A DNA stretch of 64,000 nucleotides from Squalus acanthias (taxonomy: Eukaryota): assembly GCA_030390025.1 (NCBI GenBank), contig JASTWF010000033.1, forward strand, positions 2,544,001 to 2,608,000, in the 5' to 3' direction. Positions 1 to 64,000 of the stretch are shown here, piece after piece (within the stretch, counting starts at the first letter, position 1; each line of letters begins with the position of its first letter). The notes under the pieces are model-generated. The model ran no database searches and was not told the origin of the DNA. It saw nothing but the letters and a program-made list of their open reading frames with translations. The position numbers and the translations under genes were made by a program.

Positions 1-89
1 AGGTGTTGGTTGTCTTTCTAAACATATTGCAATGCTGCTAGGCTGAGTTCCCTACTTTACATCTGTAACAGAACAAATTAATAAATCAT

Positions 90-825
90 TTAGGGACAGT
101 CCCTAACTATCCATCAGGTACATGGGGATGAGACAGATGATTAAGGACAGTCTTTTTGTATGGAATGTCCTAACTATCCTGTTAAATGGGGTGGGAGGAG
201 GGAGGAGTCTTATTGAGGAGCGAGCGTGTGTGAGTTTAGTGACGGTACCTGAAAGCCATCAGACACAAGGCTGAGGGAATGTGTGCTTAGGGACAGTCCC
301 TAACTATCCATCAGCTACACGGACGTTAGGGTGCTTATTTAGGAGGGAGTGTGTTTAGGAAGGATTCCTAACTATTCAGGTATACGGGTGAGGGATCTGA
401 TTGAGGAGAGTGTGTGAGAGTTTATTGACGGTCCATAACTATCCGGTTCATGTGTAACGGAGCTGATTGAGGACAGCGTGTGTTCAGAGTATGTCCCTAA
501 CTATCAGGAACATCTGCAATGGAGCTGATTGAGGAGAGTGTGTGTTTCGATTATGTTCGTAACTATCAGGTAACTGTGTAAGAGAGATGATTGAGGAAAT
601 GAATAATTTACGGTCTGTCCCTAACTATGAGGTACCTGTGCAAGTGAGCTGATTGAGGATTGTGTTTGTTTATGTACTGTCCCTTACTATCAGGTACATG
701 GGTAAGGGAGGTGATTTAGGAGAGTATGTTGAGTTATGGACGGTCCATAACTATCAGGTGCATTTGTAAGGGAGCTGATTGAGGAGAGTGTGTGTTAAGG
801 GACGCTCCCTAGCTATCAGGTACTT
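90..825. repeat. Degenerate ~57-60 bp tandem repeat (core gagctgattgaggagagtgtgtg...gtccctaactatcaggtac)
   Basis: ccctaactatc and gattgagga motifs recur about every 60 bp. Confidence 0.8.
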
Positions 826-839
826 ATCTCTGAAAAAGA

Positions 840-1390
840 CTCCAGCCCTACAACCCTCCCTATCTCCGTAACGTCCTCCAGCCCCGACAATGCTCCTTTT
901 TGTGTAAACTCCTCCAACCCTACAAAACTCTCTTTCTCTGTAACCTCCTACAGACCTACAACCCTCCCTATCTCTGTAACGTCCTCCAGCCTCCAGCCCC
1001 CAGAGCCCTCCTTAAATCTATAACCTCCACTAGCCGCACAACCTTCCCTATCTCATTAACCTGCTCCAGCCCTACAACCCTCCCTATCTCTGTAACCTCA
1101 TCCAGCCCTACAACCCTCCCTATCTCTGTAACCTCATCCAGCCCTACAACCCTCCCTATCTCTGTAACCGCCTCCAGCCCTACAAACCTCCCTACCTCTG
1201 TAACCTCATCCAGCCCTACAACCCACCCAATCTCTGTAACATCCTCCAATATCTACAACCTCCCGATCTCAGTAACTTCCTCCAGCACTACAAACCTCTT
1301 TATCACTTTACCCTCCTCTGGCTCTACAACCCTCCGTAACTCTGAAACCTCCTCCAGCAGCTAGAAAACTCCCTATCTCTGTACACTCCT
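840..1390. repeat. 33-bp minisatellite (cctccagccctacaaccctccctatctctgtaa), left part
   Basis: Tandem 33-bp units; the array resumes at 3865 after a CR1 insertion. Confidence 0.9.
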
Positions 1391-3863
1391 CCTTGGACCT
1401 GGTCCTGTGTAATGAGTCAGGATTAATTAATAATGTCCTAGTTAATGATCCCCTTGGAATGAGTGACCATAAAATGGTTGAATTCCATATCCAATTAGAG
1501 GGTGAGAAGGTTGGTTCTCAAACAAGCGTACTGAGCTTGAATAAAGGAGACTATGATGGTATGAGAGCGGAATTGATTAAAGTGGACTGGGAAAATAGAT
1601 TAAAGGGTAAGACGGTACATGAGCAGTGGTGTTCATTTAAGGAGTTATTTTACAACATTCAAAAGAAATATATTCCACTGAGAGAAAAAGGGTGTAAAGG
1701 AAATGACAGCCATCCGTGGCTAAGTAAAGAAATTAAGGATAGTATCCGACTAAAAACAAGGACATATAAGGTAGCCAAACTTAGTGGGAGGACGGAAGAT
1801 TGGGAAGTCTTCAGAAGACAGCAAAAAGTAACTAAAGAATTGATTAAGAAAGGGAAAATAGATTATGAAAATAAATTAGCAAAAAAATATAAAAACAGAT
1901 AGCAAGAGTTTCTATAGTTGTATTAAAATAAAAAGGGTGGCTAAGGCAAACGCAGGCCCCTTAGAGGATGAGACCGGGAAATTAATGGTGGGAAACATGG
2001 AGATGGCAAAAATGCTGAACAAATATTTTGTTTCAGACATTACGGTAGAAGACACTAAGAATATCCCAACACTGGACAAACAGGGGGCTGTAGGGGAAGA
2101 GGAGCTAAATACGATTAAAATCACTAAGGAATTGGTACTCAGTAAAAATAATGGGACTCAAGGCGAATAAATCCCCTGGACCTGATGGCTTACATCCTAG
2201 GGCCTTGAGGGAAGTGGCAGTAGGGATTGTGGATGCTTTGGTAATAATTTTCCAAAATTCCCTGGACTCTGCAAAGGTCCCTACAGATTGGAAAACTGCT
2301 AATGTAACACCCTTATTTAAAAAGGGTAGTAGGCAGAAGGCTGGAAATTATAGACCAGTTAGTCTAACATCTGTCGTGGGTAAAATCTTGGAGTCTATTA
2401 TTAAGGAGACAGTAACGGAACATTTAGATAAACATAATTTAATAGGACAAAGTCAGCATGGCTTTATGAAGGGGAAGTCACGTCTGACAAGTTTGCTTGA
2501 GTTCTTTGAGGACATAACGTACAGGGTGGATAAAGGGGAACCAGTGTACGTAGTGTATTTAGACTTCCAGAAGGCATTCGACAAGGTGCCACATAAAAGA
2601 TTATTGCTCAAGAGAAAAAAAACAATGTATTGGGGGTAATATTCTGGCATGGGTGGAGGATTGGTTATCTAACAGGAAGCAGAGAGTTGGGATAAATGGT
2701 TCATTCTCGGACTGGCAACCAGTAGCCAGTGGTGTTCCGCAGGGGTCGGTGCTGGGTCCCCAACTCTTTACAATCTATATTAACGATTTGGAGGAGGGGA
2801 CCGAGTGTAACATATCAAAGTTTGCAGATGATACAAAGATGGGAGGGAAAGTAGAAAGTGAGGAGTACATAAAAAACTTGCAAGTGGATATAGACAGGCG
2901 GGGTGAGTGGGCGGAGATTTGGCAGATGCAATACAATATTGAAAAATGTGAGGTTATGCACTTTGGCAGGAAAAATCAGAGAGCAAGTTATTATCTTAAT
3001 AGCGAGAAACTGGAAAGTACTGCAGTACAAAGGGATCTGGGGGTCCTAGTGCACGAAAATCAAAAAGTTAGTATGCAGGTGCAGCAGGTGATCAAGAAGG
3101 CCAACGGAATGTTGGCTTTTATTGCTAGGGGGAGAGATTATAAAAACAGGGAGGTATTGCTGCAGTTATATAAGGAATTGGTGAGACCGCACCTGGAATA
3201 CTGCATACAGTTTTTGTGTCCATACTTAAGAAAATACATACTTGCTCTCGAGGCAGTACAAAGAAGGTTCACTCGGTTAATCCCGGGGATGAGGGGGTGG
3301 ACATATGAGGAGAGGTTGAGTAGATTGGGACTCTACTAATTGGGGTTCAGAAGAATGAGAGACGATCTTATTGAAACATATAAGATTGTAAAGGGGCTTG
3401 ATTGGGTGGATGCGGTAAGGATGTTCCCAAGGATGGGTGAAACTAGAACTAGGGGGCATAATCTTAGAATAAGGGGCTGCTCTTTGAAAACTGAGATGAG
3501 GAGAAACTTATTCACTCAGAGGGTAGTAGGTCTGTGGAATTTGCTGCCCCAGGAAGCTGTGGAAGCTACATCATTAAATAAATGTATAACAGAAATTGAT
3601 AGTTTCCAAGAGGTAAAGGGAATTAGGGGTTACGGTGAGCGGGCAGGAAATTGGACATGAGGCTGAGTTCGGATCAGTCAGGGCCCTGTGGGTGGCGGAG
3701 CGGGCCCAGGGGCTGTGTGGCCGGGTCCTGCTCCTACTTCTTGTGTTCTTTAGATTTGAGGTTAGGATCAGATCAGCCATGATCTTATTGAATGGCGGAG
3801 CAGGCTCGAGGGGCCGATTGGCCTACTCCTGCTCCTATTTCTTATGTTCTTATGTTCTTATGT
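1391..3863 (+). mobile_element. 5'-truncated CR1-clade LINE, disrupted ORF2 (endonuclease C-terminus plus RT)
   Basis: LDLVL...[38 protein letters not shown] across frameshifted ORFs 1393-3660; (ttcttatg)n tail. Confidence 0.95.
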
Positions 3864-3864
3864 C

Positions 3865-4020
3865 CAGACAGACTAACCTCCCTATCTCTGTAATATCACC
3901 CAATCCAACAACCCTCGCTAAATCTGTAACGTTCTACAGCCCGACAACAATCTCTATCTCTGTTAACTCCTCCAGCCCCAACAACACTCCCTATTTCTGT
4001 AACCTCCTCCAGCCCTTCAA
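3865..4020. repeat. 33-bp minisatellite, right part
   Basis: Same unit as 840-1390. Confidence 0.8.
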
Positions 4021-4024
4021 AATG

Positions 4025-4466
4025 TGTCCATAATAGGAAGATTCCCTTTAAAAGCGGTCCCTGATAGAAATACTCCCTCTTTAAAAGCGGACTTTGATGG
4101 AAAGACTCTCTCTTTAAAAGGGTCTCTGATCATGAGACGCTCTCTTTAAAAGGGATCCCTAATGGGTAGACTCTCTCTTCAAAATGTATCAATGATGCTG
4201 TGTCACCCTCTATAAAAGGGGTTGCTGATGGTGAGACTCTCTCTTTAAAAGGCGTCCCTAACGAGGAGACTGTCATTTTAAAAGGGGTACCTGATAGAAA
4301 GACTCCCTCATTATAAGGGGTCCCAGATGGTGAGACTCCCTCTTTAAAAGGGATCCCTGATGGTGAGACTCTCTCTTCAAAATGTATCCCTGATGCTGAA
4401 TCACCCTCTATAAAAGCGGTCGCTGATGGTGAGTCTCCTCTTTAAAAGGGATCCCTGATGGTGAGA
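4025..4466. repeat. 33-bp satellite (tttaaaaggggtccctgatggtgagactccctc)
   Basis: Tandem units, same family as 12363-13435 and 19904-21955. Confidence 0.9.
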
Positions 4467-4467
4467 A

Positions 4468-5742
4468 GGTGAAGGAATAAGCCATATTCAGAAATATACT
4501 CCATTCTATGAAAGAATTCTGGCCTTTGTACCATGACAAGCTGGGCTTGAAAATCTAAAAACCTAACAATGGAGAAGCTGTAAACTGCATACTGGCTATT
4601 GAGGTAAGATAAGTTGTTTACACTGAATCAATAACCTTATTGAAACAAGAGGTTGGAAGTTCCTGAAGTCTGAAGCTTTCGAAAGAACACAATGGTACAC
4701 CCTGATAAGCTGTCCCAAATTAACTTTGGAAAGAAACACAGACAAATAAGAAACCAATGCCACCGTAAAAATGACATCAAATGAAACACAGGAGACACGA
4801 TTTTGTGTTGCAACCAGCTGAGGTAACTAAGAAGGCAATGGTGTCCCCGGTTGCGGTGTTTTTAATTTACATGTCGTAAAAAGACACAAACAAAAGACCT
4901 TGGTAAGAATGACATCAAATAGATGCATCTGCTGTCACACCGTTTTTATGATAAGCTTCGAACACCTAAAGGTAGAGGCACGGTTCTTAATGCTACCAGC
5001 TGAACTGACTGTAGAAGAGCAGGGATCAGCAGAAAAATGACTAGAGATAATTAAAGGACATCAGCAGAAAACTTCAAAGGAAATACCACTGCAAAAGGGA
5101 ATAAAAATTGAACTTTCAAATGGGATGATAGATTCGCTGTAATGGGGCAAAGCGATTCTCGGCTTCAAAGGCAAGCTCTGTAAGTCTACAACTCTTTGTA
5201 TCTCGGGGATCAAGGTACTACACTGTTTTTGATTTTGGTGGATATCCTGGAATAAGACTAAGAAATGTAAAAATGTAACGAAGTTAACATTTGAGAATAA
5301 GGACCTCTGATAATAGAATTGTAAGATTTCTGTTTTTGGAACTGTTAATGTTGCGTTTGAATCACCAATTCTAAATTACATGTCGGTCTTTAATATATCT
5401 ATATATTTTTAGAATTGTCTCACATAATACTTCTGTATCAAACTCGCAAACTCAATCTCTATATGCTCTTTGGTGAGGAGTTGCAGAATTCTGAGTGCGT
5501 TTTCCGCACCTCATAATATCTGGAACGTTACAGTCTAGCTAAACTTATTAAAAGTGCTTTCTGGAGGTCGGTAACATCTTCAGGTTCCTTCTTTCCTTTA
5601 GGGAGAGATAGTCCGCACCTTTAGATCCAAATACGCGTCTTTAGCATTCGGCTACCTCAAACTTTAGTTGAAAGTGAACGGCTGGGGAATACGCCAGATC
5701 GGGGCAGCCCTAAAGGGGCTAGGACAAGAAATGATCCCTTCA
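4468..5742 (+). mobile_element. 5' LTR (~1.27 kb) of an endogenous foamy-like retrovirus
   Basis: Homologous along its length to the inverted solo LTR at 13436-19903 (which begins TGTGAAGG); ends ...ccttCA 2 nt before the PBS; ATTAAA at 5547, GGTGAG donor-like motif at 5472. Confidence 0.85.
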
Positions 5743-5744
5743 GT

Positions 5745-5757
5745 TGGCGCCCAACGT
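5745..5757 (+). promoter_or_regulatory. Primer-binding site, tRNA-Lys1,2 type
   Basis: TGGCGCCCAACGT matches the first 13 nt of the foamy virus Lys1,2 PBS (TGGCGCCCAACGTGGGGC). Confidence 0.9.
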
Positions 5758-6005
5758 TTGTGTTAACGAGTTAATATAGAACCTATACTTATATTTATAT
5801 CTACATTCATCTTGTAGATTTTTAAGTATAGAAGGAATGTTTTACTGACAGTGGTAGTAAGACCCAGATTTAAGTCTCTAGAGACGACAAGTCCCTGATC
5901 AGGCCTTGTTGAACTTAAATCAGAACTCCCTCAATATACCATTGAGGTCTAGAAATTTCTTATAAAGTTCAAATTAAACCCTAACCGAGGTTAGGTCTTG
6001 ACGAA

Positions 6006-7550
6006 ATGGCAAACCCTGTCGGAATTGGCCAAGTTTTTTTATTAGGAAATTCAAACAATTGCTTTATTAGGGGAAATAATCCTATCCCTGTACCTCCACA
6101 GAAAAAGTGATCATTTTTGAAATAGAATGCTTTGATGCCGATGGAGCCGTTAGAACTCATGGCACTATTGATGTTGATCCCCAGAACCAGGGGTACAACA
6201 TACCCAGTGGGATAATCAAACACATACTCCAAATCCACTGAATTCCTTAATGATAAGGTGCACACCCGCACAATTGGGAGCCTAATTTACGGTGCCCAAC
6301 AAGGTGGTGGCAACCATGGACGAATAATAGGATTCGGAGCAGCCTGTGCTCCTGGGGGCCATGGATTCCGGTTAAGGTGGAAAGCTCCTGATGAAATAAA
6401 TAACCAGTATCTTCGAGAAAACTATAGAGAGCTTAAAATCCATTATAATCAATGCCGACAGGCACTAGCTCAATCTTATCTAAATGCTGGAGGCGCAATG
6501 ATTACTGGTCCAGAAAGCCAATCCCAGCAATCACATATTGCGCCCCTATTTCAAGTAAACCTGAGCTCTATCTACACAATGTGTGGTAGCCCGGGAAACA
6601 CCAGCCAGGAAAAAAAACTGCTGGATTCTAACTAACCTTGATAAATTAGAAACCTGTTGTCAAGATTGGAATGCCCAACACCTGAGACAACTACTGCAAA
6701 TGATACTAAGTTCAGACTCAGTTACCCCATTAAACCAGTGTAACAACTGGGTTCAAATATATGCCTATGTTCTCACGGCAACTCAGGGAGGGCATGTACT
6801 GGGATCCATCAAGGAAATACTCACTAATACAGCCACAGCTAAAGGGCTGGTAGCTGCCTACAATTAGGCAAAGTAATTACACAGCATAACTGGGACAATC
6901 AATACCAAAATACAGCCCACAAACTTGACTGTGATGGTGCTCTAAACGATTATCGAGATAACCAACAAAGATGGTATAATGTCAATCGCATTATCCAATT
7001 AAATCATGACCTATTAGGTCTACCCGAAACTAAACCTATAATGAGATCAGAAACCAGGGATAAAAACACCGAAGAAGGTACATTTGGTACTCAGAAACAA
7101 GGACTGTGTAGACCCAAGTCTAAAGTCCACCCCGCCCAGACACAACATCGTGGCTCGGGACCCCCATGAGGCTATTCCAGAAGTTTTACACCTCCAACTC
7201 GCCCACAATACGAGTGAGATTTCTCCCCAGAAAGATGGAATAGAAGAGGGGCTAGACCTCGAAAGGAAAGTGGACTCCCTATGGGGACAGCTTTTACTCT
7301 GGCCAAATCTATCAGGGAGCCCTGGGGGGCTACCGGGAAATCCGAAATGGGGATCAAAAAGATTCCCAGCAGAACCAACGTCCACCCCAACAGGAGGATC
7401 GTCAAGATAATAAATGGTCCAACAAACCCCCTCAGGGACCTGGAAAACATGATACCCCCAAGAGGGAGGAACAAAAATCAGTTAAAATAATTAAAGATAA
7501 AGCAGCAAATGAAACTGAGGATCCTGAGGATGAAGCATCCCAGGATTGAA
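6006..7550 (+). pseudogene. gag: Decayed gag of the foamy-like ERV
   Basis: Lies between PBS and protease; fragmented ORFs 6258-6635, 6583-6867, 7084-7490; no CCHC zinc knuckle seen, as in spumaviruses; boundaries approximate. Confidence 0.6.
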
Positions 7551-9357
7551 GGCCTGGCACCAGCCACGGGCCCTTGAATTCCCCTATGCCCTGGTAACCT
7601 TGCCCACAAACATACAATTGAAGGCCTTGTTTGATACGGGAGCTGATCACACTGTAATAGATCCTGCAATTATAAAAACTAAGTGAACAGATTTGGGGAG
7701 CCCAATTTGTAAAAGACCATTCGGGGGATTCACACAAGACAAAACCAAAATAATGAATTTTACAAAATACCTATTACTATATATGGAATCATGGTGACCA
7801 TAGATGTAGGACTGGTACCACAAATGGCCTGTTCCCTCATTATAGGACAACGAGACATGAAACATTACCTTAAAATCTCAACCAGACCTGTAGAAGCATC
7901 CACGGACCAGGATGACATGGAAAAAACATGTTCCGACACATCTTGATCGAACTTGCCTAGAGGGGGGAGGCAAAGACCTCCGAGAGCAACTCATTAATAG
8001 ATAATACCCTTATCTACAACGCCATCCAAATCAATGTGTCAAGATACACATCAAACCCCACCCACTTGATGATGGCTGGCGCAAACCTAAAAAACAGTGG
8101 CCTATTCAAGACCACAAAGGAAAAATAGATCTCCTAACAACGCTCAAAGAACTAAAAGAACAAGGTGTCTTAATCAAAATGGCATCTAGAACTAATTCAC
8201 CATTGTTGGGTGTTGCTAAACCAGATGGGAGGTGGAGATTAGTGGTCGATTATACAGCCTTAAATAAGTTAACGGCCCCACATACTGCACAACAGCAAAA
8301 TTCCACAGCCCTTCTCTCTGGAATCACGAGGGGAAAATATAAATCTTGTATTGATCGAGCAATCGGTTTCTGGTCACATCCAATACAAAAAGCTGATTGT
8401 CCAAAAATAGCGATGACTGGACCCGATGACCATCAGTATTGCTGGACCAGATTGCCCCAGGGATTTCAATACAGCCCCGTTCTCTTTTCAGCCCACATCA
8501 TTGACCTTTTAAAATACCTACCTAACGTCAAATCTTATGTGGACGATATATATCTGTCACATGACATTCTCCAAGAACACTTGCAGCCATTGATTCTGTT
8601 TTATCCAGACTTAGAACTGCTGGGTACTTAATCAACATAAAAAATATTCAACTAGTTAGGGAAGAGGTAGATTTTCTGGGCCTGCGAATAGCGGGAAACG
8701 GTAGAGGATTAACTCAACCCTATAAGGAAAAATTAGTCACCATTGAAAATCCTAAAACAATGAAAATTCGGCAAAGTAGTTCAGGACTTCTGAATTTTGC
8801 TCAATCCTTTACGCCAACCTTTTCCGAGCTCTCAGCACCCCTGTATGCTAGAGTGGGCGAAGCAGCAAAAGGACCATTCATATTTTCACCAGATGATTAC
8901 TCAAAATTATGCCGAGAGGTACAAAAAGCCATGGACCTGGAACAGAGGGACTTCGAATTTCCCCTCAATATTCATCTCAGGTCATCACCTAAAGTGACAG
9001 TTGCAGTTTTCTATAATGAAAAGAGCATAGTGCCCATTCAGTTCCATTCTTAGAACGTTTCCAATGTTGAAAGGGTCATGACTATGGTAGTCCAATGACT
9101 CATCAAGGCACGAACCCTTCAAGGGAAAGACCCCATTACCATCTGGACTGAGATTCCCGATTTAAGATCAGTATTGAGGATGGTTTCTGATGAAAGAAGA
9201 GCCATCCAGCTCCGATATGATAAATGGGGATCGTTCTTGAATGATCCTACACTCATTTTTAAATTCCTCTCCCCGGAAATGGACTTAGAGCATCTCCCCA
9301 TCATGGACGGTGATGATACGGAAGAGGGAATCAAACAAAAATCTATGAGACCTCTTG
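7550..9357 (+). pseudogene. pol: Decayed pro-pol (protease, RT, connection) of the foamy-like ERV; truncated before RNase H/IN/env
   Basis: LFDTGADHT at ~7627; KPDGRWRLVVDY..LNK, QYCWTRLPQGF, YVDDIYLSHD, RYDKWGSFLNDP parallel prototype foamy virus Pol motifs; stops and frameshifts. Confidence 0.9.
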
Positions 9358-9380
9358 GAGACACCCTCTTTAAAAGGGGT

Positions 9381-9537
9381 CAGTGTCAATAACTTATCTT
9401 AACTCAATAGCCTGTATGCTGTTTATAGCTTTAGATTGTTGAGGCTTTCAGAATTCCAAACATAGTTTGTCATGTTTCAATAAGGCCAGAATTATTTCGT
9501 AGAATTATGTATTTTTCTAAATATGGCGTATTCCTTC
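9381..9537 (-). mobile_element. Inverted fragment of the foamy-like LTR 5' (U3) end
   Basis: Highly similar to 19744-19900; continues at 12348 after the Penelope insertion. Confidence 0.85.
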
Positions 9538-9586
9538 TTGAGAGGTCGCACAACACCAGGTTATAGTCCAACAGTTTTATTTGAAA

Positions 9587-9625
9587 TCACAAGCTTTCGG
9601 AGCTATCGCTCCTTCCTCAGGTGAA
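9587..9625 (-). ncRNA. Minimal type I hammerhead ribozyme motif (Penelope 3' end)
   Basis: tcacCTGAGGA-ggagc(gata)gctcc-GAAAgcttgtga on minus strand. Confidence 0.75.
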
Positions 9626-9957
9626 GTAAATTGGATACAGAATCGCCAGAGCATATATAGATGGAAAAAAAAACATGTGTACTTTACAATTGCAGACCAA
9701 TAAATTAAATCATCCTGACTATCTGCCGAGGTGTGATAAAGTTAATTAAGTCAGCCAGGAAGGTACCACATCAAAAGACATAGCAAGATACAACTGAGAC
9801 AATGAGGTGTAGTCGCAGGGGTTCTAACGTGTCAAAAGCTGCCGTCTGTATGTAAAACGAAAAGCTTTAAAAAAAAATTACTTTTTTACTGGGAAAATTT
9901 TTACTTTTTTACTGGGAATCACATCTGTGAACAAGCTAACGACGACTCGAGTCCGGA

Positions 9958-11718
9958 TCACGTCATGTATCGTGACATAAACCCAAGATCCCGATTGAGA
10001 CCGTCTTCATGAGTGCGGAACTTGGCTATCAGTTTCTGCTCGATGATTTTGCGTTGTCGTGTGTTTCTAAGGTTGCCTTGGAGAACGCTTACCCGCAGAT
10101 CCGAGGCTGAATGTCCTTGACTGCTGAAGTGTTCCCCGACTGGGAGGTAACAATCCTGCCTGGCGATTGTTGCGCGGTGCTCGTTCATACGTTGTCTCAG
10201 TGTCTGCATGGTCTCGCCGATGTACCATGCCGCGGTGCATTCTTTCCTGCAACGTATGAGGTAGACAACGTTGGCCGAGTCACATGAGTATGTACCATGT
10301 ACCTGGTGGGTAGTGTCCTCACGTGTGATGGTGGTATCTGTGTTGATGATCTGGCATGTCTTGCAGAGTTTGCCATGGCAGGGTTGTGTGGTGTCGTGGT
10401 CGCTGTTATCCTGAAAGCTGGGTAATTTGCTGCGAACGATGGTACTTCTGAGGTTAAGCGGCTGTTTGAAGGCAAGTAGTGGAGGCGTGGGGATGGCCTT
10501 AGCGAGGTGTTTGTCGTCATCGATGACATGTTGAAGGCTGCGAAGAACATGTCGTAGTTTCTCCGCTCCGGGGAAGTACTGGACGACGTAGGGTACCCTG
10601 TTGGTTGTGTCCCGTGTTTGCCTTCTGAGGAGGTCTATGCGATTTTTCGCTGTGGCCCGTCGGAACTGTCGATCGATGAGTCGAGCGTCATATCCCGTTC
10701 TTACGAGGGCGTTTTTCAGCGTCCGTAGGTGTCCATCGCGTTCCTCCTCGTCTGAGCAGATCCTGTGTATTCGCAGGGCTTGTCCATAGGGGATGGCTTC
10801 TTTAACATGGTTAGGGTGGAAGCTGGAGAAGTGGAGCATCGTGAGGTTGTCCGTGGGCTTGCGGTAGAGTGAAGTGCTGAGGTGTCCGTCTTTGATGGAG
10901 ATTCGTGTGTCCAGGAATGAGACCGATTCTGAGGAGTAGTCCATGGTGAGTTTGATGGTGGGATGGAACTTGTTTATGTTATCGTGTAGTCTTTTCAGTG
11001 ATCCTTCGCCATGGGTCCAAAGGAAGAAAATGTCGTCGATGTATCTGGTGTACAGCGTTGGCTGGAGGTCCTGTGCAGCGAAGAAGTCTTGCTCGAACTT
11101 GTGCATGAAGATGTTGGCGTATTGGGGTGCGAATTTGGTCCCCATGGCTGTTCCGTGTGTTTGGGTAAAAAAATGGTTGTCGAAGGTGAAGACATTGTGG
11201 TCAAGGATGAAGCGGATGAGTTGTAGGATGGCGTCTGGAGATTGGCTGTTGTTGATGTTGAGTACTGAGGCTGTTGCAGCGATGCCGTCATCGTGGGGGA
11301 TACTGGTGTAGAGTGCCGATACGTCCATCGTGGCAAGGAGTGTTCCTGGTTCAACTGGTCCGTGGGTGCTGAGTTTCTGTAAGAAGTCTGTAGTGTCGCG
11401 ACAGAAGCTGGGGGTTCCCTGTACGATGGGTTTCAGAATGCCCTCGACGTATCCAGAGAGGTTCTCACACAGGGTTCCATTGCCTGATACGATAGGACGT
11501 CCGGGTGTGTTGGCTTTGTGTATCTTTGGGAGGCAGTAGAAGTCTCCCACGCGGGGAGTACGTGGGATGAGAGCGCGTAGGATGTTTTGAAGGTCTGGAT
11601 CGAAGGTCTTGATCAGTCTATTGAGTTGGCGGGTGTGTTCTTTGGTCGGATCTGCGGGTAGCTGTCTGTAGTGTTCCTGGTTGTCCAGTTGTCGGTATGC
11701 TTCTTTACAATAGTCCGT
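9958..11718 (-). CDS. Penelope RT-GIY-YIG endonuclease ORF, 5'-truncated but uninterrupted
   Basis: LPKIHK..PGRPIVS, DVSALYTSIP, GTAMG, RYIDD, NVVYLIRC...WYIGET; the ATG at 11742 lies in the inverted arm and is a junction artefact. Confidence 0.9.
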   Translation of the reverse strand, partial: TDYCKEAYRQLDNQEHYRQLPADPTKEHTRQLNRLIKTFDPDLQNILRALIPRTPRVGDFYCLPKIHKANTPGRPIVSGNGTLCENLSGYVEGILKPIVQGTPSFCRDTTDFLQKLSTHGPVEPGTLLATMDVSALYTSIPHDDGIAATASVLNINNSQSPDAILQLIRFILDHNVFTFDNHFFTQTHGTAMGTKFAPQYANIFMHKFEQDFFAAQDLQPTLYTRYIDDIFFLWTHGEGSLKRLHDNINKFHPTIKLTMDYSSESVSFLDTRISIKDGHLSTSLYRKPTDNLTMLHFSSFHPNHVKEAIPYGQALRIHRICSDEEERDGHLRTLKNALVRTGYDARLIDRQFRRATAKNRIDLLRRQTRDTTNRVPYVVQYFPGAEKLRHVLRSLQHVIDDDKHLAKAIPTPPLLAFKQPLNLRSTIVRSKLPSFQDNSDHDTTQPCHGKLCKTCQIINTDTTITREDTTHQVHGTYSCDSANVVYLIRCRKECTAAWYIGETMQTLRQRMNEHRATIARQDCYLPVGEHFSSQGHSASDLRVSVLQGNLRNTRQRKIIEQKLIAKFRTHEDGLNRDLGFMSRYMT

Positions 11719-12227
11719 GAACACTTCAGCAGTCAAGGACATTCAGCCTCGGATCTGCGGGTAAGCGTTCTCCAAGGCAACCTTAGAAACACACGACAAC
11801 GCAAAATCATCGAGCAGAAACTGATAGCCAAGTTCCGCACTCATGAAGACGGTCTCAATCGGGATCTTGGGTTTATGTCACGATACATGACGTGATCCGG
11901 ACTCGAGTCGTCGTTAGCTTGTTCACAGATGTGATTCCCAGTAAAAAAGTAAAAATTTTCCCAGTAAAAAAGTAATTTTTTTTTAAAGCTTTTCGTTTTA
12001 CATACAGACGGCAGCTTTTGACACGTTAGAACCCCTGCGACTACACCTCATTGTCTCAGTTGTATCTTGCTATGTCTTTTGATGTGGTACCTTCCTGGCT
12101 GACTTAATTAACTTTATCACACCTCGGCAGATAGTCAGGATGATTTAATTTATTGGTCTGCAATTGTAAAGTACACATGTTTTTTTTTCCATCTATATAT
12201 GCTCTGGCGATTCTGTATCCAATTTAC

Positions 12228-12266
12228 TTCACCTGAGGAAGGAGCGATAGCTCCGAAAGCTTGTGA
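12228..12266 (+). ncRNA. Minimal type I hammerhead ribozyme motif (Penelope 3' end)
   Basis: CTGAGGA core, stem II ggagc/gctcc, GAAA, palindromic AAGCTT, stem I tcac/gtga. Confidence 0.75.
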
Positions 12267-12362
12267 TTTGAAATAAAACTGTTGGACTATAACCTGGTGT
12301 TGTGCGACCTCTCAATTTTGTCCACCCCAGTCCAACACCGGCATCTCCGTATTCCTTCTTGA

Positions 12363-13435
12363 CAGGGATACTTCCTCTTTAAAGGTGCCACTGATGCTGA
12401 GACTCACTCTTTAAAAGGGGTTCCTGGTGGAGAGACTATCTCTGAAAAAGTGAACCCTTATGGGGAGACTCCCTCTTTAAAATGTGTCCCTGATGCTGAA
12501 ACTCACTCTTTAAAAGGGATCCCCGATGGTGGGACTGCCTCTTTAAAAGCGGTCCCTAAGGGAGAGATTCTCTCATTAAAAGTGGTCCCTGATAGAAAGA
12601 TGCCCTCTTTAAAATTGTTTCCGGATGTTGAAAAAGGTGTCCCTGAGTGTGCGACTCTCTCTTTAAACGGGATCCCAGATGGTAATACTCACTCTTTAAA
12701 AGGAATTCCTGATGGTGAGACTCACTCTTTAAAATGTCTCCCTGATAGAAAGATTCCCTCTTTAAAAGGGTCACTGAATTTGAGACTCTCTCTTCAAAAG
12801 TGGCCACTGATGGTGAGACGCCCTCTTTAAAAGGAAACCCTGACAGTGAGACTCTCTTTAAATGATGTCCCTGACGATGAGACACCCTCTTTAAAAGGGG
12901 TACCTGGTGCAGAGACTTTCTCTTTGAAAGTGATCCCTGATGGGGAGACTCCCTCTTTAAAAGGTGTCCCTGATGCTGAAACACCCTCTTTAAAAGGGGT
13001 CCCTGATGGTGAGACACCCTCTCTAAAAGTGCTACCTGATGGTGAGACTGTCTCTTTAAAATGTGTCCCTGATGCTGATATACACTCCTTAATAGGTGTT
13101 CTTGATGGTGAGACACCCTCTTTAAAAGTGATACCTGATGGTGAGACTCTCTCTTTAAAATGGGTCCCAGATGCTGAAAAACCCTCTTAAAACGGAGTCC
13201 CTGATGGTGAGACTCCCTCTGTAAAAGGGGTCCCTAATGCTGAGATTTCTCTTTACAAGTTGCCAATGATGGTGAGACCCTCTCTTTAATAGGAATCCCT
13301 GAAACTGAAAAACCCTCATTAAAAGGGGTCCCTGATGGTGAGACTCCAGATTTAAAAGGGGACCCTGATGGTGAGACTCCCTCTTTAAAAGGGGTCCCTA
13401 GTGGAGAGAGTCTCTCATTGAAAGGGATGCCTAAC
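12363..13435. repeat. 33-bp ttaaaagggg satellite
   Basis: Tandem 33-bp units. Confidence 0.9.
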
Positions 13436-14025
13436 TGAAAGGTTAATTACTAGTCCTAGCCCCTGTCGGGCTACCCTGGATCAGGCGTATTCCCCAGACG
13501 TACACTTTCAACTAAAGTTTGAGGTAGCCGAATCCAAAAGACGCTTCATTCGGTCGAAAGGTCCAGATTATCTCTCCCTTAACGAAAGGAACAACCTGAA
13601 GAGTTTACAGTCCTCCAGTTAGCACTTTTACTAAGTTTAGCTGGAATGTAAATTTCCGGATATTACGTGGGTCCGGATAACTCCCCCAGAATTCTGCAAC
13701 TCCTCACCAAAGAGCCTACAGAGATTGAGTTTGCGAGTTTGATCAAGAAGTACTATGTGAGACAATTCTAAAAATACATTGATTTATTAAAGAACCGACA
13801 TGTAATTACAGTAGGTGTTTCAATCGCAACATTGACAGTTCCAAAAACAGAAGGGTACAATTCTATTATCAGAAATCCTTATTCTCAATACTTAACTTCG
13901 CTACTTTTTTACAATTTTCGTCTTTATTCCAGGATATCCACCAAAATCAAATACAGTACAATACCTTGATCCCTGAGGTACAAAACGTTGTAGACTAACG
14001 GAGCCTGCCAATGAAGCCTGAGAAT
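13436..14025 (-). mobile_element. Foamy-like solo LTR, U5/R side (split by CR1)
   Basis: Reverse complement of ~5155-5742; AGTAAA on minus at 13627-13632. Confidence 0.9.
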
Positions 14026-16480
14026 GGGAAGGGGGGAGAGCAGGAGAGCAATAGTTATTGGGGACTCAATAGTCAGAGGGACAGATAGGAGGTTCTGTGG
14101 CAGCAAAAGAGACTCACGGATGGTATGTTGCCTCCCGGGTGCCAGGGTCCGTGACGTCTCGGACCGTGTTTTCAGAATCCTCAAAGGGGAGGGGGAACAA
14201 TCACAAGTCGTGGAACACATCGGTACCAACGACATAGGTAGGAGAAGGGACGGGGATTTAAAACAGGAATTTAGGGAGCTAGGTTGGAAGCTGAGAGCCA
14301 GTACAAACCATGTTGTAATTTCTGGTTTGTTGCCGGTGCCACGTGCTAGCGAGTTGAGGAACAGGGAGAGAGTGCAGATAAACACGTGGCTGCAGGGATG
14401 GTGTAGCGGGGAAGGTTTCAGTTATGTGGATAATTGGAGCACATTCTGGGGAAGTTGGGACCTGTACAAACAGGACGGTTTGCACCTGAACCAGAGGGGC
14501 ACCAATATCCTGGGAGGGAAATTTGCTACGGCTCTTCGGGGGGGTTTAAACTAATTTGTCAGTGGGATGGGAAAAAGGGCTGTAGTCCAGGAGCCAGCAG
14601 TGAGTGTAGGGAGGTACTGAGGAGGGTATCAAGGTCGCAGGAATGTACCGGCAGACAGGAAGATGGCTTGAAGTGTTTCTACTTCAATGCAAGGAGCATC
14701 CGGAATAAGGTAGGAGAACTTGGAGCGTGGATTGGTACTTGGGACTACGATGTGGTGGCCATTACGGAGACATGGTTAGAACAGGGACAGGAATGGTTGT
14801 TGGAAGTTCTGGGGTATAGATGTTTCAGTAAGAGTAGGGAAGTTGGTAAGAAAGGTGGAGGAGTAGCATTGTTAATCAAGGATAGTTTAACAGCGGCAGA
14901 AAGGCAGTTCGAGGGGGATCTGCCGTCTGAGGTAATATGGGCTGAAGTTAGAAATAGGAAAGGAGCGGTCACGTTGTTAGGAGTTTTCTACAGGCCCCCA
15001 AATAGTAATAGAGATGTGGAGGAAGAAATTGCAAAGCAGATTATGAATAGGTGTGGAGGTCACAGAGTAGTTGTCATGGGTGACTTCAACTTTCCAAATA
15101 TTGATTGGAACCTTTATAGGTCAAACAGTTCGGATGGGATAGTTTTGCATAGTGTGTGCAGGAGGGTTTCCTGACACAATATGTGGATAGGCCGACAAGA
15201 GCTGGGGCCACGTTGGATTTGGTACTGGGTAATGAACCGGGCCAAGTGTTTGATTTGTATGTGGGAGAGCACTTTGGAGAAAGTGACCACAATTCGGTAA
15301 CTTTCACTATTGCAATGGAGAGGGATAGGGCCATACGGCAGGGCAGGGTTTATAATTGGGGGAGGGGTAATTATGATGCGATTAGGCAAGAATTAGGGAG
15401 TATAAGATGGGAACAGAAACTATCAGGGAAAGGTACAAACGAAAAGTGGAGCTTTTTCATGGAGCAATTACTGCGTGTCCTTGATAGGTATGTCCCTGTC
15501 AGGCAGGGAGGAAATGGCCGAGTGAGAGAACCATGGTTCACAAAAGAGGTTGAATGTCTAGTCAAGAGGAAAAAGGAAGCGTATGTAAGGATGAGAAAAC
15601 AAGGTTCAGTTGGGTCGATTGAGGGGTACAAGGTAGCAAGGAATGAGCTAAAAAAAGAGCTTAGGAGAGCTAGGAGGGGGCATGAGAAGTCCTTGGCGGA
15701 TCGGATCAAGAAAAACCCCAAGGCCTTTTACTCTTATGTGATAAATAAAAGAATGACCAGGGTGAGTGTAGGGCCGGTCAAGGACAGTAGTGGGAACTTG
15801 TGCATGGAGTCAGAAGAAATAGGAGAGGTGATGAATGAATACTTTTCGTCAGTGTTCACCGAGGAGAGGGGCCATGTTCTTGAGGATGAGAGTGTGATAA
15901 AGGTGGATAGGCTGGAGGTGGTAGATGTTCTGAGGGAAGATGTTTTAGCAATTTTGAAGAACCTGAGGGTCGATAAGTCCCCTGGGCCAGATGGGATATA
16001 TCCTAGGATTCTTTGGGAGGCAAGGGAGGAGATTGCAGAGCCTCTGGCTTTGATCTTTGGGTCCTCACTGTCCACGGGAATGGTGCCAGAGGACTGGAGA
16101 GTGGCGAATGTTGTTCCTCTCTTCAAGAAAGGAAATAGGAATGACTCTGGTAATTATAGGCCGGTTAGTCTTACTTCGGTGGTTGGTAAGATAATGGAAA
16201 ATGTCCTGAGGGATAGGGTTTATGATCATTTGGAAAGGGGCAACTTAATCCGGGATAGTCAACACGGATTCGTGAAGGGTAAGTCTTGCCTAACAAATTT
16301 GATTGAATTCTTTGAGGAGGTAACTAAGTGTGTAGATGAAGGTAGAGCAGTTGATGTCGTATACATGGATTTTAGTAAGGCGTTTGATAAGGTTCCCCAT
16401 GGTCGGCTCATGAAGAAAGTAAGGAGTTGTGGGATAGAGGCAAATTTGGCCGATTGGATAAGTAACTGGCTATCTCATAG

Positions 16481-18322
16481 TATCAGGCAACGGAACCCTG
16501 TGTGAGAACCTCTCTGGGTACGTCGAGGGCATCCTGAAACCCATCGTACAGGGAACCCCCAGCTTCTGTCGCGACACTACAGACTTCTTGCAGAAACTCA
16601 GCACCCATGGACCAGTTGAACCAGGAACACTCCTCGTCACAATGGACGTATCGGCACTCTACACCAATATCCCCCACAATGACGGCATCGCTGCGACAGC
16701 CTCAGTACTCAACACCAACAACAGCCAATCTCCGGACGCCATCTTACAACTCATCCGCTTCATCCTTGACCACAATGTCTTCACCTTCGACAACCATTTT
16801 TTCACCCAAACACACGGAACAGCCATGGGGACCAAATTCGCACCCCAATACGCCAACATCTTCATGCACAAGTTCGAGCAAGACTTCTTCGCTGCACAGG
16901 ACCTCCAACCAACGCTGTACACCACATACATCGACGACATCTTCTTCCTTTGGACCCACGGCGAAGGATCACTGAAAGGACTACACGATAGCATCAACAG
17001 GTTCCATCCCACCATCAAACTCACCATGGACTACTCCTCAGAATCGGTTTCATTCTTGGACACACGAATCTCCATCAAAGATGGACGCCTCAGCACTTCA
17101 CTCTACCGCAAGCCCACGGACAACCTCACGATGCTCCACTTCTCCAGCTTCCACCCTAACCACGTTAAAGAAGCCATCCCCTATGGACAAGCCCTGCGAA
17201 TACACAGGATCTGCTCAGACGAGGAGGAACGCGATGGACACCTACGAACACTGAAAGACGCTCTCGTAAGAACGGGATATGACGCTCGACTCGTCGATCG
17301 ACAGTTCCGACGGGCCACAGCGAAAAACCGCATAGACCTCCTCAGAAGATGAACACGGGACACAACCAACAGAGTACCCTACGTCGTCCAGTACTTCCCC
17401 GGAGCGGAAAAACTACGCCATGTTCTTCGCAGCCTTCAACATGTCATCGATGACGACGAACACCTTGCTAAGGCCATCCCCACGCCTCCACTACTCGCCT
17501 TCAAGCAGCCGCCTAACCTCAAAAGTACCATCGTTCGCAGCAGATTACCCATCTTTCAGGAGAACAGCAACCAAGACGCCACACAACCCTGCCACGGCAA
17601 CCTCTGCAAGACATGCCAAATCATGGACACAGATACCATCATTACACGTGAGGACACTACCCACCAGGTACACGGTACATACTCATGTGACTCGGCCAAC
17701 GTTGTCTACCTGATACGTTGCAGTAAAGCATGCTCCAGAGCATGGTACATCGGCGAGACCATGCAGACACTGAGACAACGTATGAACGGACACCGCGCAA
17801 CAATCGCCAGGCAGGAGGGTTGCCTCCCAGTCGGGGAACACTTCAGCAGCCAGGGGCATTCAGCCTCGGATCTGCGGGTAAGCGTTCGCCAAGGCGGCCT
17901 TCGAGATACACGACAGCGCAAAATCATAGAGCAGAAACTGATAGCCAAGTTCCGCTCTCATGAGGATGGCCTCAATCGCGATATCGGGTTCATGTCACGA
18001 TACAGAACGTGACTTGACATCATGGCCGGTCTTCCCAGGTGTTTTTTTTTTTTAAAAGGCTAACACAAGAACACAAATTGACAGGATATGCAGCCAGCAG
18101 GTGGTTTGACACGTTGGACCCCTTGGGACACATCTCATTGTCTTGGCTGTGCTCTTTGTTGCAGGGAATAATGTGAATAGATTTTGTCTGGGTTTAAATT
18201 GTGAATTCTGGGAGATTCTCTCATTGCTAACTTACCTGACGAAGGAGCGAACTGCTTCGAAAGCTTGTAAAATTAAATAAATCTGTTGGACTATAACCTG
18301 GTGTTGTGCGACTTCTCATTTT
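16481..18322 (+). mobile_element. 5'-truncated Penelope-like element inserted in CR1
   Basis: RT/GIY-YIG ORF pieces 16588-17352 and 17623-18012 with a premature TGA at 17350; 10-bp TSD tatctcatag at 16471 and 18323. Confidence 0.95.
18232..18270 (+). ncRNA. Minimal hammerhead ribozyme motif
   Basis: ttacCTGACGA-ggagc(gaact)gcttc-GAAAgcttgtaa; stem I ttac/gtaa. Confidence 0.75.
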
Positions 18323-19391
18323 TATCTCATAGAAGGCAGAGGGTGGTGGTGGATGGAACATTTTCGGTCTGGAGACCAGTTACCAGCGGTGTGCCACAGG
18401 GGTCGGTGCTGGGTCCTCTGCTGTTTGTGATTTTTTATCAATGACTTGGAGGAGGGGACTGAAGGGTGGATCAGTAAATTTGCTGATGACACCAAGATTG
18501 GTGGAGCAGTGGATGAGGTGGAGGGCTGTTGTCGGCTGCAAAGAGACATTGATAGAATGCAGAGCTGGGCCGAAAAATGGCAGATGGAATTTAACCCTGA
18601 TAAGTGCGAGGTGATTCATTTTGGTAGGGCAAATTTGAATAAGGATTACAGGGTCAACGGCAGGGTTCTGAGGAACGTGGAGGAGCAGAGGGATCTGGGG
18701 GTTCATATCCACAGATCTCTGAAGGTTGCCACTCAAGTGGACAGAGCAGTAAAGAAGGCCTATGGTGTGTTGGCGTTTATTAACAGAGGGTTTGAGTTTA
18801 AGAACCGTGAGGTTATGCTGCAACTGTACAGGACCTTGGTGAGACCACATTTGGAATATTGTGTGCAGTTCTGGTCACCTCACTATAGGAAGGACGTGGA
18901 AGCATTGGAAAGAGTGCAAAGGAGATTTACCAGGATGCTGCCTGGTTTGGGGGGGAGGTCTTATGAGGAATGATTGAGGGAGTTGGGGCTTTTCTCTTTA
19001 GAGCGGAGGAGGATGAGAGGCGACTTAATAGAGGTTTATAAGATGATGAGGGGGATAGATAGAGTGGATGTTCAGAGACTATTTCCTCGGGTAGAGGCAG
19101 CTGTTACAAGGGGGCATAACTATAAGGTGTATGGGGGGAGATATAGAAGGGATGTCCGAGGTAGATTCTTTACTCAGAGAGTGGTTGGGGTGTGGAATGG
19201 ACTGCCTGCTGTGATAGTGGAGTCGGACACTTTAGGAACTTTCAAGCGGTTATTGGATAAGCACATGGAGCACACCAGAGTGATAGGGAGTGTGATAGCT
19301 TGATCTTGGTCTCGGACAATGCTCGGCACAACATCGAGGGCCGAAGGGCCTGTACTGTGCTGTACTGTTCTATGTATCTATGTTTCTATGT

Positions 19392-19903
19392 AATCGCTTT
19401 GACTGTTTACAGCGAAACTATCATCCCATTTGAAAGCTCAATATTTAAATACTTTCTCAGTGGTATTTCCTTTGAACTTTTCTGATGATCTAAGCTAATT
19501 ATATGTAGTCATTTTTCTGCTGACCACTGCTATTCTTACAGTCAGTTGAGAAGTTAGCAATGCAAACTCCTGACTCCTGTGTGTCATTTGATGTCATTTT
19601 TATGAAGGCATATGTTTCTTAATTTTATGTGTTTCCTTCCGAAATGTAATTTAGAAAATCTTGACAGGGTGTACCATTACGTTCTTTCCAAAGCTACAGA
19701 CTTCAGGAGCCTCCAACCTCCTGTTTCAATAAGGTTATAGATTCAGTGTCAACAACTTATCTTAACTCAATAGCCTGTTTGCTGTTTACAGCTTTAGATT
19801 GTTGAGGCTTCCAGATTTCCATACACAGTCTGTCATGTTTTAATAAGGCCAGAATTATTTCATAGAATTGTGTATTTTTCTGAATATGGCTTATTCCTTC
19901 ACA
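19392..19903 (-). mobile_element. Foamy-like solo LTR, U3 side
   Basis: Homologous in reverse complement to 4468-5155; starts TGTGAAGG on minus; flanks taac (13432) and tgac (19904) form an imperfect 4-bp TSD. Confidence 0.9.
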
Positions 19904-21955
19904 TGACAGGGATACTCCCTCTTTAAAATGGGCCACTGATGGTGAGGCTGTCTCTTTAAACGGGAACCCTGATGATGAAATCCCTCTTTAAAATGTGTTC
20001 TTAACGGTGAGACCCCTCTTTAAATGTAGTCCCCGATGGCGAGACTCTCTCTTTAACAGGGGTCACTGATGGGAAGATTCCCTCTTTAAAATGGGTCCCT
20101 GATGGTGGGACTGCCACTTTAAAAGGTGTCCCTGATGGTGTGTCCCTCCTTAATAGGAGTCCCCGATGCTGAAAAACCCTCTTTAAAAGGAATCCCTGAT
20201 GGTGAGACTCCCTCTTTAAAAGGGGTCCCTAATAGCGAGTCTATCTCTTTAAAAGGGGTCCCTGATGGTGAGACACCCTCTTTAAAACGGGTTTCCCTGA
20301 TGTTGAGACACCCTCTTTAAAAGGGGTCCCTGATGGAGAGACTGTCTCTTTAAATGCGGTTCCCGATGGAGAGACTATCTCTTTAAAAGCAGTCCCTGAT
20401 GCTGAAACTCCCTCTTTAAAAGGGGTCCCTGATGATGGGACTGCCTCTTTAAAAGATGTCCCCAATGGGGAGACACTCTCTTTAAAAGCGATCCCTGATA
20501 GAAAGACTCCCTCTTTAAAAGCGATCCCTGTTGCTGAAACTCCCTCTTTAAAAGCGATCCCTGTTGCTGAAACTCCCTCTTTAAAAGCGATCCCTGTTGC
20601 TGAAACTCCCTCTTTAAAAGCGATCCCTGATGCTGAAACTCCCTCTTTAAAGGAGGTCACTGAGCGTGCGGCTCTCGCTTTAAAACGGATCCCAAATGGA
20701 AATACTCACTCTTTAAAATGGATTCCTGATGGTGAGACGCACTCTTTAACAGGGGTCCCTGACAGAAAGACTCCCTCTTTAAAAGGGTCTCTGACGGTAA
20801 GATTTTCTCTTTAAAAGCGATCCCTGATTGTGAGACTCTCTCTTTAAAAGGGCCCATGGTGGAGAGATTCTCTCATTAAAATGGGTCCCTAACGGGAATC
20901 ATCCATCTTTAAAAGGGGCCCCTGATGGTGTAACTCTCACTTTAAAAGGGGTCCCTCATGGGGAGACTCCCTCTTTCAAGGGGATCGCTGATGGTGAGAC
21001 TTCCGCTTTAAAAGGGGTCCCTAATGTTGAGACTCCCTCTTTAATAGGAGTCCCTGATGCTTAAACAACCTCTTTAAGAGGGGTCCCTGATACTGAGACT
21101 GTTTCTTTAAAAGATGTCCCTAATGGGAGAATCTCCCTTTAAAAGTGTCCCTGATAGAAAGACGCTCTCTTTAAAAGGGGTCCCTGATAGTGAGATTCCC
21201 TCTTTAAAAGGTGTCCCTGATGGTGATGCTTACTCTTTAAAGGGCTGCCTGATGGTGAGACACCCTCTTTAAAATGGGTCCCTGATGGTGAGACTCCATT
21301 TTTAAAAGGTGTACCTAATAGGAAGATTGTTTTTAAATGGGGTCAATGATAGAAAGACTCCCTCTTTAAAAGGGGACCTTGATAGAAAATCTCTTTTTAA
21401 AATGGGACCCCAAGGTTGAGACTCCCTCTTTAAAAGCTCTCTGACGGCGAGACTCTCTCTTTAAAATGGATCCCTTTTGGGGAGACTCCCGCTTTAAAAG
21501 GGCTCCCTGATGGTAAGACTCTCTTTAAAAGGGCTCCCTGATAGAAAGTCTCCCTTTTTAAATGTGATTCCTCATGTTGAGATACACTCTTGAAAACAGG
21601 AACCTGATGGTGAGACGCCCTCTTTAAAAGGCGTCCCTGATAGAAAGACTCCCTCTTTAAAATGGTCACTGACGGTGAGACTCTCTCTTTAAAAGTGATC
21701 ACTGATTGTGAGACTCGCTTTAAAAGGTATCCCTGATGTTGAGACTTCCTCTTTCAAAGGGGCCCCTGATGTAAGACTCCGTCTTCACCATGGGTTCCGT
21801 GATAGAAAGAATCCCTCTTTAAAAGGGATCTCTGATGCTGGGACTCACTTTTTAAAGGGATCACTGATGGTGAGACTCACTCTTTCAAAGGTCTCCTTGA
21901 TAGAAAGTCTCCCTCTTTAAAAGGATGTACTTCGGTGAGAATCTCTTTAAAAGTG
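19904..21955. repeat. 33-bp ttaaaagggg satellite
   Basis: Tandem 33-bp units, locally homogenised at 20511-20650. Confidence 0.95.
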
Positions 21956-24092
21956 ATATGATAGCAACATACTGCGGATGCTGGAAATCCGAAATAACAA
22001 CATAAAACGCTGGAAAAACTCAGCAGGCCAGGCAACATCCGCGGAGAGAGAAACAGAGTTAACGGTTCAGGTCGAAACCCTTCATCGGAACTGAGAGAAA
22101 AGCATGAAATTAAACAGATAAAAATGCAATGGGGAGGCTGGTGGGAGGAATAAAAGAACAAAAGGGTTGGTCTATGGTAAGTAGAGACATTAAGAGATGC
22201 TCAAGGCAAGACGAGATGGTAATGGGACAGGTTAAGAAACAAAAGCTGAGGTGTGAAAAGCTGGCAGAATGAGACAGCTGCCGTCGGGGGAGAGAGAGAG
22301 AAAGAAAAAAAAAAGGAAAAAGGCACGGAACAAAAGGGGTGGATAAAATATATATATACGTGGGAGGGGCCGGGGTAATGATCTGAAATTGTTGAACTCG
22401 AAGGCTGTAAAGTGCCTAAACGAAAGATGAGGTGCTGTTCCTCGAGCTTACGCTGAGATTCCGTGGAACAATGCACGAGGCCGAGGACGGTGAGGTCTGA
22501 GTGGCCGTGGAGGGGTGAATTAAAATGACAAGCGACCGGAAGCTCGGGGTCACCCTTACAGACTGAACGGAGGTGTTCCGCAAAGCGGTCACCCAATCTG
22601 TGTTTCGTCTCCCCAATGTAGAGGAGACCACATCGTGAGCAGCGAATACAGTATACTAGATTGCAAGAAGTACAAGTAAATCACTGTTTCACCTGGAAGG
22701 GGTGTTTGGGGCCCTGGACAGTGGGAAGGGGGGATGTATAAGGGCATGTGTTGCATCTCCTGCGCTTGCACAGGAAGGTGCCGGGTGAAAGGGAAGGGGT
22801 GCTGGGGGTGATAGAGGAGTGGACTAGATGTGTCTCGGAGGAAGCGGTCCCTACGGAATGCTGAAAGAGGAGGTGAGGGGAAGATACGTTTGGTGGTGGG
22901 ATCACGTTGGAGGTGGCGGAAATGGCGGAGGTTGAATGTGGAGGCTGGTGGGGTGAAAGGTGAGGACAAGGGGAACTCTATCGTGGTTCCGGGAGGGAGG
23001 GGCCGGGGTGAGGGCAGAACTGCGGGAGATGGAACGGACACGGTCGAGGGCCGTGTCGACCACGGTCGAGGGGAATCCTCGGTTGAGGAAAAAGGAAGAC
23101 ATGTCGGAAGCATTGTTATGGAAGGTGGCATCGTCGGAGCAGATGCGGCGGAGACAGAGAAACTGGGAGAAGGGAATAGAGTCCTTACAGGAGGCGGGGT
23201 GGGAGGAAGTGTAGTCCAGGTAGCTGTGGGAGTCAGTGGGCTTGTAGTGAATGTTGGTCAATAACCTATCCCCAGAGATGGAGACGGAGAAGTCGAGGAA
23301 GGGTAGGGAAGAGTCGGAGATGGACCATGTGAAGGTGAGGGAAGGGTGGAAATTGGATGCAAAGTGAATGAAATTGTCTAGTTCGGGGCGAGAGCAGGAA
23401 ACGGCACCGATACAGTCGTCAATGTATCGGAAAAAGAGGTGAGGGAGGGGACCCGAGTAGGACTGGAACAAAGAGTGTTCCACATATCCCACGAAAAGGC
23501 AGGCATAACTAGGACCCATGCGGGTACCCATAGCAACACCTTTGATTTGGAGGAAATGGGTGGAGTCAAAGGAGAAGTTGTTCAATGTGAGAACAAGTTC
23601 AGACAGGCGGAGGAGGTTGGCGGTGGATGGGGACTGGTTGGGCTTCTGTTCAAGGAAGAAGCGGAGCGCCCTCAGGCCATCCTGGTGGGGGATAGAGGTG
23701 TAGAGTGATTGTACGTCCATGGTGAAAAGGAGGCGGTTGGGGACAGGAAACTGGAAACTGTTAAAGCGGCGGAGGGCGTCAGAGGAATCGCGGATGTAGG
23801 TGGGAAGAGACTGGACAAGGGGTGAAAAAATAGAGTCGAGATAGGAAGAGATAAGTTCCGTGGGGCAAGAGCAGGTTGGAACGATGGGTCTACCAGGGCA
23901 CTCCTGTTTGTGGATCTTGGGAAGGAGGTAGAAGCGGGCTGTGCGGGGTTGGGGAACTATGAGTTTGGCGGCCGTGGGGGGAAGATCTCCAGAGGAGATG
24001 AGGTCAGTGACAGTCTTGGACACGGTGGCTTGATGTTCGGTAGTGGGGTCATGGTCCAGGTGGAGGTAGGAGGAGGTGTCGGAGAGTTGGCG
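21956..24092 (-). mobile_element. Penelope-like element, second family, frameshifted and 5'-truncated
   Basis: LLPKIHK..PGRPIV, DVQSLYTSIP, GVAMG, RYIDD (22902-24023); endonuclease region GDRFAEH (22201-22596). Confidence 0.9.
22056..22093 (-). ncRNA. Degenerate hammerhead ribozyme motif
   Basis: gttCCGATGA-agg..cct-GAAC-cgttaac; both core boxes carry a substitution. Confidence 0.45.
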
Positions 24093-24094
24093 AA

Positions 24095-25418
24095 AATCAT
24101 AATACAGTCAAGCAGAGTCAGCATGGTTTTATGAAAGGTAAATCATGTTTGACAAATTTGCAGGACTTCTTTGAGGATGTAACGAGCAGGGTGGATAAAG
24201 GGGAACCAGTGGATGTGGTGTATTTGGATTTCCAGAAGGCATTCGATAAGTTGCCACATAAAAGGTTACTGCACAAGATAAGAGCTCACGGGGTTGGGGC
24301 TTATATATTAGCATGGATAGAGGACTGGCTAACTAACAGAAAACAGAGAGTCAGCATAAATGGATCATTTTCCGGTTGGCAAACGGTAACTAGTGGGATG
24401 CCACAGGGATCAATGCTGGGGCCTCAACTATTTACAATCTATATTAATGTCTTGGATAAAGGGTCCGCGTGTAATGTAGCCTAATTTGCTGATGATGCAA
24501 AGATAGGTGGGAAAGCAAGTTGTTAAGAGGACACAATGAATCTGCAAAGGGATATAGACAGGCTAAGTGAGTGGGCAAAAATTTGGCAGATGGAATATAA
24601 GGAGGGTAAGTTTGAGGTTATCCACTTTGATAATAAAAAAATAAAAAAAATTATTATTCAAATGGAGAGAGATTACAAAATTCTGCAGTACAGAGGTACC
24701 TGGAGGACCTTGTGCATTAAACACAAAAAGTAAGCATGCAGGTACAGCAAGTAATCAGGAACGCAAATGGAATGTTGTCCTTTCGTGCAAGGGGGTTGGA
24801 GTATAAAAGCAGGGAAGCCCTGCTACAACTGTACAGGGTATTGGTGAGACCACACCTGGAGTACTGTGTACAGTTTCGGTCTCCTTATTTAAGGAGGGAT
24901 ATACTTGCATTGGCGGCAGTTCAGAGAATTTTCACGAGGTTGATTCCTGAGATGAAGGGGTTGACTTATGAAGAAAGGTTGAGCAGCTTGGGCCGATACT
25001 CATTGGAGTTTTGAAGAATGAGAGGTGATCATATTGAAACATATAAGATACTGAGGGGGCTCGACAAGGTAGATGCAGAGAAGATGTTTCCCCTCACGTG
25101 GGAATCTGGAACTAGGGACCATAGTTTCAGAATAAGGGGTCGCCCATTTAAAACTGAGATGAGGAGGAATTTCTTCTCTGAGGGTCGTAAATCAGTGGAA
25201 TTCTCTGCCCCAGAGAGCTGTGGAGGCTGGGTCATTGAATATATTTAAGGTGGAGATAGACAGATTTTTGAACAATAAGGGAGTGATGGGTTATGGGGAG
25301 CGGGCTGGGAAATGGAGCTGAGCCCAGGATCAGATCAGCCATGATCTCATTAAATGGCGGAGCAGGCTCGAGGGGCCAAATGGTCTACTCCTGCTCCTAG
25401 TTCTTATGTTCTTATGTT
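24095..25418 (+). mobile_element. 5'-truncated, decayed CR1 LINE
   Basis: [24 protein letters not shown] with stops; ttcttatg tail. Confidence 0.9.
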
Positions 25419-25959
25419 ATTTAAACCACATCTTATCTCTGATTTCTAGAAGGTTTTTTAAATTAATTAATCAAAGGCCCAAACTCTTGGCAGCAGCAAT
25501 TCATCAGATAAGGTGGCCCTTTCACTCAATCATCCATGCTTTGTGCATTTGCTGTACATAAGTTCTCATATTGAAAGTACACTTTGATGGTTTGCCATGG
25601 TTTCTCTTAATGCAGTGAACAGAAAAGGCACCACAGAAAATCTCGAGATTCACCAGTGTAATATTCGAATCAAAATGGCTATCGATGTGTAGCTATTTGT
25701 TCTTGGTGTATGAATGGCCTCCACTAGTGGCCACAGATTGTTTTCTCTTCTGTAATTTTGAAATTAAAATACCTTTGCATTTTCTGTTGCATCTGCACCA
25801 CTTCTGGTTTTAACTTTTTCAATTATACATACCTTTTATTTAATTTTTGGTTCCTGGGTTGGGGGCGATGCTGACAAGGTTCAATTTATTGCCACTCCCT
25901 TGGTGCCTCGAGGGCTTTAATATTCAAAGCTAATGGCGGCTGGAATACAAATGAAAGGA

Positions 25960-26130
25960 AGCGATGCTTGTGTTTTACAAAGCCTTGGCCAGACCCCAAT
26001 TGGGGAACTGCATTTAATTTTGGGCATCGAACCTCAGGAAATGTATATATTGTCCTGGAGGAGGAACAGCCTAGATTCACCAGAATGATATAGGGTTATA
26101 GGGTTAAGTTATGATGACAGGTTGCATAAA
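25960..26130 (+). mobile_element. Old CR1 fragment
   Basis: Degenerate similarity to the LYKALVRPHLEYC...RRFTR region. Confidence 0.55.
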
Positions 26131-26515
26131 CCCTATGCATTTGCTTTACGGAGGTTCTCATGTTAAAGAAGCCACGATGATAGTTGTCCAAGTGTTCTAG
26201 TGAAACTCAAATTAGAAAAGGCACAGCAGAAGATTACGAGACATACGTGGTGTAAGATTGAAATCAAAACGCTCATCCATGTATATTAGTTGTCGCTGGT
26301 GTTTGAACTGTTTCTACTATTGTCCCGATAATGTGATGTATTTTGCAATGATTAAAAAAAATCTTAGCTTCTTATATTTCTTCTGCACCACGTCATGTTC
26401 ACTTTTCAATTATTAATTCAGTTTTTTCAATTGTTGCTCCTTGGTTTGTGGGCAGCTCTGGCAAGGCATCATTTTTTTCCCAATCCCAAGGCGTCCTGAG
26501 GGGATTAAACATAAA

Positions 26516-27257
26516 GGCCCAAAAATTAGTGCCGCTACGCGAGAGTACGCACTGTGTGCTCTCGCGTATTCTGTCTCCAATTGCCGGTTTTCTGCATGCA
26601 CTGCGCATGCGCTTAAAACCGGCACTTGGTGAATTCAAAAGGGGGCGGTTCCTAGGAGAACCGCGTGCGCGCTACAGGCTGCGCGCACGCAGTGCACTTC
26701 GTGCTTTGAACGCGCAGGTAAGCATGGAACATTTTAGACATAAAGAAAGGAGGCGTAAGACCCTCTTTTAACAAGGTAAGTAGTTAATTAAGTATTATTT
26801 TGATTTTTTTTTAACAGGTATATCTTTTTTAGAGACTTTAAAGACAGGTAAGTTTATTTTTATAACATTTTAAAAGATTTTAAATTTTTTCAAAAATTTA
26901 ATTTTTTGTTTAAAATGGTTAATTTATTTAACTATACTTATTTTATTAATGTGATAGGTTTTTTTTTAAATTTAATTGAGGTTTAGCTGTTCTTTTGGGG
27001 GGTATAGATTCATAGCTTTCACAGCACTTGTGTGAAAGCTATGAATGAAAGATGCTGTGCTGCCATTGGCTCTAACTGAGTCACGTGATCCCACAGCTCG
27101 CACGAATTAACTGCGCCTGTGGGATACGGAAGCACTGCCCAGCTGCTGTCCAGAACTTCAAGTTCATGCGAGCTGGGCCTGAAAAAGCCAGCGCGCAGTG
27201 AGAAATCGCGGGGAAGCCTTACCCTCGCACGAAGGCTCTCTCACGAATTTTTGGGCC
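26516..27257. mobile_element. MITE-like non-autonomous DNA transposon (possibly PIF/Harbinger type)
   Basis: Terminal inverted repeats ggcccaaaaattagtg / cacgaatttttgggcc (15/16 match); taa and tta nearby; AT-rich core. Confidence 0.65.
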
Positions 27258-28617
27258 ATTATCTGAAGGGAGCTCAAATATGAACAGGAGGAAATAAGGC
27301 TTCAGTTATACAGAGCCTTGGTCAGACCCCGTATGGAGCACCGTGTTGAATTGAAAAGAAAATCCAGGGCTCGACAAAAAGGCTGCCGATTCACTATCGC
27401 CCGTTTTACTGTCCCGCCCAGGACCAATTTCATCATTACCTGTTTATTATATCTACTTTTTTTTGGCTTTAGCATCAACTAATTATATTTGTTAATGACG
27501 ATGATTTATTAATTTATAGTCTGTGCAGCACAATGCAGAATTCACACAGGGAGCAGGACGCGAAGAAGTTGCATTTATTCAGGCTTTTTAAAAATGTTAA
27601 GAGAGAAAATCAAAGATTGGGGCTCTCACATGGGGAAAAGATAAACCTGAAATAAACATGAACAAATTTTTAAAAAATATGATTTTCTTTAAAGTTTATA
27701 ATAAACTTCATTTTATCACAATGGAGAAATTTGACACTCCACAAAATTAAAAATAGTTATTCAGGTCCATAAGGCGTGTTTAGCAGTCAATTCGCTGTTA
27801 AAACCCCAGTTACACCGAATCCATTTAATGGGGTATTTAACAGCGATATTGCCGGGAAAAGCCCGAGTTTGGTCAGTTTCACTGATTTCCCTGATTCCAC
27901 TGATTGCCGGCTATGGGGGTGGGGGCGGGGGCACAGCGCAGCCAGTGTCGGAACAGTGAATGACTGACCGCAACTTCAGGATTTCCGTGTTTCGATGCCC
28001 ATGCGCTACATCCTGAAGTTGCGGTCAGCTTCAGAGGGGTAATAACAGCGAATGTTGTTTGTTCGCCGTCATTTTCCACCGCAAATTTCAGGCTTTATTA
28101 AGGTAACCATTGTAATGCGCGCAGTATCCATCAGCCGAGTGGTAAATTACTCCTTTTATACACCGCATGAAGAAGGCTATACTCAGAATAACTTGTATTT
28201 CAGCAGTTGGACTGCAGGAATCAGTAAACTACCCGGAGATGGTCTCTGTAAAGGGGAACTCGCGGTATTGCCGACTGGTGTTGTATCTTTTCCCAGTTAC
28301 AGTCCATTACATAGAATCACAGTCCGTCCGGCCGAAATCCATGAACACAAACAGCAATAAAACACAATAAATAGTTGGCACGGTAGTTGTTCCATGTCAG
28401 TTTAATTTTATTTAAATGTGTGATTACAGTAAAGGATTTTCCACACACGGCAGCTGCTCCAAGTTTACAAAACACACCTTGCTTCAAATTCAATCTCAAT
28501 CTAATCAGCTCGGTTTGCCTTCAAAACAACAGGATTACAGAGACTGGGTGGTGAGGGGCTGGGATACCGTGTGAAACAACATTGTAGCCTACGTGTGAAA
28601 ATCTTCCGTTTTCCTCG

Positions 28618-29519
28618 TTATTTTATAATCTTAGAAAGTACAGTGAAGGGATATTTCACCCCATTCTTCAGCTCCTCTCTGAACTTACTCTGGGTCACGG
28701 CATAAATAAAAGTGTTTGTGCAGCAACTCAGGAGCTGGAGCATAAACCCAATTTCTCGTACAATATTGGGGAGCTCAGCAATAGGGAACTCGCTCACCAG
28801 AACAATTCTAGTATACATCGTATTGAGCACGAGCACAGCCCATAGAAGGATAAAATTCCCCGAGATCACAAAAATTACAGTAATTGATTTTCTTCTGCTT
28901 TTTGTCTCTGGATCGCTGGGACTCTCCCCACTGACCCGGTCCCGAAGTTTCTTCCGAATTCTGATGGTCACTAAAATGTGTCTGACAGTTAAAACATTGA
29001 GCATCAGAATCAGAATAAATGGTACACACGGGGTGAAAATGTAATGTAGAAATTCAATTGCTGTCCATACTGGTGAATACATAACACTGTAGGTCATAGC
29101 GCAGAACCAGGGAACTCTCATTAGCATATAGTTGCCTGTAACCATAAAGTACCAGAAAATGTTCTTCACACAGAACAACACAGTCATTGTTCCAATAACC
29201 ACCGCCGCCGATTTCTCGGTGCAATATTTGTTTTTTAGCTTCTGGCAACAAATGGCCACAAATCGATCAAAGGTGAAAGAGACGGTGAACCAGACAGAAC
29301 AGTCTGTGGCTGCATAAAGAAGGACGGCGTGAATGTTACACACGGGAATGTCGAACAGAAAGTGAAACCTCGTATAATAAACAATGGGGATGCGCCTCAT
29401 TATCAGATCGAGGATAACGACCAGTAGATCCGCCGCTGCCATGGCCACCAGGTACCGAGTGACACATTTGGAGAGGCCACACTTTCCCCGAGACAGGATC
29501 ACAATCGTCACTATGTTAA
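28618..29519 (-). CDS. GPR139/GPR142-like class A orphan GPCR, exon 2
   Basis: YLVAMAAADLL (TM2), FTFDRFVAIC (TM3), SCCTNTFIY (TM7); pyrimidine tract plus ttacAG acceptor at 29520-29521; phase matches exon 1. Confidence 0.9.
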
Positions 29520-29877
29520 CTGTAAGGAAGGGGTGGGAAAGGGAAATTACACATCAGGATGGGAGCAGAAATATCAGTGTCGTGGATCAATGGATGTAAT
29601 TTACTGAAAGCTCACAACATCCCGTGATGGAATCCGATGTCACAGAACTTCATGTTAGAGCTAAGACTTCAAGTCAACTGTCAGCAAGGTCTGATCAAAT
29701 TGGATAAATAAACATGAAAATAACACGGTTATATTTATTCAGAAATGTCCAACAACAGAATGTGGTTTGCCCTAATGAACAAAGAGTAAACACACTGACT
29801 GGTGCCAACAAAACCTGATGGTGCTGACAGAAGGTCCCACGGTCAAATCTGGGCCTAGTCAGTTACAACTGGAATCA

Positions 29878-30150
29878 ATGACCCTGTGATATGGTGGGGT
29901 TGATCCCCCTGGTTCCAGCTCCTAAGCAGTGACTCTGGGATGTGCTGAGGGTGTAACCCGCTTGGCCCTGCTCCTGATCAGTGACTCTGAGATGTGCTGA
30001 GGGTGTAACCCCCTTGGCCCTGCTCCTGATCAGTGACTCTGAGATGTGCTGAGGGTGAAACTCCCATTGGTCCTGCTCCTGATCACTGACCCTGAGATAT
30101 GCTGAGTATGTAATCCCCTGACTCCTGATGCTGATCAGAGACCCTGGGTA
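29878..30150. repeat. ~52-bp minisatellite in the GPCR intron
   Basis: cagtgactctgagatgtgctgagggtgtaacc...tgctcctgat units. Confidence 0.8.
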
Positions 30151-30164
30151 TTGTTGGGATGTCA

Positions 30165-30570
30165 CATATGAACTTAGGAGCAGGAGTGTGCCATTCAGCC
30201 CATCGAGCCTGATCCGCCATTTAATGAGATCTGGGCTATCTGTATCCAAACTCCATTCATCTGCCTCGTGTCTGTATAACTTAATACCCAACAAATGCTC
30301 AGTTTAGCTGAATCACTTCCCAAAACAGATGTTAGACTATCTGGTCTTTAATTTCCTGGTATCTCTCTCTCAACTTTCCTAAATAACAATTGGATTTGTA
30401 ATTTTGCAACCAAATGGGACAATTCCTGACTCGAGAGAGCTTCGGAAGATTACGGCTAAACCATCTGCAATTTCCTCACTAGTTTCTTTATAACCCTGGG
30501 GTGGAAACCAGCTGGTTCTCAGGATTATCAGTCTTTAGTGCCATTATATTTGCTGATACTGTTTTCTTGC
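30165..30570 (-). mobile_element. Old CR1/SINE tail and CR1 fragment
   Basis: Reverse complement of the CR1 3' UTR (ggagcaggagt..ccattcagccc) and of the PGPDG region. Confidence 0.55.
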
Positions 30571-30618
30571 TTACGTTACCCCGACTACTTTTTCTCTTAT
30601 ATAATTGTAAAAACCTTT

Positions 30619-31736
30619 ACAGGGGGGAACCAGTAGATGTGGTGTACTTGGACTTTCAGAAGGCCTTCGACAAGGTCCCACACAAGAGATTGGTGAGCAA
30701 AGTTAAAGCACATGGGATTGGGGGTAATGTGTTGACGTGGATTGAGAACAGGTTGGCACACAGGAAACAAAGAGTAGCAGTAAATGGGTACTTTTCAGAA
30801 TGGCAGGCAGTGACCAGCGGGGTACCGCAGGGTTCGGTGCTGGGACCCCAGCTGTTTACATTATATATTAATGATTTGGACGAAGAGATTAAATGTAATA
30901 TCTCCAAATTTGCGGATGACACTAAATTGGGAGGCAGTGTGAACAATGAGGAGGATGCTAGGAGGCTACAGAGTGACTTGGACAGGTTGGGTGAATGGGC
31001 AAATATATGGCAGATGAAGTACAATGTGGATAAATGTGAGGTTATCCACTTTGGTGGTAAAAATAGAGAGGCGGACTATTACCTGAATGGTGGCAGATTA
31101 GGGAAAGGGGACATGCAACGAGACCTGGGCGTCATGGTACATCAGTCACTGAAGGTGGGAATGCAAGTGCAGCAGGCAGTCAAGAAAGCAAACGGAATGA
31201 TGGCCTTCATAGCAAGGGGATTTGAGTACAGGAGTAGGGAGGTGATGCTACAGTTGTACAGGGCCTTGGTGAGGCCACACCTGGAGTATTGTGCGCAGTT
31301 TTGGTCTCCTAACTTAAGGAAGGACATTCTTGCTATTGAGGGAGTGCAGCGAAGGTTCACTAGATTGATTCCTGGGATGGCCGGACTGACATATCAAGAA
31401 AGAGTGGGTCAACTGAACTTGTATCCTCTGGAGTTCAGAAGAATGAGGGGGGATCTTATTGAGACATTTAAAATCCTGACTGGTTTAGACAAATTAGATG
31501 CGGGCAGAATGTTCCCAATGGTAGGGAAAACTAGAACCAGGGGTCACAGTCTAAGGATTAAGGGGAAGCCATTTAGGACTGAGCTGAGAAGGAACTTCTT
31601 CACCCAGAGAGTGGTGAATCTATGGAATTCTCTTCCACAGAAGGTTGTTGAGGCCAGTTCGCTAAATATATTCAAAAGGGAGTTAGATATAACACTCACA
31701 ACTAAGGGGATCAAGGGGTATGGCGAGAAAGCAGGA
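30619..31736 (+). mobile_element. Internal CR1 RT fragment with open frame and no 3' tail
   Basis: Nearly identical to 41848-42952; ORF 30501-31748. Confidence 0.9.
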
Positions 31737-31931
31737 TGTTGCTCTTGAAATCCATCGCAATTTTCTTTTCGTATTCCATCTTTCCAGCTCTTAATATCTG
31801 TGTTGTCTTCCTTTGCTGTTCTTTCTATCTCTGGCAGCTCCCTCGATCTATACTATTATTTTCACTTTTGTATGTTCTTTCCATTTGCTTTATGTTATAT
31901 CACACCTCTTCTGTTGACCATTGTTCACATG

Positions 31932-32288
31932 AGTCCTGCTCCTAATCAGTGACTCTGGGATATGGTGGGCTATACGCCTTGGTCCTGCTCCTGATCAGTG
32001 ACCCTGGGATATGGTGGGGTATACGCCTTGGTCCTGCTCCTGATCAGTGACCCTGTGATATGGTGGGGTATACGCCTTGGTCCTGCTCCTGATCAGTGAC
32101 CCTGTGATATGGTGGGGTATACGCCTTGGTCCTGCTCCTGATCAGTGACCCTGGGATATGGTGGGGTATACGCCTTGGTCCTGCTCCTGATCAGTGACTA
32201 TGGGATATGGTGGGGTATACGCCTTGGTCCTGCTCCTGATCAGTGACCCTGTGATATGGTGGGGTATACGCCTTGGTCCTGCTCCTGT
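31932..32288. repeat. 49-bp minisatellite related to the 52-bp array
   Basis: cagtgaccctgggatatggtggggtatacgccttggtcctgctcctgat, about 7 copies. Confidence 0.9.
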
Positions 32289-33373
32289 ACACTGTGTAAT
32301 GACTTCTGCTGGAAAGTGTCTGTTTGAATGTTTGACGAGTAAAAGGATTGTTCATCCACGTTATGTGCCGTGGCAGAATGACATTTTGCACCTGCTGCCT
32401 CGCCTCAAACTTAATGAACGGTAATTTCAGAGTGGTCCCTGGTACCGAAACCTAGCAAGGACCTGTAGAAACCCGGAGGTTAAACTAACCCGACCAGCGG
32501 GAATGGAGTGTGTTCAAGTCGGACACCTGTTTTACTCAAGGTCCAATGGTCCGCAACATTGAAGTCAATGCAGAGCGAAATCGGGGGGTGGGGGGCTGTA
32601 AAACGGGTGTCCGGCCCGAACTCGCCTGGTTCCCGCCGGGCGGGTTAGCTTCAAATGATAGCTGAAATTAGATACAGAGGCAGAGAACAAGAGTGAATTA
32701 AAATCATCAATGAGATATTTCAAACCAACATCAGCCGTGAGATGGGTCGGAACTCGAGACAGCGTAAATCACTCTTAGAGGATATACTTCTAACTAAAGA
32801 GGAGAACAGTACAAGGAGCAGAGGAAGACACCGGGTCATGAGGAGAGAGTGGGTCTGGGGAGTCGCTTTTGAAATACTGCAGCAAACAGTTGAGACTGAG
32901 AGAAGGCTGAACCGTCTCCTTCTGGGCAGGAAACATCTGGGGTGTGAAACGGCAGTGGAAAAATAGACCAAAGGAGAATCATCTGTAATCATGTGTGGAA
33001 CATGAGATAGCTGTCTTGTGAAAACTCATCAAGGACACAATACCTTCTGGAGAGGAAGAGAGAGAAACTTAAAAAAAATCAGTATTGGCAATAATAACGA
33101 AATATTGTCTTTTGCTCCCGGATAAAAATGGTCAATAGCGGATTGGCTGAGGCTTTTACACACTGCCCGATTTCTTTCATTGATTACTGGCGCAACTTTT
33201 AACTTTCAACAAAGAAGTAAACGAGACAATATCGAATGGGCCAATGTTTCTAAAACCCCACTCGGTTTCGCTATCATTAAAATCAATGTAAAGGAAATTC
33301 GTGAGAAGTGTATAATGGGCTGTCAGTGTTACATAACCGATCTTACACTATTACCAATACAAAATGTACTACC

Positions 33374-33722
<349 letters not shown>

Positions 33723-34626
33723 ATGATTTTGTAATGGGAGAATTTCCATACGTATTTCAAAACTATTCGGATGGGCAGCCACTATAAAGGGGCTGATGAT
33801 GTAAAGAACGATTCGATCTGCCACCTTGTGTTTGAGAAAGAATCTGAATGGAAGTGAAACAATGCTAATCTGGCGCTGTCCACATGTGAATGAGAACTAA
33901 ATATATTTCAAATTGATAGAGGGAATACAAAACGATAAAATGATAAAAGAATCTACAATGCACCTTACTCCATTTACAATCAATTGGAATTAAAATCAGT
34001 TGGAATGATTTATCGCCAATTGCAACACTGTATCATTAATTTTACCCAACAGATATAAAAAATATCCTTGAAGCCATGAACATATTCCTGATTGGATTTG
34101 ATTCGATCTTCACTGTCTAACAATCAATCACCGCCTGTCCGGAGCACACACAGATAATCGGGGCGGGGAACAGGCCCCTCACCAATAATAGAACCCGCCA
34201 GATTCATCTTCCTTTAAAATCAATGGAACCACTGTGGCTGGTTTTGTAAATCCTTCTCGCCCACTTCTTGTTCCACCGGCCTCCTCAGTCGCTGTTTAAC
34301 GCCCAGAGGGTAAAGTGTAAAATCTACTCCCAGACTCAGACCGGACTGCAGATTGTAAGATATTCATTCAATAAATCACCGAGTGACACTGTCGGGGAAC
34401 GAGTTACTTTCAGACACAAAGCAAGAGGAATAAACTGAGTACAATGAATTTTTGGATATGCAGACTTGCATAATGAACACAGTGTTTACAGTTAAATATC
34501 GTTTCCAGTATGAAATAGTAATATGGTCACTTACAAGGAACACCGACAGCATCTGGGATTTGACAGTTACAGGCAGGATTACAATTAAAATGGTTACAGG
34601 ATTAATACCTGGAGATAGAGACTTAC

Positions 34627-34696
34627 CAGGGACACCAAAAACAGCGAGGGTGGGATAATAAATCTTCTGTACACTATAAATTGCAAGCATTGCCAT
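34627..34696 (-). CDS. GPR139/GPR142-like GPCR, exon 1
   Basis: MAMLAIYSVQKIYYPTLAVFGVP-G|GTAAGT donor; splicing gives ...GVPVNIVTIVIL (TM1 Asn) and a 323-aa ORF. Confidence 0.85.
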
Positions 34697-35696
34697 ATTT
34701 TCTCATGGAGGACTCCGATCCGTATTTCCAACTTCTGCTGAACGCTGATCCCGGGTTGTTCTGCAGACCAAGCTCCGAGAGACACTCTGGCTTAATACAC
34801 TGAGCGAAGGCCCTTATGTAAGGCGAGATAAATCTCCACTGACATAATTAGGGCGCAAGGAGACTGACATTATTTACAGTGACTGAACAAACAGATTCAG
34901 TTAATCTCTTTTACACAACGTGTTGCAATATCATAAACTATATTTAGCCCGATATTGCACAGATGTAAAGTGAATCGCCCCAAAGCTCAGGGTTAATCAG
35001 ATTATGTGGAATCGTCAGTATGGCCGCATTGGGTGAAGCGAGAACAGGTTTAGTTACAGGTTTCTGATGATCTCTGTGATAATGAGGTTCTGTAATTTCA
35101 GAGAATTTCTATCCAATTCTCAGTGTGGACTTTAACCTCAGTCAGTGAAAGCAAACCATTTGGTTGAGCTCCCGGGAATATCCTTTGCTTATTTCTGAAG
35201 ATCCATGGCAAACATTGTCCTATTTCCATTGCCCTTAAAATGCAGACACACTCCTGGCGACCGCAAAGAATGTGTGCACATGACCCGTGAATCTTTCCAG
35301 AAATACACAACCATTGACGCTGCACTTAGTCAGATATGGCCATGTACCTGCTCTAAACATTGAAACATTCCTGAGGACTCCCCACTAATATTGATACACC
35401 TCCTGGAACCGGTATAACAAGATTCCAAGTGCCCCAAACCTGCAGATGGTGATGTAATCATTGGTACCTGAATAAACATGTACAAGTGCATGGAACTTAC
35501 TGGAGTTATGGCACAATTCCTGGGAACCCATTCGCAAATACTAACTATTCCACAGAACCCCTGCAAAGAACTCACTGTCAGGAGTTCCGACACTTATTTT
35601 CTCACTTCCAGTTGCAGAGTGCAAATAAATCTCATTTCCAGGGATCGCCATCAGACAAAGAGCTAATCCCTAAATTGTTACCGGAGACTTCAGTTA

Positions 35697-35930
35697 TGTG
35701 GAGAGACTAGAGAATCTGGGATTGTTCTTCTTAGAGCAGAGAGGGTTAAATGGAGATTTAAATGAGGCAATCAAAATCATGAAGTGTTTTGATAGAGTAT
35801 ATAGGGAGAAACTGTTTCCACTGGCAGGATGGTCGATAACCAAAGGACACAGATTTAGGATAATTTGCAAGAAAAAATCCAGGCGGAATATCAGGATCAT
35901 TGTTGTAATGCGGCAATTTGTTCTGATCTG
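35697..35930 (+). mobile_element. Old CR1 3' fragment; a probable continuation lies at 38880-38995
   Basis: ERLENLGLFFLEQRGLNGDL...TKGHRF. Confidence 0.7.
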
Positions 35931-36229
35931 GAATATAGCTCTAGAAATTGTACAAGGCCTGAAAACAGGCGCAGGCAGCGCAAAGCTCGATCTGCCCCAG
36001 TCCTTTCTAAGTGTTGCAGGCAGCACACACAATTCGTGCTGCCTGCTTATTGCAATGATTGCAATGCGGATCTCAGCGCTAAATCCGCTGCTGATTGGCT
36101 TAGTGCTGAACAGGGGGGACAATATCGTGTGCAGTCTACTGGCCAATAAAGTTTGGCCTAGGTTCGCTGCACTATTAAAGGGGAAGTGCCTTGTTGCAGA
36201 AGCACCTCATTGTCATTGTGGAGAAAACC

Positions 36230-37360
36230 ATGTTCCAACAGCTAAGAGAAAGGACGATGTGATTTTCAGATGCAGCAATGGAGGCCTTGGTCCGCGAGTT
36301 TCAAAGACGTTGTCAGGCCGTCTATCTAAGAGTGGCAAGAGGCTTTCAAGGAAGGACAACAGAAGGCTGCGGGAGGTGATCGCTGAAGCCGTCAGTGCGA
36401 CAAGTGTTAGCCCCAAGACCTGGATGCAATCCCGCAAAAAGTTTAATGACCTCAGACGAGTGGTCAAGGTGGGTGAATGCATCATCAAATGCCATATCGC
36501 ACCATCTGCACCACAAGCCTCACACATTGCTCAATGCAACACACTGATGGTGTAGGCATGGATATCGTGCTATCCCCCTTCATTCACCACATCTCGACGC
36601 TTGTGCCTTTCTCCTTTCAGATACGAACGAATTCCAACGAGGCCAACCTGTCCCCGAATCTTTGGAGGAGAGCAGTGCAGGAGCACCGTCAATGCATCTG
36701 ATATTCACAGGCTCCAGCTCAGAAAATGGCACTGCGAGGATTTTAGAGTGTAGTATAGAGGCAGGCTCTGCAGGTGGTGAGTTACTGGACACCAGTGGGC
36801 TGCAGCCAGGTCAGGGGGAAAGGATAGATGGGTGTCAGCTCCCCAGTGGGTGAGTTCATGCACGAGTTCTGATGCACAGGAATCAGATCAGTACCTCAAT
36901 GGGACGGCCATCAGAAGAAGGGTGATGGGTATGCACACTGAAATGCTAGGGGCAATGGCAAGCCTGCCAGAGGGCCTCTTGTCAGTGCCAAGGAGCATGG
37001 AGATGTCCAGCTCCAACATTGCAAAGGAATTTGCACGGAGCTTGGAGCCCGTGATTTCCAGGATGGAAATGAATGGCAACTCCATGAGAGACCTAGTAGA
37101 CCCAGCCATGATGCAGTGTGTGATGGGTGATGTCACAGCTTCCATTGCAGCACAGGCGGAAGCGACCCAACGTCTCAGTACTGCAGTGGAAGCTCACATT
37201 GCTGCCATCGTGGCTGGCTTTACGAGTATGAAGTGCGGGGTTTCACAGCACTCCGGCAATCTTTCACCAAATAGAAGGCTAGAATTGCAGAGGCGCCACC
37301 CTGGGAAGTGGCAGTGGCTCCACAGAGCAAGAACCTGCAGTCCTCTCTCAGGATAACAGT
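36230..37360 (+). pseudogene. Harbinger Myb/SANT-like DNA-binding protein remnant
   Basis: EVIAEAVSATSVSPKTWMQSRKKFNDL motif; frameshifts. Confidence 0.7.
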
Positions 37361-37839
37361 ATTCATAATCCCACCACTGCATCTCTGGCAGTGCCCTTGC
37401 TGCTGCCTGTCTTCCAGCAAACCCAGGCTACTGCCGTCCATGCCGAGGTGGTGCGGTCTACAGCCGTGCATTCTAGGCCCAGAGCTGCTCGAGGTCTTCC
37501 TGCAAGGCCATCTGCAGTCTCCCCATTGAAAGTCAGCAGCCTTCCATCAGCCATTCTGTAGCCACTGGGGGAGCACTTCGTAGGAGCACGAGAGTAGGAG
37601 AAGCAACACGAAAGAAAGACAGACACTGAGGGAAAGCACAAGTGCGATTAGAGTTGACTTTGTTATTCTGATTGTGATTTGATAACTTTATAAATTATGT
37701 TTGGAATGTTTGTTTTGTGGTGGCTCTCATTTCAGCTTTGTGACCAGGAGGACGCTGTGATGTTCTGTGACAGAGGGATGGTAAGATGGGGAACTGGTGA
37801 GCAACAGGCATGTGGAATTTCATTCACTGGAACTGGAAT

Positions 37840-38390
37840 CTGATGAGGCGCTCACGGACAGCCTGTCCAGAACAAGAATCTACTGCCTGCCTCCTCCCTT
37901 CTCCATCCTCCTCTTCTTCGTTCTCCTGCTCTTCCATTTCTACCTATTCCGCCTCCTGCTCTTCCTCCTCCTGCTCTTCCTCCTCTTCCTCCTCCTCCTG
38001 AGGTGGTCCCAGAATCCGTGGTGGCAATCACTTCGCCCTCAAGATGCCCACGTTGTGGCGCATGCAGCAGATCACCACTAAATGGGACTCCAGTGTTTAC
38101 TGGAGAGCTCCTCATGAGCCGTCAAGGCTGAAGGACCGTTGCTTTAACACCCCGATAGTCTGAACGATGAGGTACCTCGTGGCAGCATGGCTCTCATTAT
38201 ATGATTGCTGGCCCCGAGTGGTTGCGGTATTGGTGAGGTGTCATCAGCCAGTTGCACAGCGGAAAGCCCTTGTCTCCGAGCAGCCACCCTTTGGTTTGAC
38301 ATGGTGGCTGGAAGACTGCTGGTAAACTAGACTGGTGCAGGATGAAGGCATCATGACTGCTGCCAGGATAACAGGCATTCACCCCAATGT
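37840..38390 (-). pseudogene. HARBI1-like DDE transposase C-terminal remnant
   Basis: YPGSSHDAFIL..GWLLGDKGFPL..WLMTP followed by CCMRHN and an acidic tail. Confidence 0.8.
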
Positions 38391-39785
38391 GGGGCTCCAC
38401 CGAAGTTAAGAATCTCCGAGTGTACCGGGTAAACCAGCCAGAACTATTGCTGGCTTACCCTTATCTGTTGTTACAGGGAGGGAGCTGTCGGCTCAGCTTG
38501 TTCTACAAATAATGAAGTAGTTTCTCCAGAACTCCAAGGTGTAGAAATAAATCGGCCAGCATCAATAATCAATCATATAATTTAAATCTTCTGTGGGAAG
38601 GGCCGAGGCTCCATCCCCGTCCTGAGGTATATTAATTTATTCACTCTGTTCTGTATTGAACTGTAATATCATTTTAGCTGTTCAATTCCTGATTTGATGC
38701 TGATAAATAAATTGACATACAAGTGGAAAAAGTATGTCTGTTTCATGCAGCCACAGACACAGTTTATTTCTCAGTCACTTTCCCCTTTGATCGATTAGTG
38801 GCCAATTATTGCCAGAAGCTCAAAACTAAATATTGCACTGAGAAAAAACAGCGGCAGCAAACAAGTGGATAAGGCCAGTGACTCAGGGAGTGTGTTCGGG
38901 ATTGCGCTGCCTGAAAGGGCGGTGGAAGCAGATACAATAGTAACTTTCAAAAGGGAATTGGATAAATTATTGAATAGGAAAAATTTGCAAGGCTGATATC
39001 TGAGACATACATACACAAAGAGAGCACACACACATGTCTGTGTGTGTGTTTGAATCTTTGCCTCAAGTACTGCATAACTACTTCCTCTACCAGGTCCTTG
39101 ATAGTAAATTGATCAGTATTCAATTTCCCGACGGCTTCTCTCTGTCTGTGTGTCTCTCTGTTTCTTTCTGTCTCTGAGAAAAGCTAGGGCCCGGATTCGA
39201 TGCTCGGTAAGGAAACATTACGTTTTGTGAATGTTTGAACTGCCACCAATCAAAGCACCCTGATGAAGCTTTCAACTTGCTGCACCGCTGCTACTGCCGC
39301 AACAGTCATCAGCGCATCATTCGATACAGCAACCCAAAATACACTTCCTTGCGCTCCATTCCCGGCCTGTGGTCTCTTCTCTCCTCACTCAGTGGGCTAC
39401 TGAGCAATACATGAAGGGCTCAGGCCTAATGAATATCTTCATGCTCAGGTTAAGTTATCACTGCCCAGGCACTCTCTGATTCCAGTCCTGCACACGTTGC
39501 TAAGTTTCGAATGCTGCATTTTTCACACTGGCAACGAATTGATTGATAGCCATGCCTGTGATAAGCTAAGTTTGTTAGGGAGATGCAGTGGGCAAGAAGA
39601 CACACGGAAGACTGATAATAACCGTGACTGTCCTGACACTGTGAGCTGCAGTTAAATGTTGGCAACATTTCAAGTGTCAATCAGCAAGTCTGTGTCCAAC
39701 ACGGTGAGGTCTCCCCGGCTGTGTCAGCTTTGTATCTTTATCCACAACCCAGCTTTACATTAACACAACCTGAGCTCCGAGATCT

Positions 39786-42700
39786 AATCAGAATAGAGAG
39801 AACAGGATAGTGAGATTGAATACGTGGCTTGAGCAGTGGTGCAGGAGGGAGGGATTCAAATTCCTGAGGCATTGGAACCAGTTCTGGGGGAAGTGGGACC
39901 TGTACAAAAGGGACGGTCTGCACTTGGGCAGGACTGGAACCGATGTCCTCGGGGTAATATTTGCTAAAGCAGTTCGGGAGGATTTAAACTAATATGGCAG
40001 GGGAATGGGAACCTATGTAGCGAAACAGGGGGAAGTAATATGCAGTCAGAAACAAATGTTAGAAGGGTGAGAAACAATAGGGGAAGGCCGAGTAAACAAA
40101 GGCAAGAAACACAAAGGGCCATACTAAATCATAAGTCTAAAAGGACAAAGGATGTTAATAAAACAAGCCTAAAGGCTCTGTGTCTTAATGCAAGGAGTAT
40201 CCGTAATAAGGTGGATGAATTGACTGTGCAAATAGATGTTAACGGATACGATGTGATTGGGATTACAGAGACATGGCTCCAGAACAATCAAGGCTGGGAA
40301 CTGAACATCCAGGGGTATTCAACATTCAGAAAGGATAGAGTAAAAGGAAAAGGGGGAAGGGTAGCATTGCTGGTTAAAGAGGAGATTAATGCAATAGCTA
40401 GGAAGGACATCAGCTTGGAGGATGTGGAATCAATATGGGTTGAGCTGCAGAACACCAAAGGGCAGAAAACGTTAGTGGGAGTTGTGTACAGACCTCCAAA
40501 CAGCAGTAGTGAGGTGGGGGAGGGTATGAAACAGGAAATCAGAGGTGCGTGCAAAAAAGGCACGGCAGTTAACATGGGTGACTTTAATATGCATATAGAT
40601 TGGGCTACTCAAACTGGAAGCAATACGGTGGAGGAGGATTTCCTGGAGTGTTTAAGGGATGGTTTCCTAAACCAATATGTTGAGGAACCAACTCGAGGGG
40701 AGGCCATCCTGGACTGGGTGTTGTGTAATGAGGAAGGACTAATCAGCAATCTTGTGGTACGAGGCCCCCTGGGGAAGAGTGACCATAGTATGGTGGAGTT
40801 CTACATTAGGATGGAGAAGGCAACAGTTAAGTCAGAGACCATGGTCCAGAACTTAAATAAGGGCAACTTTGAGGGTATGAGGCGTGAGTTGGCGAGGTTA
40901 AATTGGCAAGCGATATTTAAGGGGCTATCAGTGGAAGGGCAATGGCAGACATTTAGAGATCGCATGGATGAACTACAACAATTGTACATCCCGGTCTGGC
41001 GTAAAAATAAAAAAGGGAAGGTGGCTCAACCATGGCTAACAAGGGAAATCAGGGATAGTATTAAAACCAAGGAAGTTGCATACAAATTTGCCAGAAGTAG
41101 CAGCAAACCCGGGGTCTGGGAGAACTTCAAAACTCAGCAGAGGAGGACGAAGGGTTTGATTAGGGCAGGGAAAATAAAATATGAAAGGAAGCTTGCAGAG
41201 AACATTAAAATGGACTGCAAAAGCTTCTATAAATATGTAAAAAGAAAGAGGTTAGTAAAAACAAATGTAGGTCCCCTGCAGTCGGAAACAGGGGAAGTCG
41301 TAATGGGGAACAAGGAAATGGCAGATCAATTGAACAAGTACTTTGGTTCGGTGTTTACTGTGGAGGACACACACAACCTGCCGGAAATAAAAGGGGTCAG
41401 AGGATCTGGTAAGAGGGAGGAGCTGAAGGAAATCCTTATTAGTCGGGAAAAGGTATTGGGGAAATTGATGGGACTGAAGGCTGAAAAATCCCCAGGGCCT
41501 GATGGTCTGCATCCCAGAGTACTAAAGGAGGTGGCCTTGGAAATAGTGGATGCATTGATGATCATTTTCCAACATTCCTTAGACTCTGGATCAGTTCCGA
41601 TGGAGTGGAGGGGGGCCAATGTAACCCCTCTTTTTAAAAAAGGAGGGAGGGAGAAAGCAGGGAATTATAGACCGGTCAGCCTGACATCGGTCGTGGGTAA
41701 AATGATGGAATCAATTATTAAAGATGTCATAACAGACCATTTGGAAAGTGGCGACATGATAGGTACAAGTCAGCAAGGATTTGTGAAAGGGAAATCATGC
41801 TTGACAAATCTTCTGGAATTTTTTGAGGATGTTTCCAATAGGGTGGACAGGGGGGAACCAGTAGATGTGGTGTATTTGGACTTTCAGAAGGCCTTCGACA
41901 AGGTCCCACACAAGAGATTGGTGAGCAAAGTTAAAGCACATGGGATTGGGGGTAATGTGTTGACGTGGATTGAGAACTGGTTGGCACACAGGAAACAAAG
42001 AGTAGGAGTAAATGGGTACTTTTCAGAATGGCAGGCAGTGACCAGCGGGGTACGGCAGGGTTCGGTGCTGGGACCCCAGCTGTTTACATTATATATTAAT
42101 GATTTGGACGAAGGGATTAATTGTAATATCTCCAAATTTGCGGATGACACTAAATTGGGAGGCAGTGTGAACAATGAAGAGGATGCTAGGAGGCTACAGA
42201 GTGACTTGGACAGGTTGGGTGAATGGGCAGATGAAGTACAATGTGGATAAATGTGAGGTTATCCACTTTGGTGGTAAAATAGAGAGGCGTACTTTTACCT
42301 GAATGGTGGCAGATTAGGGAAAGGGGAGGTGCAACGAGACCTGGGCGTCATGGTACATCAGTCACTGAAGGTGGGAATGCAAGTGCAGCAGGCAGTCAAG
42401 AAAGCAAACGGAATGATGGCCTTCATAGTAAGGGGATTTGAGTACAGGAGTAGGGAGGTGATGCTACAGTTGTACAGGCCCTTGGTGAGGCCACACCTGG
42501 AGTATTGTGCGCAGTTTTGTTCTCCTAACTTAAGGAAGGACATTCTTGCTGTTGAGGGAGTGCAGCGAAGGTTCACTAGATTGATTCCTGGGATGGCCGG
42601 ACTGACATATCAAGAAAGATTGGGTCAACTGAACTTGTATCCTCTGGAGTTCAGAAGAATGAGGGGGGATCTTATAGAGACATTTAAAATCCTGACTGGT

Positions 42701-43067
42701 TTAGACAAATTAGATGCGGGCAGAATGTTCCCAATGTTAGGGAAAACTAGAACCAGGGGTCGCAGTCTAAGGATAAAGGGGAAGCCATTTAAGACTGAGC
42801 TGAGGAGGAACTTCTTCACCCAGAGAGTGGTGAATCTATGGAATTCTCTTCCACAGAAGGTTGTTGAGGCCAGTTCGCTAAATATATTCAAGAGGGAGTT
42901 AGATATAACACTCACAACTAGGGGGATCAAGGGGTATGGCGAGAAAGCAAGAATGGGGTACTGAGGTAGCATGTTCAGCCATGAACGCATTGAATGGCGG
43001 TGCAGGCTCGAAGGACTGAATGCTCTACTCCTGTACCTATTTTCTATGTTTCTATGTTCTATGTTTC
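39786..43067 (+). mobile_element. CR1 LINE (ORF1 esterase C-terminus plus near-complete ORF2) inserted in the array spacer
   Basis: DGLHL; ORF2 40040-42964 with an 11-bp deletion near 42229 and a 1-bp deletion near 42278; (ttctatgt)n-like tail; the spacer sequence resumes on both sides. Confidence 0.95.
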
Positions 43068-43170
43068 TGTGGGTCACATTGCCCGAAGTGAGGAATGAGC
43101 CGCAGGAGCAATGCCACCCGGGGTTAGAAAATCCTCCAAAAGAATGACACAAGATGGAATTTGCTGTGAG

Positions 43171-43176
43171 ACCGAA

Positions 43177-43207
<31 letters not shown>

Positions 43208-43243
43208 CTCTAAAGGTTCCTGGTTCGATCCCGGGTTTCGGCA
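43171..43243 (+). pseudogene. tRNA-Phe(GAA) variant/pseudogene
   Basis: Canonical Phe body; A1:C72 and anticodon-stem mismatches. Confidence 0.8.
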
Positions 43244-43513
43244 GGTTTTAGTTACTTTGTGTCTCCTTCACTATAAGAGGAACGATTCAGGAAAGATTTT
43301 CCACTTCTGAGCTCGCCCATTCACCCAACCTGTCCAAGTCACTCTGTAGCCTCCTTGCATCCTCCTCATTGTTCACACTGCCTCCCAATTCAGTGACACT
43401 CTGCCTAGTTGAAAATACGAACAGTTGGCAATGTTTAAGCGATGTGGGGTTTTCAATGTTTGTGCAAGACAATCCCCCAGCTTGGGTTTGAACCTATCCA
43501 TTGTGCGCTTTGT

Positions 43514-43587
43514 GGCCGGTTTGCTCAGTTGGCGAGAGCGTGGTGTTAATAACGACAAGGTCACGGGTTCGATCCCCGTACGAGCCA
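43514..43587 (+). pseudogene. tRNA-Ile(AAT) pseudogene
   Basis: Several stem mismatches. Confidence 0.8.
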
Positions 43588-43790
43588 TCAGAAAGTTTTC
43601 ATAATTTTACGCTTTTCTCGCACATTTCAAACAGAAACTTTATAATGAAACCAATCCACGCAGACTCTCACGGGGGAATTATTTGGAATAACATCCATTG
43701 CACCTTTGCCACCGAGGCGGAGAGACGTTTATTTGTGTTTCTGGGTTTGCTGATGAACGTTGAACTGCCGGCCTGTTCCCGTTAATGGTC

Positions 43791-45448
43791 TGTAGAATTC
43801 GCAATATAATCGCGATTTTATAAATAAGAAGGAGACACATAGTTTCGTTCAAACAGCTTTATTTCAGCAGAATGCTGTCAGGTTTTCAAAGTTAACACAA
43901 GCAGCCTGTAAAATGGCCGCCAAATCTCGTGGCAGTACATTCTAGACTTTTCGATAAGCAGACAAGATGGCGTTCCAATAAACATTTGTGCGAGATCGAT
44001 CAAGACTCAGCACATTTGAGATAATACACAAGACATAATGGGTTTGCATTTTACACATAAATACTGGAATCGGTCTCCCAGGTGCGAATAAGGGCTATTG
44101 TACCAAGCGATCAAGAACCCATCCAAAGACATTAATATGCAAAATCCCCACGACTCTACGATGAGAGAGCCGTTTGCGGGTAGTTACAGAAACATTTGGA
44201 AGCCCCAAAACCCCTCCAGGGAGAATACTGACCGGTTACACAATGGGAGAAGTATTAACGGGTACTCAGACAGTTACAAGTATCACCGAAACCCATTAAA
44301 CGGAGATCACCCTATACAAGAAGTTTGAGCGCCAAAACTCTGACAAAAGAAAATACATTAAGATTGGGCGGGAAAAGAGGAATCTCAGCACAATAACTGT
44401 AAGCTACAACCGTCCATCTCTCTCTTATTCTCCTGCCTCTTGCCGCTTGTATCGTGCCTCTGCCTCTTGCAGCTTTTAAAGACTATCGAACTTTCTGATC
44501 CGCCAGGATCAGCCTCGTGGCTTGCCGTGAAGATCTGTGTGGAACCGGGCTGTGAAGCCTTGAAACGGGCACACCATCCCGAGAAGTTGGTAAACGGTGT
44601 TGGAACCGAAGGCCCGAGATGAGATGAGATGAGATGAGATGAGAAGAGAAGAAGACGACCATACGTATCGCCACGGTCAGTAAGCCCCGACCGCGCCTGT
44701 AGGTCGAATAGACACTTTCCTTGCCCAGGAAGACTATCTTTTGAGTTTTACAGAACTGGCATCGGAAGACCATTCTTCGAGTTTTATCGCATCGGGGCGA
44801 GGGCACAGGAAGACTATTCTTTGAGTCGTATCGGAACTCCGAGGACAACACAGATCTTCATGACAGCAGACGGTCCAGCCTGCTAGCCGGAGCAGAAACG
44901 AGTAAACAAGTGGGGTACAGAGACCCCTGATCAACACGTGGGTGGTCAGGTGCTGCGGTAAAAACATCCGAGCAGAGTTTTCGGAATTCTCCGAGTTATC
45001 ACGAGTGATGAGCATGAGTCTCGATCCTACAAATCTAGTTTAGAACAGGTATTGATAGGGGAGGGTTTAAGTTTTAAGGTTAATTGTAATGTGTGCCCCC
45101 TTTTACGATGTGTCGTTCGCTCCTCGTTTCCCTAAAATTAGTTACATAACTGCGTGTAAGATTGTAGTGTCATTAATCTGTGCTTATGACATGTATTTCG
45201 TAATCTTGAATAATATGCAATAAAGATTTTCCATTTCGCACCATTCAACCGGGTCTACCTGAGTTTTCTCTCCATTATTGCTCTCGCATCTAAGTCCAGT
45301 GTCAGAACCGTAAGGGCGAGTGGGTCGAACCACTCACAGGTGTCTGGTGCTCCCAGGCTGGCTGGAGACCAGAACAGGCAACAAGGCCTAACCTCGCACT
45401 AGCACCCAGGCTGAGCACAGAGCCACAGGCGTGTCCAAAACCCTTACA
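43791..45448. mobile_element. 1.66-kb solo LTR-like insertion
   Basis: TGTA...TACA termini; interrupts spacer tggtc|acaag; AATAAA at 45219; no long ORF. Confidence 0.7.
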
Positions 45449-45524
45449 GACACAAGCGGGTAAGAGACAGACAGAGCGGCTCTGACCCCGCGAGATGGGC
45501 AAAAGGCTCAGGAGTAATTGCATC

Positions 45525-48500
45525 TGTCATAAATCGCAAGTAACAACTCAGGAAGTACTACTGGGTGGCCAGCTGGGGCGCCGTCCAGGGAGTATAAATA
45601 CTCAGGCATGGGCCCACCTTGGGCAGAGACAATCTGGAAACAGGAAGCTAGTGACTGCTAACTAGACCTCCATGTTTTGTTACAAGTTGATTAAAGCCTT
45701 GCTTTATGTTCAAGTGCGTAGTGAGTCTTTATTACGTCAAATTAATCAACTTGATATCGTCTCCACGCTTTGGGTGATTCGGAACAACCAGCTGCAACTC
45801 GAACCACAGAAGGGAACTTGGGCAAGAAACTGATCCATCATGGAAAAACTCCTTAGACCCGCTCGTCTCGACCTGGACCCGAATGCACCTGCGGCAGCAA
45901 AGGTATGGAAGCATTGGTTTCGTACCTTTAGCAACTTTCTTGAAGAATGTGGGGCGGATGTCCCTAATAAGTTACGAATGCTTATCAACTACGTGTCTCC
46001 TCATGTGTATGATTATATTGAGGACTGTATAGACTATGACACTGCTATCGAAATCTTACAGCAGCTATATGTCAAGTCCCCAAATGAAATCTTTGCTCGA
46101 CACCTACTGGCCACAACTCGGCAGCAGCCTGGGGAATCACTCGATGAATTTCTCCAGAAACTTCGCAGGCTCAGCAAGGATTGTCACCTTAAAGCAGTTT
46201 CAGCTGAACAGTATCAAGAGGAACTAATCCGCGATTCCTTTATCAATGGAATCGCGTCCCCTTTTATACGTCAGCGCCTGCTGGAAAATAAAACCCTCAA
46301 TTTACGGGCTGCTTATGACCAGGCGTGTTCCTTGGACTTGGCCAAGAAAAATGCAGACACTTATCTCCCACCACGTGCACGGGCGGCGGCTATCTCCTTT
46401 AATGAGTCTTTCGGTAGGTCTCGGGCGGATGCCCCCACTGATGTCGACTCTACTCTAAGAGACGACGACCCTACCCTAGAGGCCTTCGCTGATGACGACC
46501 CCGCCCTAGCAGCATCCTGGCAATCAGGAAGAAAGTGTTTCTTTTGTGGAGGGGCGTGCCATCACAGAAAATTTTGCCCGGCTCGTAATGTGACCTGCAA
46601 TCATTGCAGCAAGAAAGGACACTTTTCCAAGGTATGCCAGTCACGGGCCTTTGCTAACAAGAAAGGCCGCTCCTCTAAAGTATACCGGTCGAGAGCTCCT
46701 GTTAGCTTCACAGCTGCTATCTGTGGAGCTGCTCCTCCCCCAAGAACTACTGTTAAGGCTACAGTTGCCGAAGGGAAAATTGCCCCTCCTCCCATCACGG
46801 CTGTTTTTCCCCAAAGTTTGTCCCATGCAGCCACGAAGGTTTCAGTAAATGGGCACACTCTAAGCGCGCTAATCGACTCCTGCAGCTCTGACAGCTTCAT
46901 TAGTAAGCAGGCTGTCAACAGGTTAAAACTGCACATTTATCCCTCGGACAGGGAGATTGCAATGGCTCTGACGACTCTGACCACCAATTCTTCTGGCTTC
47001 TGTCTGGTCAACCTCATCCTCAACGGCCGCACGTATCTCTCCACCCGGCTCGGAGTACTCGCAAACTTATGCAGCGATGTGCTTCTGGGACAGGACTTCC
47101 AGAAGCAGCACAAGAAGATCACTTTTGAGTTTGGAGGGTCAAGGCCGGAGCTTACCATTTCTAAGGTGCCGTTTTGTGCACTCTCGGCGGCCTTACTCGG
47201 TGAACCCTCCCTGTTTGCCAATCTTCCCCCCCGCTGTAAACCCATAGCCACCAAATCGCGGCGCTTTAGCCAAGACGATCGAGCGTTTATTGAGGCGGAA
47301 ATCTCTCGCCTTTTAGTCGACGGTATTATCGAGCCATGTTCATCTCCCTGGCGGGCTCAGGTCGTCATCGTGAGGAATCCCTTAAAACAAAATAAAAAAC
47401 GTCTGTGTATCGATTATTCGCAGACTATTAATCTATATACCGATCTGGATGCCTACCCGCTGCCACGCATAGATGACATGGTCAACAACCTTGCCAAATA
47501 CAAGGTATTCTCGACCTTCGATTTAAAAAGCGCGTACCATCAGGTGCCACTGCAAGACTCCGACAAGAAGTATACGGCCTTTGAGGCCAATGGTCGGCTT
47601 TTCCAGTTTCGCCGCCTTCCATTCGGGGTCACCAATGGGGTGGCCGTCTTCCAACGGGCCATGGATGGCCTAGTCCAGCAAGAGAACTTGACGGATACCT
47701 TTCCGTATTTAGACAATATCACTATTGCCGGCCATGATCAAAAGGAGCATGACGCCAATATTCAGAGATTTTTTTACGTACTCCGCCGTCGCCACTTAAC
47801 GTTAAACGAAACCAAATCGGTGAAGTCGGTGCCATCGGTGAACATTCTTGGCTACTGGGTGGGCAACGGTGTTATTAAACCGGACCCAGAGCGACTTCGT
47901 CCACTTCAGGAGCTCCCTCCCCCGACGAACCTCGGCTTTCTTCGTCGGGCACTTGGCATGTTTGCTTATTACGCAAAATGGATACCACACTTCTCCGATA
48001 AAATACAGCCCCTGCTCCATGCGAAGTCTTTTCCATTGGAAGCTACGGCTACTTCTGCCTTCAACCTCCTCAAACGACAGCTGGAGAAAGCCACGCTTCG
48101 CTCCATTGACGAAAATCTTCCTTTTGTGGTCGAATGCGATGCATCGGAGGTGGCGATCTCCGCTACCTTGAATCAAGGTGGCCGACCCGTGGCATTCCTA
48201 TCCAGAACCTTGCAGGGTAGCGAGCTCCATTACCACCCCGTCGAGAAGGAGGCTACGGCCATCATCGAGGCTGTACGCCAATGGGGTAATTTTCTTGCTC
48301 GGCGTCATTTTACGCTTATAACTGACCAGCGCTCTGTGGCCTTCATGTTGGATAACCGGAGGCGCACGAAAATCAAAAATAATAAAATTCAACTCTGGAG
48401 GATGGAGCTGGCTGCCTTTGGATATACTATCTGTTACCGACCCGGCAAACAGAACGTGGACCCAGATACCTTCACACGGGCATTTTGCTCCTCAATGTCA

Positions 48501-50034
48501 ATGTCGACTCTGTCGGATTTGCATATGGACTTATGCCATCCTGGTGTGACCCGCATGTTGCACTTTGTGCACTCCAAAAATCTACCATTTTCAACCGAGG
48601 ACGTAAAGAAAACATGCTCCTCCTGTAGGATTTGTGCAGAATTGAAACCACAATTCTTTCGCCCATCAGATGGCTTACTCATACATGCAATGCAGCCTAT
48701 GCAGAGGCTCAGCATAGACTTTAAAGGGCCATTGCCTTCGTCGACAAGGAACACCTACCTACTTACGATGGTGGACGAGTATTCACGCTTTCCCTTCGCC
48801 TTCCCCTGCCCTAATATGCTTACCTCTACGGTAATTAAATGCCTCGATCAGGTCTTTTCCCTTTGCGGGACGGCCAATTTTATCCACACTGATCGGGGTC
48901 CCTCCTTTATGTCGAGTGAACTTAAAAGTTATCTCTCCCAACGGGGAATCGCCTCAAGTAGGACGACACCATATCACCCAATCGGTAACGGACAGGTTGA
49001 ACGATACAATGCCATCATCTGGAACGCTGTCCGTCTGGCACTAAGGTCACGCAACCTGCCGGACCAGCAGTTGGAAACGGTGCTCCCCGACGCGTTACAC
49101 TCTATCAGGTCTCTTCTCTCCACATCTACTAATGTCACGCCTCATGAGCGATTCTTCAAATTCCGGCGTCGCTCTACACATGGGACGTCTCTACCGTCAT
49201 GGTTGGTGGCTCCAGGCCCAGTACTACTCCGGAGGTTCGTCCGGTCTGCCAAAAACGACCCTCTCGTTGACGAGGTGGAGTTAACGGAGGTAAACCCCAC
49301 GTATGCGCACGTACGGTACCCTGATGGCCGGGAGACCACCGTCTCGCTCCGAGATCTGGCTCCCTGCCCAACCGGTCACACGGGCCCGAATGATGAAGGA
49401 TCCACCGACAATGATATCAACACTCCGCACCCCTATGAAAATGACGCCCCGCCTGGGACATCGGGGGATCTGCCGGCAACGCTACCGGATCAACTCAGGG
49501 AGCTGGACGCTCCCCGTAGGATGGCCACCCGAAACCAGGACGCCGGACAATCTCCAGCCACGACCCGGGATGAGGCCAGATCAGCACCTGTGGGGACCCG
49601 CACACGGAGTCATGATATTCCCAGTCCTCCACAGGATGATCAAGATGACGCGGACTCTAGTGACTTACCGGTACGGGCCAAGCGACCCAGGGACCAGGAC
49701 ACGGTCTGGGGAGACGTGCCTTCCAGTCACAAGCAGAGAGCTAAACGTCTGTGGCTATTTCTGGTCCGCCTAGTCCGTTAAAGGAAGACTGGACTTCCAA
49801 ACCTTTTCGGGAGGAAGAATGTCATAAATCGCAAGTAACAACTCAAAAAGTACTACTGGGTGGCCAGCTGGGGCGCCGTCCAGGGAGTATAAATACTCAG
49901 GCATGGGCCCACCTTGGGCAGAGACAATCTGGAAACAGGAAGCTAGTGACTGCTAACTAGACCTCCATGTTTTGTTACAAGTTGATTAAAGCCTTGCTTT
50001 ATGTTCAAGTGCGTAGTGAGTCTTTATTACGTCA
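45525..50034 (+). mobile_element. Full-length Ty3/Gypsy LTR retrotransposon
   Basis: 215-bp TG..CA LTRs 45525-45739 and 49820-50034 (2 differences); 5-bp TSD gcatc; PPT gggaggaagaa 49809-49819. Confidence 0.97.
45840..49781 (+). CDS. Gypsy Gag-Pol polyprotein (1313 aa)
   Basis: Two CCHC-type knuckles, PR LIDSCSS, RT YLDN, RNase H CDAS, IN HHCC plus D,D,E; uninterrupted. Confidence 0.95.
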   Translation: MEKLLRPARLDLDPNAPAAAKVWKHWFRTFSNFLEECGADVPNKLRMLINYVSPHVYDYIEDCIDYDTAIEILQQLYVKSPNEIFARHLLATTRQQPGESLDEFLQKLRRLSKDCHLKAVSAEQYQEELIRDSFINGIASPFIRQRLLENKTLNLRAAYDQACSLDLAKKNADTYLPPRARAAAISFNESFGRSRADAPTDVDSTLRDDDPTLEAFADDDPALAASWQSGRKCFFCGGACHHRKFCPARNVTCNHCSKKGHFSKVCQSRAFANKKGRSSKVYRSRAPVSFTAAICGAAPPPRTTVKATVAEGKIAPPPITAVFPQSLSHAATKVSVNGHTLSALIDSCSSDSFISKQAVNRLKLHIYPSDREIAMALTTLTTNSSGFCLVNLILNGRTYLSTRLGVLANLCSDVLLGQDFQKQHKKITFEFGGSRPELTISKVPFCALSAALLGEPSLFANLPPRCKPIATKSRRFSQDDRAFIEAEISRLLVDGIIEPCSSPWRAQVVIVRNPLKQNKKRLCIDYSQTINLYTDLDAYPLPRIDDMVNNLAKYKVFSTFDLKSAYHQVPLQDSDKKYTAFEANGRLFQFRRLPFGVTNGVAVFQRAMDGLVQQENLTDTFPYLDNITIAGHDQKEHDANIQRFFYVLRRRHLTLNETKSVKSVPSVNILGYWVGNGVIKPDPERLRPLQELPPPTNLGFLRRALGMFAYYAKWIPHFSDKIQPLLHAKSFPLEATATSAFNLLKRQLEKATLRSIDENLPFVVECDASEVAISATLNQGGRPVAFLSRTLQGSELHYHPVEKEATAIIEAVRQWGNFLARRHFTLITDQRSVAFMLDNRRRTKIKNNKIQLWRMELAAFGYTICYRPGKQNVDPDTFTRAFCSSMSMSTLSDLHMDLCHPGVTRMLHFVHSKNLPFSTEDVKKTCSSCRICAELKPQFFRPSDGLLIHAMQPMQRLSIDFKGPLPSSTRNTYLLTMVDEYSRFPFAFPCPNMLTSTVIKCLDQVFSLCGTANFIHTDRGPSFMSSELKSYLSQRGIASSRTTPYHPIGNGQVERYNAIIWNAVRLALRSRNLPDQQLETVLPDALHSIRSLLSTSTNVTPHERFFKFRRRSTHGTSLPSWLVAPGPVLLRRFVRSAKNDPLVDEVELTEVNPTYAHVRYPDGRETTVSLRDLAPCPTGHTGPNDEGSTDNDINTPHPYENDAPPGTSGDLPATLPDQLRELDAPRRMATRNQDAGQSPATTRDEARSAPVGTRTRSHDIPSPPQDDQDDADSSDLPVRAKRPRDQDTVWGDVPSSHKQRAKRLWLFLVRLVR

Positions 50035-50278
50035 GCATCAATGAAATGTAGGCCCGGCCCCGAGAGAGGCAACATCCAGAGCACAGAAGGAAATCGATTT
50101 CAAGTGCATGCCTACCCGCACTTGCTGCCGTGGTTTCGCGAACACGTATTTTGTGTTCTCAACTAAAAAATGTCATTTTGTACGAACAGTTTGCCTGGCG
50201 CGAAAGTATCTGAATTTCAAAGGAGCACGCAGGAAAGACTGCCTTGCTGTGCTTTCTGGCAGGTAGCTTGATGTAGCT

Positions 50279-50350
50279 TCCCTGGTGATCTAGTGGTTAG
50301 GATTCGGCCTTTTCACCACCGCGGACCGGGTTCGATTCCCGCTCAGAGAA
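50279..50350 (+). pseudogene. tRNA-Glu(TTC) pseudogene
   Basis: Multiple stem mismatches. Confidence 0.8.
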
Positions 50351-51200
50351 CAGTGTGTTTTGGGACTGATTGAATTGCCACCATTCAACGCACATTCGCG
50401 AAATAATGCTCGCCCCTGATCGAACGAAACAGCAATGCAAAATACACTGCCTTGATTTCTGTAAAATGCATGCTGTTTCAAAGTCAGCAGGAAATGATTA
50501 GCCCTTTCTGTCAACTTTTAGACTTGCTGATTGACACATGAAATGTTGCCAACATTTAACTGCAGTTCACAGTGTCAGGACAGTCACGGTTATTATCAGT
50601 CTTCCGTGTATCTTCTTGCCCATTGCATCTCCCTAACAAACTTAGCTTATTACAGGCACGGCTATCAATCAATTCGTTGCCAGTGTGAAAAATGCAGCAT
50701 TCGAAACTTAGCAACGTGTGCAAGACTGGAATCAGAGAGTGCCTGGGCAGTGATAACTTAACCTGAGCCCTTCCTGTAGGAACGAAGAGACCACAGGGCG
50801 GGGAAGGAGCCTGGGCATTTTCAGTTCTGTGTGGGAGCATCATACCTGCGGCAGAAGATTGAACTTGACATCATTTCAGCTTGGCTCGTGCTCAGTGAGT
50901 CTTCGGCCCGTCTCTCCCTTCACAACACATCAGTGCGGAGAAAAGAACATCGAATTTTACACATGTGTTGTGTTCTGTAACTTTATTGGTGCATTCCACG
51001 CAGTGTCCAACACGGTGAGGTCCCCCCGGCTGTGTCAGCTTTGTATCTTTATCCACAACCCAGCTTTACATGAACACAACCTGAGCTCCGAGATCTGGTC
51101 GGGTCACATTGCCCGAAGTGAGGAATGAGCCGGAGGAGGAATGCCACCCTGGGTTAGAAAATCCTCCAAAAGAATGACACAAGCTGGCGCTTGTTGTGAG

Positions 51201-51273
51201 GCCGAAATAGCTCAGGTGGGAGAGCGTTAGGTTGAAAATCTAAAGCTCCGTGTTTCGATCCCGGGTTTGGGCA
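51201..51273 (+). pseudogene. tRNA-Phe(GAA) pseudogene
   Basis: T-arm and acceptor mismatches. Confidence 0.8.
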
Positions 51274-51337
51274 GGTGTTAGTTACTTTTGTCTCCTTCAC
51301 TGTAAGAGGAACGATTCAGGAGAGCTTTTCCACTTCT

Positions 51338-51438
51338 GAGCCTGCGTCTACCAAAGAAATGGGCCCGAACCACGTCAGGTCCGGCTCCAGCCGCCCGCTG
51401 CGGGTTCGAATCCAGTCGGCGTCCTGCCGGCTCTTTTT
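51338..51438 (+). ncRNA. Candidate Pol III tRNA-like ncRNA, copy 1
   Basis: GAGCC/GGCTC terminal stem, GGTTCGAATCC B box, T5 terminator. Confidence 0.4.
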
Positions 51439-51692
51439 ATACCGGGACAGCGTTTGAGGGAGGGGCTGTTCAGCGGTGGTGCGATAATAAATTTTAGAAT
51501 GAGGTTTGTTAGATTAAAGAGCTCTTATTCTGTAACTTTCGATTGACACTCTGCCCAGTTTTATAAACGAACAGTTGACAATGTTTAAGCGATGTGGTGT
51601 GTTCAATGTTTGTGCAGTAACTCGGTAACCCAGTGTCAGCCTGCAAGACAATCCCCCAGCCTAGGTTTGAGCCGATCCAGTAAGCGGCTTGG

Positions 51693-51766
51693 GGCCGTTT
51701 AGCTCAGTTGGCGAGAGCGTGGTGTTAATAACGCCACGGTCGGGGGTTCGATCCCCGTACGGGCCA
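51693..51766 (+). pseudogene. tRNA-Ile(AAT) variant/pseudogene
   Basis: Acceptor and T-stem mismatches. Confidence 0.75.
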
Positions 51767-52277
51767 TAAGAATATTTTCATAATTTTACGCTTTTCTCGC
51801 ACATTTCAAATAGAAACTTTATAATGAAACCAATCCACGCAGACTCTCACGGGGGAATTATTTGGAATAACATCCTTTGCCACCGAGGCGGAGAGACGTT
51901 TATTTCTGTTTCTGGGTTTGCTGATGAACGTTGAACTGGCGGCCTGTTCCAATGAATGGTCACAAGCGGGTAAGAGACAGACAGAGCGGCTCTGACCCCG
52001 CGAGATGGGCAAAAGGCTTCAGTTCAGGAGTAAATGCATAAATTGGCCCGGCCCCGAGAGAGACAACATCCAGAGAAAAGCACAGAAGGAAATCGATTTC
52101 AAGTGCATGCCTACCCGCACTTGCTGCCGTGGTTTCACGAACACGTCTTTTGTGTTCTCAACTAAAAAATGTCATTTTGCACGAACAGTTTGCCTGGCGC
52201 GAAAGTATCTGAATTTCAAAGGAGCACGCAGGAACGACTGCGTTGCTGTGCTTTCTAGCAGGGAGTTTGCCGTAGCT

Positions 52278-52349
52278 TCCCTGGTGGTCTAGTGGTTAGG
52301 ATGCGGCGCTCTCACTGCTGTGGCTCGGGTTCGATTCCCGGTCAGGGAA
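52278..52349 (+). tRNA. tRNA-Glu(CTC) variant
   Basis: Cloverleaf retained through G:U pairs; anticodon CTC. Confidence 0.75.
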
Positions 52350-53239
52350 CAGTGCGTTTTGGGACTGTTTGAATTGCCACCATTCAACGCACATTCGCGG
52401 TACAATGCTCGCTCCTGATCGAACGAAACAGTGATGCAAAATACACTGCCTTGATTTCTGTAACATGCATGCTGTTTCAAAGTCAGCAGGAAATGATTAG
52501 CCCTTTCTGTCAACTTTTAGACTTGCTGATTGACACTTGAATTGTTGCCAAGATTTAACTGCAGTTCACAGTGTCAGGACAGTCACGGTTATTATCAGTC
52601 TTCCGTGTATCTTCTTGCCCACTGCATCTCCCTAACAAACTTAGCTTATCACAGGCACGGCTATCAATCAATTCGTTGCCAGTGTGAAAAATGCAGCATT
52701 CGAAACTTAGCAACGTGTGCAAGACTGGAATCAGAGAGTGCCTGGGCAGTGATAACTTAACCTGAGCATGAAGATATTCATTAGGCCTGAGCCCTTCCTG
52801 TATTGCCCACTGAGTAAGGAACGAAGAGACCACAGGCCGGGATGCAGCCTGGGCATTTTCAGTTCTGTGTGGGAGCACCATACCTGCGGCTGAAGATTGA
52901 ACTTGACATGATTTCAGCTTGTCTCGTGCTCAGTGAGACTTCAGACCGTCTCTCCCTTCACAACCCATCAGTGCGGAGAAAAGAACATTGAATTTTACAC
53001 ATGTGTTGTGTTTTGTAACTGTATTGGTTCATTCCACGCTGTGTCCAACACGGTGAGGTCCCCCCCCGCTGTGTCAGCTTTGTATCTGTATCCAAAACCC
53101 AGCTTTACACGAACACAACCTAAGCTCCGAGATCTGGTCGGGTCGCATTGCCCAAAGTGAGGAATGAGCCGGAGGAGTAATGCCACCCGGGGTTAGAAAA
53201 TCCTCCAAAAGAATGACACATGACAGAATTTGCTGTGAG

Positions 53240-53312
53240 GTCGAAATAGCTCAGTTGGGAGAGCGTTAGACTGAAGATGTAAAGGTCCCTGGTTCGATCC
53301 CGGGTTACGGCA
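53240..53312 (+). pseudogene. tRNA-Phe(GAA) variant/pseudogene
   Basis: Acceptor and anticodon-stem mismatches. Confidence 0.75.
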
Positions 53313-53377
53313 GGTTTTAGTTACTTTTTGTCTCCTTCACTATAAGAGGAACGATTCAGGAGAGATTTTCCACTTCT

Positions 53378-53480
53378 GAGCTCGCGTCTACCAAAGAAAT
53401 GGGCCCGAACCACGTTAGATCCGGCTCCAACCGCCCGCTGCTGGTTCGAATCCAGTCGGGGTCCCGCCGGCTCTCTTTTT
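53378..53480 (+). ncRNA. Candidate Pol III tRNA-like ncRNA, copy 2
   Basis: Terminal stem, GCTGG-TTCGAAT-CCAGT T-arm, T5. Confidence 0.4.
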
Positions 53481-53732
53481 ACCGGGACAGTGTTGGAGGG
53501 AGGGGCTGTTCAGCGGTGGTGCGATAATAAATTTTAGAATGAGTTTTGTTAGATTAAAGAGCTCTTTCTCTGTAACTTTCGATTGACACTCTGCCCAGAT
53601 GTATACAGGAACAGTTGACAATGTTTAAGCGATGTGGTGTGTTCAATGTTTGTGCAGTAAATCGGTCACCCAGTGTGAGCCTGAAAAACAATCCCCCAGG
53701 CTGGGTTGGAGCCTATATATTGGGCGCTTTGT

Positions 53733-53806
53733 GGCCGGTTAGCTCAGTTGGCGAGAGCGTGGTGCTAATAACGCCAAGGTCGCGGGTTCGATCCCCGTAC
53801 GGGCCA
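53733..53806 (+). tRNA. tRNA-Ile(AAT)
   Basis: Canonical vertebrate sequence except D-loop GGCGA. Confidence 0.9.
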
Positions 53807-54327
53807 TCAGAATGTTATCATAATTTTACGCTTTTCTCGCACATTTCAAATAGAAGCTTTATAATGAAACCAATCCACGCAGACTCTCACGGGGGAATTA
53901 TTTGGAGTAACATCCATTGCACCTTTGCCACCGAGGCGGAGAGACGTTTATTTGTGTTTCTGGTTTTGCTGATGAACGTTGAACTGGCGACCTGTTCCCG
54001 TTAATGGTCACAAGCGGGTAAGAGACAGACAGAGCGGCTCTGGCCCCGCGAGATGGGCAAAAGGCTCAGGAGTAACTGCATCAATGAAATGTAGGCCCGG
54101 CCCCGAGAGAGGCAACATCCAGTAGAAAAGCACAGAAGGAAATCGATTTCAAGTGCATGCCTACCCGCACTTGCTGCCGTGGTTTCGCGAACACGTCTTT
54201 TGTGTTCTCAACTAAAAAATGTCATTTTGTACGAACAGTTTGCCTGGCGCGAAAGTATCTGAATTTCAAAGGAGCACGCAGGAAAGACTGCCTTGCTGTG
54301 CTTTCTGGCAGGTAGCTTGCTGTAGCT

Positions 54328-54399
54328 TCCCTGGTGGTCTAGTGGTTAGGATTCGGCGCTTTCACCACCGCGGCCCGGGTTCGATTCCCGGTCAGGGAA
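54328..54399 (+). tRNA. tRNA-Glu(TTC)
   Basis: Canonical with one anticodon-stem mismatch. Confidence 0.8.
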
Positions 54400-55299
54400 C
54401 AGTGTGTTTTGGGACTGTTTGAATTGCCACCATTCAACGCACATTCGCGATATAATGCTCGCCCCTGATCGAACGAAACAGTGATGCAAAATACACTGCC
54501 TTGATTTCTGTAAAATGCATGCTGTTTCAAAGTCAGCAGGAAATGATTAGCCCTTTCTGTCAACTTTTAGACTTGCTGATTGACACTTGATATGTTGCCA
54601 ACATTTAACTGCAGCTCACAGTATCAGGACAGTCACGGTTATTATCAGTCTTCCGTGTATCTTCTTGCCCACTGCATCTCCCTAGAAAACTTAGCTTATC
54701 ACAGGCACGACTATCAATCAATTCGTTGCCAGTGTGAAAAATGCAGCATTCGAAACTTAGCAACGTGTGCAAGACTGGAATCAGAGAGTGCCTGGGCAGT
54801 GATAACTTAACCTGAGCATGAATATATTCATTAGGCCTGAGCCCTTCCTGTATTGCCCACTGAGTGAGGAACGAAGAGACCACAGGCCGGGATGCAGCCT
54901 GGGCATTTTCAGTTCTGTGTGGGAGCACCATACCTGCGGCTGGAGATTGAACTTGACATCATTTCAGCTTGGCTCGTGATCAGTGCGGCTCAGTGAGACT
55001 TCGGCCCGTCTCTCCCTTCACAACCCATCAGTGCGGAGAAAAGAACATTGAATTTTACACATGTGTTGTGTTCTGTAACTGTATTGGTTCATTCCACGCT
55101 GTGTCCAACACGGTGAGGTTCCCCCGGCTGTGTCAGCTTTGTATCTTTATCCACAACCCAGCTTTACATGAACACAACATAAGCTCCGAGATCTGGTCGG
55201 GTCACATTGCCCGAAGTGAGGAATGAGCCGGAGGAGGAATGCCACCCGGGGTTAGAAAATCCTCCAAAAGAATGACACAAGATGCAAATTTTCTGTGAG

Positions 55300-55373
55300 G
55301 CCGAAATATCTCAGTTGGGAGAGCGTCAGACTGAAGCTCTTAAAGGTTCCTGGTTCGATCCCTGGTTTCGGCA
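55300..55373 (+). pseudogene. tRNA-Phe(GAA) pseudogene
   Basis: D-stem mismatch, 1-nt insertion. Confidence 0.8.
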
Positions 55374-55439
55374 GGTTTTAGTTACTTTTTTGTCTCCTTC
55401 ACTATAAGAGGAACGATTCAGGAGAGATTTTCCACTTCT

Positions 55440-55542
55440 GAGCCCGCGTCTACCAAAGAAATGGGCCCGAAGCACGTTAGATTCGGCTCCAGCCGCCCGC
55501 TGCTGGTTCGAATCCAGTCGGGGTCCCGCCGGCTCTCTTTTT
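55440..55542 (+). ncRNA. Candidate Pol III tRNA-like ncRNA, copy 3
   Basis: GAGCCcGCG/CGCcGGCTC terminal stem, T-arm, T5. Confidence 0.4.
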
Positions 55543-55794
55543 ACCGGGACAGTGTTGGAGGGAGGGGCTGTTCAGCGGTGGTGCGATAATAAATTTTAGA
55601 ATGAGTTTTGTTAGATTAAAGAGCTCTTTCTCTGTAACTTTCGATTGACACTCTGCCCAGATGTATACAGGAACAGTTGACAATGTTTAAGCGATGTGGT
55701 GTGTTCAATGTTTGTGCAGTAAATCGGTCACCCAGTGTGAGCCTGAAAAACAATCCTCCAGCCTGGGTTGGAGCCTGTATCTTGGGCGCTTTGT

Positions 55795-55868
55795 GGCCGG
55801 TTAGCTCAGTTGGCGAGAGCGTGGTGCTAATAACGCCAAGGTCGCGGGTTCGATCCCCGTACGGGCCA
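55795..55868 (+). tRNA. tRNA-Ile(AAT)
   Basis: Identical to the copy at 53733. Confidence 0.9.
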
Positions 55869-56379
55869 TCAGAATGTTATCATAATTTTACGCTTTTCTC
55901 GCACATTTCAAATAGAAGCTTTATAATGAAACCAATCCACGCAGACTCTCACGGGGGAATTATTTGGAATAACATCCTTTGCCACCGAGGCGGAGAGACG
56001 TTTATTTCTGTTTCTGGGTTTGCTGATGAACGTTGAACTGGCGGCCTGTTCCAGTGAATGGTCACAAGCGGGTAAGAGACAGACAGAGCGGCTCTGACCC
56101 CGCGAGATGGGCAAAAGGCTTCAGTTCAGGAGTAAATGCATAAATTGGCCCGGCCCCGAGAGAGACAACATCCAGAGAAAAGCACAGAAGGAAATCGATT
56201 TCAAGTGCATGCCTACCCGCACTTGCTGCCGTGGTTTCACGAACACGTCTTTTGTGTTCTCAACTAAAAAATGTCATTTTGCACGAACAGTTTGCCTGGC
56301 GCGAAAGTATCTGAATTTCAAAGGAGCACGCAGGAACGACTGCGTTGCTGTGCTTTCTAGCAGGGAGCTTGCCGTAGCT

Positions 56380-56451
56380 TCCCTGGTGGTCTAGTGGTTA
56401 GGATGCGGCGCTCTCACTGCTATGGCTCGGGTTCGATTCCCGGTCAGGGAA
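56380..56451 (+). tRNA. tRNA-Glu(CTC) variant
   Basis: Anticodon CTC; weakened anticodon stem. Confidence 0.65.
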
Positions 56452-57340
56452 CAGTGTGTTTTGGGACTGTTTGAATTGCCACCATTCAACGCACATTCGC
56501 GGTACAATGCTCGCTCCTGATCGAACGAAACAGTGATGCAAAATACACTGCCTTGATTTCTGTAACATGCATGCTGTTTCAAAGTCAGCAGGAAATGATT
56601 AGCCCTTTCTGTCAACTTTTAGACTTGCTGATTGACACTTGAAATGTTGCCAACATTTAACTGCAGTTCACAGTGTCAGGACAGTCACGGTTATTATCAG
56701 TCTTCCGTGTATCTTCTTGCCCACTGCATCTCCCTAACAAACTTAGCTTATCACAGGCACGGCTATCAATCAATTCGTTGCCAGTGTGAAAAATGCAGCA
56801 TTCGAAACTTAGCAACGTGTGCAAGACTGGAATCAGAGAGTGCCTGGGCAGTGATAACTTAACCTGAGCATGAAGATATTCATTAGGCCTGAGCCCTTCC
56901 TGTATTGCCCACTGAGTAAGGAACGAAGAGACCACAGGCCGGGATGCAGCCTGGGCATTTTCAGTTCTGTGTGGGAGCACCATACCTGCGGCTGAAGATT
57001 GAACTTGACATGATTTCAGCTTGTCTCGTGCTCAGTGAGACTTCAGACCGTCTCTCCCTTCACAACCCATCAGTGCGGAGAAAAGAACATTGAATTTTAC
57101 ACATGTGTTGTGTTCTGTAACTGTATTGGTTCATTCCACGCTGTGTCCAACACGGTGAGGTTCCCCCGGCTGTGTCAGCTTTGTATCTTTATCCACAACC
57201 CAGCTTTACATGAACACAACATAAGCTCCGAGATCTGGTCGGGTCACATTGCCCGAAGTGAGGAATGAGCCGGAGGAGGAATGCCACCCGGGGTTAGAAA
57301 ATCCTCCAAAAGAATGACACAAGATGCAATTTTCTGTGAG

Positions 57341-57414
57341 GCCGAAATATCTCAGTTGGGAGAGCGTCAGACTGAAGCTCTTAAAGGTTCCTGGTTCGAT
57401 CCCTGGTTTCGGCA
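57341..57414 (+). pseudogene. tRNA-Phe(GAA) pseudogene
   Basis: Same lesions as the copy at 55300. Confidence 0.8.
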
Positions 57415-57479
57415 GGTTTTAGTTACTTTTTGTCTCCTTCACTATAAGAGGAACGATTCAGGAGAGATTTTCCACTTCT

Positions 57480-57582
57480 GAGCCCGCGTCTACCAAAGAA
57501 ATGGGCCCGAAGCACGTTAGATTCGGCTCCAGCCGCCCGCTGCTGGTTCGAATCCAGTCGGGGTCCCGCCGGCTCTCTTTTT
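57480..57582 (+). ncRNA. Candidate Pol III tRNA-like ncRNA, copy 4
   Basis: Same as copy 3. Confidence 0.4.
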
Positions 57583-57834
57583 ACCGGGACAGTGTTGGAG
57601 GGAGGGGCTGTTCAGCGGTGGTGCGATAATAAATTTTAGAATGAGTTTTGCTAGATTAAAGAGCTCTTTCTCTGTAACTTTCGATTGACACTCTGCCCAG
57701 ATGTATACAGGAACAGTTGACAATGTTTAAGCGATGTGGTGTGTTCAATGTTTGTGCAGTAAATCGGTCACCCAGTGTGAGCCTGAAAAACAATCCTCCA
57801 GCCTGGGTTGGAGCCTGTATCTTGGGCGCTTTGT

Positions 57835-57908
57835 GGCCGGTTAGCTCAGTTGGCGAGAGCGTGGTGCTAATAACGCCAAGGTCGCGGGTTCGATCCCCGT
57901 ACGGGCCA
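57835..57908 (+). tRNA. tRNA-Ile(AAT)
   Basis: Intact cloverleaf. Confidence 0.9.
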
Positions 57909-58430
57909 TCAGAATGTTATCATAATTTTACGCTTTTCTCGCACATTTCAAATAGAAGCTTTATAATGAAACCAATCCACGCAGACTCTCACGGGGGAAT
58001 TATTTGGAGTAACATCCATTGCACCTTTGCCACCGAGGCGGAGAGACGTTTATTTGTGTTTCTGGTTTTGCTGATGAACGTTGAACTGGCGACCTGTTCC
58101 CGTTAATGGTCACAAGCGGGTAAGAGACAGACAGAGCGGCTCTGGCCCCGCGAGATGGGCAAAAGGCTCAGGAGTCAAATGCATCAATGAAATGTAGGCC
58201 CGGCCCCGAGAGAGGCAACATCCAGTAGAAAAGCACAGAAGGAAATCGATTTCAAGTGCATGCCTACCCGCCCTTGCTGCCGTGGTTTCGCGAACACGTC
58301 TTTTGTGTTCTCAACTAAAAAATGTCATTTTGTACGAACAGTTTGCCTGGCGCGAAAGTATCTGAATTTCAAAGGAGCACGCAGGAAAGACTGCCTTGCT
58401 GTGCTTTCTGGCAGGGAGCTTGCTGCAGCT

Positions 58431-58502
58431 TCCCTGGTGGTCTAGTGGTTAGGATTCGGCGCTTTCACCGCCGCGGCCCGGGTTCGATTCCCGGTCAGGG
58501 AT
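58431..58502 (+). tRNA. tRNA-Glu(TTC)
   Basis: Canonical sequence; discriminator base T instead of A. Confidence 0.9.
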
Positions 58503-59400
58503 CAGTGTGTTTTGGGACTGTTTCAATTGCCACCATTCAACGCACATTCGCGAAATAATGCTCGCCCCTGAACGAACGAAACAGTGATGCAAAATACACT
58601 GCCTTGATTTCTGTAAAATGCATGCTGTTTCAAAGTCAGCAGGAAATGATTAGCCCTTTCTGTCAACTTTTAGACTTGCTGATTGACACTTGATATGTTG
58701 CCAACATTTAACTGCAGCTCACAGTATCAGGACAGTCCCGGTTATTATCAGTCTTCCGTGTATCTTCTTGCCCACTGCATCTCCCTAGCAAATTAGCTTA
58801 TCACAGGCACGACTATCAATCAATTCGTTGCCAGTGTGAAAAATGCAGCATTCGAAACTTAGCAACGTGTGCAAGACTGGAATCAGAGAGTGCCTGGGCA
58901 GTGATAACTTAACCTGAGCATGAATATATTCATTAGGCCTGAGCCCTTCCTGTATTGCCCACTGAGTGAGGAACGAAGAGACCACAGGCCGGGATGCAGC
59001 CTGGGCATTTTCAGTTCTGTGTGGGAGCACCATACCTGCGGCTGAAGATTGAACTTGACATCATTTCAGCTTGGCTCGTGATCATTGCGGCTCAGTGAGA
59101 CTTCGGCCCGTCTCTCCCTTCACAACCCATCAGTGCGGAGAAAAGATCATTGAATTTTACACATGTGTTGTGTTCTTTAACTGTATTGGTTCATTCCACG
59201 CTGTGTCCAACACGGTGAGGTCCCCCCGGCTGTGTCAGCTTTGTATCTTTATCCACAACCCAGCTTTACATGAACACAACCTAAGCTCCGAGATCTGGTC
59301 GGGTCACATTGCCCGAAGTGAGGAATGAGCCGGAGGAGGAATGCCATCCGGGGTTAGAAAATCCTACAAAAGAATGACACAAGATGCCATTAGCTGTGAG

Positions 59401-59406
59401 GCCTAA

Positions 59407-59437
<31 letters not shown>

Positions 59438-59473
59438 CTCTAAAGAATCCTGGTTCGATCCCGGTTTTCGGCA
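59401..59473 (+). pseudogene. tRNA-Phe(GAA) pseudogene
   Basis: Stem mismatches. Confidence 0.8.
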
Positions 59474-59538
59474 GGTTTTAGTTACTTTTTGACTCCTTCA
59501 CTATAAGAGGAACGATTCAGGAGAGATTTTCCACTTCT

Positions 59539-59641
59539 GAGCCCGCGTCGACCAAAGAAATGGGCCCGAACCACGTTAGATCCGGCTCCAGCCGCCCGCT
59601 GCTGGTTCGAATCCAGTCGGGGTCCCGCCGGCTCTCTTTTT
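59539..59641 (+). ncRNA. Candidate Pol III tRNA-like ncRNA, copy 5
   Basis: Terminal stem, T-arm, T5. Confidence 0.4.
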
Positions 59642-59894
59642 ACCGGGACAGTGTTGGAGGGAGGGGCTGTTCAGCAGTGGTGCGATAATAAATTTTAGAA
59701 TGAGTTTTGTTAGATTAAAGAGCTCTTTCTCTGTAACTTTCGATCGACACTCTGCCCAGATGTATACAGGAACAGTTGACAATGTCTAAGCGATGTGGGG
59801 TGTTCAATGTTTGTGCAGTAAATCGGTCACCCAGTGTGAGCCTGAAAAACTATCCCCCAGCCTGGGTTTGAGCCTACCCCCTTGGGCGCTTTGT

Positions 59895-59968
59895 GGCCGG
59901 TTAGCTCAGTTGGCGAGAGTGTGGTGCTAATAACGCCAAGGTCGCGGGGTCGATCCCCGTACGGGCCA
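59895..59968 (+). pseudogene. tRNA-Ile(AAT) variant with mutated T-loop
   Basis: GGGTCGA instead of GGTTCGA. Confidence 0.75.
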
Positions 59969-60488
59969 TCAGAATGTTATCATAATTTTACGCTTTTCTC
60001 GCACATTTCAAATAGAAACTTTATAATGAAACCAATCCACGCAGACTCTCACGGGGGAATTATTTGGAATAACATCCATTGCACCTCTGCCACCGAGGCG
60101 GAGAGACGTTTATTTGTGTTTCTGGGTTTTCTGATGAACGTTGAACTGGCGGCCTGTTCCCGTTAATGGTCACAAGCGGGTAAGAGACAGACAGAGCGGC
60201 TCTGGCCCCGCGAGATGTGCAAAAGGCTCAGGAGTAAATGCATCAATGAAATGTAGGCCCGGCCCCGAGAGAGGTAGCATCAAGAGAAAAGCACAGTAGG
60301 AAATCGATTTCAAGTGCATGCCTACCCGCACTTGCTGCCGTGGTTTCGCGAACACGTCTTTTGTGTTCTCAACTAAAAAATGTCATTTTGTACGAACAGT
60401 TTGCCTGGCGCGAAAGTATCTGAATTTCAAAGGAGCACGCAGCAAAGACTGCCTTGCTGTGCTTTCGGGCAGGTAGCTTGCTGTCGCT

Positions 60489-60560
60489 TTCCTGGTGGTC
60501 TAGTGGTTAGGATACGGCGCTTTCACCGCCGCGGCGCGGGTTGGATTCCTGGTTAGGGGA
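60489..60560 (+). pseudogene. tRNA-Glu(TTC) pseudogene
   Basis: B box GGTTGGA, stem mismatches. Confidence 0.8.
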
Positions 60561-60650
60561 CAGTGTGTTTTGGGACTGTTTGAATTGCCACCATTCAACG
60601 CACATTCGCGAAATAATGCTCGCCCCTGATCGAACGAAATAATGATATAA

Positions 60651-60718
60651 TGTTGTGTAGTGGGTATCACGTTCACCTAACGTGCGAAAAGTCCCAGGTT
60701 CGAAACTGGGTGGAAGCA
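60651..60718 (+). pseudogene. tRNA-Val(AAC) pseudogene, 5' acceptor strand lost
   Basis: gtgtagtgggtatcacgttcacctAACgtgcgaaa...ggttcgaaactgggtggaagca. Confidence 0.8.
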
Positions 60719-61619
60719 TTTTATTAATCATGTACAATTAAATAGTAGAACAATGGAACAATTCACGTTTGTTATTCAATGTAACAAATTACTGTTACAT
60801 TTGTGTTTCTCTTTACAGTTCTGCACACACTCAAAACACTACAGTGTCGCTCGCTCACCCCCGTGTGCAGCCCTGACGGTGCAGAAAGCCCTTGTCAAAG
60901 CTGCACATTCAGTTTCTTTGTGAAAGATTATTCAAGGATCTAAGCCGCCTTTCTGCAAACTACGAGCCAAGTTCTCCAGAATTCCAAGGTGTATAAGGAA
61001 CTCAACCATTAAAATCCCTTTCATTAACCACAGGGGTTCAGGCAATTTTCTATGATTCTATAAAAAGTTATTAAAGTTTGACTGTCATCCGGTAAACATG
61101 TTAGCAATTCCTGCACTGTGCAACAAAATGTTTTGGGTTGATTAATGATAATAGAAACAATTATGAAGTGTCTCACAGACTTCAATGATCCCTTAATACC
61201 GTTGGTTAACTAAAATCTAGCAATCGCAGATTAAAATGAGCAATTCATGTAGCATCTTTGAAAGAGCTATCCAATAAGTCCCAGTCCGGTGCTCTTCCCC
61301 ATAGCCCTGCTGACTCTCCTGCCAGTGGAAACTGTTGCCCCCATGAGTTTGATCACCTCTATTAAATCCCCCCTGAACAATGATTAATGGAGTTCAACGT
61401 GGGCAAGTGTCAGATCATTCACTTGGGACCTATCAAAGATCGGTCAGTGTATGGTCTGAAAACATCATGTCAGAGAATACTTTTTTTTCTGTGAAATAGC
61501 CGGTCCCGTTAAATTTAACAAAAGTTGCCCCAGATCCCTGCTCTCACAAGTAATGAACATTTTAAAACATTCTCCTAAAATACAATGTGGAAAATGAGAT
61601 ATGGGTTAACAGTTCAAAA

Positions 61620-62230
61620 TTGAGAGGTCGCACAACACCAGGTTATAGTCCAACAGTTTTATTTGAAATCACAAGCTTTCGGAGCTATCGATCGCCCCTT
61701 CCTCAGGTGAAGTAGTAAAGAAATACAGACTCGACAAAGCATATATAGATAGAGAACAATGCATGTGTACCTTACAATTGCAGACAACTAAATTATATCA
61801 TCCTGACTATCTGCTGAGGTGTGATAAAGTTAATCAGGTCAGCCAGGAAGGTACCACATCAAAGAGATATGAAGATACAACTGAGACAATGAGCTGGAGT
61901 CGCAGGGGGTCTAACGTGTCAAAAGCTGCCATCTGTATGTAAAACGATAAACTGTAAAAAAAAAATACTTTTTTACTGGGAAAATTTTTACTTTTTTACT
62001 GGGAATCACATCTGTGAACAAGCCAACGACGTCTCGAGTCCGGATCACGTCATGTATCGTGACATAAACCCAAGATCCCGGTTGAGACCGTCTTCATGAG
62101 TGCGGAACTTGGCTATCAGTTTCTGCTCGATGATTTTGCGCTGTCATGTGTTCCTAAGGTTGCCTTGGAGAACGCTTACCCGCAGATCCGAGGCTGAATG
62201 TCCTTGACTGCTGAAGTGTTCCCCGACTGG
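61620..62230 (-). mobile_element. 3' fragment of a Penelope element (same family as 9538-12347)
   Basis: High similarity to 9538-10144; gttcaa present on both sides (61611, 62231). Confidence 0.9.
61668..61711 (-). ncRNA. Minimal hammerhead ribozyme motif
   Basis: tcacCTGAGGA-ggggc(gatcgata)gctcc-GAAAgcttgtga on minus strand. Confidence 0.7.
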
Positions 62231-62439
62231 GTTCAACACATGCAAAGAGCAAAATAAATGACTGAAGTTTCGACTGTCCCTCAGTAACCATATTATCATT
62301 TCTTTCATTCTGCAAAAGAAAGTTATCGGTTAATAAATGGTGATTAAAGCTGTTCTTATTTTACCACATTAGATGCATGTTATTCATTGAATAAAATTAC
62401 TTCGGATTCATGAATTAAAAACGGTGATATCAAAATTAA

Positions 62440-62464
62440 TTCCCTAACCGGGAATCGAACCCAG
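62440..62464 (-). pseudogene. tRNA-Glu 3' fragment
   Basis: ctgggttcgattcccggttagggaa on minus strand. Confidence 0.55.
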
Positions 62465-62800
62465 TTCCTCCCCCACGATGGTTGGAATAGTTTATTAAAT
62501 CATTTAAATGTGCCCTCGAAACATTTCACACCGCTAGTTTAAAATCACTGCTTCAATTTGTTTCTGTGTTGAAGAAGGGGGTGAAAATGATAATAAAAAC
62601 GCCAGGCAGCACCCGCGGTGAGACAAGGTTTGAACTATACAAAGAAGTTGGGGCTGCGAAGTAACCACGGAGCTAAAGCTGACGACGATTAAAGGATGAG
62701 AAACCGCTCAATATAAAGGATGAGCTCACCATCAAGCCCCTCCTTTCTTATTCAGAGACATGAACGGGAGTCAGACGCCACAAACTTTAATTAAAGGCAC

Positions 62801-63611
62801 TGTTAGATTCGAATTTGGAGAAACTCTAGACGGAGACGGAATTGAGGACAAGTTCAGAATTTATTAAAATAAACAAAAGACTTGTGCACAAGGGAGAGCC
62901 ACTCAGCTTCCTCAAGCTAGGGGCGCACTCTCTGAGGAACAAGTAATGGTTCATTCAAGTTATACATTTCTATAAGCACCGCCCACTTACTACAGAATGG
63001 GGCGTACACGTACAAACAGTGTCACTACAGTTACTCTCTATTGGTTATATGGTTAGTCACTCAACTGTCGGGCCCTCCCCTTGAACCCTGACCATGCCAG
63101 TCACAGATGTTGGTTGCCTCATCCTACTCCCCAAATTCTTGCTGTTATCTCTTCCTTTGCGGGCATAATTTATAGTTTGAGAAAACATATTTTATCCCTG
63201 GCTGTCGGACAGAGCGGGGTGGCTCAAGGCCGTAATGGCTTGGATGCTCAGTGACTGGAACCGTGTTGGTCATTAATTGCTCCCTTATCTCTTGGGAGAC
63301 CAGGTTCGAATAGTAGATGTACCCCCCGTGCCTGGAACTGTGTTGGTTGTTAATTGCTCCCTTATCTCTTGGGAGGCCAGGCTGTGCTTTGACAATGGCT
63401 CTACTGAGGTTGTGAATACATATATCCCAAGGTTTGATAAGGGGAGGGAGGCACCTTCCAGTCTACAAATATGCCTTAATTAGCTAAACCTACTATCCGA
63501 AATAAGTAGAGGGTAATGTAGTCAAGTATCCCAGCATTCTTTGGGAACAAGCAGGATCCTTCAGTAGTAGTCAAGTATCCCAGAGTTCTTGGGAATAATC
63601 TGGATCCTTCA
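62801..63611 (-). mobile_element. 811-bp solo LTR
   Basis: TG...CA termini, perfect 4-bp TSD gcac (62797, 63612), AATAAA on minus at 62860-62865, internal tandem duplications. Confidence 0.8.
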
Positions 63612-64000
63612 GCACAAATACGTGTAACGCTTACTTCCAAATTTTCACTGTTAAAATTATATCACTTTATTCCAAATCTGACTGCGTTGAATCTGAATGT
63701 CAGCACCATGGGATTTGATGTTCACTGCTGATTCTATTTTATGTGCACGGTAGAAATAACCGGCACTATTCAATATGCCAATAGTTGCTCCAGATTCCTG
63801 GTGTCATCAGCAATGAACATTTTAAAGCAGACTCCTGAAGTATATTGTGTAAAATGAGTTATGGGTAACAGTTAACATGCAAAGCACAAATAAAATGATT
63901 GAAGTATCGACTCTCGCTCAGTTATCATTTCTTTCATGGTGCAAAAGAAGATTATCGGTTAATTGATGATGCTTTTCCATGAAAGCAACATAAAAGTTTC

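Follow-up and report, generated by a model that had tools for sequence, protein, structure and literature searches.

What kind of retrovirus left the element at positions 4470..9357 of this stretch of Squalus acanthias DNA, and how much of its RNA control can still be read there? The element is a dead foamy provirus, lying on the plus strand and deleted at its 3' side, within the window, which here means the whole stretch of 64,000 nucleotides that was analysed. Its reverse transcriptase (RT) is placed with those of mammalian and salamander foamy viruses. Virus production from this copy is impossible. The provirus has no detectable integrase, env or 3' LTR, and a search across the whole 64-kb window gave no similarity to env, Tas or Bel; those parts, and with them the internal promoter and the central PPT, are deleted in the provirus. 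Endogenous foamy viruses of cartilaginous fish have already been published, so an element of this kind is in itself expected. A GPR139-like ORF places the host no more narrowly than Chordata. The first-pass annotation held that the lineage may be undescribed, which is doubtful given that, going by its title, a publication on such viruses exists. The interest of the element is the cis-architecture kept in its LTR and leader.

The RT, with the connection or tether region, occupies 8005..9357 on the plus strand in two frames, broken near 8590. The motifs KPDGRWR, YCWTRLPQGF and YVDDIYLSHD, which had been read from the sequence at first pass, all fall inside the stop-free frame 8005-8631. At 9357 pol ends, about 19 codons past the last residue aligned to PFV (576) and short of PFV 597, where the RNase H motif lies. 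Identity over the RT is 48-50% to primate foamy viruses (48% to PFV) and 45% to FFV; to salamander, teleost, Callorhinchus and S. torazame elements it is at most 40%. In a PDB search the foamy RTs score 156-170 bits, against at most 56 for FIV, HIV and Ty3, and a search of 1.84 billion representatives has feline foamy virus Pol as its best match. No protein relative of near the full length of the RT piece was found. An alignment scan gave 27 loci at about 26-31% identity across the RT, with three short segments at 40-50%; it was set aside as evidence.

The phylogeny gives the same placement. In trees built without named ERV-L, snakehead, loki or coelacanth rows, the RT forms a clade with mammalian foamy viruses, Pleurodeles and P0005 at a support of 99/97 (two data sets) and 96/88 in a third tree. 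The RT phylogeny had been proposed earlier as a check, and its outcome agrees with the foamy reading: the teleost-type foamy-like elements (FLERVs) form a separate clade in all three trees, and the S. torazame protein P0023 lies inside it. An origin from Ty3/Gypsy fails, with Gypsy-like rows splitting off at 100/100 and the Ty3 RT scoring 50-53 bits against 170. Approximately unbiased (AU) tests reject a grouping with seven non-foamy retroviral rows (p 9e-5).

It is improbable that the element belongs within teleost-type or Callorhinchus-type FLERVs, or within some other class III lineage, and not in the tetrapod foamy clade. With the RT core alone, a teleost-type grouping survives the AU test (p 0.139), and a sister relation to the Callorhinchus element is a borderline case (p 0.053). 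The end branch is also long (0.7-1.0), the protease motif is DTGA, and the missing named rows leave some room. But on the longer set of 444 columns a grouping with ten teleost-type rows is rejected (p 0.006), and the 99/97 support, the gap in RT identity and a foamy-type Gag all go the other way. Teleost FLERVs and CmiFLERV of the elephant shark (PMC5210030, PMC5512871; P0011, P0012, P0016, P0023) do resemble the element in having a foamy-like RT, often a Lys primer-binding site (PBS) and no Cys-His box, but teleost-type rows carry YIDD where the element has YVDD. The salamander FLERVs (Pleurodeles P0009, P0010, P0175) share the well-supported clade and Gag_FV_central with it, at an RT identity of only 39-40%. 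The PBS of NviFLERV is of the tRNA-Asn type (PMC5512871), unlike the Lys1,2 type of the element. Lokiretroviruses are marked by an RT outside the foamy viruses and an F-like Env (PMC7947760).

The rest of the coding region is less well kept. The protease region (7540..7960, plus strand) is broken. The DTGA noted at first pass is present at 7633; it is not the mammalian foamy motif, which is DSGA or DSQA. The Spuma_A9PTase model finds no match in the region, and a natural protease piece of 48 amino acids meets only generic retroviral protease models, below their cut-off. Upstream, gag covers 6006..7549 on the plus strand, about 514 codons with several stops and frame breaks. It was described as lacking a zinc knuckle, and indeed a Cys-His box of the form CX2CX4HX4C is absent from the gag region in all three frames. 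A central piece resembles Pfam Gag_FV_central (E 2.5e-4; 21.1 bits, under the Pfam cut-off of 30 bits) and matches a Pleurodeles Gag at E 1e-6. PDB searches with two Gag pieces gave no match. The C-terminal part survives in short broken pieces with 14-33% G+R, and a putative V-x|I-I-like site, a candidate for the p3 cleavage site, may lie near its end.

At the end of gag an ATG opens a stretch in the +1 frame (7509..7575, plus strand), which is a candidate start of pol. The stretch shares 41 nt with the end of gag; in all ten controls, which are the ten foamy genomes at loci L001-L010, the overlap is also +1 and measures 44-53 nt. In this copy a frame break divides the candidate start from the protease motif.

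The 5' LTR, LTR A, bears out the reported length of 1.27 kb: it measures 1,273 bp (4470..5742, plus strand), runs from TG to CA and has inverted hexamer ends. A minisatellite array with a 33-bp unit, found with TRF, precedes it at 4046..4466. The Lys1,2-type PBS of the earlier reading is also there, at 5745..5762 on the plus strand; its first 13 bases are exact, and 14/18 agree with the PBS of foamy locus L001. In the leader, a 10-nt palindrome (5875..5884, plus strand) is a candidate dimer-linkage signal, SII-like. Compared to the dimer-signal palindrome seen in 10/10 foamy controls, it differs by one compensatory pair. Chance produced such a palindrome in 12/10,000 shuffles, and it is the sole example of its form in the window. 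The predicted fold of the leader RNA is no better than that of shuffles (z -0.7).

A second copy, solo LTR B, lies further along on the minus strand, its 3' part (R/U5) at 13436..14025 and its 5' part (U3) at 19392..19901, the halves separated by a 5.4-kb CR1/Penelope insert. As the 3' LTR of the provirus it is ruled out; it is a separate minus-strand copy. LTR B is 83-84% identical to LTR A and misses about 175 nt. The K2P distance between the two is 0.15-0.18, which is unusable as an age because A and B are not the LTR pair of one provirus. There is no 4-bp target-site duplication at LTR B (at best 4/6 bases), and the provirus of LTR A has no 3' end.

At the deletion junction, where pol stops, a 33-bp satellite unit follows (9358..9381), and then LTR piece C (9380..9537, minus strand), a U3 start that is 92% identical to LTR B versus 81% to LTR A. 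Piece C and LTR B share an unusual junction 12-mer, which within 1-25,000 is present only at 12361 and 19905. Piece C is likely a local duplicate of the LTR B junction. The end of piece C is the insertion site of a Penelope-like element (9538..12348, minus strand), which has a target-site duplication of about 15 bp. LTR B is bordered by further 33-bp arrays, on its U5 side at 12370..13432 and on its U3 side at 19914..21924.

Every LTR end in the window thus adjoins 33-bp arrays, and one could think that the family targets this satellite at integration. That seems a remote prospect: the window holds only two independent insertions, in different phases and on different strands, and in sequencing run X3, where no contig crosses the satellite ends, 81 contigs exit the U5 end into dissimilar flanks (agreement 0.35). 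A likely history is that a multi-copy family left numerous solo LTRs, and that one plus-strand provirus and one minus-strand solo LTR inserted in the satellite. The provirus would then have lost everything from RNase H onward through a join to a satellite unit; the LTR B junction would have been duplicated, and the CR1 and Penelope insertions would have come later. Contigs of runs X1, X3 and X6 (three other run sets) do contain many related copies and cover all 30 bins, and the depth maximum in X1, X3 and X6 alike is the bin 5436-5601, which holds the donor and hexamer described next. From run X22 (organism I) came just 4 reads. Of the 20 run rows with matches, 17 were left out of the analysis; no RNA run was among those listed, which speaks neither for nor against transcription. 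Viral contigs gave no relatives through RT peptides or the U5 21-mer, nor did metagenome contigs through the U5 21-mer.

The signals in question lie near the end of the LTR. A TATA-like box is found at 5392..5398, a putative transcription start region with an initiator-like TCA at 5420..5425, a site like a major splice donor, TTG|GTGAG, at 5470..5480 and a poly(A)-signal-like ATTAAA at 5547..5552, all on the plus strand. The donor-like site is identical in LTR B and is the best U1 pairing within 520 nt before the PBS. The first-pass annotation had placed a GGTGAG about 75 nt before a hexamer in both LTR copies. This is borne out: GGTGAG is at 5472 and ATTAAA at 5547, and the solo LTR has an aligned GGTGAG together with AGTAAA. 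The likeness to the foamy R region that it drew from this arrangement gains from the spacing in foamy controls, as far as sequence can tell.

That spacing is close. From the TATA-like box to the GT of the donor it is 81 nt in LTR A and B alike; it is 79-85 nt in 8/10 controls, the pattern having missed the other 2. Both LTR copies and 9/10 controls have the donor as TTG|GT. The hexamer stands 198 nt before the PBS in LTR A, or 198-199 nt taking A and B together, versus 175-188 nt in the controls. The inferred start would put the donor at +51; for PFV it is stated as +53 (PMC5294762).

A rule combining the full geometry is satisfied by 8/10 controls and 1/5,000 shuffles, and in the window by 3/3,174 tiles, 2 of which are LTR A and LTR B, with the caveat that the rule was loosened after the window had been inspected (TATA pattern, and a hexamer range up to 205), so that these chance figures are optimistic. 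If any 7-nt A/T run is accepted as TATA, 9/3,174 window tiles pass. The rarity is limited to the full geometry; the donor and hexamer pair alone is frequent by chance, at 48-450 per 1,000 shuffles depending on looseness.

This bears on a second alternative, that donor, hexamer and palindrome arose by chance in an A+T-rich LTR, so that nothing follows about RNA control. The loose rules, passing 5-45% of shuffles, lend it some weight, as do the five GT sites in LTR A whose pairing with U1 reaches -6.6 kcal/mol or better and the lack of sequence homology to foamy LTRs. The R regions of LTR A and B have no nhmmer match to profiles of ten foamy TATA-to-donor or TATA-to-PBS segments, and a global comparison with a foamy LTR profile puts them only in the top 1-2%, without significant similarity. 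Yet the control-calibrated geometry is rare and selects both LTR ends, and of the ten best donor-like sites that have an equivalent in B, the one at 5472 alone is strong in both. Chance is a quite unlikely account. A 29-nt block round the donor, perfectly shared by A and B, was dropped as evidence since it is expected by chance (p 0.56).

A third alternative keeps the foamy virus but gives it another LTR layout. The hexamer at 5392 would be the true poly(A) signal, with cleavage at the CA at 5421-5424; GGTGAG would lie in U5, beyond the poly(A) site, and there would be no foamy-type switch in R. In copy B this site is a canonical AATAAA, and 24-26 nt after it come CA and a tract rich in U; the two copies agree fully over 5404-5426, and in neither is the downstream hexamer canonical. 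However, U5 would then be about 320 nt, versus about 150-165 in the controls, the sole TATA-like site upstream (5100) is not retained in B, and the 81-nt donor spacing, like the place of the second hexamer, becomes a coincidence. This layout is rather unlikely.

The preferred reading, with a probability of roughly 0.7, is that the ancestor of the provirus expressed its genes in the foamy way, with such a start, a poly(A) signal guarded by U1 and a spliced pol. RNA would start about 30 nt past the TATA-like box. U1, bound at the splice donor some 51 nt into R, would keep the 5' poly(A) signal in check. Pol would have an AUG of its own on a spliced mRNA, and the RNA may dimerise at the leader palindrome. 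The folding switch of PFV is not reproduced: with 13-200 nt of U3 added, predicted donor openness is not lowered, except in LTR A at 200 nt (0.31 to 0.19), with B unchanged.

The element can be set beside known systems. With mammalian foamy viruses (PFV/SFV, FFV, BFV, EFV; L001-L010, P0001, P0002) it shares an RT at 45-50% identity with YVDD, the Lys1,2 PBS, a long LTR, no Cys-His box, a donor-like site 5' of a poly(A)-like hexamer at similar spacing, a +1-frame ATG over the gag end and a leader palindrome with a CTAG core. It is unlike them in its protease motif, in having no A9 protease Pfam match, in its non-canonical hexamers, in the absence of LTR sequence similarity, in its leader of 261 nt (86-115 in the mammalian viruses) and in being dead, without RNase H, IN, env and tas/bel.

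The coelacanth endogenous foamy virus CoeEFV (PMC3386198), compared by eye, has a DTGA-type protease, similar RT motifs, N-terminal and central Gag parts collinear with those of the element, a CA-GT-PBS junction, a leader of more than 200 nt and donor-like sites between TATA box and AATAAA. By eye, too, its TATA box is 62 or 102 nt from a donor-like site, about 228 nt separate its hexamer from the PBS, and the palindrome in its leader is a different one. Given these differences, the close match of the element to mammals may be partly luck. The element may or may not be of one lineage with CFEFV, the cartilaginous-fish foamy virus whose description may already cover some of the motifs. CFEFV reportedly occurs in sharks and rays and retains canonical foamy motifs. 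By the title of its description (Wang, Chen, Cui 2023, J Virol 97:e0181622), it roots to the vertebrate foamy viruses, which fits the present RT tree.

The papers considered here on foamy ERVs of fish and amphibians (PMC5512871, PMC5210030, PMC6955096, PMC3386198) cover proteins, PBS and target duplications; the word 'splice' is absent from the main text of these four. Signals of the end repeat at a spacing near that of mammalian foamy viruses suggest that the unusual RNA control of this group is likely very old. A more far-reaching claim can be offered tentatively, at somewhat worse than even odds: a foamy virus of the shark lineage already had the whole foamy RNA programme, with a U1-guarded poly(A) signal in R, a donor near +51, a pol that is spliced separately and has its AUG in the +1 frame, and a compensated dimer palindrome with CTAG core, these signals being kept since before cartilaginous and bony vertebrates split. 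If the geometry is functional, foamy RNA control would go back to a deep branch within the foamy clade, and the many copies of this family would form a natural series for testing it.

The 5' LTR of the provirus (LTR A, plus strand) lies at 4470-5742. It is 1,273 bp long, runs from TG to CA and has inverted hexamer ends. Two bases further on is a PBS of the foamy Lys1,2 type, identical in its first 13 bases and in 14 of 18 overall; the PFV PBS is also quoted in PMC3386198. A leader of 261 nt extends to the gag ATG at 6006. The gag region (6006-7549, ~514 codons) is interrupted by stops and frame breaks, and a scan of all its frames found no Cys-His box. The DTGA motif of the protease lies at 7633, and RT occupies a frame free of stops at 8005-8631, then a different frame to ~9300. 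The 1.27-kb LTR, Lys1,2-type PBS, gag without zinc knuckle, and DTGA protease with RT claimed by the first-pass annotation are thus all present. The alignment to PFV Pol stops at residue 576, and the RNase H motif is residue 597. The element ends at 9357, at a 33-bp satellite unit. No integrase or 3' LTR of its own, and no env or Tas/Bel, was found within the window. This copy is dead.

The RT is 48% identical to that of PFV. Searched against PDB chains, it scores 156-170 bits with five foamy entries, and at most 56 with the next ones (FIV, Ty3, HIV). Among the matches listed from a search of 1.84 billion representatives, of which 20 of 150 were identified by name, the top one is feline foamy virus (FFV) Pol at 45%, followed by salamander, teleost, Callorhinchus and Scyliorhinus torazame elements at 35-40%.

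Three trees were made: one of the unbroken RT core with 65 rows (64 of 182 qualifying proteins, omitting near-duplicates), one of 444 columns with 36 hand-picked rows and an X at the frame break, and one of the RT core with 33 rows. Neither these nor the AU tests include named rows for ERV-L, snakehead, loki, coelacanth or the published cartilaginous fish endogenous foamy virus (CFEFV). In all three, the element forms one clade with the mammalian foamy viruses, Pleurodeles elements and the Logan protein P0005 (99/97, 99/97 and 96/88), and the branching order inside it is left open. A teleost-type clade, which includes the S. torazame protein, is separate in every tree. Joining the element to seven non-foamy retroviral rows gives an AU p of 9e-5, and joining it to Callorhinchus gives 0.053. 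For ten teleost-type rows, p is 0.006 on 444 columns versus 0.139 on the core. The foamy placement proposed earlier holds in its grouping with mammalian foamy viruses, and is less firm against a teleost-type grouping on the core.

One Gag piece gives a weak Gag_FV_central match (E 2.5e-4; 21 bits against a cut-off of 30) and matches a Pleurodeles Gag at E 1e-6. Judged by eye, the Gag pieces are collinear with the published coelacanth endogenous foamy virus (EFV) Gag.

Two Logan proteins deserve mention. P0005 (1,687 aa) has a Gag-like region and Pol in what is apparently a single open frame, with a DTGA protease, and is a weak sister to the window element (89/64). If real, it would be a foamy-clade virus with gag and pol fused. 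P0207 (1,156 aa) is an intact foamy Pol, 62% identical to PFV over the searched region, and in the trees takes a place outside the eight mammalian foamy viruses that are named.

Under loose criteria, a donor upstream of a poly(A)-like hexamer turns up in 48-450 of 1,000 shuffles. The identical block around the donor in LTR A and in LTR B, a separate minus-strand solo LTR, is also unremarkable (p 0.56). Because such pairings are frequent and the block is ordinary, ten exogenous mammalian foamy virus genomes were used as controls. There, TATA to donor GT measures 79-85 nt (8/10 detected by pattern), the donor reads TTG/GTAAG in 9/10, and AATAAA lies 175-188 nt before the PBS. In both window LTRs a TATA-like box is 81 nt upstream of TTG/GTGAG, which is the strongest U1-pairing site in the 520 nt before the PBS. 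The hexamer, ATTAAA in A and AGTAAA in B, is 198 and 199 nt ahead of the PBS position. A search rule derived from this geometry accepts eight of the ten controls, 1 of 5,000 shuffles and 3 of 3,174 window tiles, two of which are the ends of A and B; these chance rates are optimistic, since its limits were relaxed so as to include the window. If any A/T run counts as TATA, nine tiles pass.

From an initiator-like TCA 30 nt past the TATA-like box, the last exon base would be +51 in both copies. The PFV donor is put at +53 in PMC5294762, and its poly(A) signal at +168-173 in PMC3694450, versus +126 for the hexamer here. In the coelacanth EFV, inspected by eye, the TATA box is followed by donor-like sites after 62 and 102 nt, AATAAA precedes the PBS by ~228 nt, and the leader palindrome is another one; the order of signals is alike, the spacings are not. 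Profile search and global alignment of window LTRs against foamy LTRs gave no significant similarity, and the predicted RNA folds of the LTR show no counterpart of the PFV switch in donor openness.

The poly(A) signal can instead be taken to be the box at 5392. In LTR B this box reads AATAAA and is followed, at a suitable spacing, by CA and a U-rich tract, but U5 would then be ~320 nt, and an upstream promoter would be required whose sole candidate is missing from B. Near the TATA-like box, TAGA(A)TTGT (5410-5418, 18 nt beyond it in both LTR copies) resembles a motif that directly precedes the start site of the foamy controls; it recurs at 5314 and several other places, and is only a lead.

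Two more features that parallel the controls lie outside the LTR. A +1-frame ATG begins a 41-nt overlap with the end of gag; all ten controls have one in that frame, overlapping by 44-53 nt. In the window copy a frame break separates this ATG from the protease. A 10-nt leader palindrome is one compensatory pair away from a palindrome in the leaders of all ten controls. It occurs in 12 of 10,000 shuffles and once in the window. PMC5035957 describes an SII palindrome, located between PBS and gag, as essential in PFV; its text on this gives no sequence letters, and judged by position the control palindrome would be SII.

LTR B is interrupted by a 5.4-kb CR1/Penelope insert, is 83-84% identical to A and is ~175 nt shorter. 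At 9380-9537 is a further LTR piece, C. It matches B at 92% and meets the satellite at B's unusual junction, so it would most simply be a local duplicate. Because 33-bp arrays adjoin every LTR end in the window, the family might target this satellite at integration. That is unlikely: two independent insertions differ in phase, and contigs of X3, one of the sequencing runs, show many dissimilar flanks. Contigs from three runs of three organisms cover all 30 bins of the element at 80-100% identity, with 7,847, 13,851 and 11,601 matching records and LTR depth far above pol depth; a fourth organism's run has 4 matching reads. The pattern is in keeping with a family of many copies that abounds in solo LTRs, though summed depth does not equal copy number.

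The window holds other repeats and genes. Minisatellites of 36 and 33 bp lie at 840-1392, 3878-4015, 4046-4466, 12370-13432 and 19914-21924; their units are multiples of three, and some frames are predicted to read Ser/Thr/Pro-rich. Two Penelope-like GIY-YIG elements (9538-12348 and 16477-18323, 94% alike) each sit in or at a foamy LTR copy, the first with an intact 594-aa frame and inverted arms of 604 bp (100%). An apparently young Ty3/Gypsy element (45525-50034), with an uninterrupted gag-pol frame of 1,315 aa between 215-bp direct repeats that agree at 99%, is directly upstream of a tRNA array at 50000-60600. The array consists of tandem ~2.05-kb units with tRNA-Glu (anticodon TTC or CTC, differing between units), tRNA-Phe and tRNA-Ile genes; one more Phe/Ile pair, at 43171-43589, precedes the Gypsy element. 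There are also a vault RNA match over the Rfam cut-off (62595-62685, minus strand) and an intact GPR139-like receptor exon of 311 aa (28621-29553, minus strand). The GPR139-like gene places the host among the chordates; that it is a cartilaginous fish is probable and would agree with the repeat landscapes of sharks.

Foamy-like ERVs have already been described in elephant shark, teleosts, amphibians and coelacanth, according to PMC5512871, PMC5210030 and PMC3386198. In the literature searched, neither a dimer palindrome nor the arrangement of donor and poly(A) signal in the R region is described for foamy ERVs of non-mammals. Positions are what is observed here; by analogy with mammalian foamy viruses, the signals would have foamy-type RNA functions. 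We put the probability that this lineage had the full ancestral programme, with a U1-guarded poly(A) site in R, a donor near +51, spliced pol from a +1-frame AUG and a CTAG-core dimer palindrome, at about 0.4. The element itself is expected; the testable addition is the non-coding architecture that it has kept.

Follow-up and report, generated by a model that had tools for sequence, protein, structure and literature searches.

Complementarity between the LTR and the primer binding site suggests self-primed reverse transcription in a chromodomain-less Gypsy clade of animals

An intact Gypsy element with a putative self-primer

The 64,000-nucleotide stretch of Squalus acanthias DNA analysed here (the window) contains an intact Ty3/Gypsy retrotransposon at 45525-50034, with a putative pairing between its LTR and its primer binding site (PBS) at the 5' end. 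Judging from the sequence, this element very probably primes its own reverse transcription, whichever of two layouts its transcript has, and it is likely that a 13-nt arm of the LTR serves as the reverse-transcription primer in place of a tRNA throughout the clade. Self-priming had been put forward in an earlier note on this DNA, and it is well supported by covariation of LTR and PBS, both across the clade and within genomes, together with a hot spot of variation at the far edge of the PBS.

The window copy has the gag-PR-RT-RNase H-IN order, the TG...CA LTRs, the polypurine tract (PPT) and the target site duplication (TSD, in the 4-6 bp range) of Ty3/Gypsy elements, and the D/E/D/D residues are present in the RNase H domain of its ORF. 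A first look at the 3.7-Gb host genome gave 1364 candidate copies of the window family, and 663 exact matches to the LTR-PBS junction were counted. Most of 20 window-family copies show 0-3 differences between their two LTRs. The window family is a young, high-copy and clearly mobile Gypsy family without a chromodomain. Protein searches of the host genome for divergent sister families returned the window family alone, a search of viral contigs found no relative of the window element, and Rfam gave no match within 45400-46000; a search of the ESM Atlas led to unnamed Gag-like clusters. The parts of the element are as follows.

45520..45524 (+): 5' TSD, GCATC
45525..45739 (+): 5' LTR, 215 bp, TG...CA; differs from the 3' LTR at two positions
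45593..45600 (+): TATA box TATAAATA; same letters in 19/19 older and 61/62 younger copies
45667..45676 (+): CC(T/G)CCATG motif, which we take to be YY1-like; shared with the relatives L072 and L081
45683..45695 (+): LTR arm CAAGTTGATTAAA, predicted 13-nt self-primer; predicted cut after 45695
45690..45695 (+): ATTAAA, the sole canonical poly(A) hexamer of the LTR; last six bases of the arm
45696..45739 (+): loop of 44 nt, predicted to form hairpins at 45698-45714 and 45716-45737; putative template of minus strong-stop DNA
45741..45753 (+): PBS, one base past the LTR; paired at 12/13 positions in the window copy and 13/13 in other copies
45754 (+): hypervariable base adjoining the PBS, with A, G, C or T depending on the copy; the plus-strand copy of the primer is predicted to end here
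45840..49781 (+): single gag-pol ORF of 1313 aa with two CCHC knuckles, protease, RT, RNase H and integrase
47706-47717 (+): RT motif YLDN (P0001, aa 623-626)
49809..49819 (+): polypurine tract GGGAGGAAGAA
49820..50034 (+): 3' LTR
50035..50039 (+): 3' TSD, GCATC

Pairing between the LTR and the PBS

Within the 5' LTR, CAAGTTGATTAA (45683-45694) matches the reverse complement of TTAATCAACTTG (45742-45753) at all 12 nt, just as the earlier note had described; its further observations that no TGG follows the end of the LTR, at 45739, and that TATAAATA is present at 45593 are also correct. The match is not a chance one, because none of 4040 internal positions tested has a reverse-complement match to the LTR longer than 9 nt. 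At 45741 the window copy departs from its family: T occupies this position in all 20 other genomic copies fetched (the best matches), in 77 of 78 aligned copies and in the contigs assembled from three public runs. The pairing of the family therefore extends over 13 bp (45683-45695 with 45741-45753) rather than 12, and the overlap with ATTAAA that had previously been pointed out takes in the whole hexamer. A motif of the form A(A/T)TAAA occurs just once in the LTR, at 45690. When copy L094 was folded, the first 10 pairs of the helix had a pairing probability of at least 0.9, with the RNA starting at ~45625 or at 45683 alike.

Covariation within and between families

A pattern search for host-genome copies with an altered base at 45688 found 21 copies. 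In 19 of the 20 that carry C at this position, a compensating G is found in the PBS, so that the T-A pair is replaced by C-G. Copies with C at 45688 make up an older subfamily, and the lone exception groups among the young copies in the tree. In another host, both LTRs of L005 depart from those of L010 and L031 by a change for which the PBS has the matching counterpart. Matched single-base changes of this kind would be expected if the arm were recopied into the PBS in every cycle. Base changes in the PBS that track those in the LTR within one genome are changes that a fixed host RNA could not follow.

Related families were collected by a protein search, in which 294 homologs passed an E value of 1e-50; among the 120 of them listed there are crustacean, tunicate, cnidarian and flatworm records, and their length is mostly 1170-1260 aa. 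Scans of metagenome and genome contigs yielded 93 loci, 30 of which have a Gag start and at least 200 nt upstream of it. In an anchored pairing test of these 30 loci, 23 paired at 12-13 of 13 positions, four at 10-11 and three at 8 (L061, L065 and L067). Two of the latter, L065 and L067, resemble degraded copies of paired families, and at L061 a PBS-like motif was present and the arm was not found. For comparison between families, 22 representatives were used, comprising 20 of the 30 loci, the window family and the divergent L083, and omitting nine duplicate or degraded copies and L061.

The earlier note had asked for a check of whether LTR and PBS covary across related elements, and they do. 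Across the 22 representatives, which are partly non-independent given the close relationship of L001-L004, pairing of the PBS with the family's own LTR is retained with altered letters and reaches 12-13/13 in 19 (mean 12.5), as against 19 of 462 cross-family pairs at 12 or more. The observed pairing total was reached in none of 100,000 permutations (0/100,000). The representatives hold 21 distinct PBS sequences, which begin with T in 22/22, one base past CA, and with TTT in 21. The same LTR/PBS pairing was recognised by eye in L012 and L042.

The geometry of the pairing is also shared. Its partner strand begins exactly one base beyond the LTR in all paired families, and the extent of pairing among families has a constant 3' boundary and a variable 5' boundary (~10 to 18 bp). 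A PBS of the TGG type was found in none of the 22 families, and the same pipeline found ordinary TGG sites in outgroup Gypsy elements. Of the 22 families, 15 have a hairpin of at least 4 bp that begins right at the predicted cut, compared with 5.6 expected; in the window family the stem at the exact cut position has only 2 bp, and the hairpin is offset by 2 nt.

A hypervariable base next to the PBS

In 20 older copies, which were chosen solely by their arm variant and are thus unbiased for this site, heterozygosity across 333 sites peaks at 45754 (A7 G6 C4 T2; 0.71 vs an average of 0.051), and among 1373 sites of 16 full-length older copies the same position again ranks first. Among 93 young copies, drawn from the first 100 of the 663 pattern matches, the base is A in 73, G in 18 and C in one, with an insertion in the remaining copy. 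Copies with G at 45754 are dispersed across the copy tree, on which 22 parsimony changes were counted at this site, an inflated figure given that non-A copies were enriched and the column was omitted from the tree. The site is not a CpG, base 13 of the PBS is invariant, and in a tRNA-primed family of the same genome the base after the PBS is invariant in 10/10 copies.

The RT of Tf1 adds non-templated nucleotides to cDNA ends, and the PBS is copied to the cDNA 3' end (PMC11042837, PMC3185545). We infer that the 45754 hot spot may result from run-off of the RT from a 13-nt primer and addition of untemplated bases. The primer would be 13 nt long because plus-strand synthesis appears to terminate where the primer has a free 5' end, at 45683. 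A hot spot after the PBS could provide a means of reading primer length out of genome sequence alone.

Phylogenetic placement and RT motif

The RT-RNase H tree was built from 44 rows with a mixture model, and loci with a broken RT segment were omitted. Because the host genome yielded no chromovirus reference, algal and plant proxies bearing a chromodomain or SH3 domain were used for this group, and neither Tf1 nor sushi is among them. The clade forms one side of a 100/100 branch and has a long stem, while the deep branches are unresolved; the chromovirus proxies form a clade of their own (100/99), and a larger quick tree agrees for both clades. TGG-primed elements, with ~28-34% identity in RT-RNase H, branch apart from the clade. 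Neither a chromodomain nor the SH3 domain of Tf2-1 was detected in any of the 36 members scanned, which bears out the remark in the earlier note that the element shows no chromodomain. Its suggestion of independence from the chromoviruses held in part: the clade is not nested among the proxies, as grouping with the Closterium chromodomain element P0329 was rejected (p-AU 0.0002), but an independent origin was not established, since a sister relation to all chromoviruses was not rejected (p-AU 0.178).

All 20 genomic copies carry YLDN instead of YxDD in the RT. Across 121 homologs the motif ends in DN in 82 and in DD in 36, compared with DD in all 72 scorable rows of 85 outgroup rows. For the reverse transcriptase of an active family, a YxDN active site is unusual.

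The closest relative of the window family is the family of L011 and L086 (75% RT identity), whose copies differ in U3, yet have kept the ~45 nt upstream of the arm end. In L011 (2920-3070) and L086 (7350-7500), three tandem copies of the polypurine tract plus LTR start are present. The loci L081-L093 are animal Gypsy elements in contigs labelled as bacterial genome bins, which most likely reflects host contamination.

A proposed priming mechanism

In the fold that we propose for the RNA, a helix between 45683-45695 and 45741-45753 encloses a loop with several hairpins; for this helix covariation is observed and the fold is predicted. The element's own RNase H, whose catalytic residues are present, would then cut after A45695, as in Tf1, leaving a 3' OH that faces U5, and minus strong-stop DNA would copy 45696-45740 only. 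Since the poly(A) hexamer closes the arm, the 3' LTR copy is expected to be polyadenylated 10-30 nt past the cut and would thereby provide the homology needed for the first jump. In plus-strand synthesis the PBS would be rewritten from the primer, keeping arm and PBS matched, and the RT would run off the primer 5' end at 45683, where untemplated bases could give rise to the variation at 45754.

Such a mechanism could operate in two layouts, which differ in where the transcript begins. In the first, transcription would start near 45625, from the TATA at 45593, whose conservation among copies points to that start, and the RNA would be trimmed to 45683. In the second, the geometry is plainly that of Tf1: the transcript would start at 45683 itself, its first 13 nt would form the primer, a single cut would suffice, and the TATA at 45593 would be idle or serve another transcript. 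We slightly favour the start at ~45625 with trimming; the plain Tf1 geometry is quite possible, if on balance not what we expect. Mapping of one raw RNA-seq run placed 0 reads. The hot spot sets the 5' end of the primer at 45683 exactly, as the Tf1 geometry predicts, and a 5' tail on the primer would require a second processing step. TATA-like motifs in the placement that the Tf1 geometry requires, about 22-33 nt 5' of the arm, are carried by L009, L025 and L042, and PMC5341516 describes alternative start sites for Tf2, just one of which includes the self-primer. However, no conserved TATA or TATA-like motif was found near -30 of the arm in the window family or in most of the 30 LTRs, and the TATA instead stands at -90 in the window, at -62 in L072 and at -52 in L083. 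The layout of L072 resembles that of the window in that its TATA is followed by a CCGCCAT motif. A count by eye put a pyrimidine at the outermost 5' paired position of 16 of 20 families, in a region rich in T, whereas Pol II usually initiates at a purine.

Sites resembling splice acceptors occur 5' of the arm in 5 of 22 families (3.3 expected) and, in a subsequent post hoc count, in 9 of 30 (4.3 expected, p=0.015); the same test found none in the window family. Strong polypyrimidine-plus-AG sites lie 18-34 nt upstream of the arm end in L012, L016, L036, L041, L043, L078 and L083, and as a weak lead these could capture host or trans-spliced leaders. High-depth contigs from public runs match the TATA region alone (45590-45621) and diverge on either side, which suggests another abundant repeat family with a common promoter piece.

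It is possible, though doubtful, that self-priming arose independently in this animal Gypsy clade with a primer that is excised by two cuts from the interior of a longer leader and whose position is tied to the poly(A) signal. Were the doubly cut layout true, one hexamer would define both the primer end and the first-jump homology, and nothing 5' of the cut would template DNA, so that any upstream start would be usable, even that of a spliced host transcript. All of this would be done by an RT with a YxDN active site.

Alternatives to self-priming

Alternatively, the helix might have a regulatory role, masking the poly(A) signal of the 5' LTR in the manner of the HIV poly(A) hairpin, and another RNA might act as primer. 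The arm does end in canonical A(A/T)TAAA in 10 of the 22 families, with a one-letter variant in most of the others, and folding predicts that the 5' LTR hexamer is paired. Against this, a TGG or alternative primer site is absent near the LTR end, the stem partner keeps its place one base past the LTR in every paired family, and masking does not account for the hot spot at 45754. We consider this explanation improbable. Folding buries the hexamer of the 3' LTR too (probability unpaired ≤0.09 at 5/6 positions), and the predictions thus lend no support to selective masking. Thus, the masking proposed in the earlier note stands as far as the predicted pairing of the 5' hexamer, and falters on its selectivity and on the limited number of families with a canonical signal. 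Polyadenylation normally cleaves 10-30 nt beyond the hexamer, and the coupling of arm and hexamer appears to be better explained by the securing of 10-30 nt of first-jump homology than by masking.

Very improbable, in our view, is priming by the 3' end of the genomic RNA, which would lie at the arm of the 3' LTR and act on the PBS in a circle or dimer, with no internal cut. The arm ends in AAA, resembling the start of a trimmed poly(A) tail, and if RNase H removed the upstream RNA, the primer left would again be 13 nt long and a hot spot would be expected at the same place. Cleavage for polyadenylation would nevertheless usually fall 10-30 nt past the hexamer, and the conserved hairpin just after the arm suits a cut site within a longer RNA.

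Finally, we regard it as extremely improbable that a host small RNA, such as a tRNA fragment, acts as primer and that the match to the LTR is of secondary importance. Half-tRNA primers are known in Copia lineages (PMC6317226), and the host tRNA set compared was incomplete (61 distinct sequences, only 7 named isotypes), but the best match of the PBS in this set is 8/13, the 21 PBS sequences follow their own LTRs, and single-base changes track within one genome.

Relation to known systems

To our knowledge, tRNA-free priming is proven for fission-yeast Tf1 only, and in animals it has so far been linked to the Tf1/sushi group. In Tf1 the primer consists of the first 11 bases, which anneal to the PBS and are cut off from base 12 by RNase H (PMC7175516), and Tf1-like priming has been proposed for Tj1 of S. 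japonicus (PMC4600332). Self-priming is predicted for Tcn1 and for the Copia TAR lineage (PMC6317226), while the fungal GalEa and Skipper are tRNA-less without an LTR match (PMC5445492, PMC5006619).

The window clade resembles Tf1/Tf2 (Schizosaccharomyces pombe), Tj1, Tcn1 and sushi in having a PBS complementary to its own 5' LTR, with the predicted 3' OH toward U5, no tRNA site, the Ty3/Gypsy domain order and the RNase H catalytic residues. Unlike the Tf1/sushi chromoviruses, it has no chromodomain or SH3 domain, carries two CCHC knuckles and forms an RT clade separate from the proxies used for that group. In contrast to Tf1, its predicted primer is at least 13 nt long and ends on a poly(A)-signal-like WTAAA, and its spacer is a single base. 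The TATA far upstream in the window family and the YxDN motif in 82 of 121 homologs further distinguish it from Tf1/sushi. In self-primers of the Tf1/sushi group, the RNA is additionally structured next to the cut and ahead of the PBS. The window element likely works like Tf1, yet, judged against the proxies, is not a member of the Tf1/sushi group.

With the Mag lineage (A, B and C clades, SURL) the window clade shares short LTRs, the absence of a chromodomain, a wide metazoan spread and two CCHC knuckles, a trait of that lineage. It differs in that a tRNA PBS is absent, and the TGG-primed elements in the tree, which are Mag-like by their PBS only and include no named reference, branch apart. 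Cigr-1 of Ciona intestinalis, whose clade also occurs in molluscs, has a single gag-pol ORF of ~1210 aa in an element of ~4.2 kb. The window clade likewise has a single gag-pol ORF, mostly of 1170-1260 aa in its homologs, and from this likeness in size it may be the Cigr-1 clade. Cigr clades are named in the excerpted text of PMC6238403 and PMC3670739, which gives no priming data, and that of PMC3601003, PMC6934838, PMC2582038 and PMC3587641 contains nothing on the window clade.

Outside Tf1/sushi, self-priming has been inferred from LTR-PBS complementarity in the plant Copia TAR lineage, and a recurrent origin of self-priming is thus already on record (PMC6317226). This lineage differs from the window clade in belonging to the Copia superfamily and in its occurrence in plants, and a link to the poly(A) signal is not mentioned in the excerpted text (PMC6317226).

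In the literature covered by full-text searches and paper excerpts, self-priming was unreported for a non-chromovirus animal Gypsy clade. Some Gypsy entries in Repbase are annotated as self-primed, so prior notice is possible. The mechanism would be a known one, in a lineage for which this literature gave no report of it. If the proposal is true, a non-chromovirus clade of this size, active in the recent past and found in vertebrates as well as many invertebrates, would imply that switching between tRNA and self primers is common. Elements primed in this way would evade control by 3' tRNA fragments, and PBS-based annotation of LTR elements would miss them.

Genomic surroundings

The element splits the first unit of a ~2.05-kb tandem array of tRNA-Phe, -Ile and -Glu genes that holds 18 genes between 43171 and 60561. 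Targeting of tRNA genes was considered on account of this position and rejected, as a tRNA gene lies near none of 20 other copies (~400 bp of flank per side). The same tRNA unit contains a second TG...CA insertion of ~1.66 kb at ~43792-45449, ~75 bp upstream of the element and with AATAAA near 45218, which is possibly a large solo LTR. Elsewhere in the window, several fragments of non-LTR (LINE-type) RT lie between 2563 and 42250, one of them with an endonuclease domain (39968-42247), and an intronless ORF of 311 aa on the minus strand (28621-29553) encodes a GPCR of the rhodopsin family.

What the first reader, a model, noticed from the sequence alone, without database searches (positions are those of the whole stretch)
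51338..59641. Unannotated ~96-nt Pol III-like RNA gene in every intact tRNA-array unit
Seen: five copies (51338, 53378, 55440, 57480, 59539), ~65 bp downstream of tRNA-Phe. Each has 5'/3' ends that pair (GAGCCcGCG/CGCcGGCTC), internal hairpins (ccgaa/ttcgg in copies 3-4; cagc/gctg), a T-arm GCTGG-TTCGAAT-CCAGT whose B box is intact in all copies, and an immediate T5 terminator. It has no clear D-arm, A box or anticodon arm. It appears better preserved than the neighbouring Phe genes. The size and closed terminal stem recall vault, Y or VA-type RNAs; GGCTCCAG...GGTTCGAATCC also resembles tRNA-Leu(AAG/TAG). Inference: a tRNA-derived small RNA, a dicistronic Phe-X transcript, or an extra TFIIIC site.
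Basis: partly seen in the sequence, partly recalled or inferred. Interest (0 to 1): 0.7.

Follow-up and report, generated by a model that had tools for sequence, protein, structure and literature searches.

The report
Refolded tRNA-Trp descendant in tRNA array
Each intact repeat of a shark-type tRNA gene array carries a 96-base element whose back half comes from a tryptophan tRNA and whose front half is predicted to fold back on it as a long hairpin; it may be an undescribed small RNA gene, but nothing yet shows that it is expressed or under selection.

Summary
The five 96-nt copies are real and match no Rfam family. They are not vault, Y, VA or tRNA-Leu.

The 3' half derives from eukaryotic tRNA-Trp(CCA). 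X60-87 matches 21-23 of 28 nt and X43-53 matches 9 of 11. Four of the five differences in the best block swap two T-stem pairs while keeping them paired. The 5' 35 nt are not recognisably Trp; they are an imperfect inverted copy of the 3' 32 nt. The RNA is therefore predicted to fold as a rod that melts the T-arm (P<=0.05).

There is no A box, but there is a perfect B box, a T5 terminator and the only TATA-like box in the unit's spacers, 37 nt upstream. Phe has its own terminator, so a dicistron is unlikely.

Against function: X varies among copies as much as the spacers (p=0.65). It looks well kept only beside the decaying Phe genes, and a sixth unit lost it. Near-identical DNA occurs under four organism labels; expression is untested.

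Best reading (0.45): a BC1/4.5SI-like Pol III rod RNA born from tRNA-Trp. Main rival (0.35): a dead chimeric relic.

The parts
51338..51433 (+). X copy 1; most diverged (6 differences from the majority, T-stem broken, TATA box mutated)
53378..53473 (+). X copy 2 (2 differences from the majority)
55440..55535 (+). X copy 3 (2 differences; identical to copy 4)
57480..57575 (+). X copy 4
59539..59634 (+). X copy 5 (1 difference from the majority; most stable rod, -41.7 kcal/mol, z -2.6)
55403..55408 (+). TATA-like box TATAAG, 37 nt before X and 31 nt before an A at X-6 (shown for copy 3). Present in 5 of 6 units; the only TATA[AT][AG] in 1716 nt of unit spacer
55440..55474 (+). X1-35 of copy 3: not detectably Trp; imperfect reverse complement of X65-96
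55482..55526 (+). X43-87 of copy 3: tRNA-Trp(CCA)-derived part (shortened anticodon arm, variable loop, T-arm, 3' acceptor strand)
55505..55515 (+). B box GGTTCGAATCC of copy 3
55538..55542 (+). T5 Pol III terminator-like run after copy 3
43309..43395 (+). Sixth unit: first 8 or so nt of X, then a 78-nt fragment 96-97% identical to two stretches elsewhere in the window (one inside the LINE-like region) in place of the rest
55300..55373 (+). tRNA-Phe(GAA) upstream of X (also 43171, 51201, 53240, 57341, 59401); copies are degenerate and followed by their own T-runs
55795..55868 (+). tRNA-Ile(AAT) of the unit (one per unit)
56380..56451 (+). tRNA-Glu of the unit (CTC or TTC)

Best explanation
X is the fourth gene position of a Phe-[Trp]-Ile-Glu tRNA repeat, once a tRNA-Trp(CCA) gene and since remodelled. 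SHOWN by sequence: the 3' half is Trp-derived; the 5' 35 nt are complementary to the 3' 32 nt; B box, T5 run and an upstream TATA-like box are present; the A box and D-stem are gone. PREDICTED: the RNA folds as an imperfect rod of about 30 bp that sequesters the B-box sequence, rather than as a cloverleaf. INFERRED: the 5' half arose by a fold-back (inverted) duplication of the pre-tRNA's 3' end, or by stepwise re-pairing. TFIIIC bound at the B box, together with TBP/TFIIIB at the TATA box, lets Pol III make a transcript of about 96-105 nt ending in U4-5. Having no tRNA fold, it escapes RNase P/Z trimming, and its paired ends make it stable. LEAST CERTAIN (about 0.2 on its own): it acts as a protein-binding rod, a decoy for translation factors or dsRNA sensors in the manner of BC1 or (recalled) nc886 and VA RNA, and not as an adaptor tRNA.
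For: In the 125 loci examined (these plus 1) there were 128 matches, and ARAGORN called 126 tRNA-Trp(CCA) genes, 126 of 126 with the pattern. X60-87 matches 21-23 of 28 nt and X43-53 matches 9 of 11 in the 8 most frequent of 11 distinct 72-nt Trp sequences. Outside the universal B-box positions, T-stem plus acceptor identity is 14 of 18 for Trp and at most 11 of 18 for the other classes. Non-random change: 127 of 128 matches have GT/AC at T-stem pairs 51:63 and 52:62, where X has TG/CA, still paired. These are 4 of the 5 differences in the best 28-nt block, and the same four bases also pair in the rod. Rod: inverted-repeat score is 28 for the majority sequence and 25-31 for copies 2, 3 and 5, against a maximum of 22 in 117 Trp genes with own flanks, a maximum of 26 in 1362 spacer 96-mers, and 2 of 14334 window positions at 28 or more. 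T-arm probability is <=0.05 in full X, 0.96-0.98 once X1-42 is removed (copies 2, 3, 5), and median 0.63-0.67 in 116 real Trp genes. Promoter: TATAAG in 5 of 6 units, none in the 60 nt before 6 Phe or 6 Glu genes. Composition: GC 0.66 and 11 CpG (o/e 1.07); 0 of 1363 spacer 96-mers reach either value. Precedent: BC1 is tRNA-Ala refolded into a hairpin (PMC4233971, passages); 4.5SH/4.5SI RNAs are 94-98 nt with a -31/-24 TATA-like box that matters more when box A is weak (PMC7279448, passages); complementary ends stabilise 4.5SI (PMC3440375, abstract); vertebrate tRNA-Sec has TATA, PSE and a B box and no functional A box (PMC2943599, passages). Near-identical DNA (at least 6 of 14 words) lies in 8 of 22 listed runs, from 5 studies and 4 organism labels.
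Against: There is no sign of purifying selection among the copies: X diversity is 0.050 against 0.025-0.062 in five spacer segments, p=0.65. Of the 6 distinct variants at paired rod positions, 4 break the pair and 2 keep it as G-U. Fold z-scores are modest (-0.8 to -2.6; majority -2.0). Copies 3-4 lose the central CGAACCA:TGGTTCG helix, and one unit lost X. One fold-back event could produce the rod without any selection. One conversion patch from another tRNA's T-arm, or a shark Trp variant absent from my panel, could explain the swapped pairs. The inverted-repeat boundaries were chosen after looking. The degenerate positions of the Trp pattern were chosen with recalled Trp in mind; the masked-alignment test alone (3 of 400 shuffles; 29 rows) does not survive correction. 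The panel lacks Tyr, His, Asp, Ile, Sec, Met and several Leu/Ser/Arg classes, and its sources are unidentified eukaryotes. In 15% of 116 real Trp precursors the T-arm probability is also below 0.06. No PSE was identified. A TATA box plus a B box without A box or PSE is not an established promoter in the papers seen. 12 of 109 Trp genes also have a TATA-like box upstream.
Confidence: 0.45

Rival explanations
1. Dead chimeric relic: a tRNA-Trp gene was inactivated when its 5' half was overwritten by a fold-back copy. It is untranscribed and persists only because the 2-kb unit is amplified and homogenised as a block.
For: No A box. Within-array divergence equals the spacer's. 4 of 6 variants at paired positions break pairs. 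X is lost in the sixth unit. The neighbouring Phe copies are themselves degenerate. The T-run may be the old Trp terminator: it lies 10-12 nt after position 72, within the range of 117 Trp genes. One spacer segment is also CpG-rich (o/e 0.95).
Against: Needs separate chance or single-event explanations for the paired T-stem swap, the re-paired anticodon hairpin, the consensus B box and the well-placed TATA box. Five recently homogenised copies (93-98% identical) give little power to detect selection.
Confidence: 0.35
2. DNA-level element: the B box is kept as an extra TFIIIC (ETC-type) site that organises or insulates the array; the RNA is irrelevant.
For: B box perfect in 5 of 5 copies, no A box. 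ETC sites serve as chromatin scaffolds and include tRNA-derived repeats (PMC5340127, passages).
Against: Each unit already has three tRNA genes with B boxes. This reading does not explain the paired T-stem changes, the rod, the TATA box or the terminator.
Confidence: 0.1
3. mascRNA-like or D-armless tRNA mimic: RNase P and RNase Z cut out a core of about 64 nt (X24-87) that gains CCA and acts as a decoy for Trp-tRNA synthetase or as a primer-like RNA.
For: X24-30 can pair with X80-86 at 6 of 7 positions; the T-arm pairs are conserved; the CCA anticodon triplet is retained in a 4-bp hairpin. The only tRNA-clan Rfam match covers exactly this core (tRNA-Sec model, 14 bits, E 3-6).
Against: The tRNA-like fold is 7.6-19.4 kcal/mol worse than the MFE. 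T-arm P is <=0.08 even for X24-87 alone. The discriminator is C where Trp has A. RF01684 gives no match on X.
Confidence: 0.07
4. Dicistronic Phe-X precursor that uses the Phe promoter.
For: X lies only about 65 nt downstream on the same strand and lacks an A box.
Against: 6 of 6 Phe genes have at least T4 within 16 nt, and 4 of 6 a further T5-T6. X has its own TATA-like box.
Confidence: 0.03

Closest known systems
BC1 RNA of rodents (PMC4233971, passages)
   Same: [quoted passage not shown]
   Different: BC1 is 152 nt, from tRNA-Ala by retrotransposition, keeps about 80% similarity over its 5' region, and is a shown neuronal translation repressor. X comes from Trp, keeps only the 3' half, sits in a tandem tRNA repeat, and has no shown expression.
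4.5SI and 4.5SH RNAs of rodents (PMC7279448 passages; PMC3440375 abstract)
   Same: 94-98 nt, lineage-restricted, TATA-like box at -31/-24; 4.5SI has complementary ends that stabilise it; 4.5SH genes lie in tandem 4-5-kb repeats and have a weak box A.
   Different: Both come from SINEs and keep an A box. X has none recognisable, shows no SINE features, and alternates with true tRNA genes.
Cytosolic tRNA-Trp(CCA)
   Same: Anticodon-loop sequence, variable-loop end, T-arm and 3' acceptor strand (up to 32 of 39 nt in two anchored blocks).
   Different: No D-stem or A box; 2 nt shorter between anticodon and T-arm; anticodon stem cut to 3-4 bp; discriminator C; two T-stem pairs swapped; 5' half replaced.
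Vault RNA (RF00006); Y and VA RNAs
   Same: About 95 nt, B box near the 3' end and paired with a 5' segment, closed terminal stem, T-run. A true vault gene lies about 3 kb from copy 5.
   Different: No Rfam match at E<=10; no sequence likeness to the window's vault gene (672 of 5000 shuffles score as well); no A box.
Vertebrate tRNA-Sec promoter (PMC2943599, passages)
   Same: TATA near -30, internal B box, no functional A box.
   Different: tRNA-Sec needs PSE and activator elements. None was identified for X, where the Phe gene's 3' end and terminator occupy that position.

Membership tests
Functional tRNA-Trp | Trp(CCA)-type T-arm, 3' acceptor strand and anticodon-loop sequence | tested here: met
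Functional tRNA-Trp | Cloverleaf with D-arm, 5-bp anticodon stem and 7-nt loop; called by tRNA finders | tested here: not met
   no ARAGORN or RF00005 call; T-arm P<=0.05
tRNA-Leu(AAG/TAG) relic | Leu-type T-stem, acceptor and long variable arm | tested here: not met
   Leu rows z -0.13 and -1.25, at most 10 of 18 anchored. The 4 panel Leu genes are from unidentified eukaryotes, not sharks
Vault RNA | RF00006 sequence/structure score; A box; conserved panhandle | tested here: not met
   the model does find the real vault gene at 48.1 bits
Vault RNA | Association with vault particle / TEP1 (feature recalled) | not testable with these tools
   needs biochemistry
Y RNA / VA RNA / mascRNA | Match to the Rfam models | tested here: not met
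   none listed at E<=10 on copies 3 and 5
tRNA-derived SINE | A and B boxes in the head | tested here: not met
   A box has at least 2 mismatches in 5 of 5 copies
tRNA-derived SINE | Dispersed copies with a LINE-type or A-rich tail | tested here: inconclusive
   0 copies outside the array in 64 kb and no tail seen; no whole genome held. CmiSINE heads are Ala-like (PMC5499810, passages)
BC1/4.5SI-type exapted Pol III RNA | Descent from a tRNA | tested here: met
BC1/4.5SI-type exapted Pol III RNA | Hairpin fold with complementary ends instead of a cloverleaf | tested here: met
   predicted only; closed ends in 4 of 5 copies
BC1/4.5SI-type exapted Pol III RNA | TATA-like box at -31/-24 plus internal A and B boxes | tested here: inconclusive
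   TATAAG at -37 from X1 (-31 if the start is the A at X-6; start site inferred) and B box present; A box absent
BC1/4.5SI-type exapted Pol III RNA | Abundant discrete transcript | not tested
   no read-level data were obtained
BC1/4.5SI-type exapted Pol III RNA | Conservation across species above that of the flanks | tested here: inconclusive
   4 organism labels hold at least 6 of 14 words; their relatedness and the shared part are unknown
Extra-TFIIIC site | TFIIIC bound without Pol III | not testable with these tools
   needs ChIP; a B box without an A box is present

The most novel reading that the evidence does not exclude
X is a conserved cartilaginous-fish Pol III gene born in place inside a tRNA repeat when a tRNA-Trp precursor acquired an inverted copy of its own 3' end. 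That single step removed the A box, turned a cloverleaf into a vault/VA-like rod and left a TATA-plus-B-box promoter. Because the four swapped T-stem bases pair in both folds, the RNA could switch between a rod and a tRNA-like elbow. It would be a visible intermediate in the birth of panhandle-type Pol III RNAs from tRNA, amplified together with the tRNA array.
Probability: 0.3. Interest if true: 0.75.

Novelty: new variant of a known kind. Interest (0 to 1): 0.48.

Why it matters
The best-studied tRNA-derived Pol III RNAs of this size (BC1, 4.5SI) are from rodents and arose through retroposition. If X is expressed and conserved, it would be an example from a shark-type genome, made by a different route (fold-back within a tRNA array) and with an unusual promoter. 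It would also show that the very large shark tRNA clusters (10.1101/2025.06.08.657570, passages) hide RNA genes that tRNA finders and Rfam miss. It makes testable how vault/VA-like rods can evolve from tRNA. If it is dead, it is an unusual pseudogene and of little wider importance.

Tried and rejected
Whole-genome search: no genome is held for this window.

Homologue searches: exact X motifs gave 0 hits in viral, metagenome and prokaryote collections. The Trp-type pattern gave 0 viral hits and 1 genome hit. A shorter T-arm motif returned 45 viral and 121 prokaryote stretches, not analysed beyond an nhmmer pass whose best hit was 19.4 bits.

Sequencing runs: no RNA holder listed. One run is only guessed to be RNA. 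Eight rows with under 5 words (organisms A, B, E-H and one unlabelled) are not used as evidence. No read-level data were obtained, so expression, RNA ends and which part the other organisms share remain open.

Earlier scan notes: nothing on this element. The Trp-array notes concern prokaryotes.

Rejected: (1) Leu origin. (2) Vault paralogue. (3) Homology of the 5' half to the Trp 5' half: shuffles scored as well in 1141-4471 of 5000. A TGG...AAC...TAG echo at tRNA-like spacing from the B box is visible but unsupported. (4) Other hidden tRNA relics in 55875-57335: none; only the Glu gene and a chance-level scaRNA row (E 3.3) were listed. (5) MALAT1-type triple helix upstream: not seen by eye. 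(6) 'Better preserved' as evidence of function.

Literature: no description of this element (four X motifs, 0 papers). These cover only CC-licensed PMC and bioRxiv main texts. No supplements were read; tRNA or small-RNA tables of shark genome papers may bear on the novelty claim.

Full report
SETTING. The window ends in a tandem array of units of 2039-2060 bp, each with tRNA-Phe(GAA), tRNA-Ile(AAT) and tRNA-Glu. Five units are intact and 93-98% identical. A sixth, with Phe at 43171, is interrupted by insertions. A vault RNA gene lies at 62595-62685 on the minus strand (48.1 bits). No genome is held.

OBSERVATION. X is real: five 96-nt copies at the stated starts, and 0 of 100 shuffles give its T-arm motif. 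The B box is intact in 5 of 5 copies and a T5 run follows each. The best A-box match has at least 2 mismatches in all five. Rfam at E<=10 gives only a 14-bit tRNA-Sec-model match to X24-87 and chance-level rows. Copy 1 has a broken T-stem and a mutated TATA box. In the sixth unit X is replaced after about 8 nt by a 78-nt fragment that matches 30920-30997 and 42148-42225 at 96-97%. The claim of good preservation holds only against Phe: variable columns are 11 of 96 in X, 20 of 74 in Phe and 207 of 1516 in spacers (X vs Phe p=0.015; X vs spacer p=0.65; Phe vs spacer p=0.003).

ORIGIN OF THE 3' HALF. Of the first 40, the motif lay in tRNA-Trp in 22, in genes called Ile(TAT) in 9, in other tRNAs in 5, in no called gene in 4, and in Leu in none. 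I then searched a 29-base pattern from X, leaving open the positions where I recalled animal Trp to differ, so this test confirms an idea and is not blind. In 125 loci there were 128 matches and 126 ARAGORN Trp(CCA) genes, all with the pattern. X60-87 equals the last 28 nt of Trp at 21-23 positions, and X43-53 matches the anticodon region at 9 of 11 (8 of 11 distinct variants shown). With the universal B box masked, Trp ranks first of 29 rows (z 3.3, 3 of 400 shuffles; not significant alone after correction) and Leu(AAG) last. The ungapped anchored comparison gives 14 of 18 for Trp and at most 11 for the rest. Met dropped out of the masked panel; Tyr, His, Asp, Ile, Sec and several Leu/Ser/Arg classes were never in it.

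The changes are not scattered. 127 of 128 Trp matches have GT/AC at T-stem pairs 51:63 and 52:62, while X has TG/CA, still paired; these are 4 of the 5 differences in the best block. The stretch between anticodon and T-arm is 2 nt shorter, and the anticodon arm has re-paired as a 4-bp hairpin with a UCCA loop (P 0.9-0.99 in copies 1 and 5, 0.38 in copy 2, 0.01 in copies 3-4). Selection on structure is one explanation. One conversion patch from another tRNA, or an unseen shark Trp variant, are others.

THE 5' HALF. It is not detectably Trp: shuffles score as well in 1141-4471 of 5000. Instead X1-35 is an imperfect reverse complement of X65-96, including the trailer. The score is 25, 25 and 31 for copies 2, 3 and 5 (27, 35 and 0 of 20000 shuffles) and 28 for the majority sequence. 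Controls: at most 22 in 117 Trp genes with their flanks, at most 26 in 1362 spacer 96-mers, and 2 of 14334 window positions at 28 or more. The boundaries were chosen after looking. Predicted folds are rods closed at the ends in copies 2-5, with the B-box sequence paired to X29-35 in copies 1, 2 and 5 and to X41-47 in copies 3-4. T-arm probability is <=0.05 in full X, 0.96-0.98 without X1-42 in copies 2, 3 and 5, and median 0.63-0.67 in 116 Trp genes, 15% of which also fall below 0.06 with flanks. Forcing a tRNA-like fold costs 7.6-19.4 kcal/mol. Overall z-scores are modest (-0.8 to -2.6; majority -2.0; the true vault gene -1.8). Of 6 distinct variants at paired positions 4 break the pair.

PROMOTER. 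TATAAG lies 37 nt before X1 in 5 of 6 units, and 31 nt before an A at X-6 that could be the start (inferred). It is the only TATA[AT][AG] in 1716 nt of unit spacer; none precedes the 6 Phe or 6 Glu genes; the window rate is 0.94 per kb; 12 of 109 Trp genes have one at -65 to -20. X is the most GC- and CpG-rich stretch measured in the unit (0.66; 11 CpG; 0 of 1363 spacer 96-mers reach either). All 6 Phe genes have their own T-run, which argues against a dicistron.

OTHER ORGANISMS AND EXPRESSION. For 59500-59665, 8 of 22 listed runs hold at least 6 of 14 sampled words; they come from 5 studies and 4 organism labels, four of the runs are one sample, and the best holder may be the window's own source. 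By arithmetic 126 of the 136 possible 31-mer positions overlap X, so part of X is near-identical under these labels. How related the organisms are, and whether their spacers are equally similar, is unknown. Expression was not tested.

MECHANISM. The sequence shows a Trp-derived 3' half, a complementary 5' half, a B box, a T-run and a TATA-like box. I infer a Pol III transcript of about 96-105 nt that folds as a rod, is not processed as a tRNA and is stabilised by its paired ends, as shown for 4.5SI (PMC3440375, abstract). A TATA-like box at -31/-24 matters more when box A is weak (PMC7279448, passages), and vertebrate tRNA-Sec has no functional A box but needs a PSE (PMC2943599, passages), which I did not find here. 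A role as a protein-binding decoy is by analogy with BC1 (PMC4233971, passages) and, from recall only, nc886 and VA RNA. I put this reading at 0.45, a dead relic carried by concerted evolution at 0.35, an ETC site at 0.10 (PMC5340127, passages), a processed mascRNA-like core at 0.07 and a dicistron at 0.03.

KNOWN KINDS AND NOVELTY. By anatomy it resembles BC1 and 4.5SI, but it is a member of neither, nor of vault, Y, VA, mascRNA, the tRNA-SINEs or functional tRNA-Trp. I found no description (CC-licensed PMC and bioRxiv main texts; no supplements read). The shark genome preprint reports large tRNA clusters found with tRNAscan-SE at score 50 or more (10.1101/2025.06.08.657570, passages), a filter that X would probably not pass (inference). 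Verdict: a real, apparently undescribed, tRNA-Trp-derived element and a new variant of a known kind; function is plausible but not shown. Interest 0.48.

Noticed in passing
window 62595-62685 (-): A vault RNA gene (RF00006, 48.1 bits) with a TATA-like box about 34 nt upstream lies about 2 kb from the end of the tRNA array.
   Followed up: partly
window 43171, 51201, 53240, 55300, 57341, 59401 (tRNA-Phe copies): The Phe genes differ among units more than the spacers do (20 of 74 columns against 207 of 1516, p=0.003), and each carries stem or box changes. Unexplained; transcription-linked mutation or mixed conversion donors are possibilities.
   Followed up: partly
window 50279-60561 (tRNA-Glu copies): Anticodons run TTC, CTC, TTC, CTC, TTC, TTC and unit lengths 2039, 2060, 2041, 2060, pointing to a 4.1-kb dimer. 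X of units 3 and 4 is identical across the dimer halves and their Phe genes read alike, suggesting a conversion patch.
   Followed up: no
window 45525-50034: LTR-bounded element with one 1313-aa ORF (45840-49781) and a 5-bp target-site duplication, inserted in the Ile-Glu spacer of the first unit; class not tested.
   Followed up: no
window about 43790-45450: A second insertion of about 1.65 kb in the same spacer, without an ORF of 200 aa or more; not identified.
   Followed up: no
window about 60650-60717 (+) and about 62440-62465 (-): By eye, a decayed tRNA-Val-like sequence at the array's end and a short tRNA 3'-end fragment with a B box; Rfam lists neither at E<=1.
   Followed up: partly
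window 4046-4466, 12370-13432, 19914-21924: Three arrays of one 33-bp minisatellite, up to 61.5 copies.
   Followed up: no
L003, L005, L009, L011, L012, L014, L025, L031, L033: Nine viral loci carry a 95-nt gene that ARAGORN calls tRNA-Ile(TAT), unusually long for that type.
   Followed up: no
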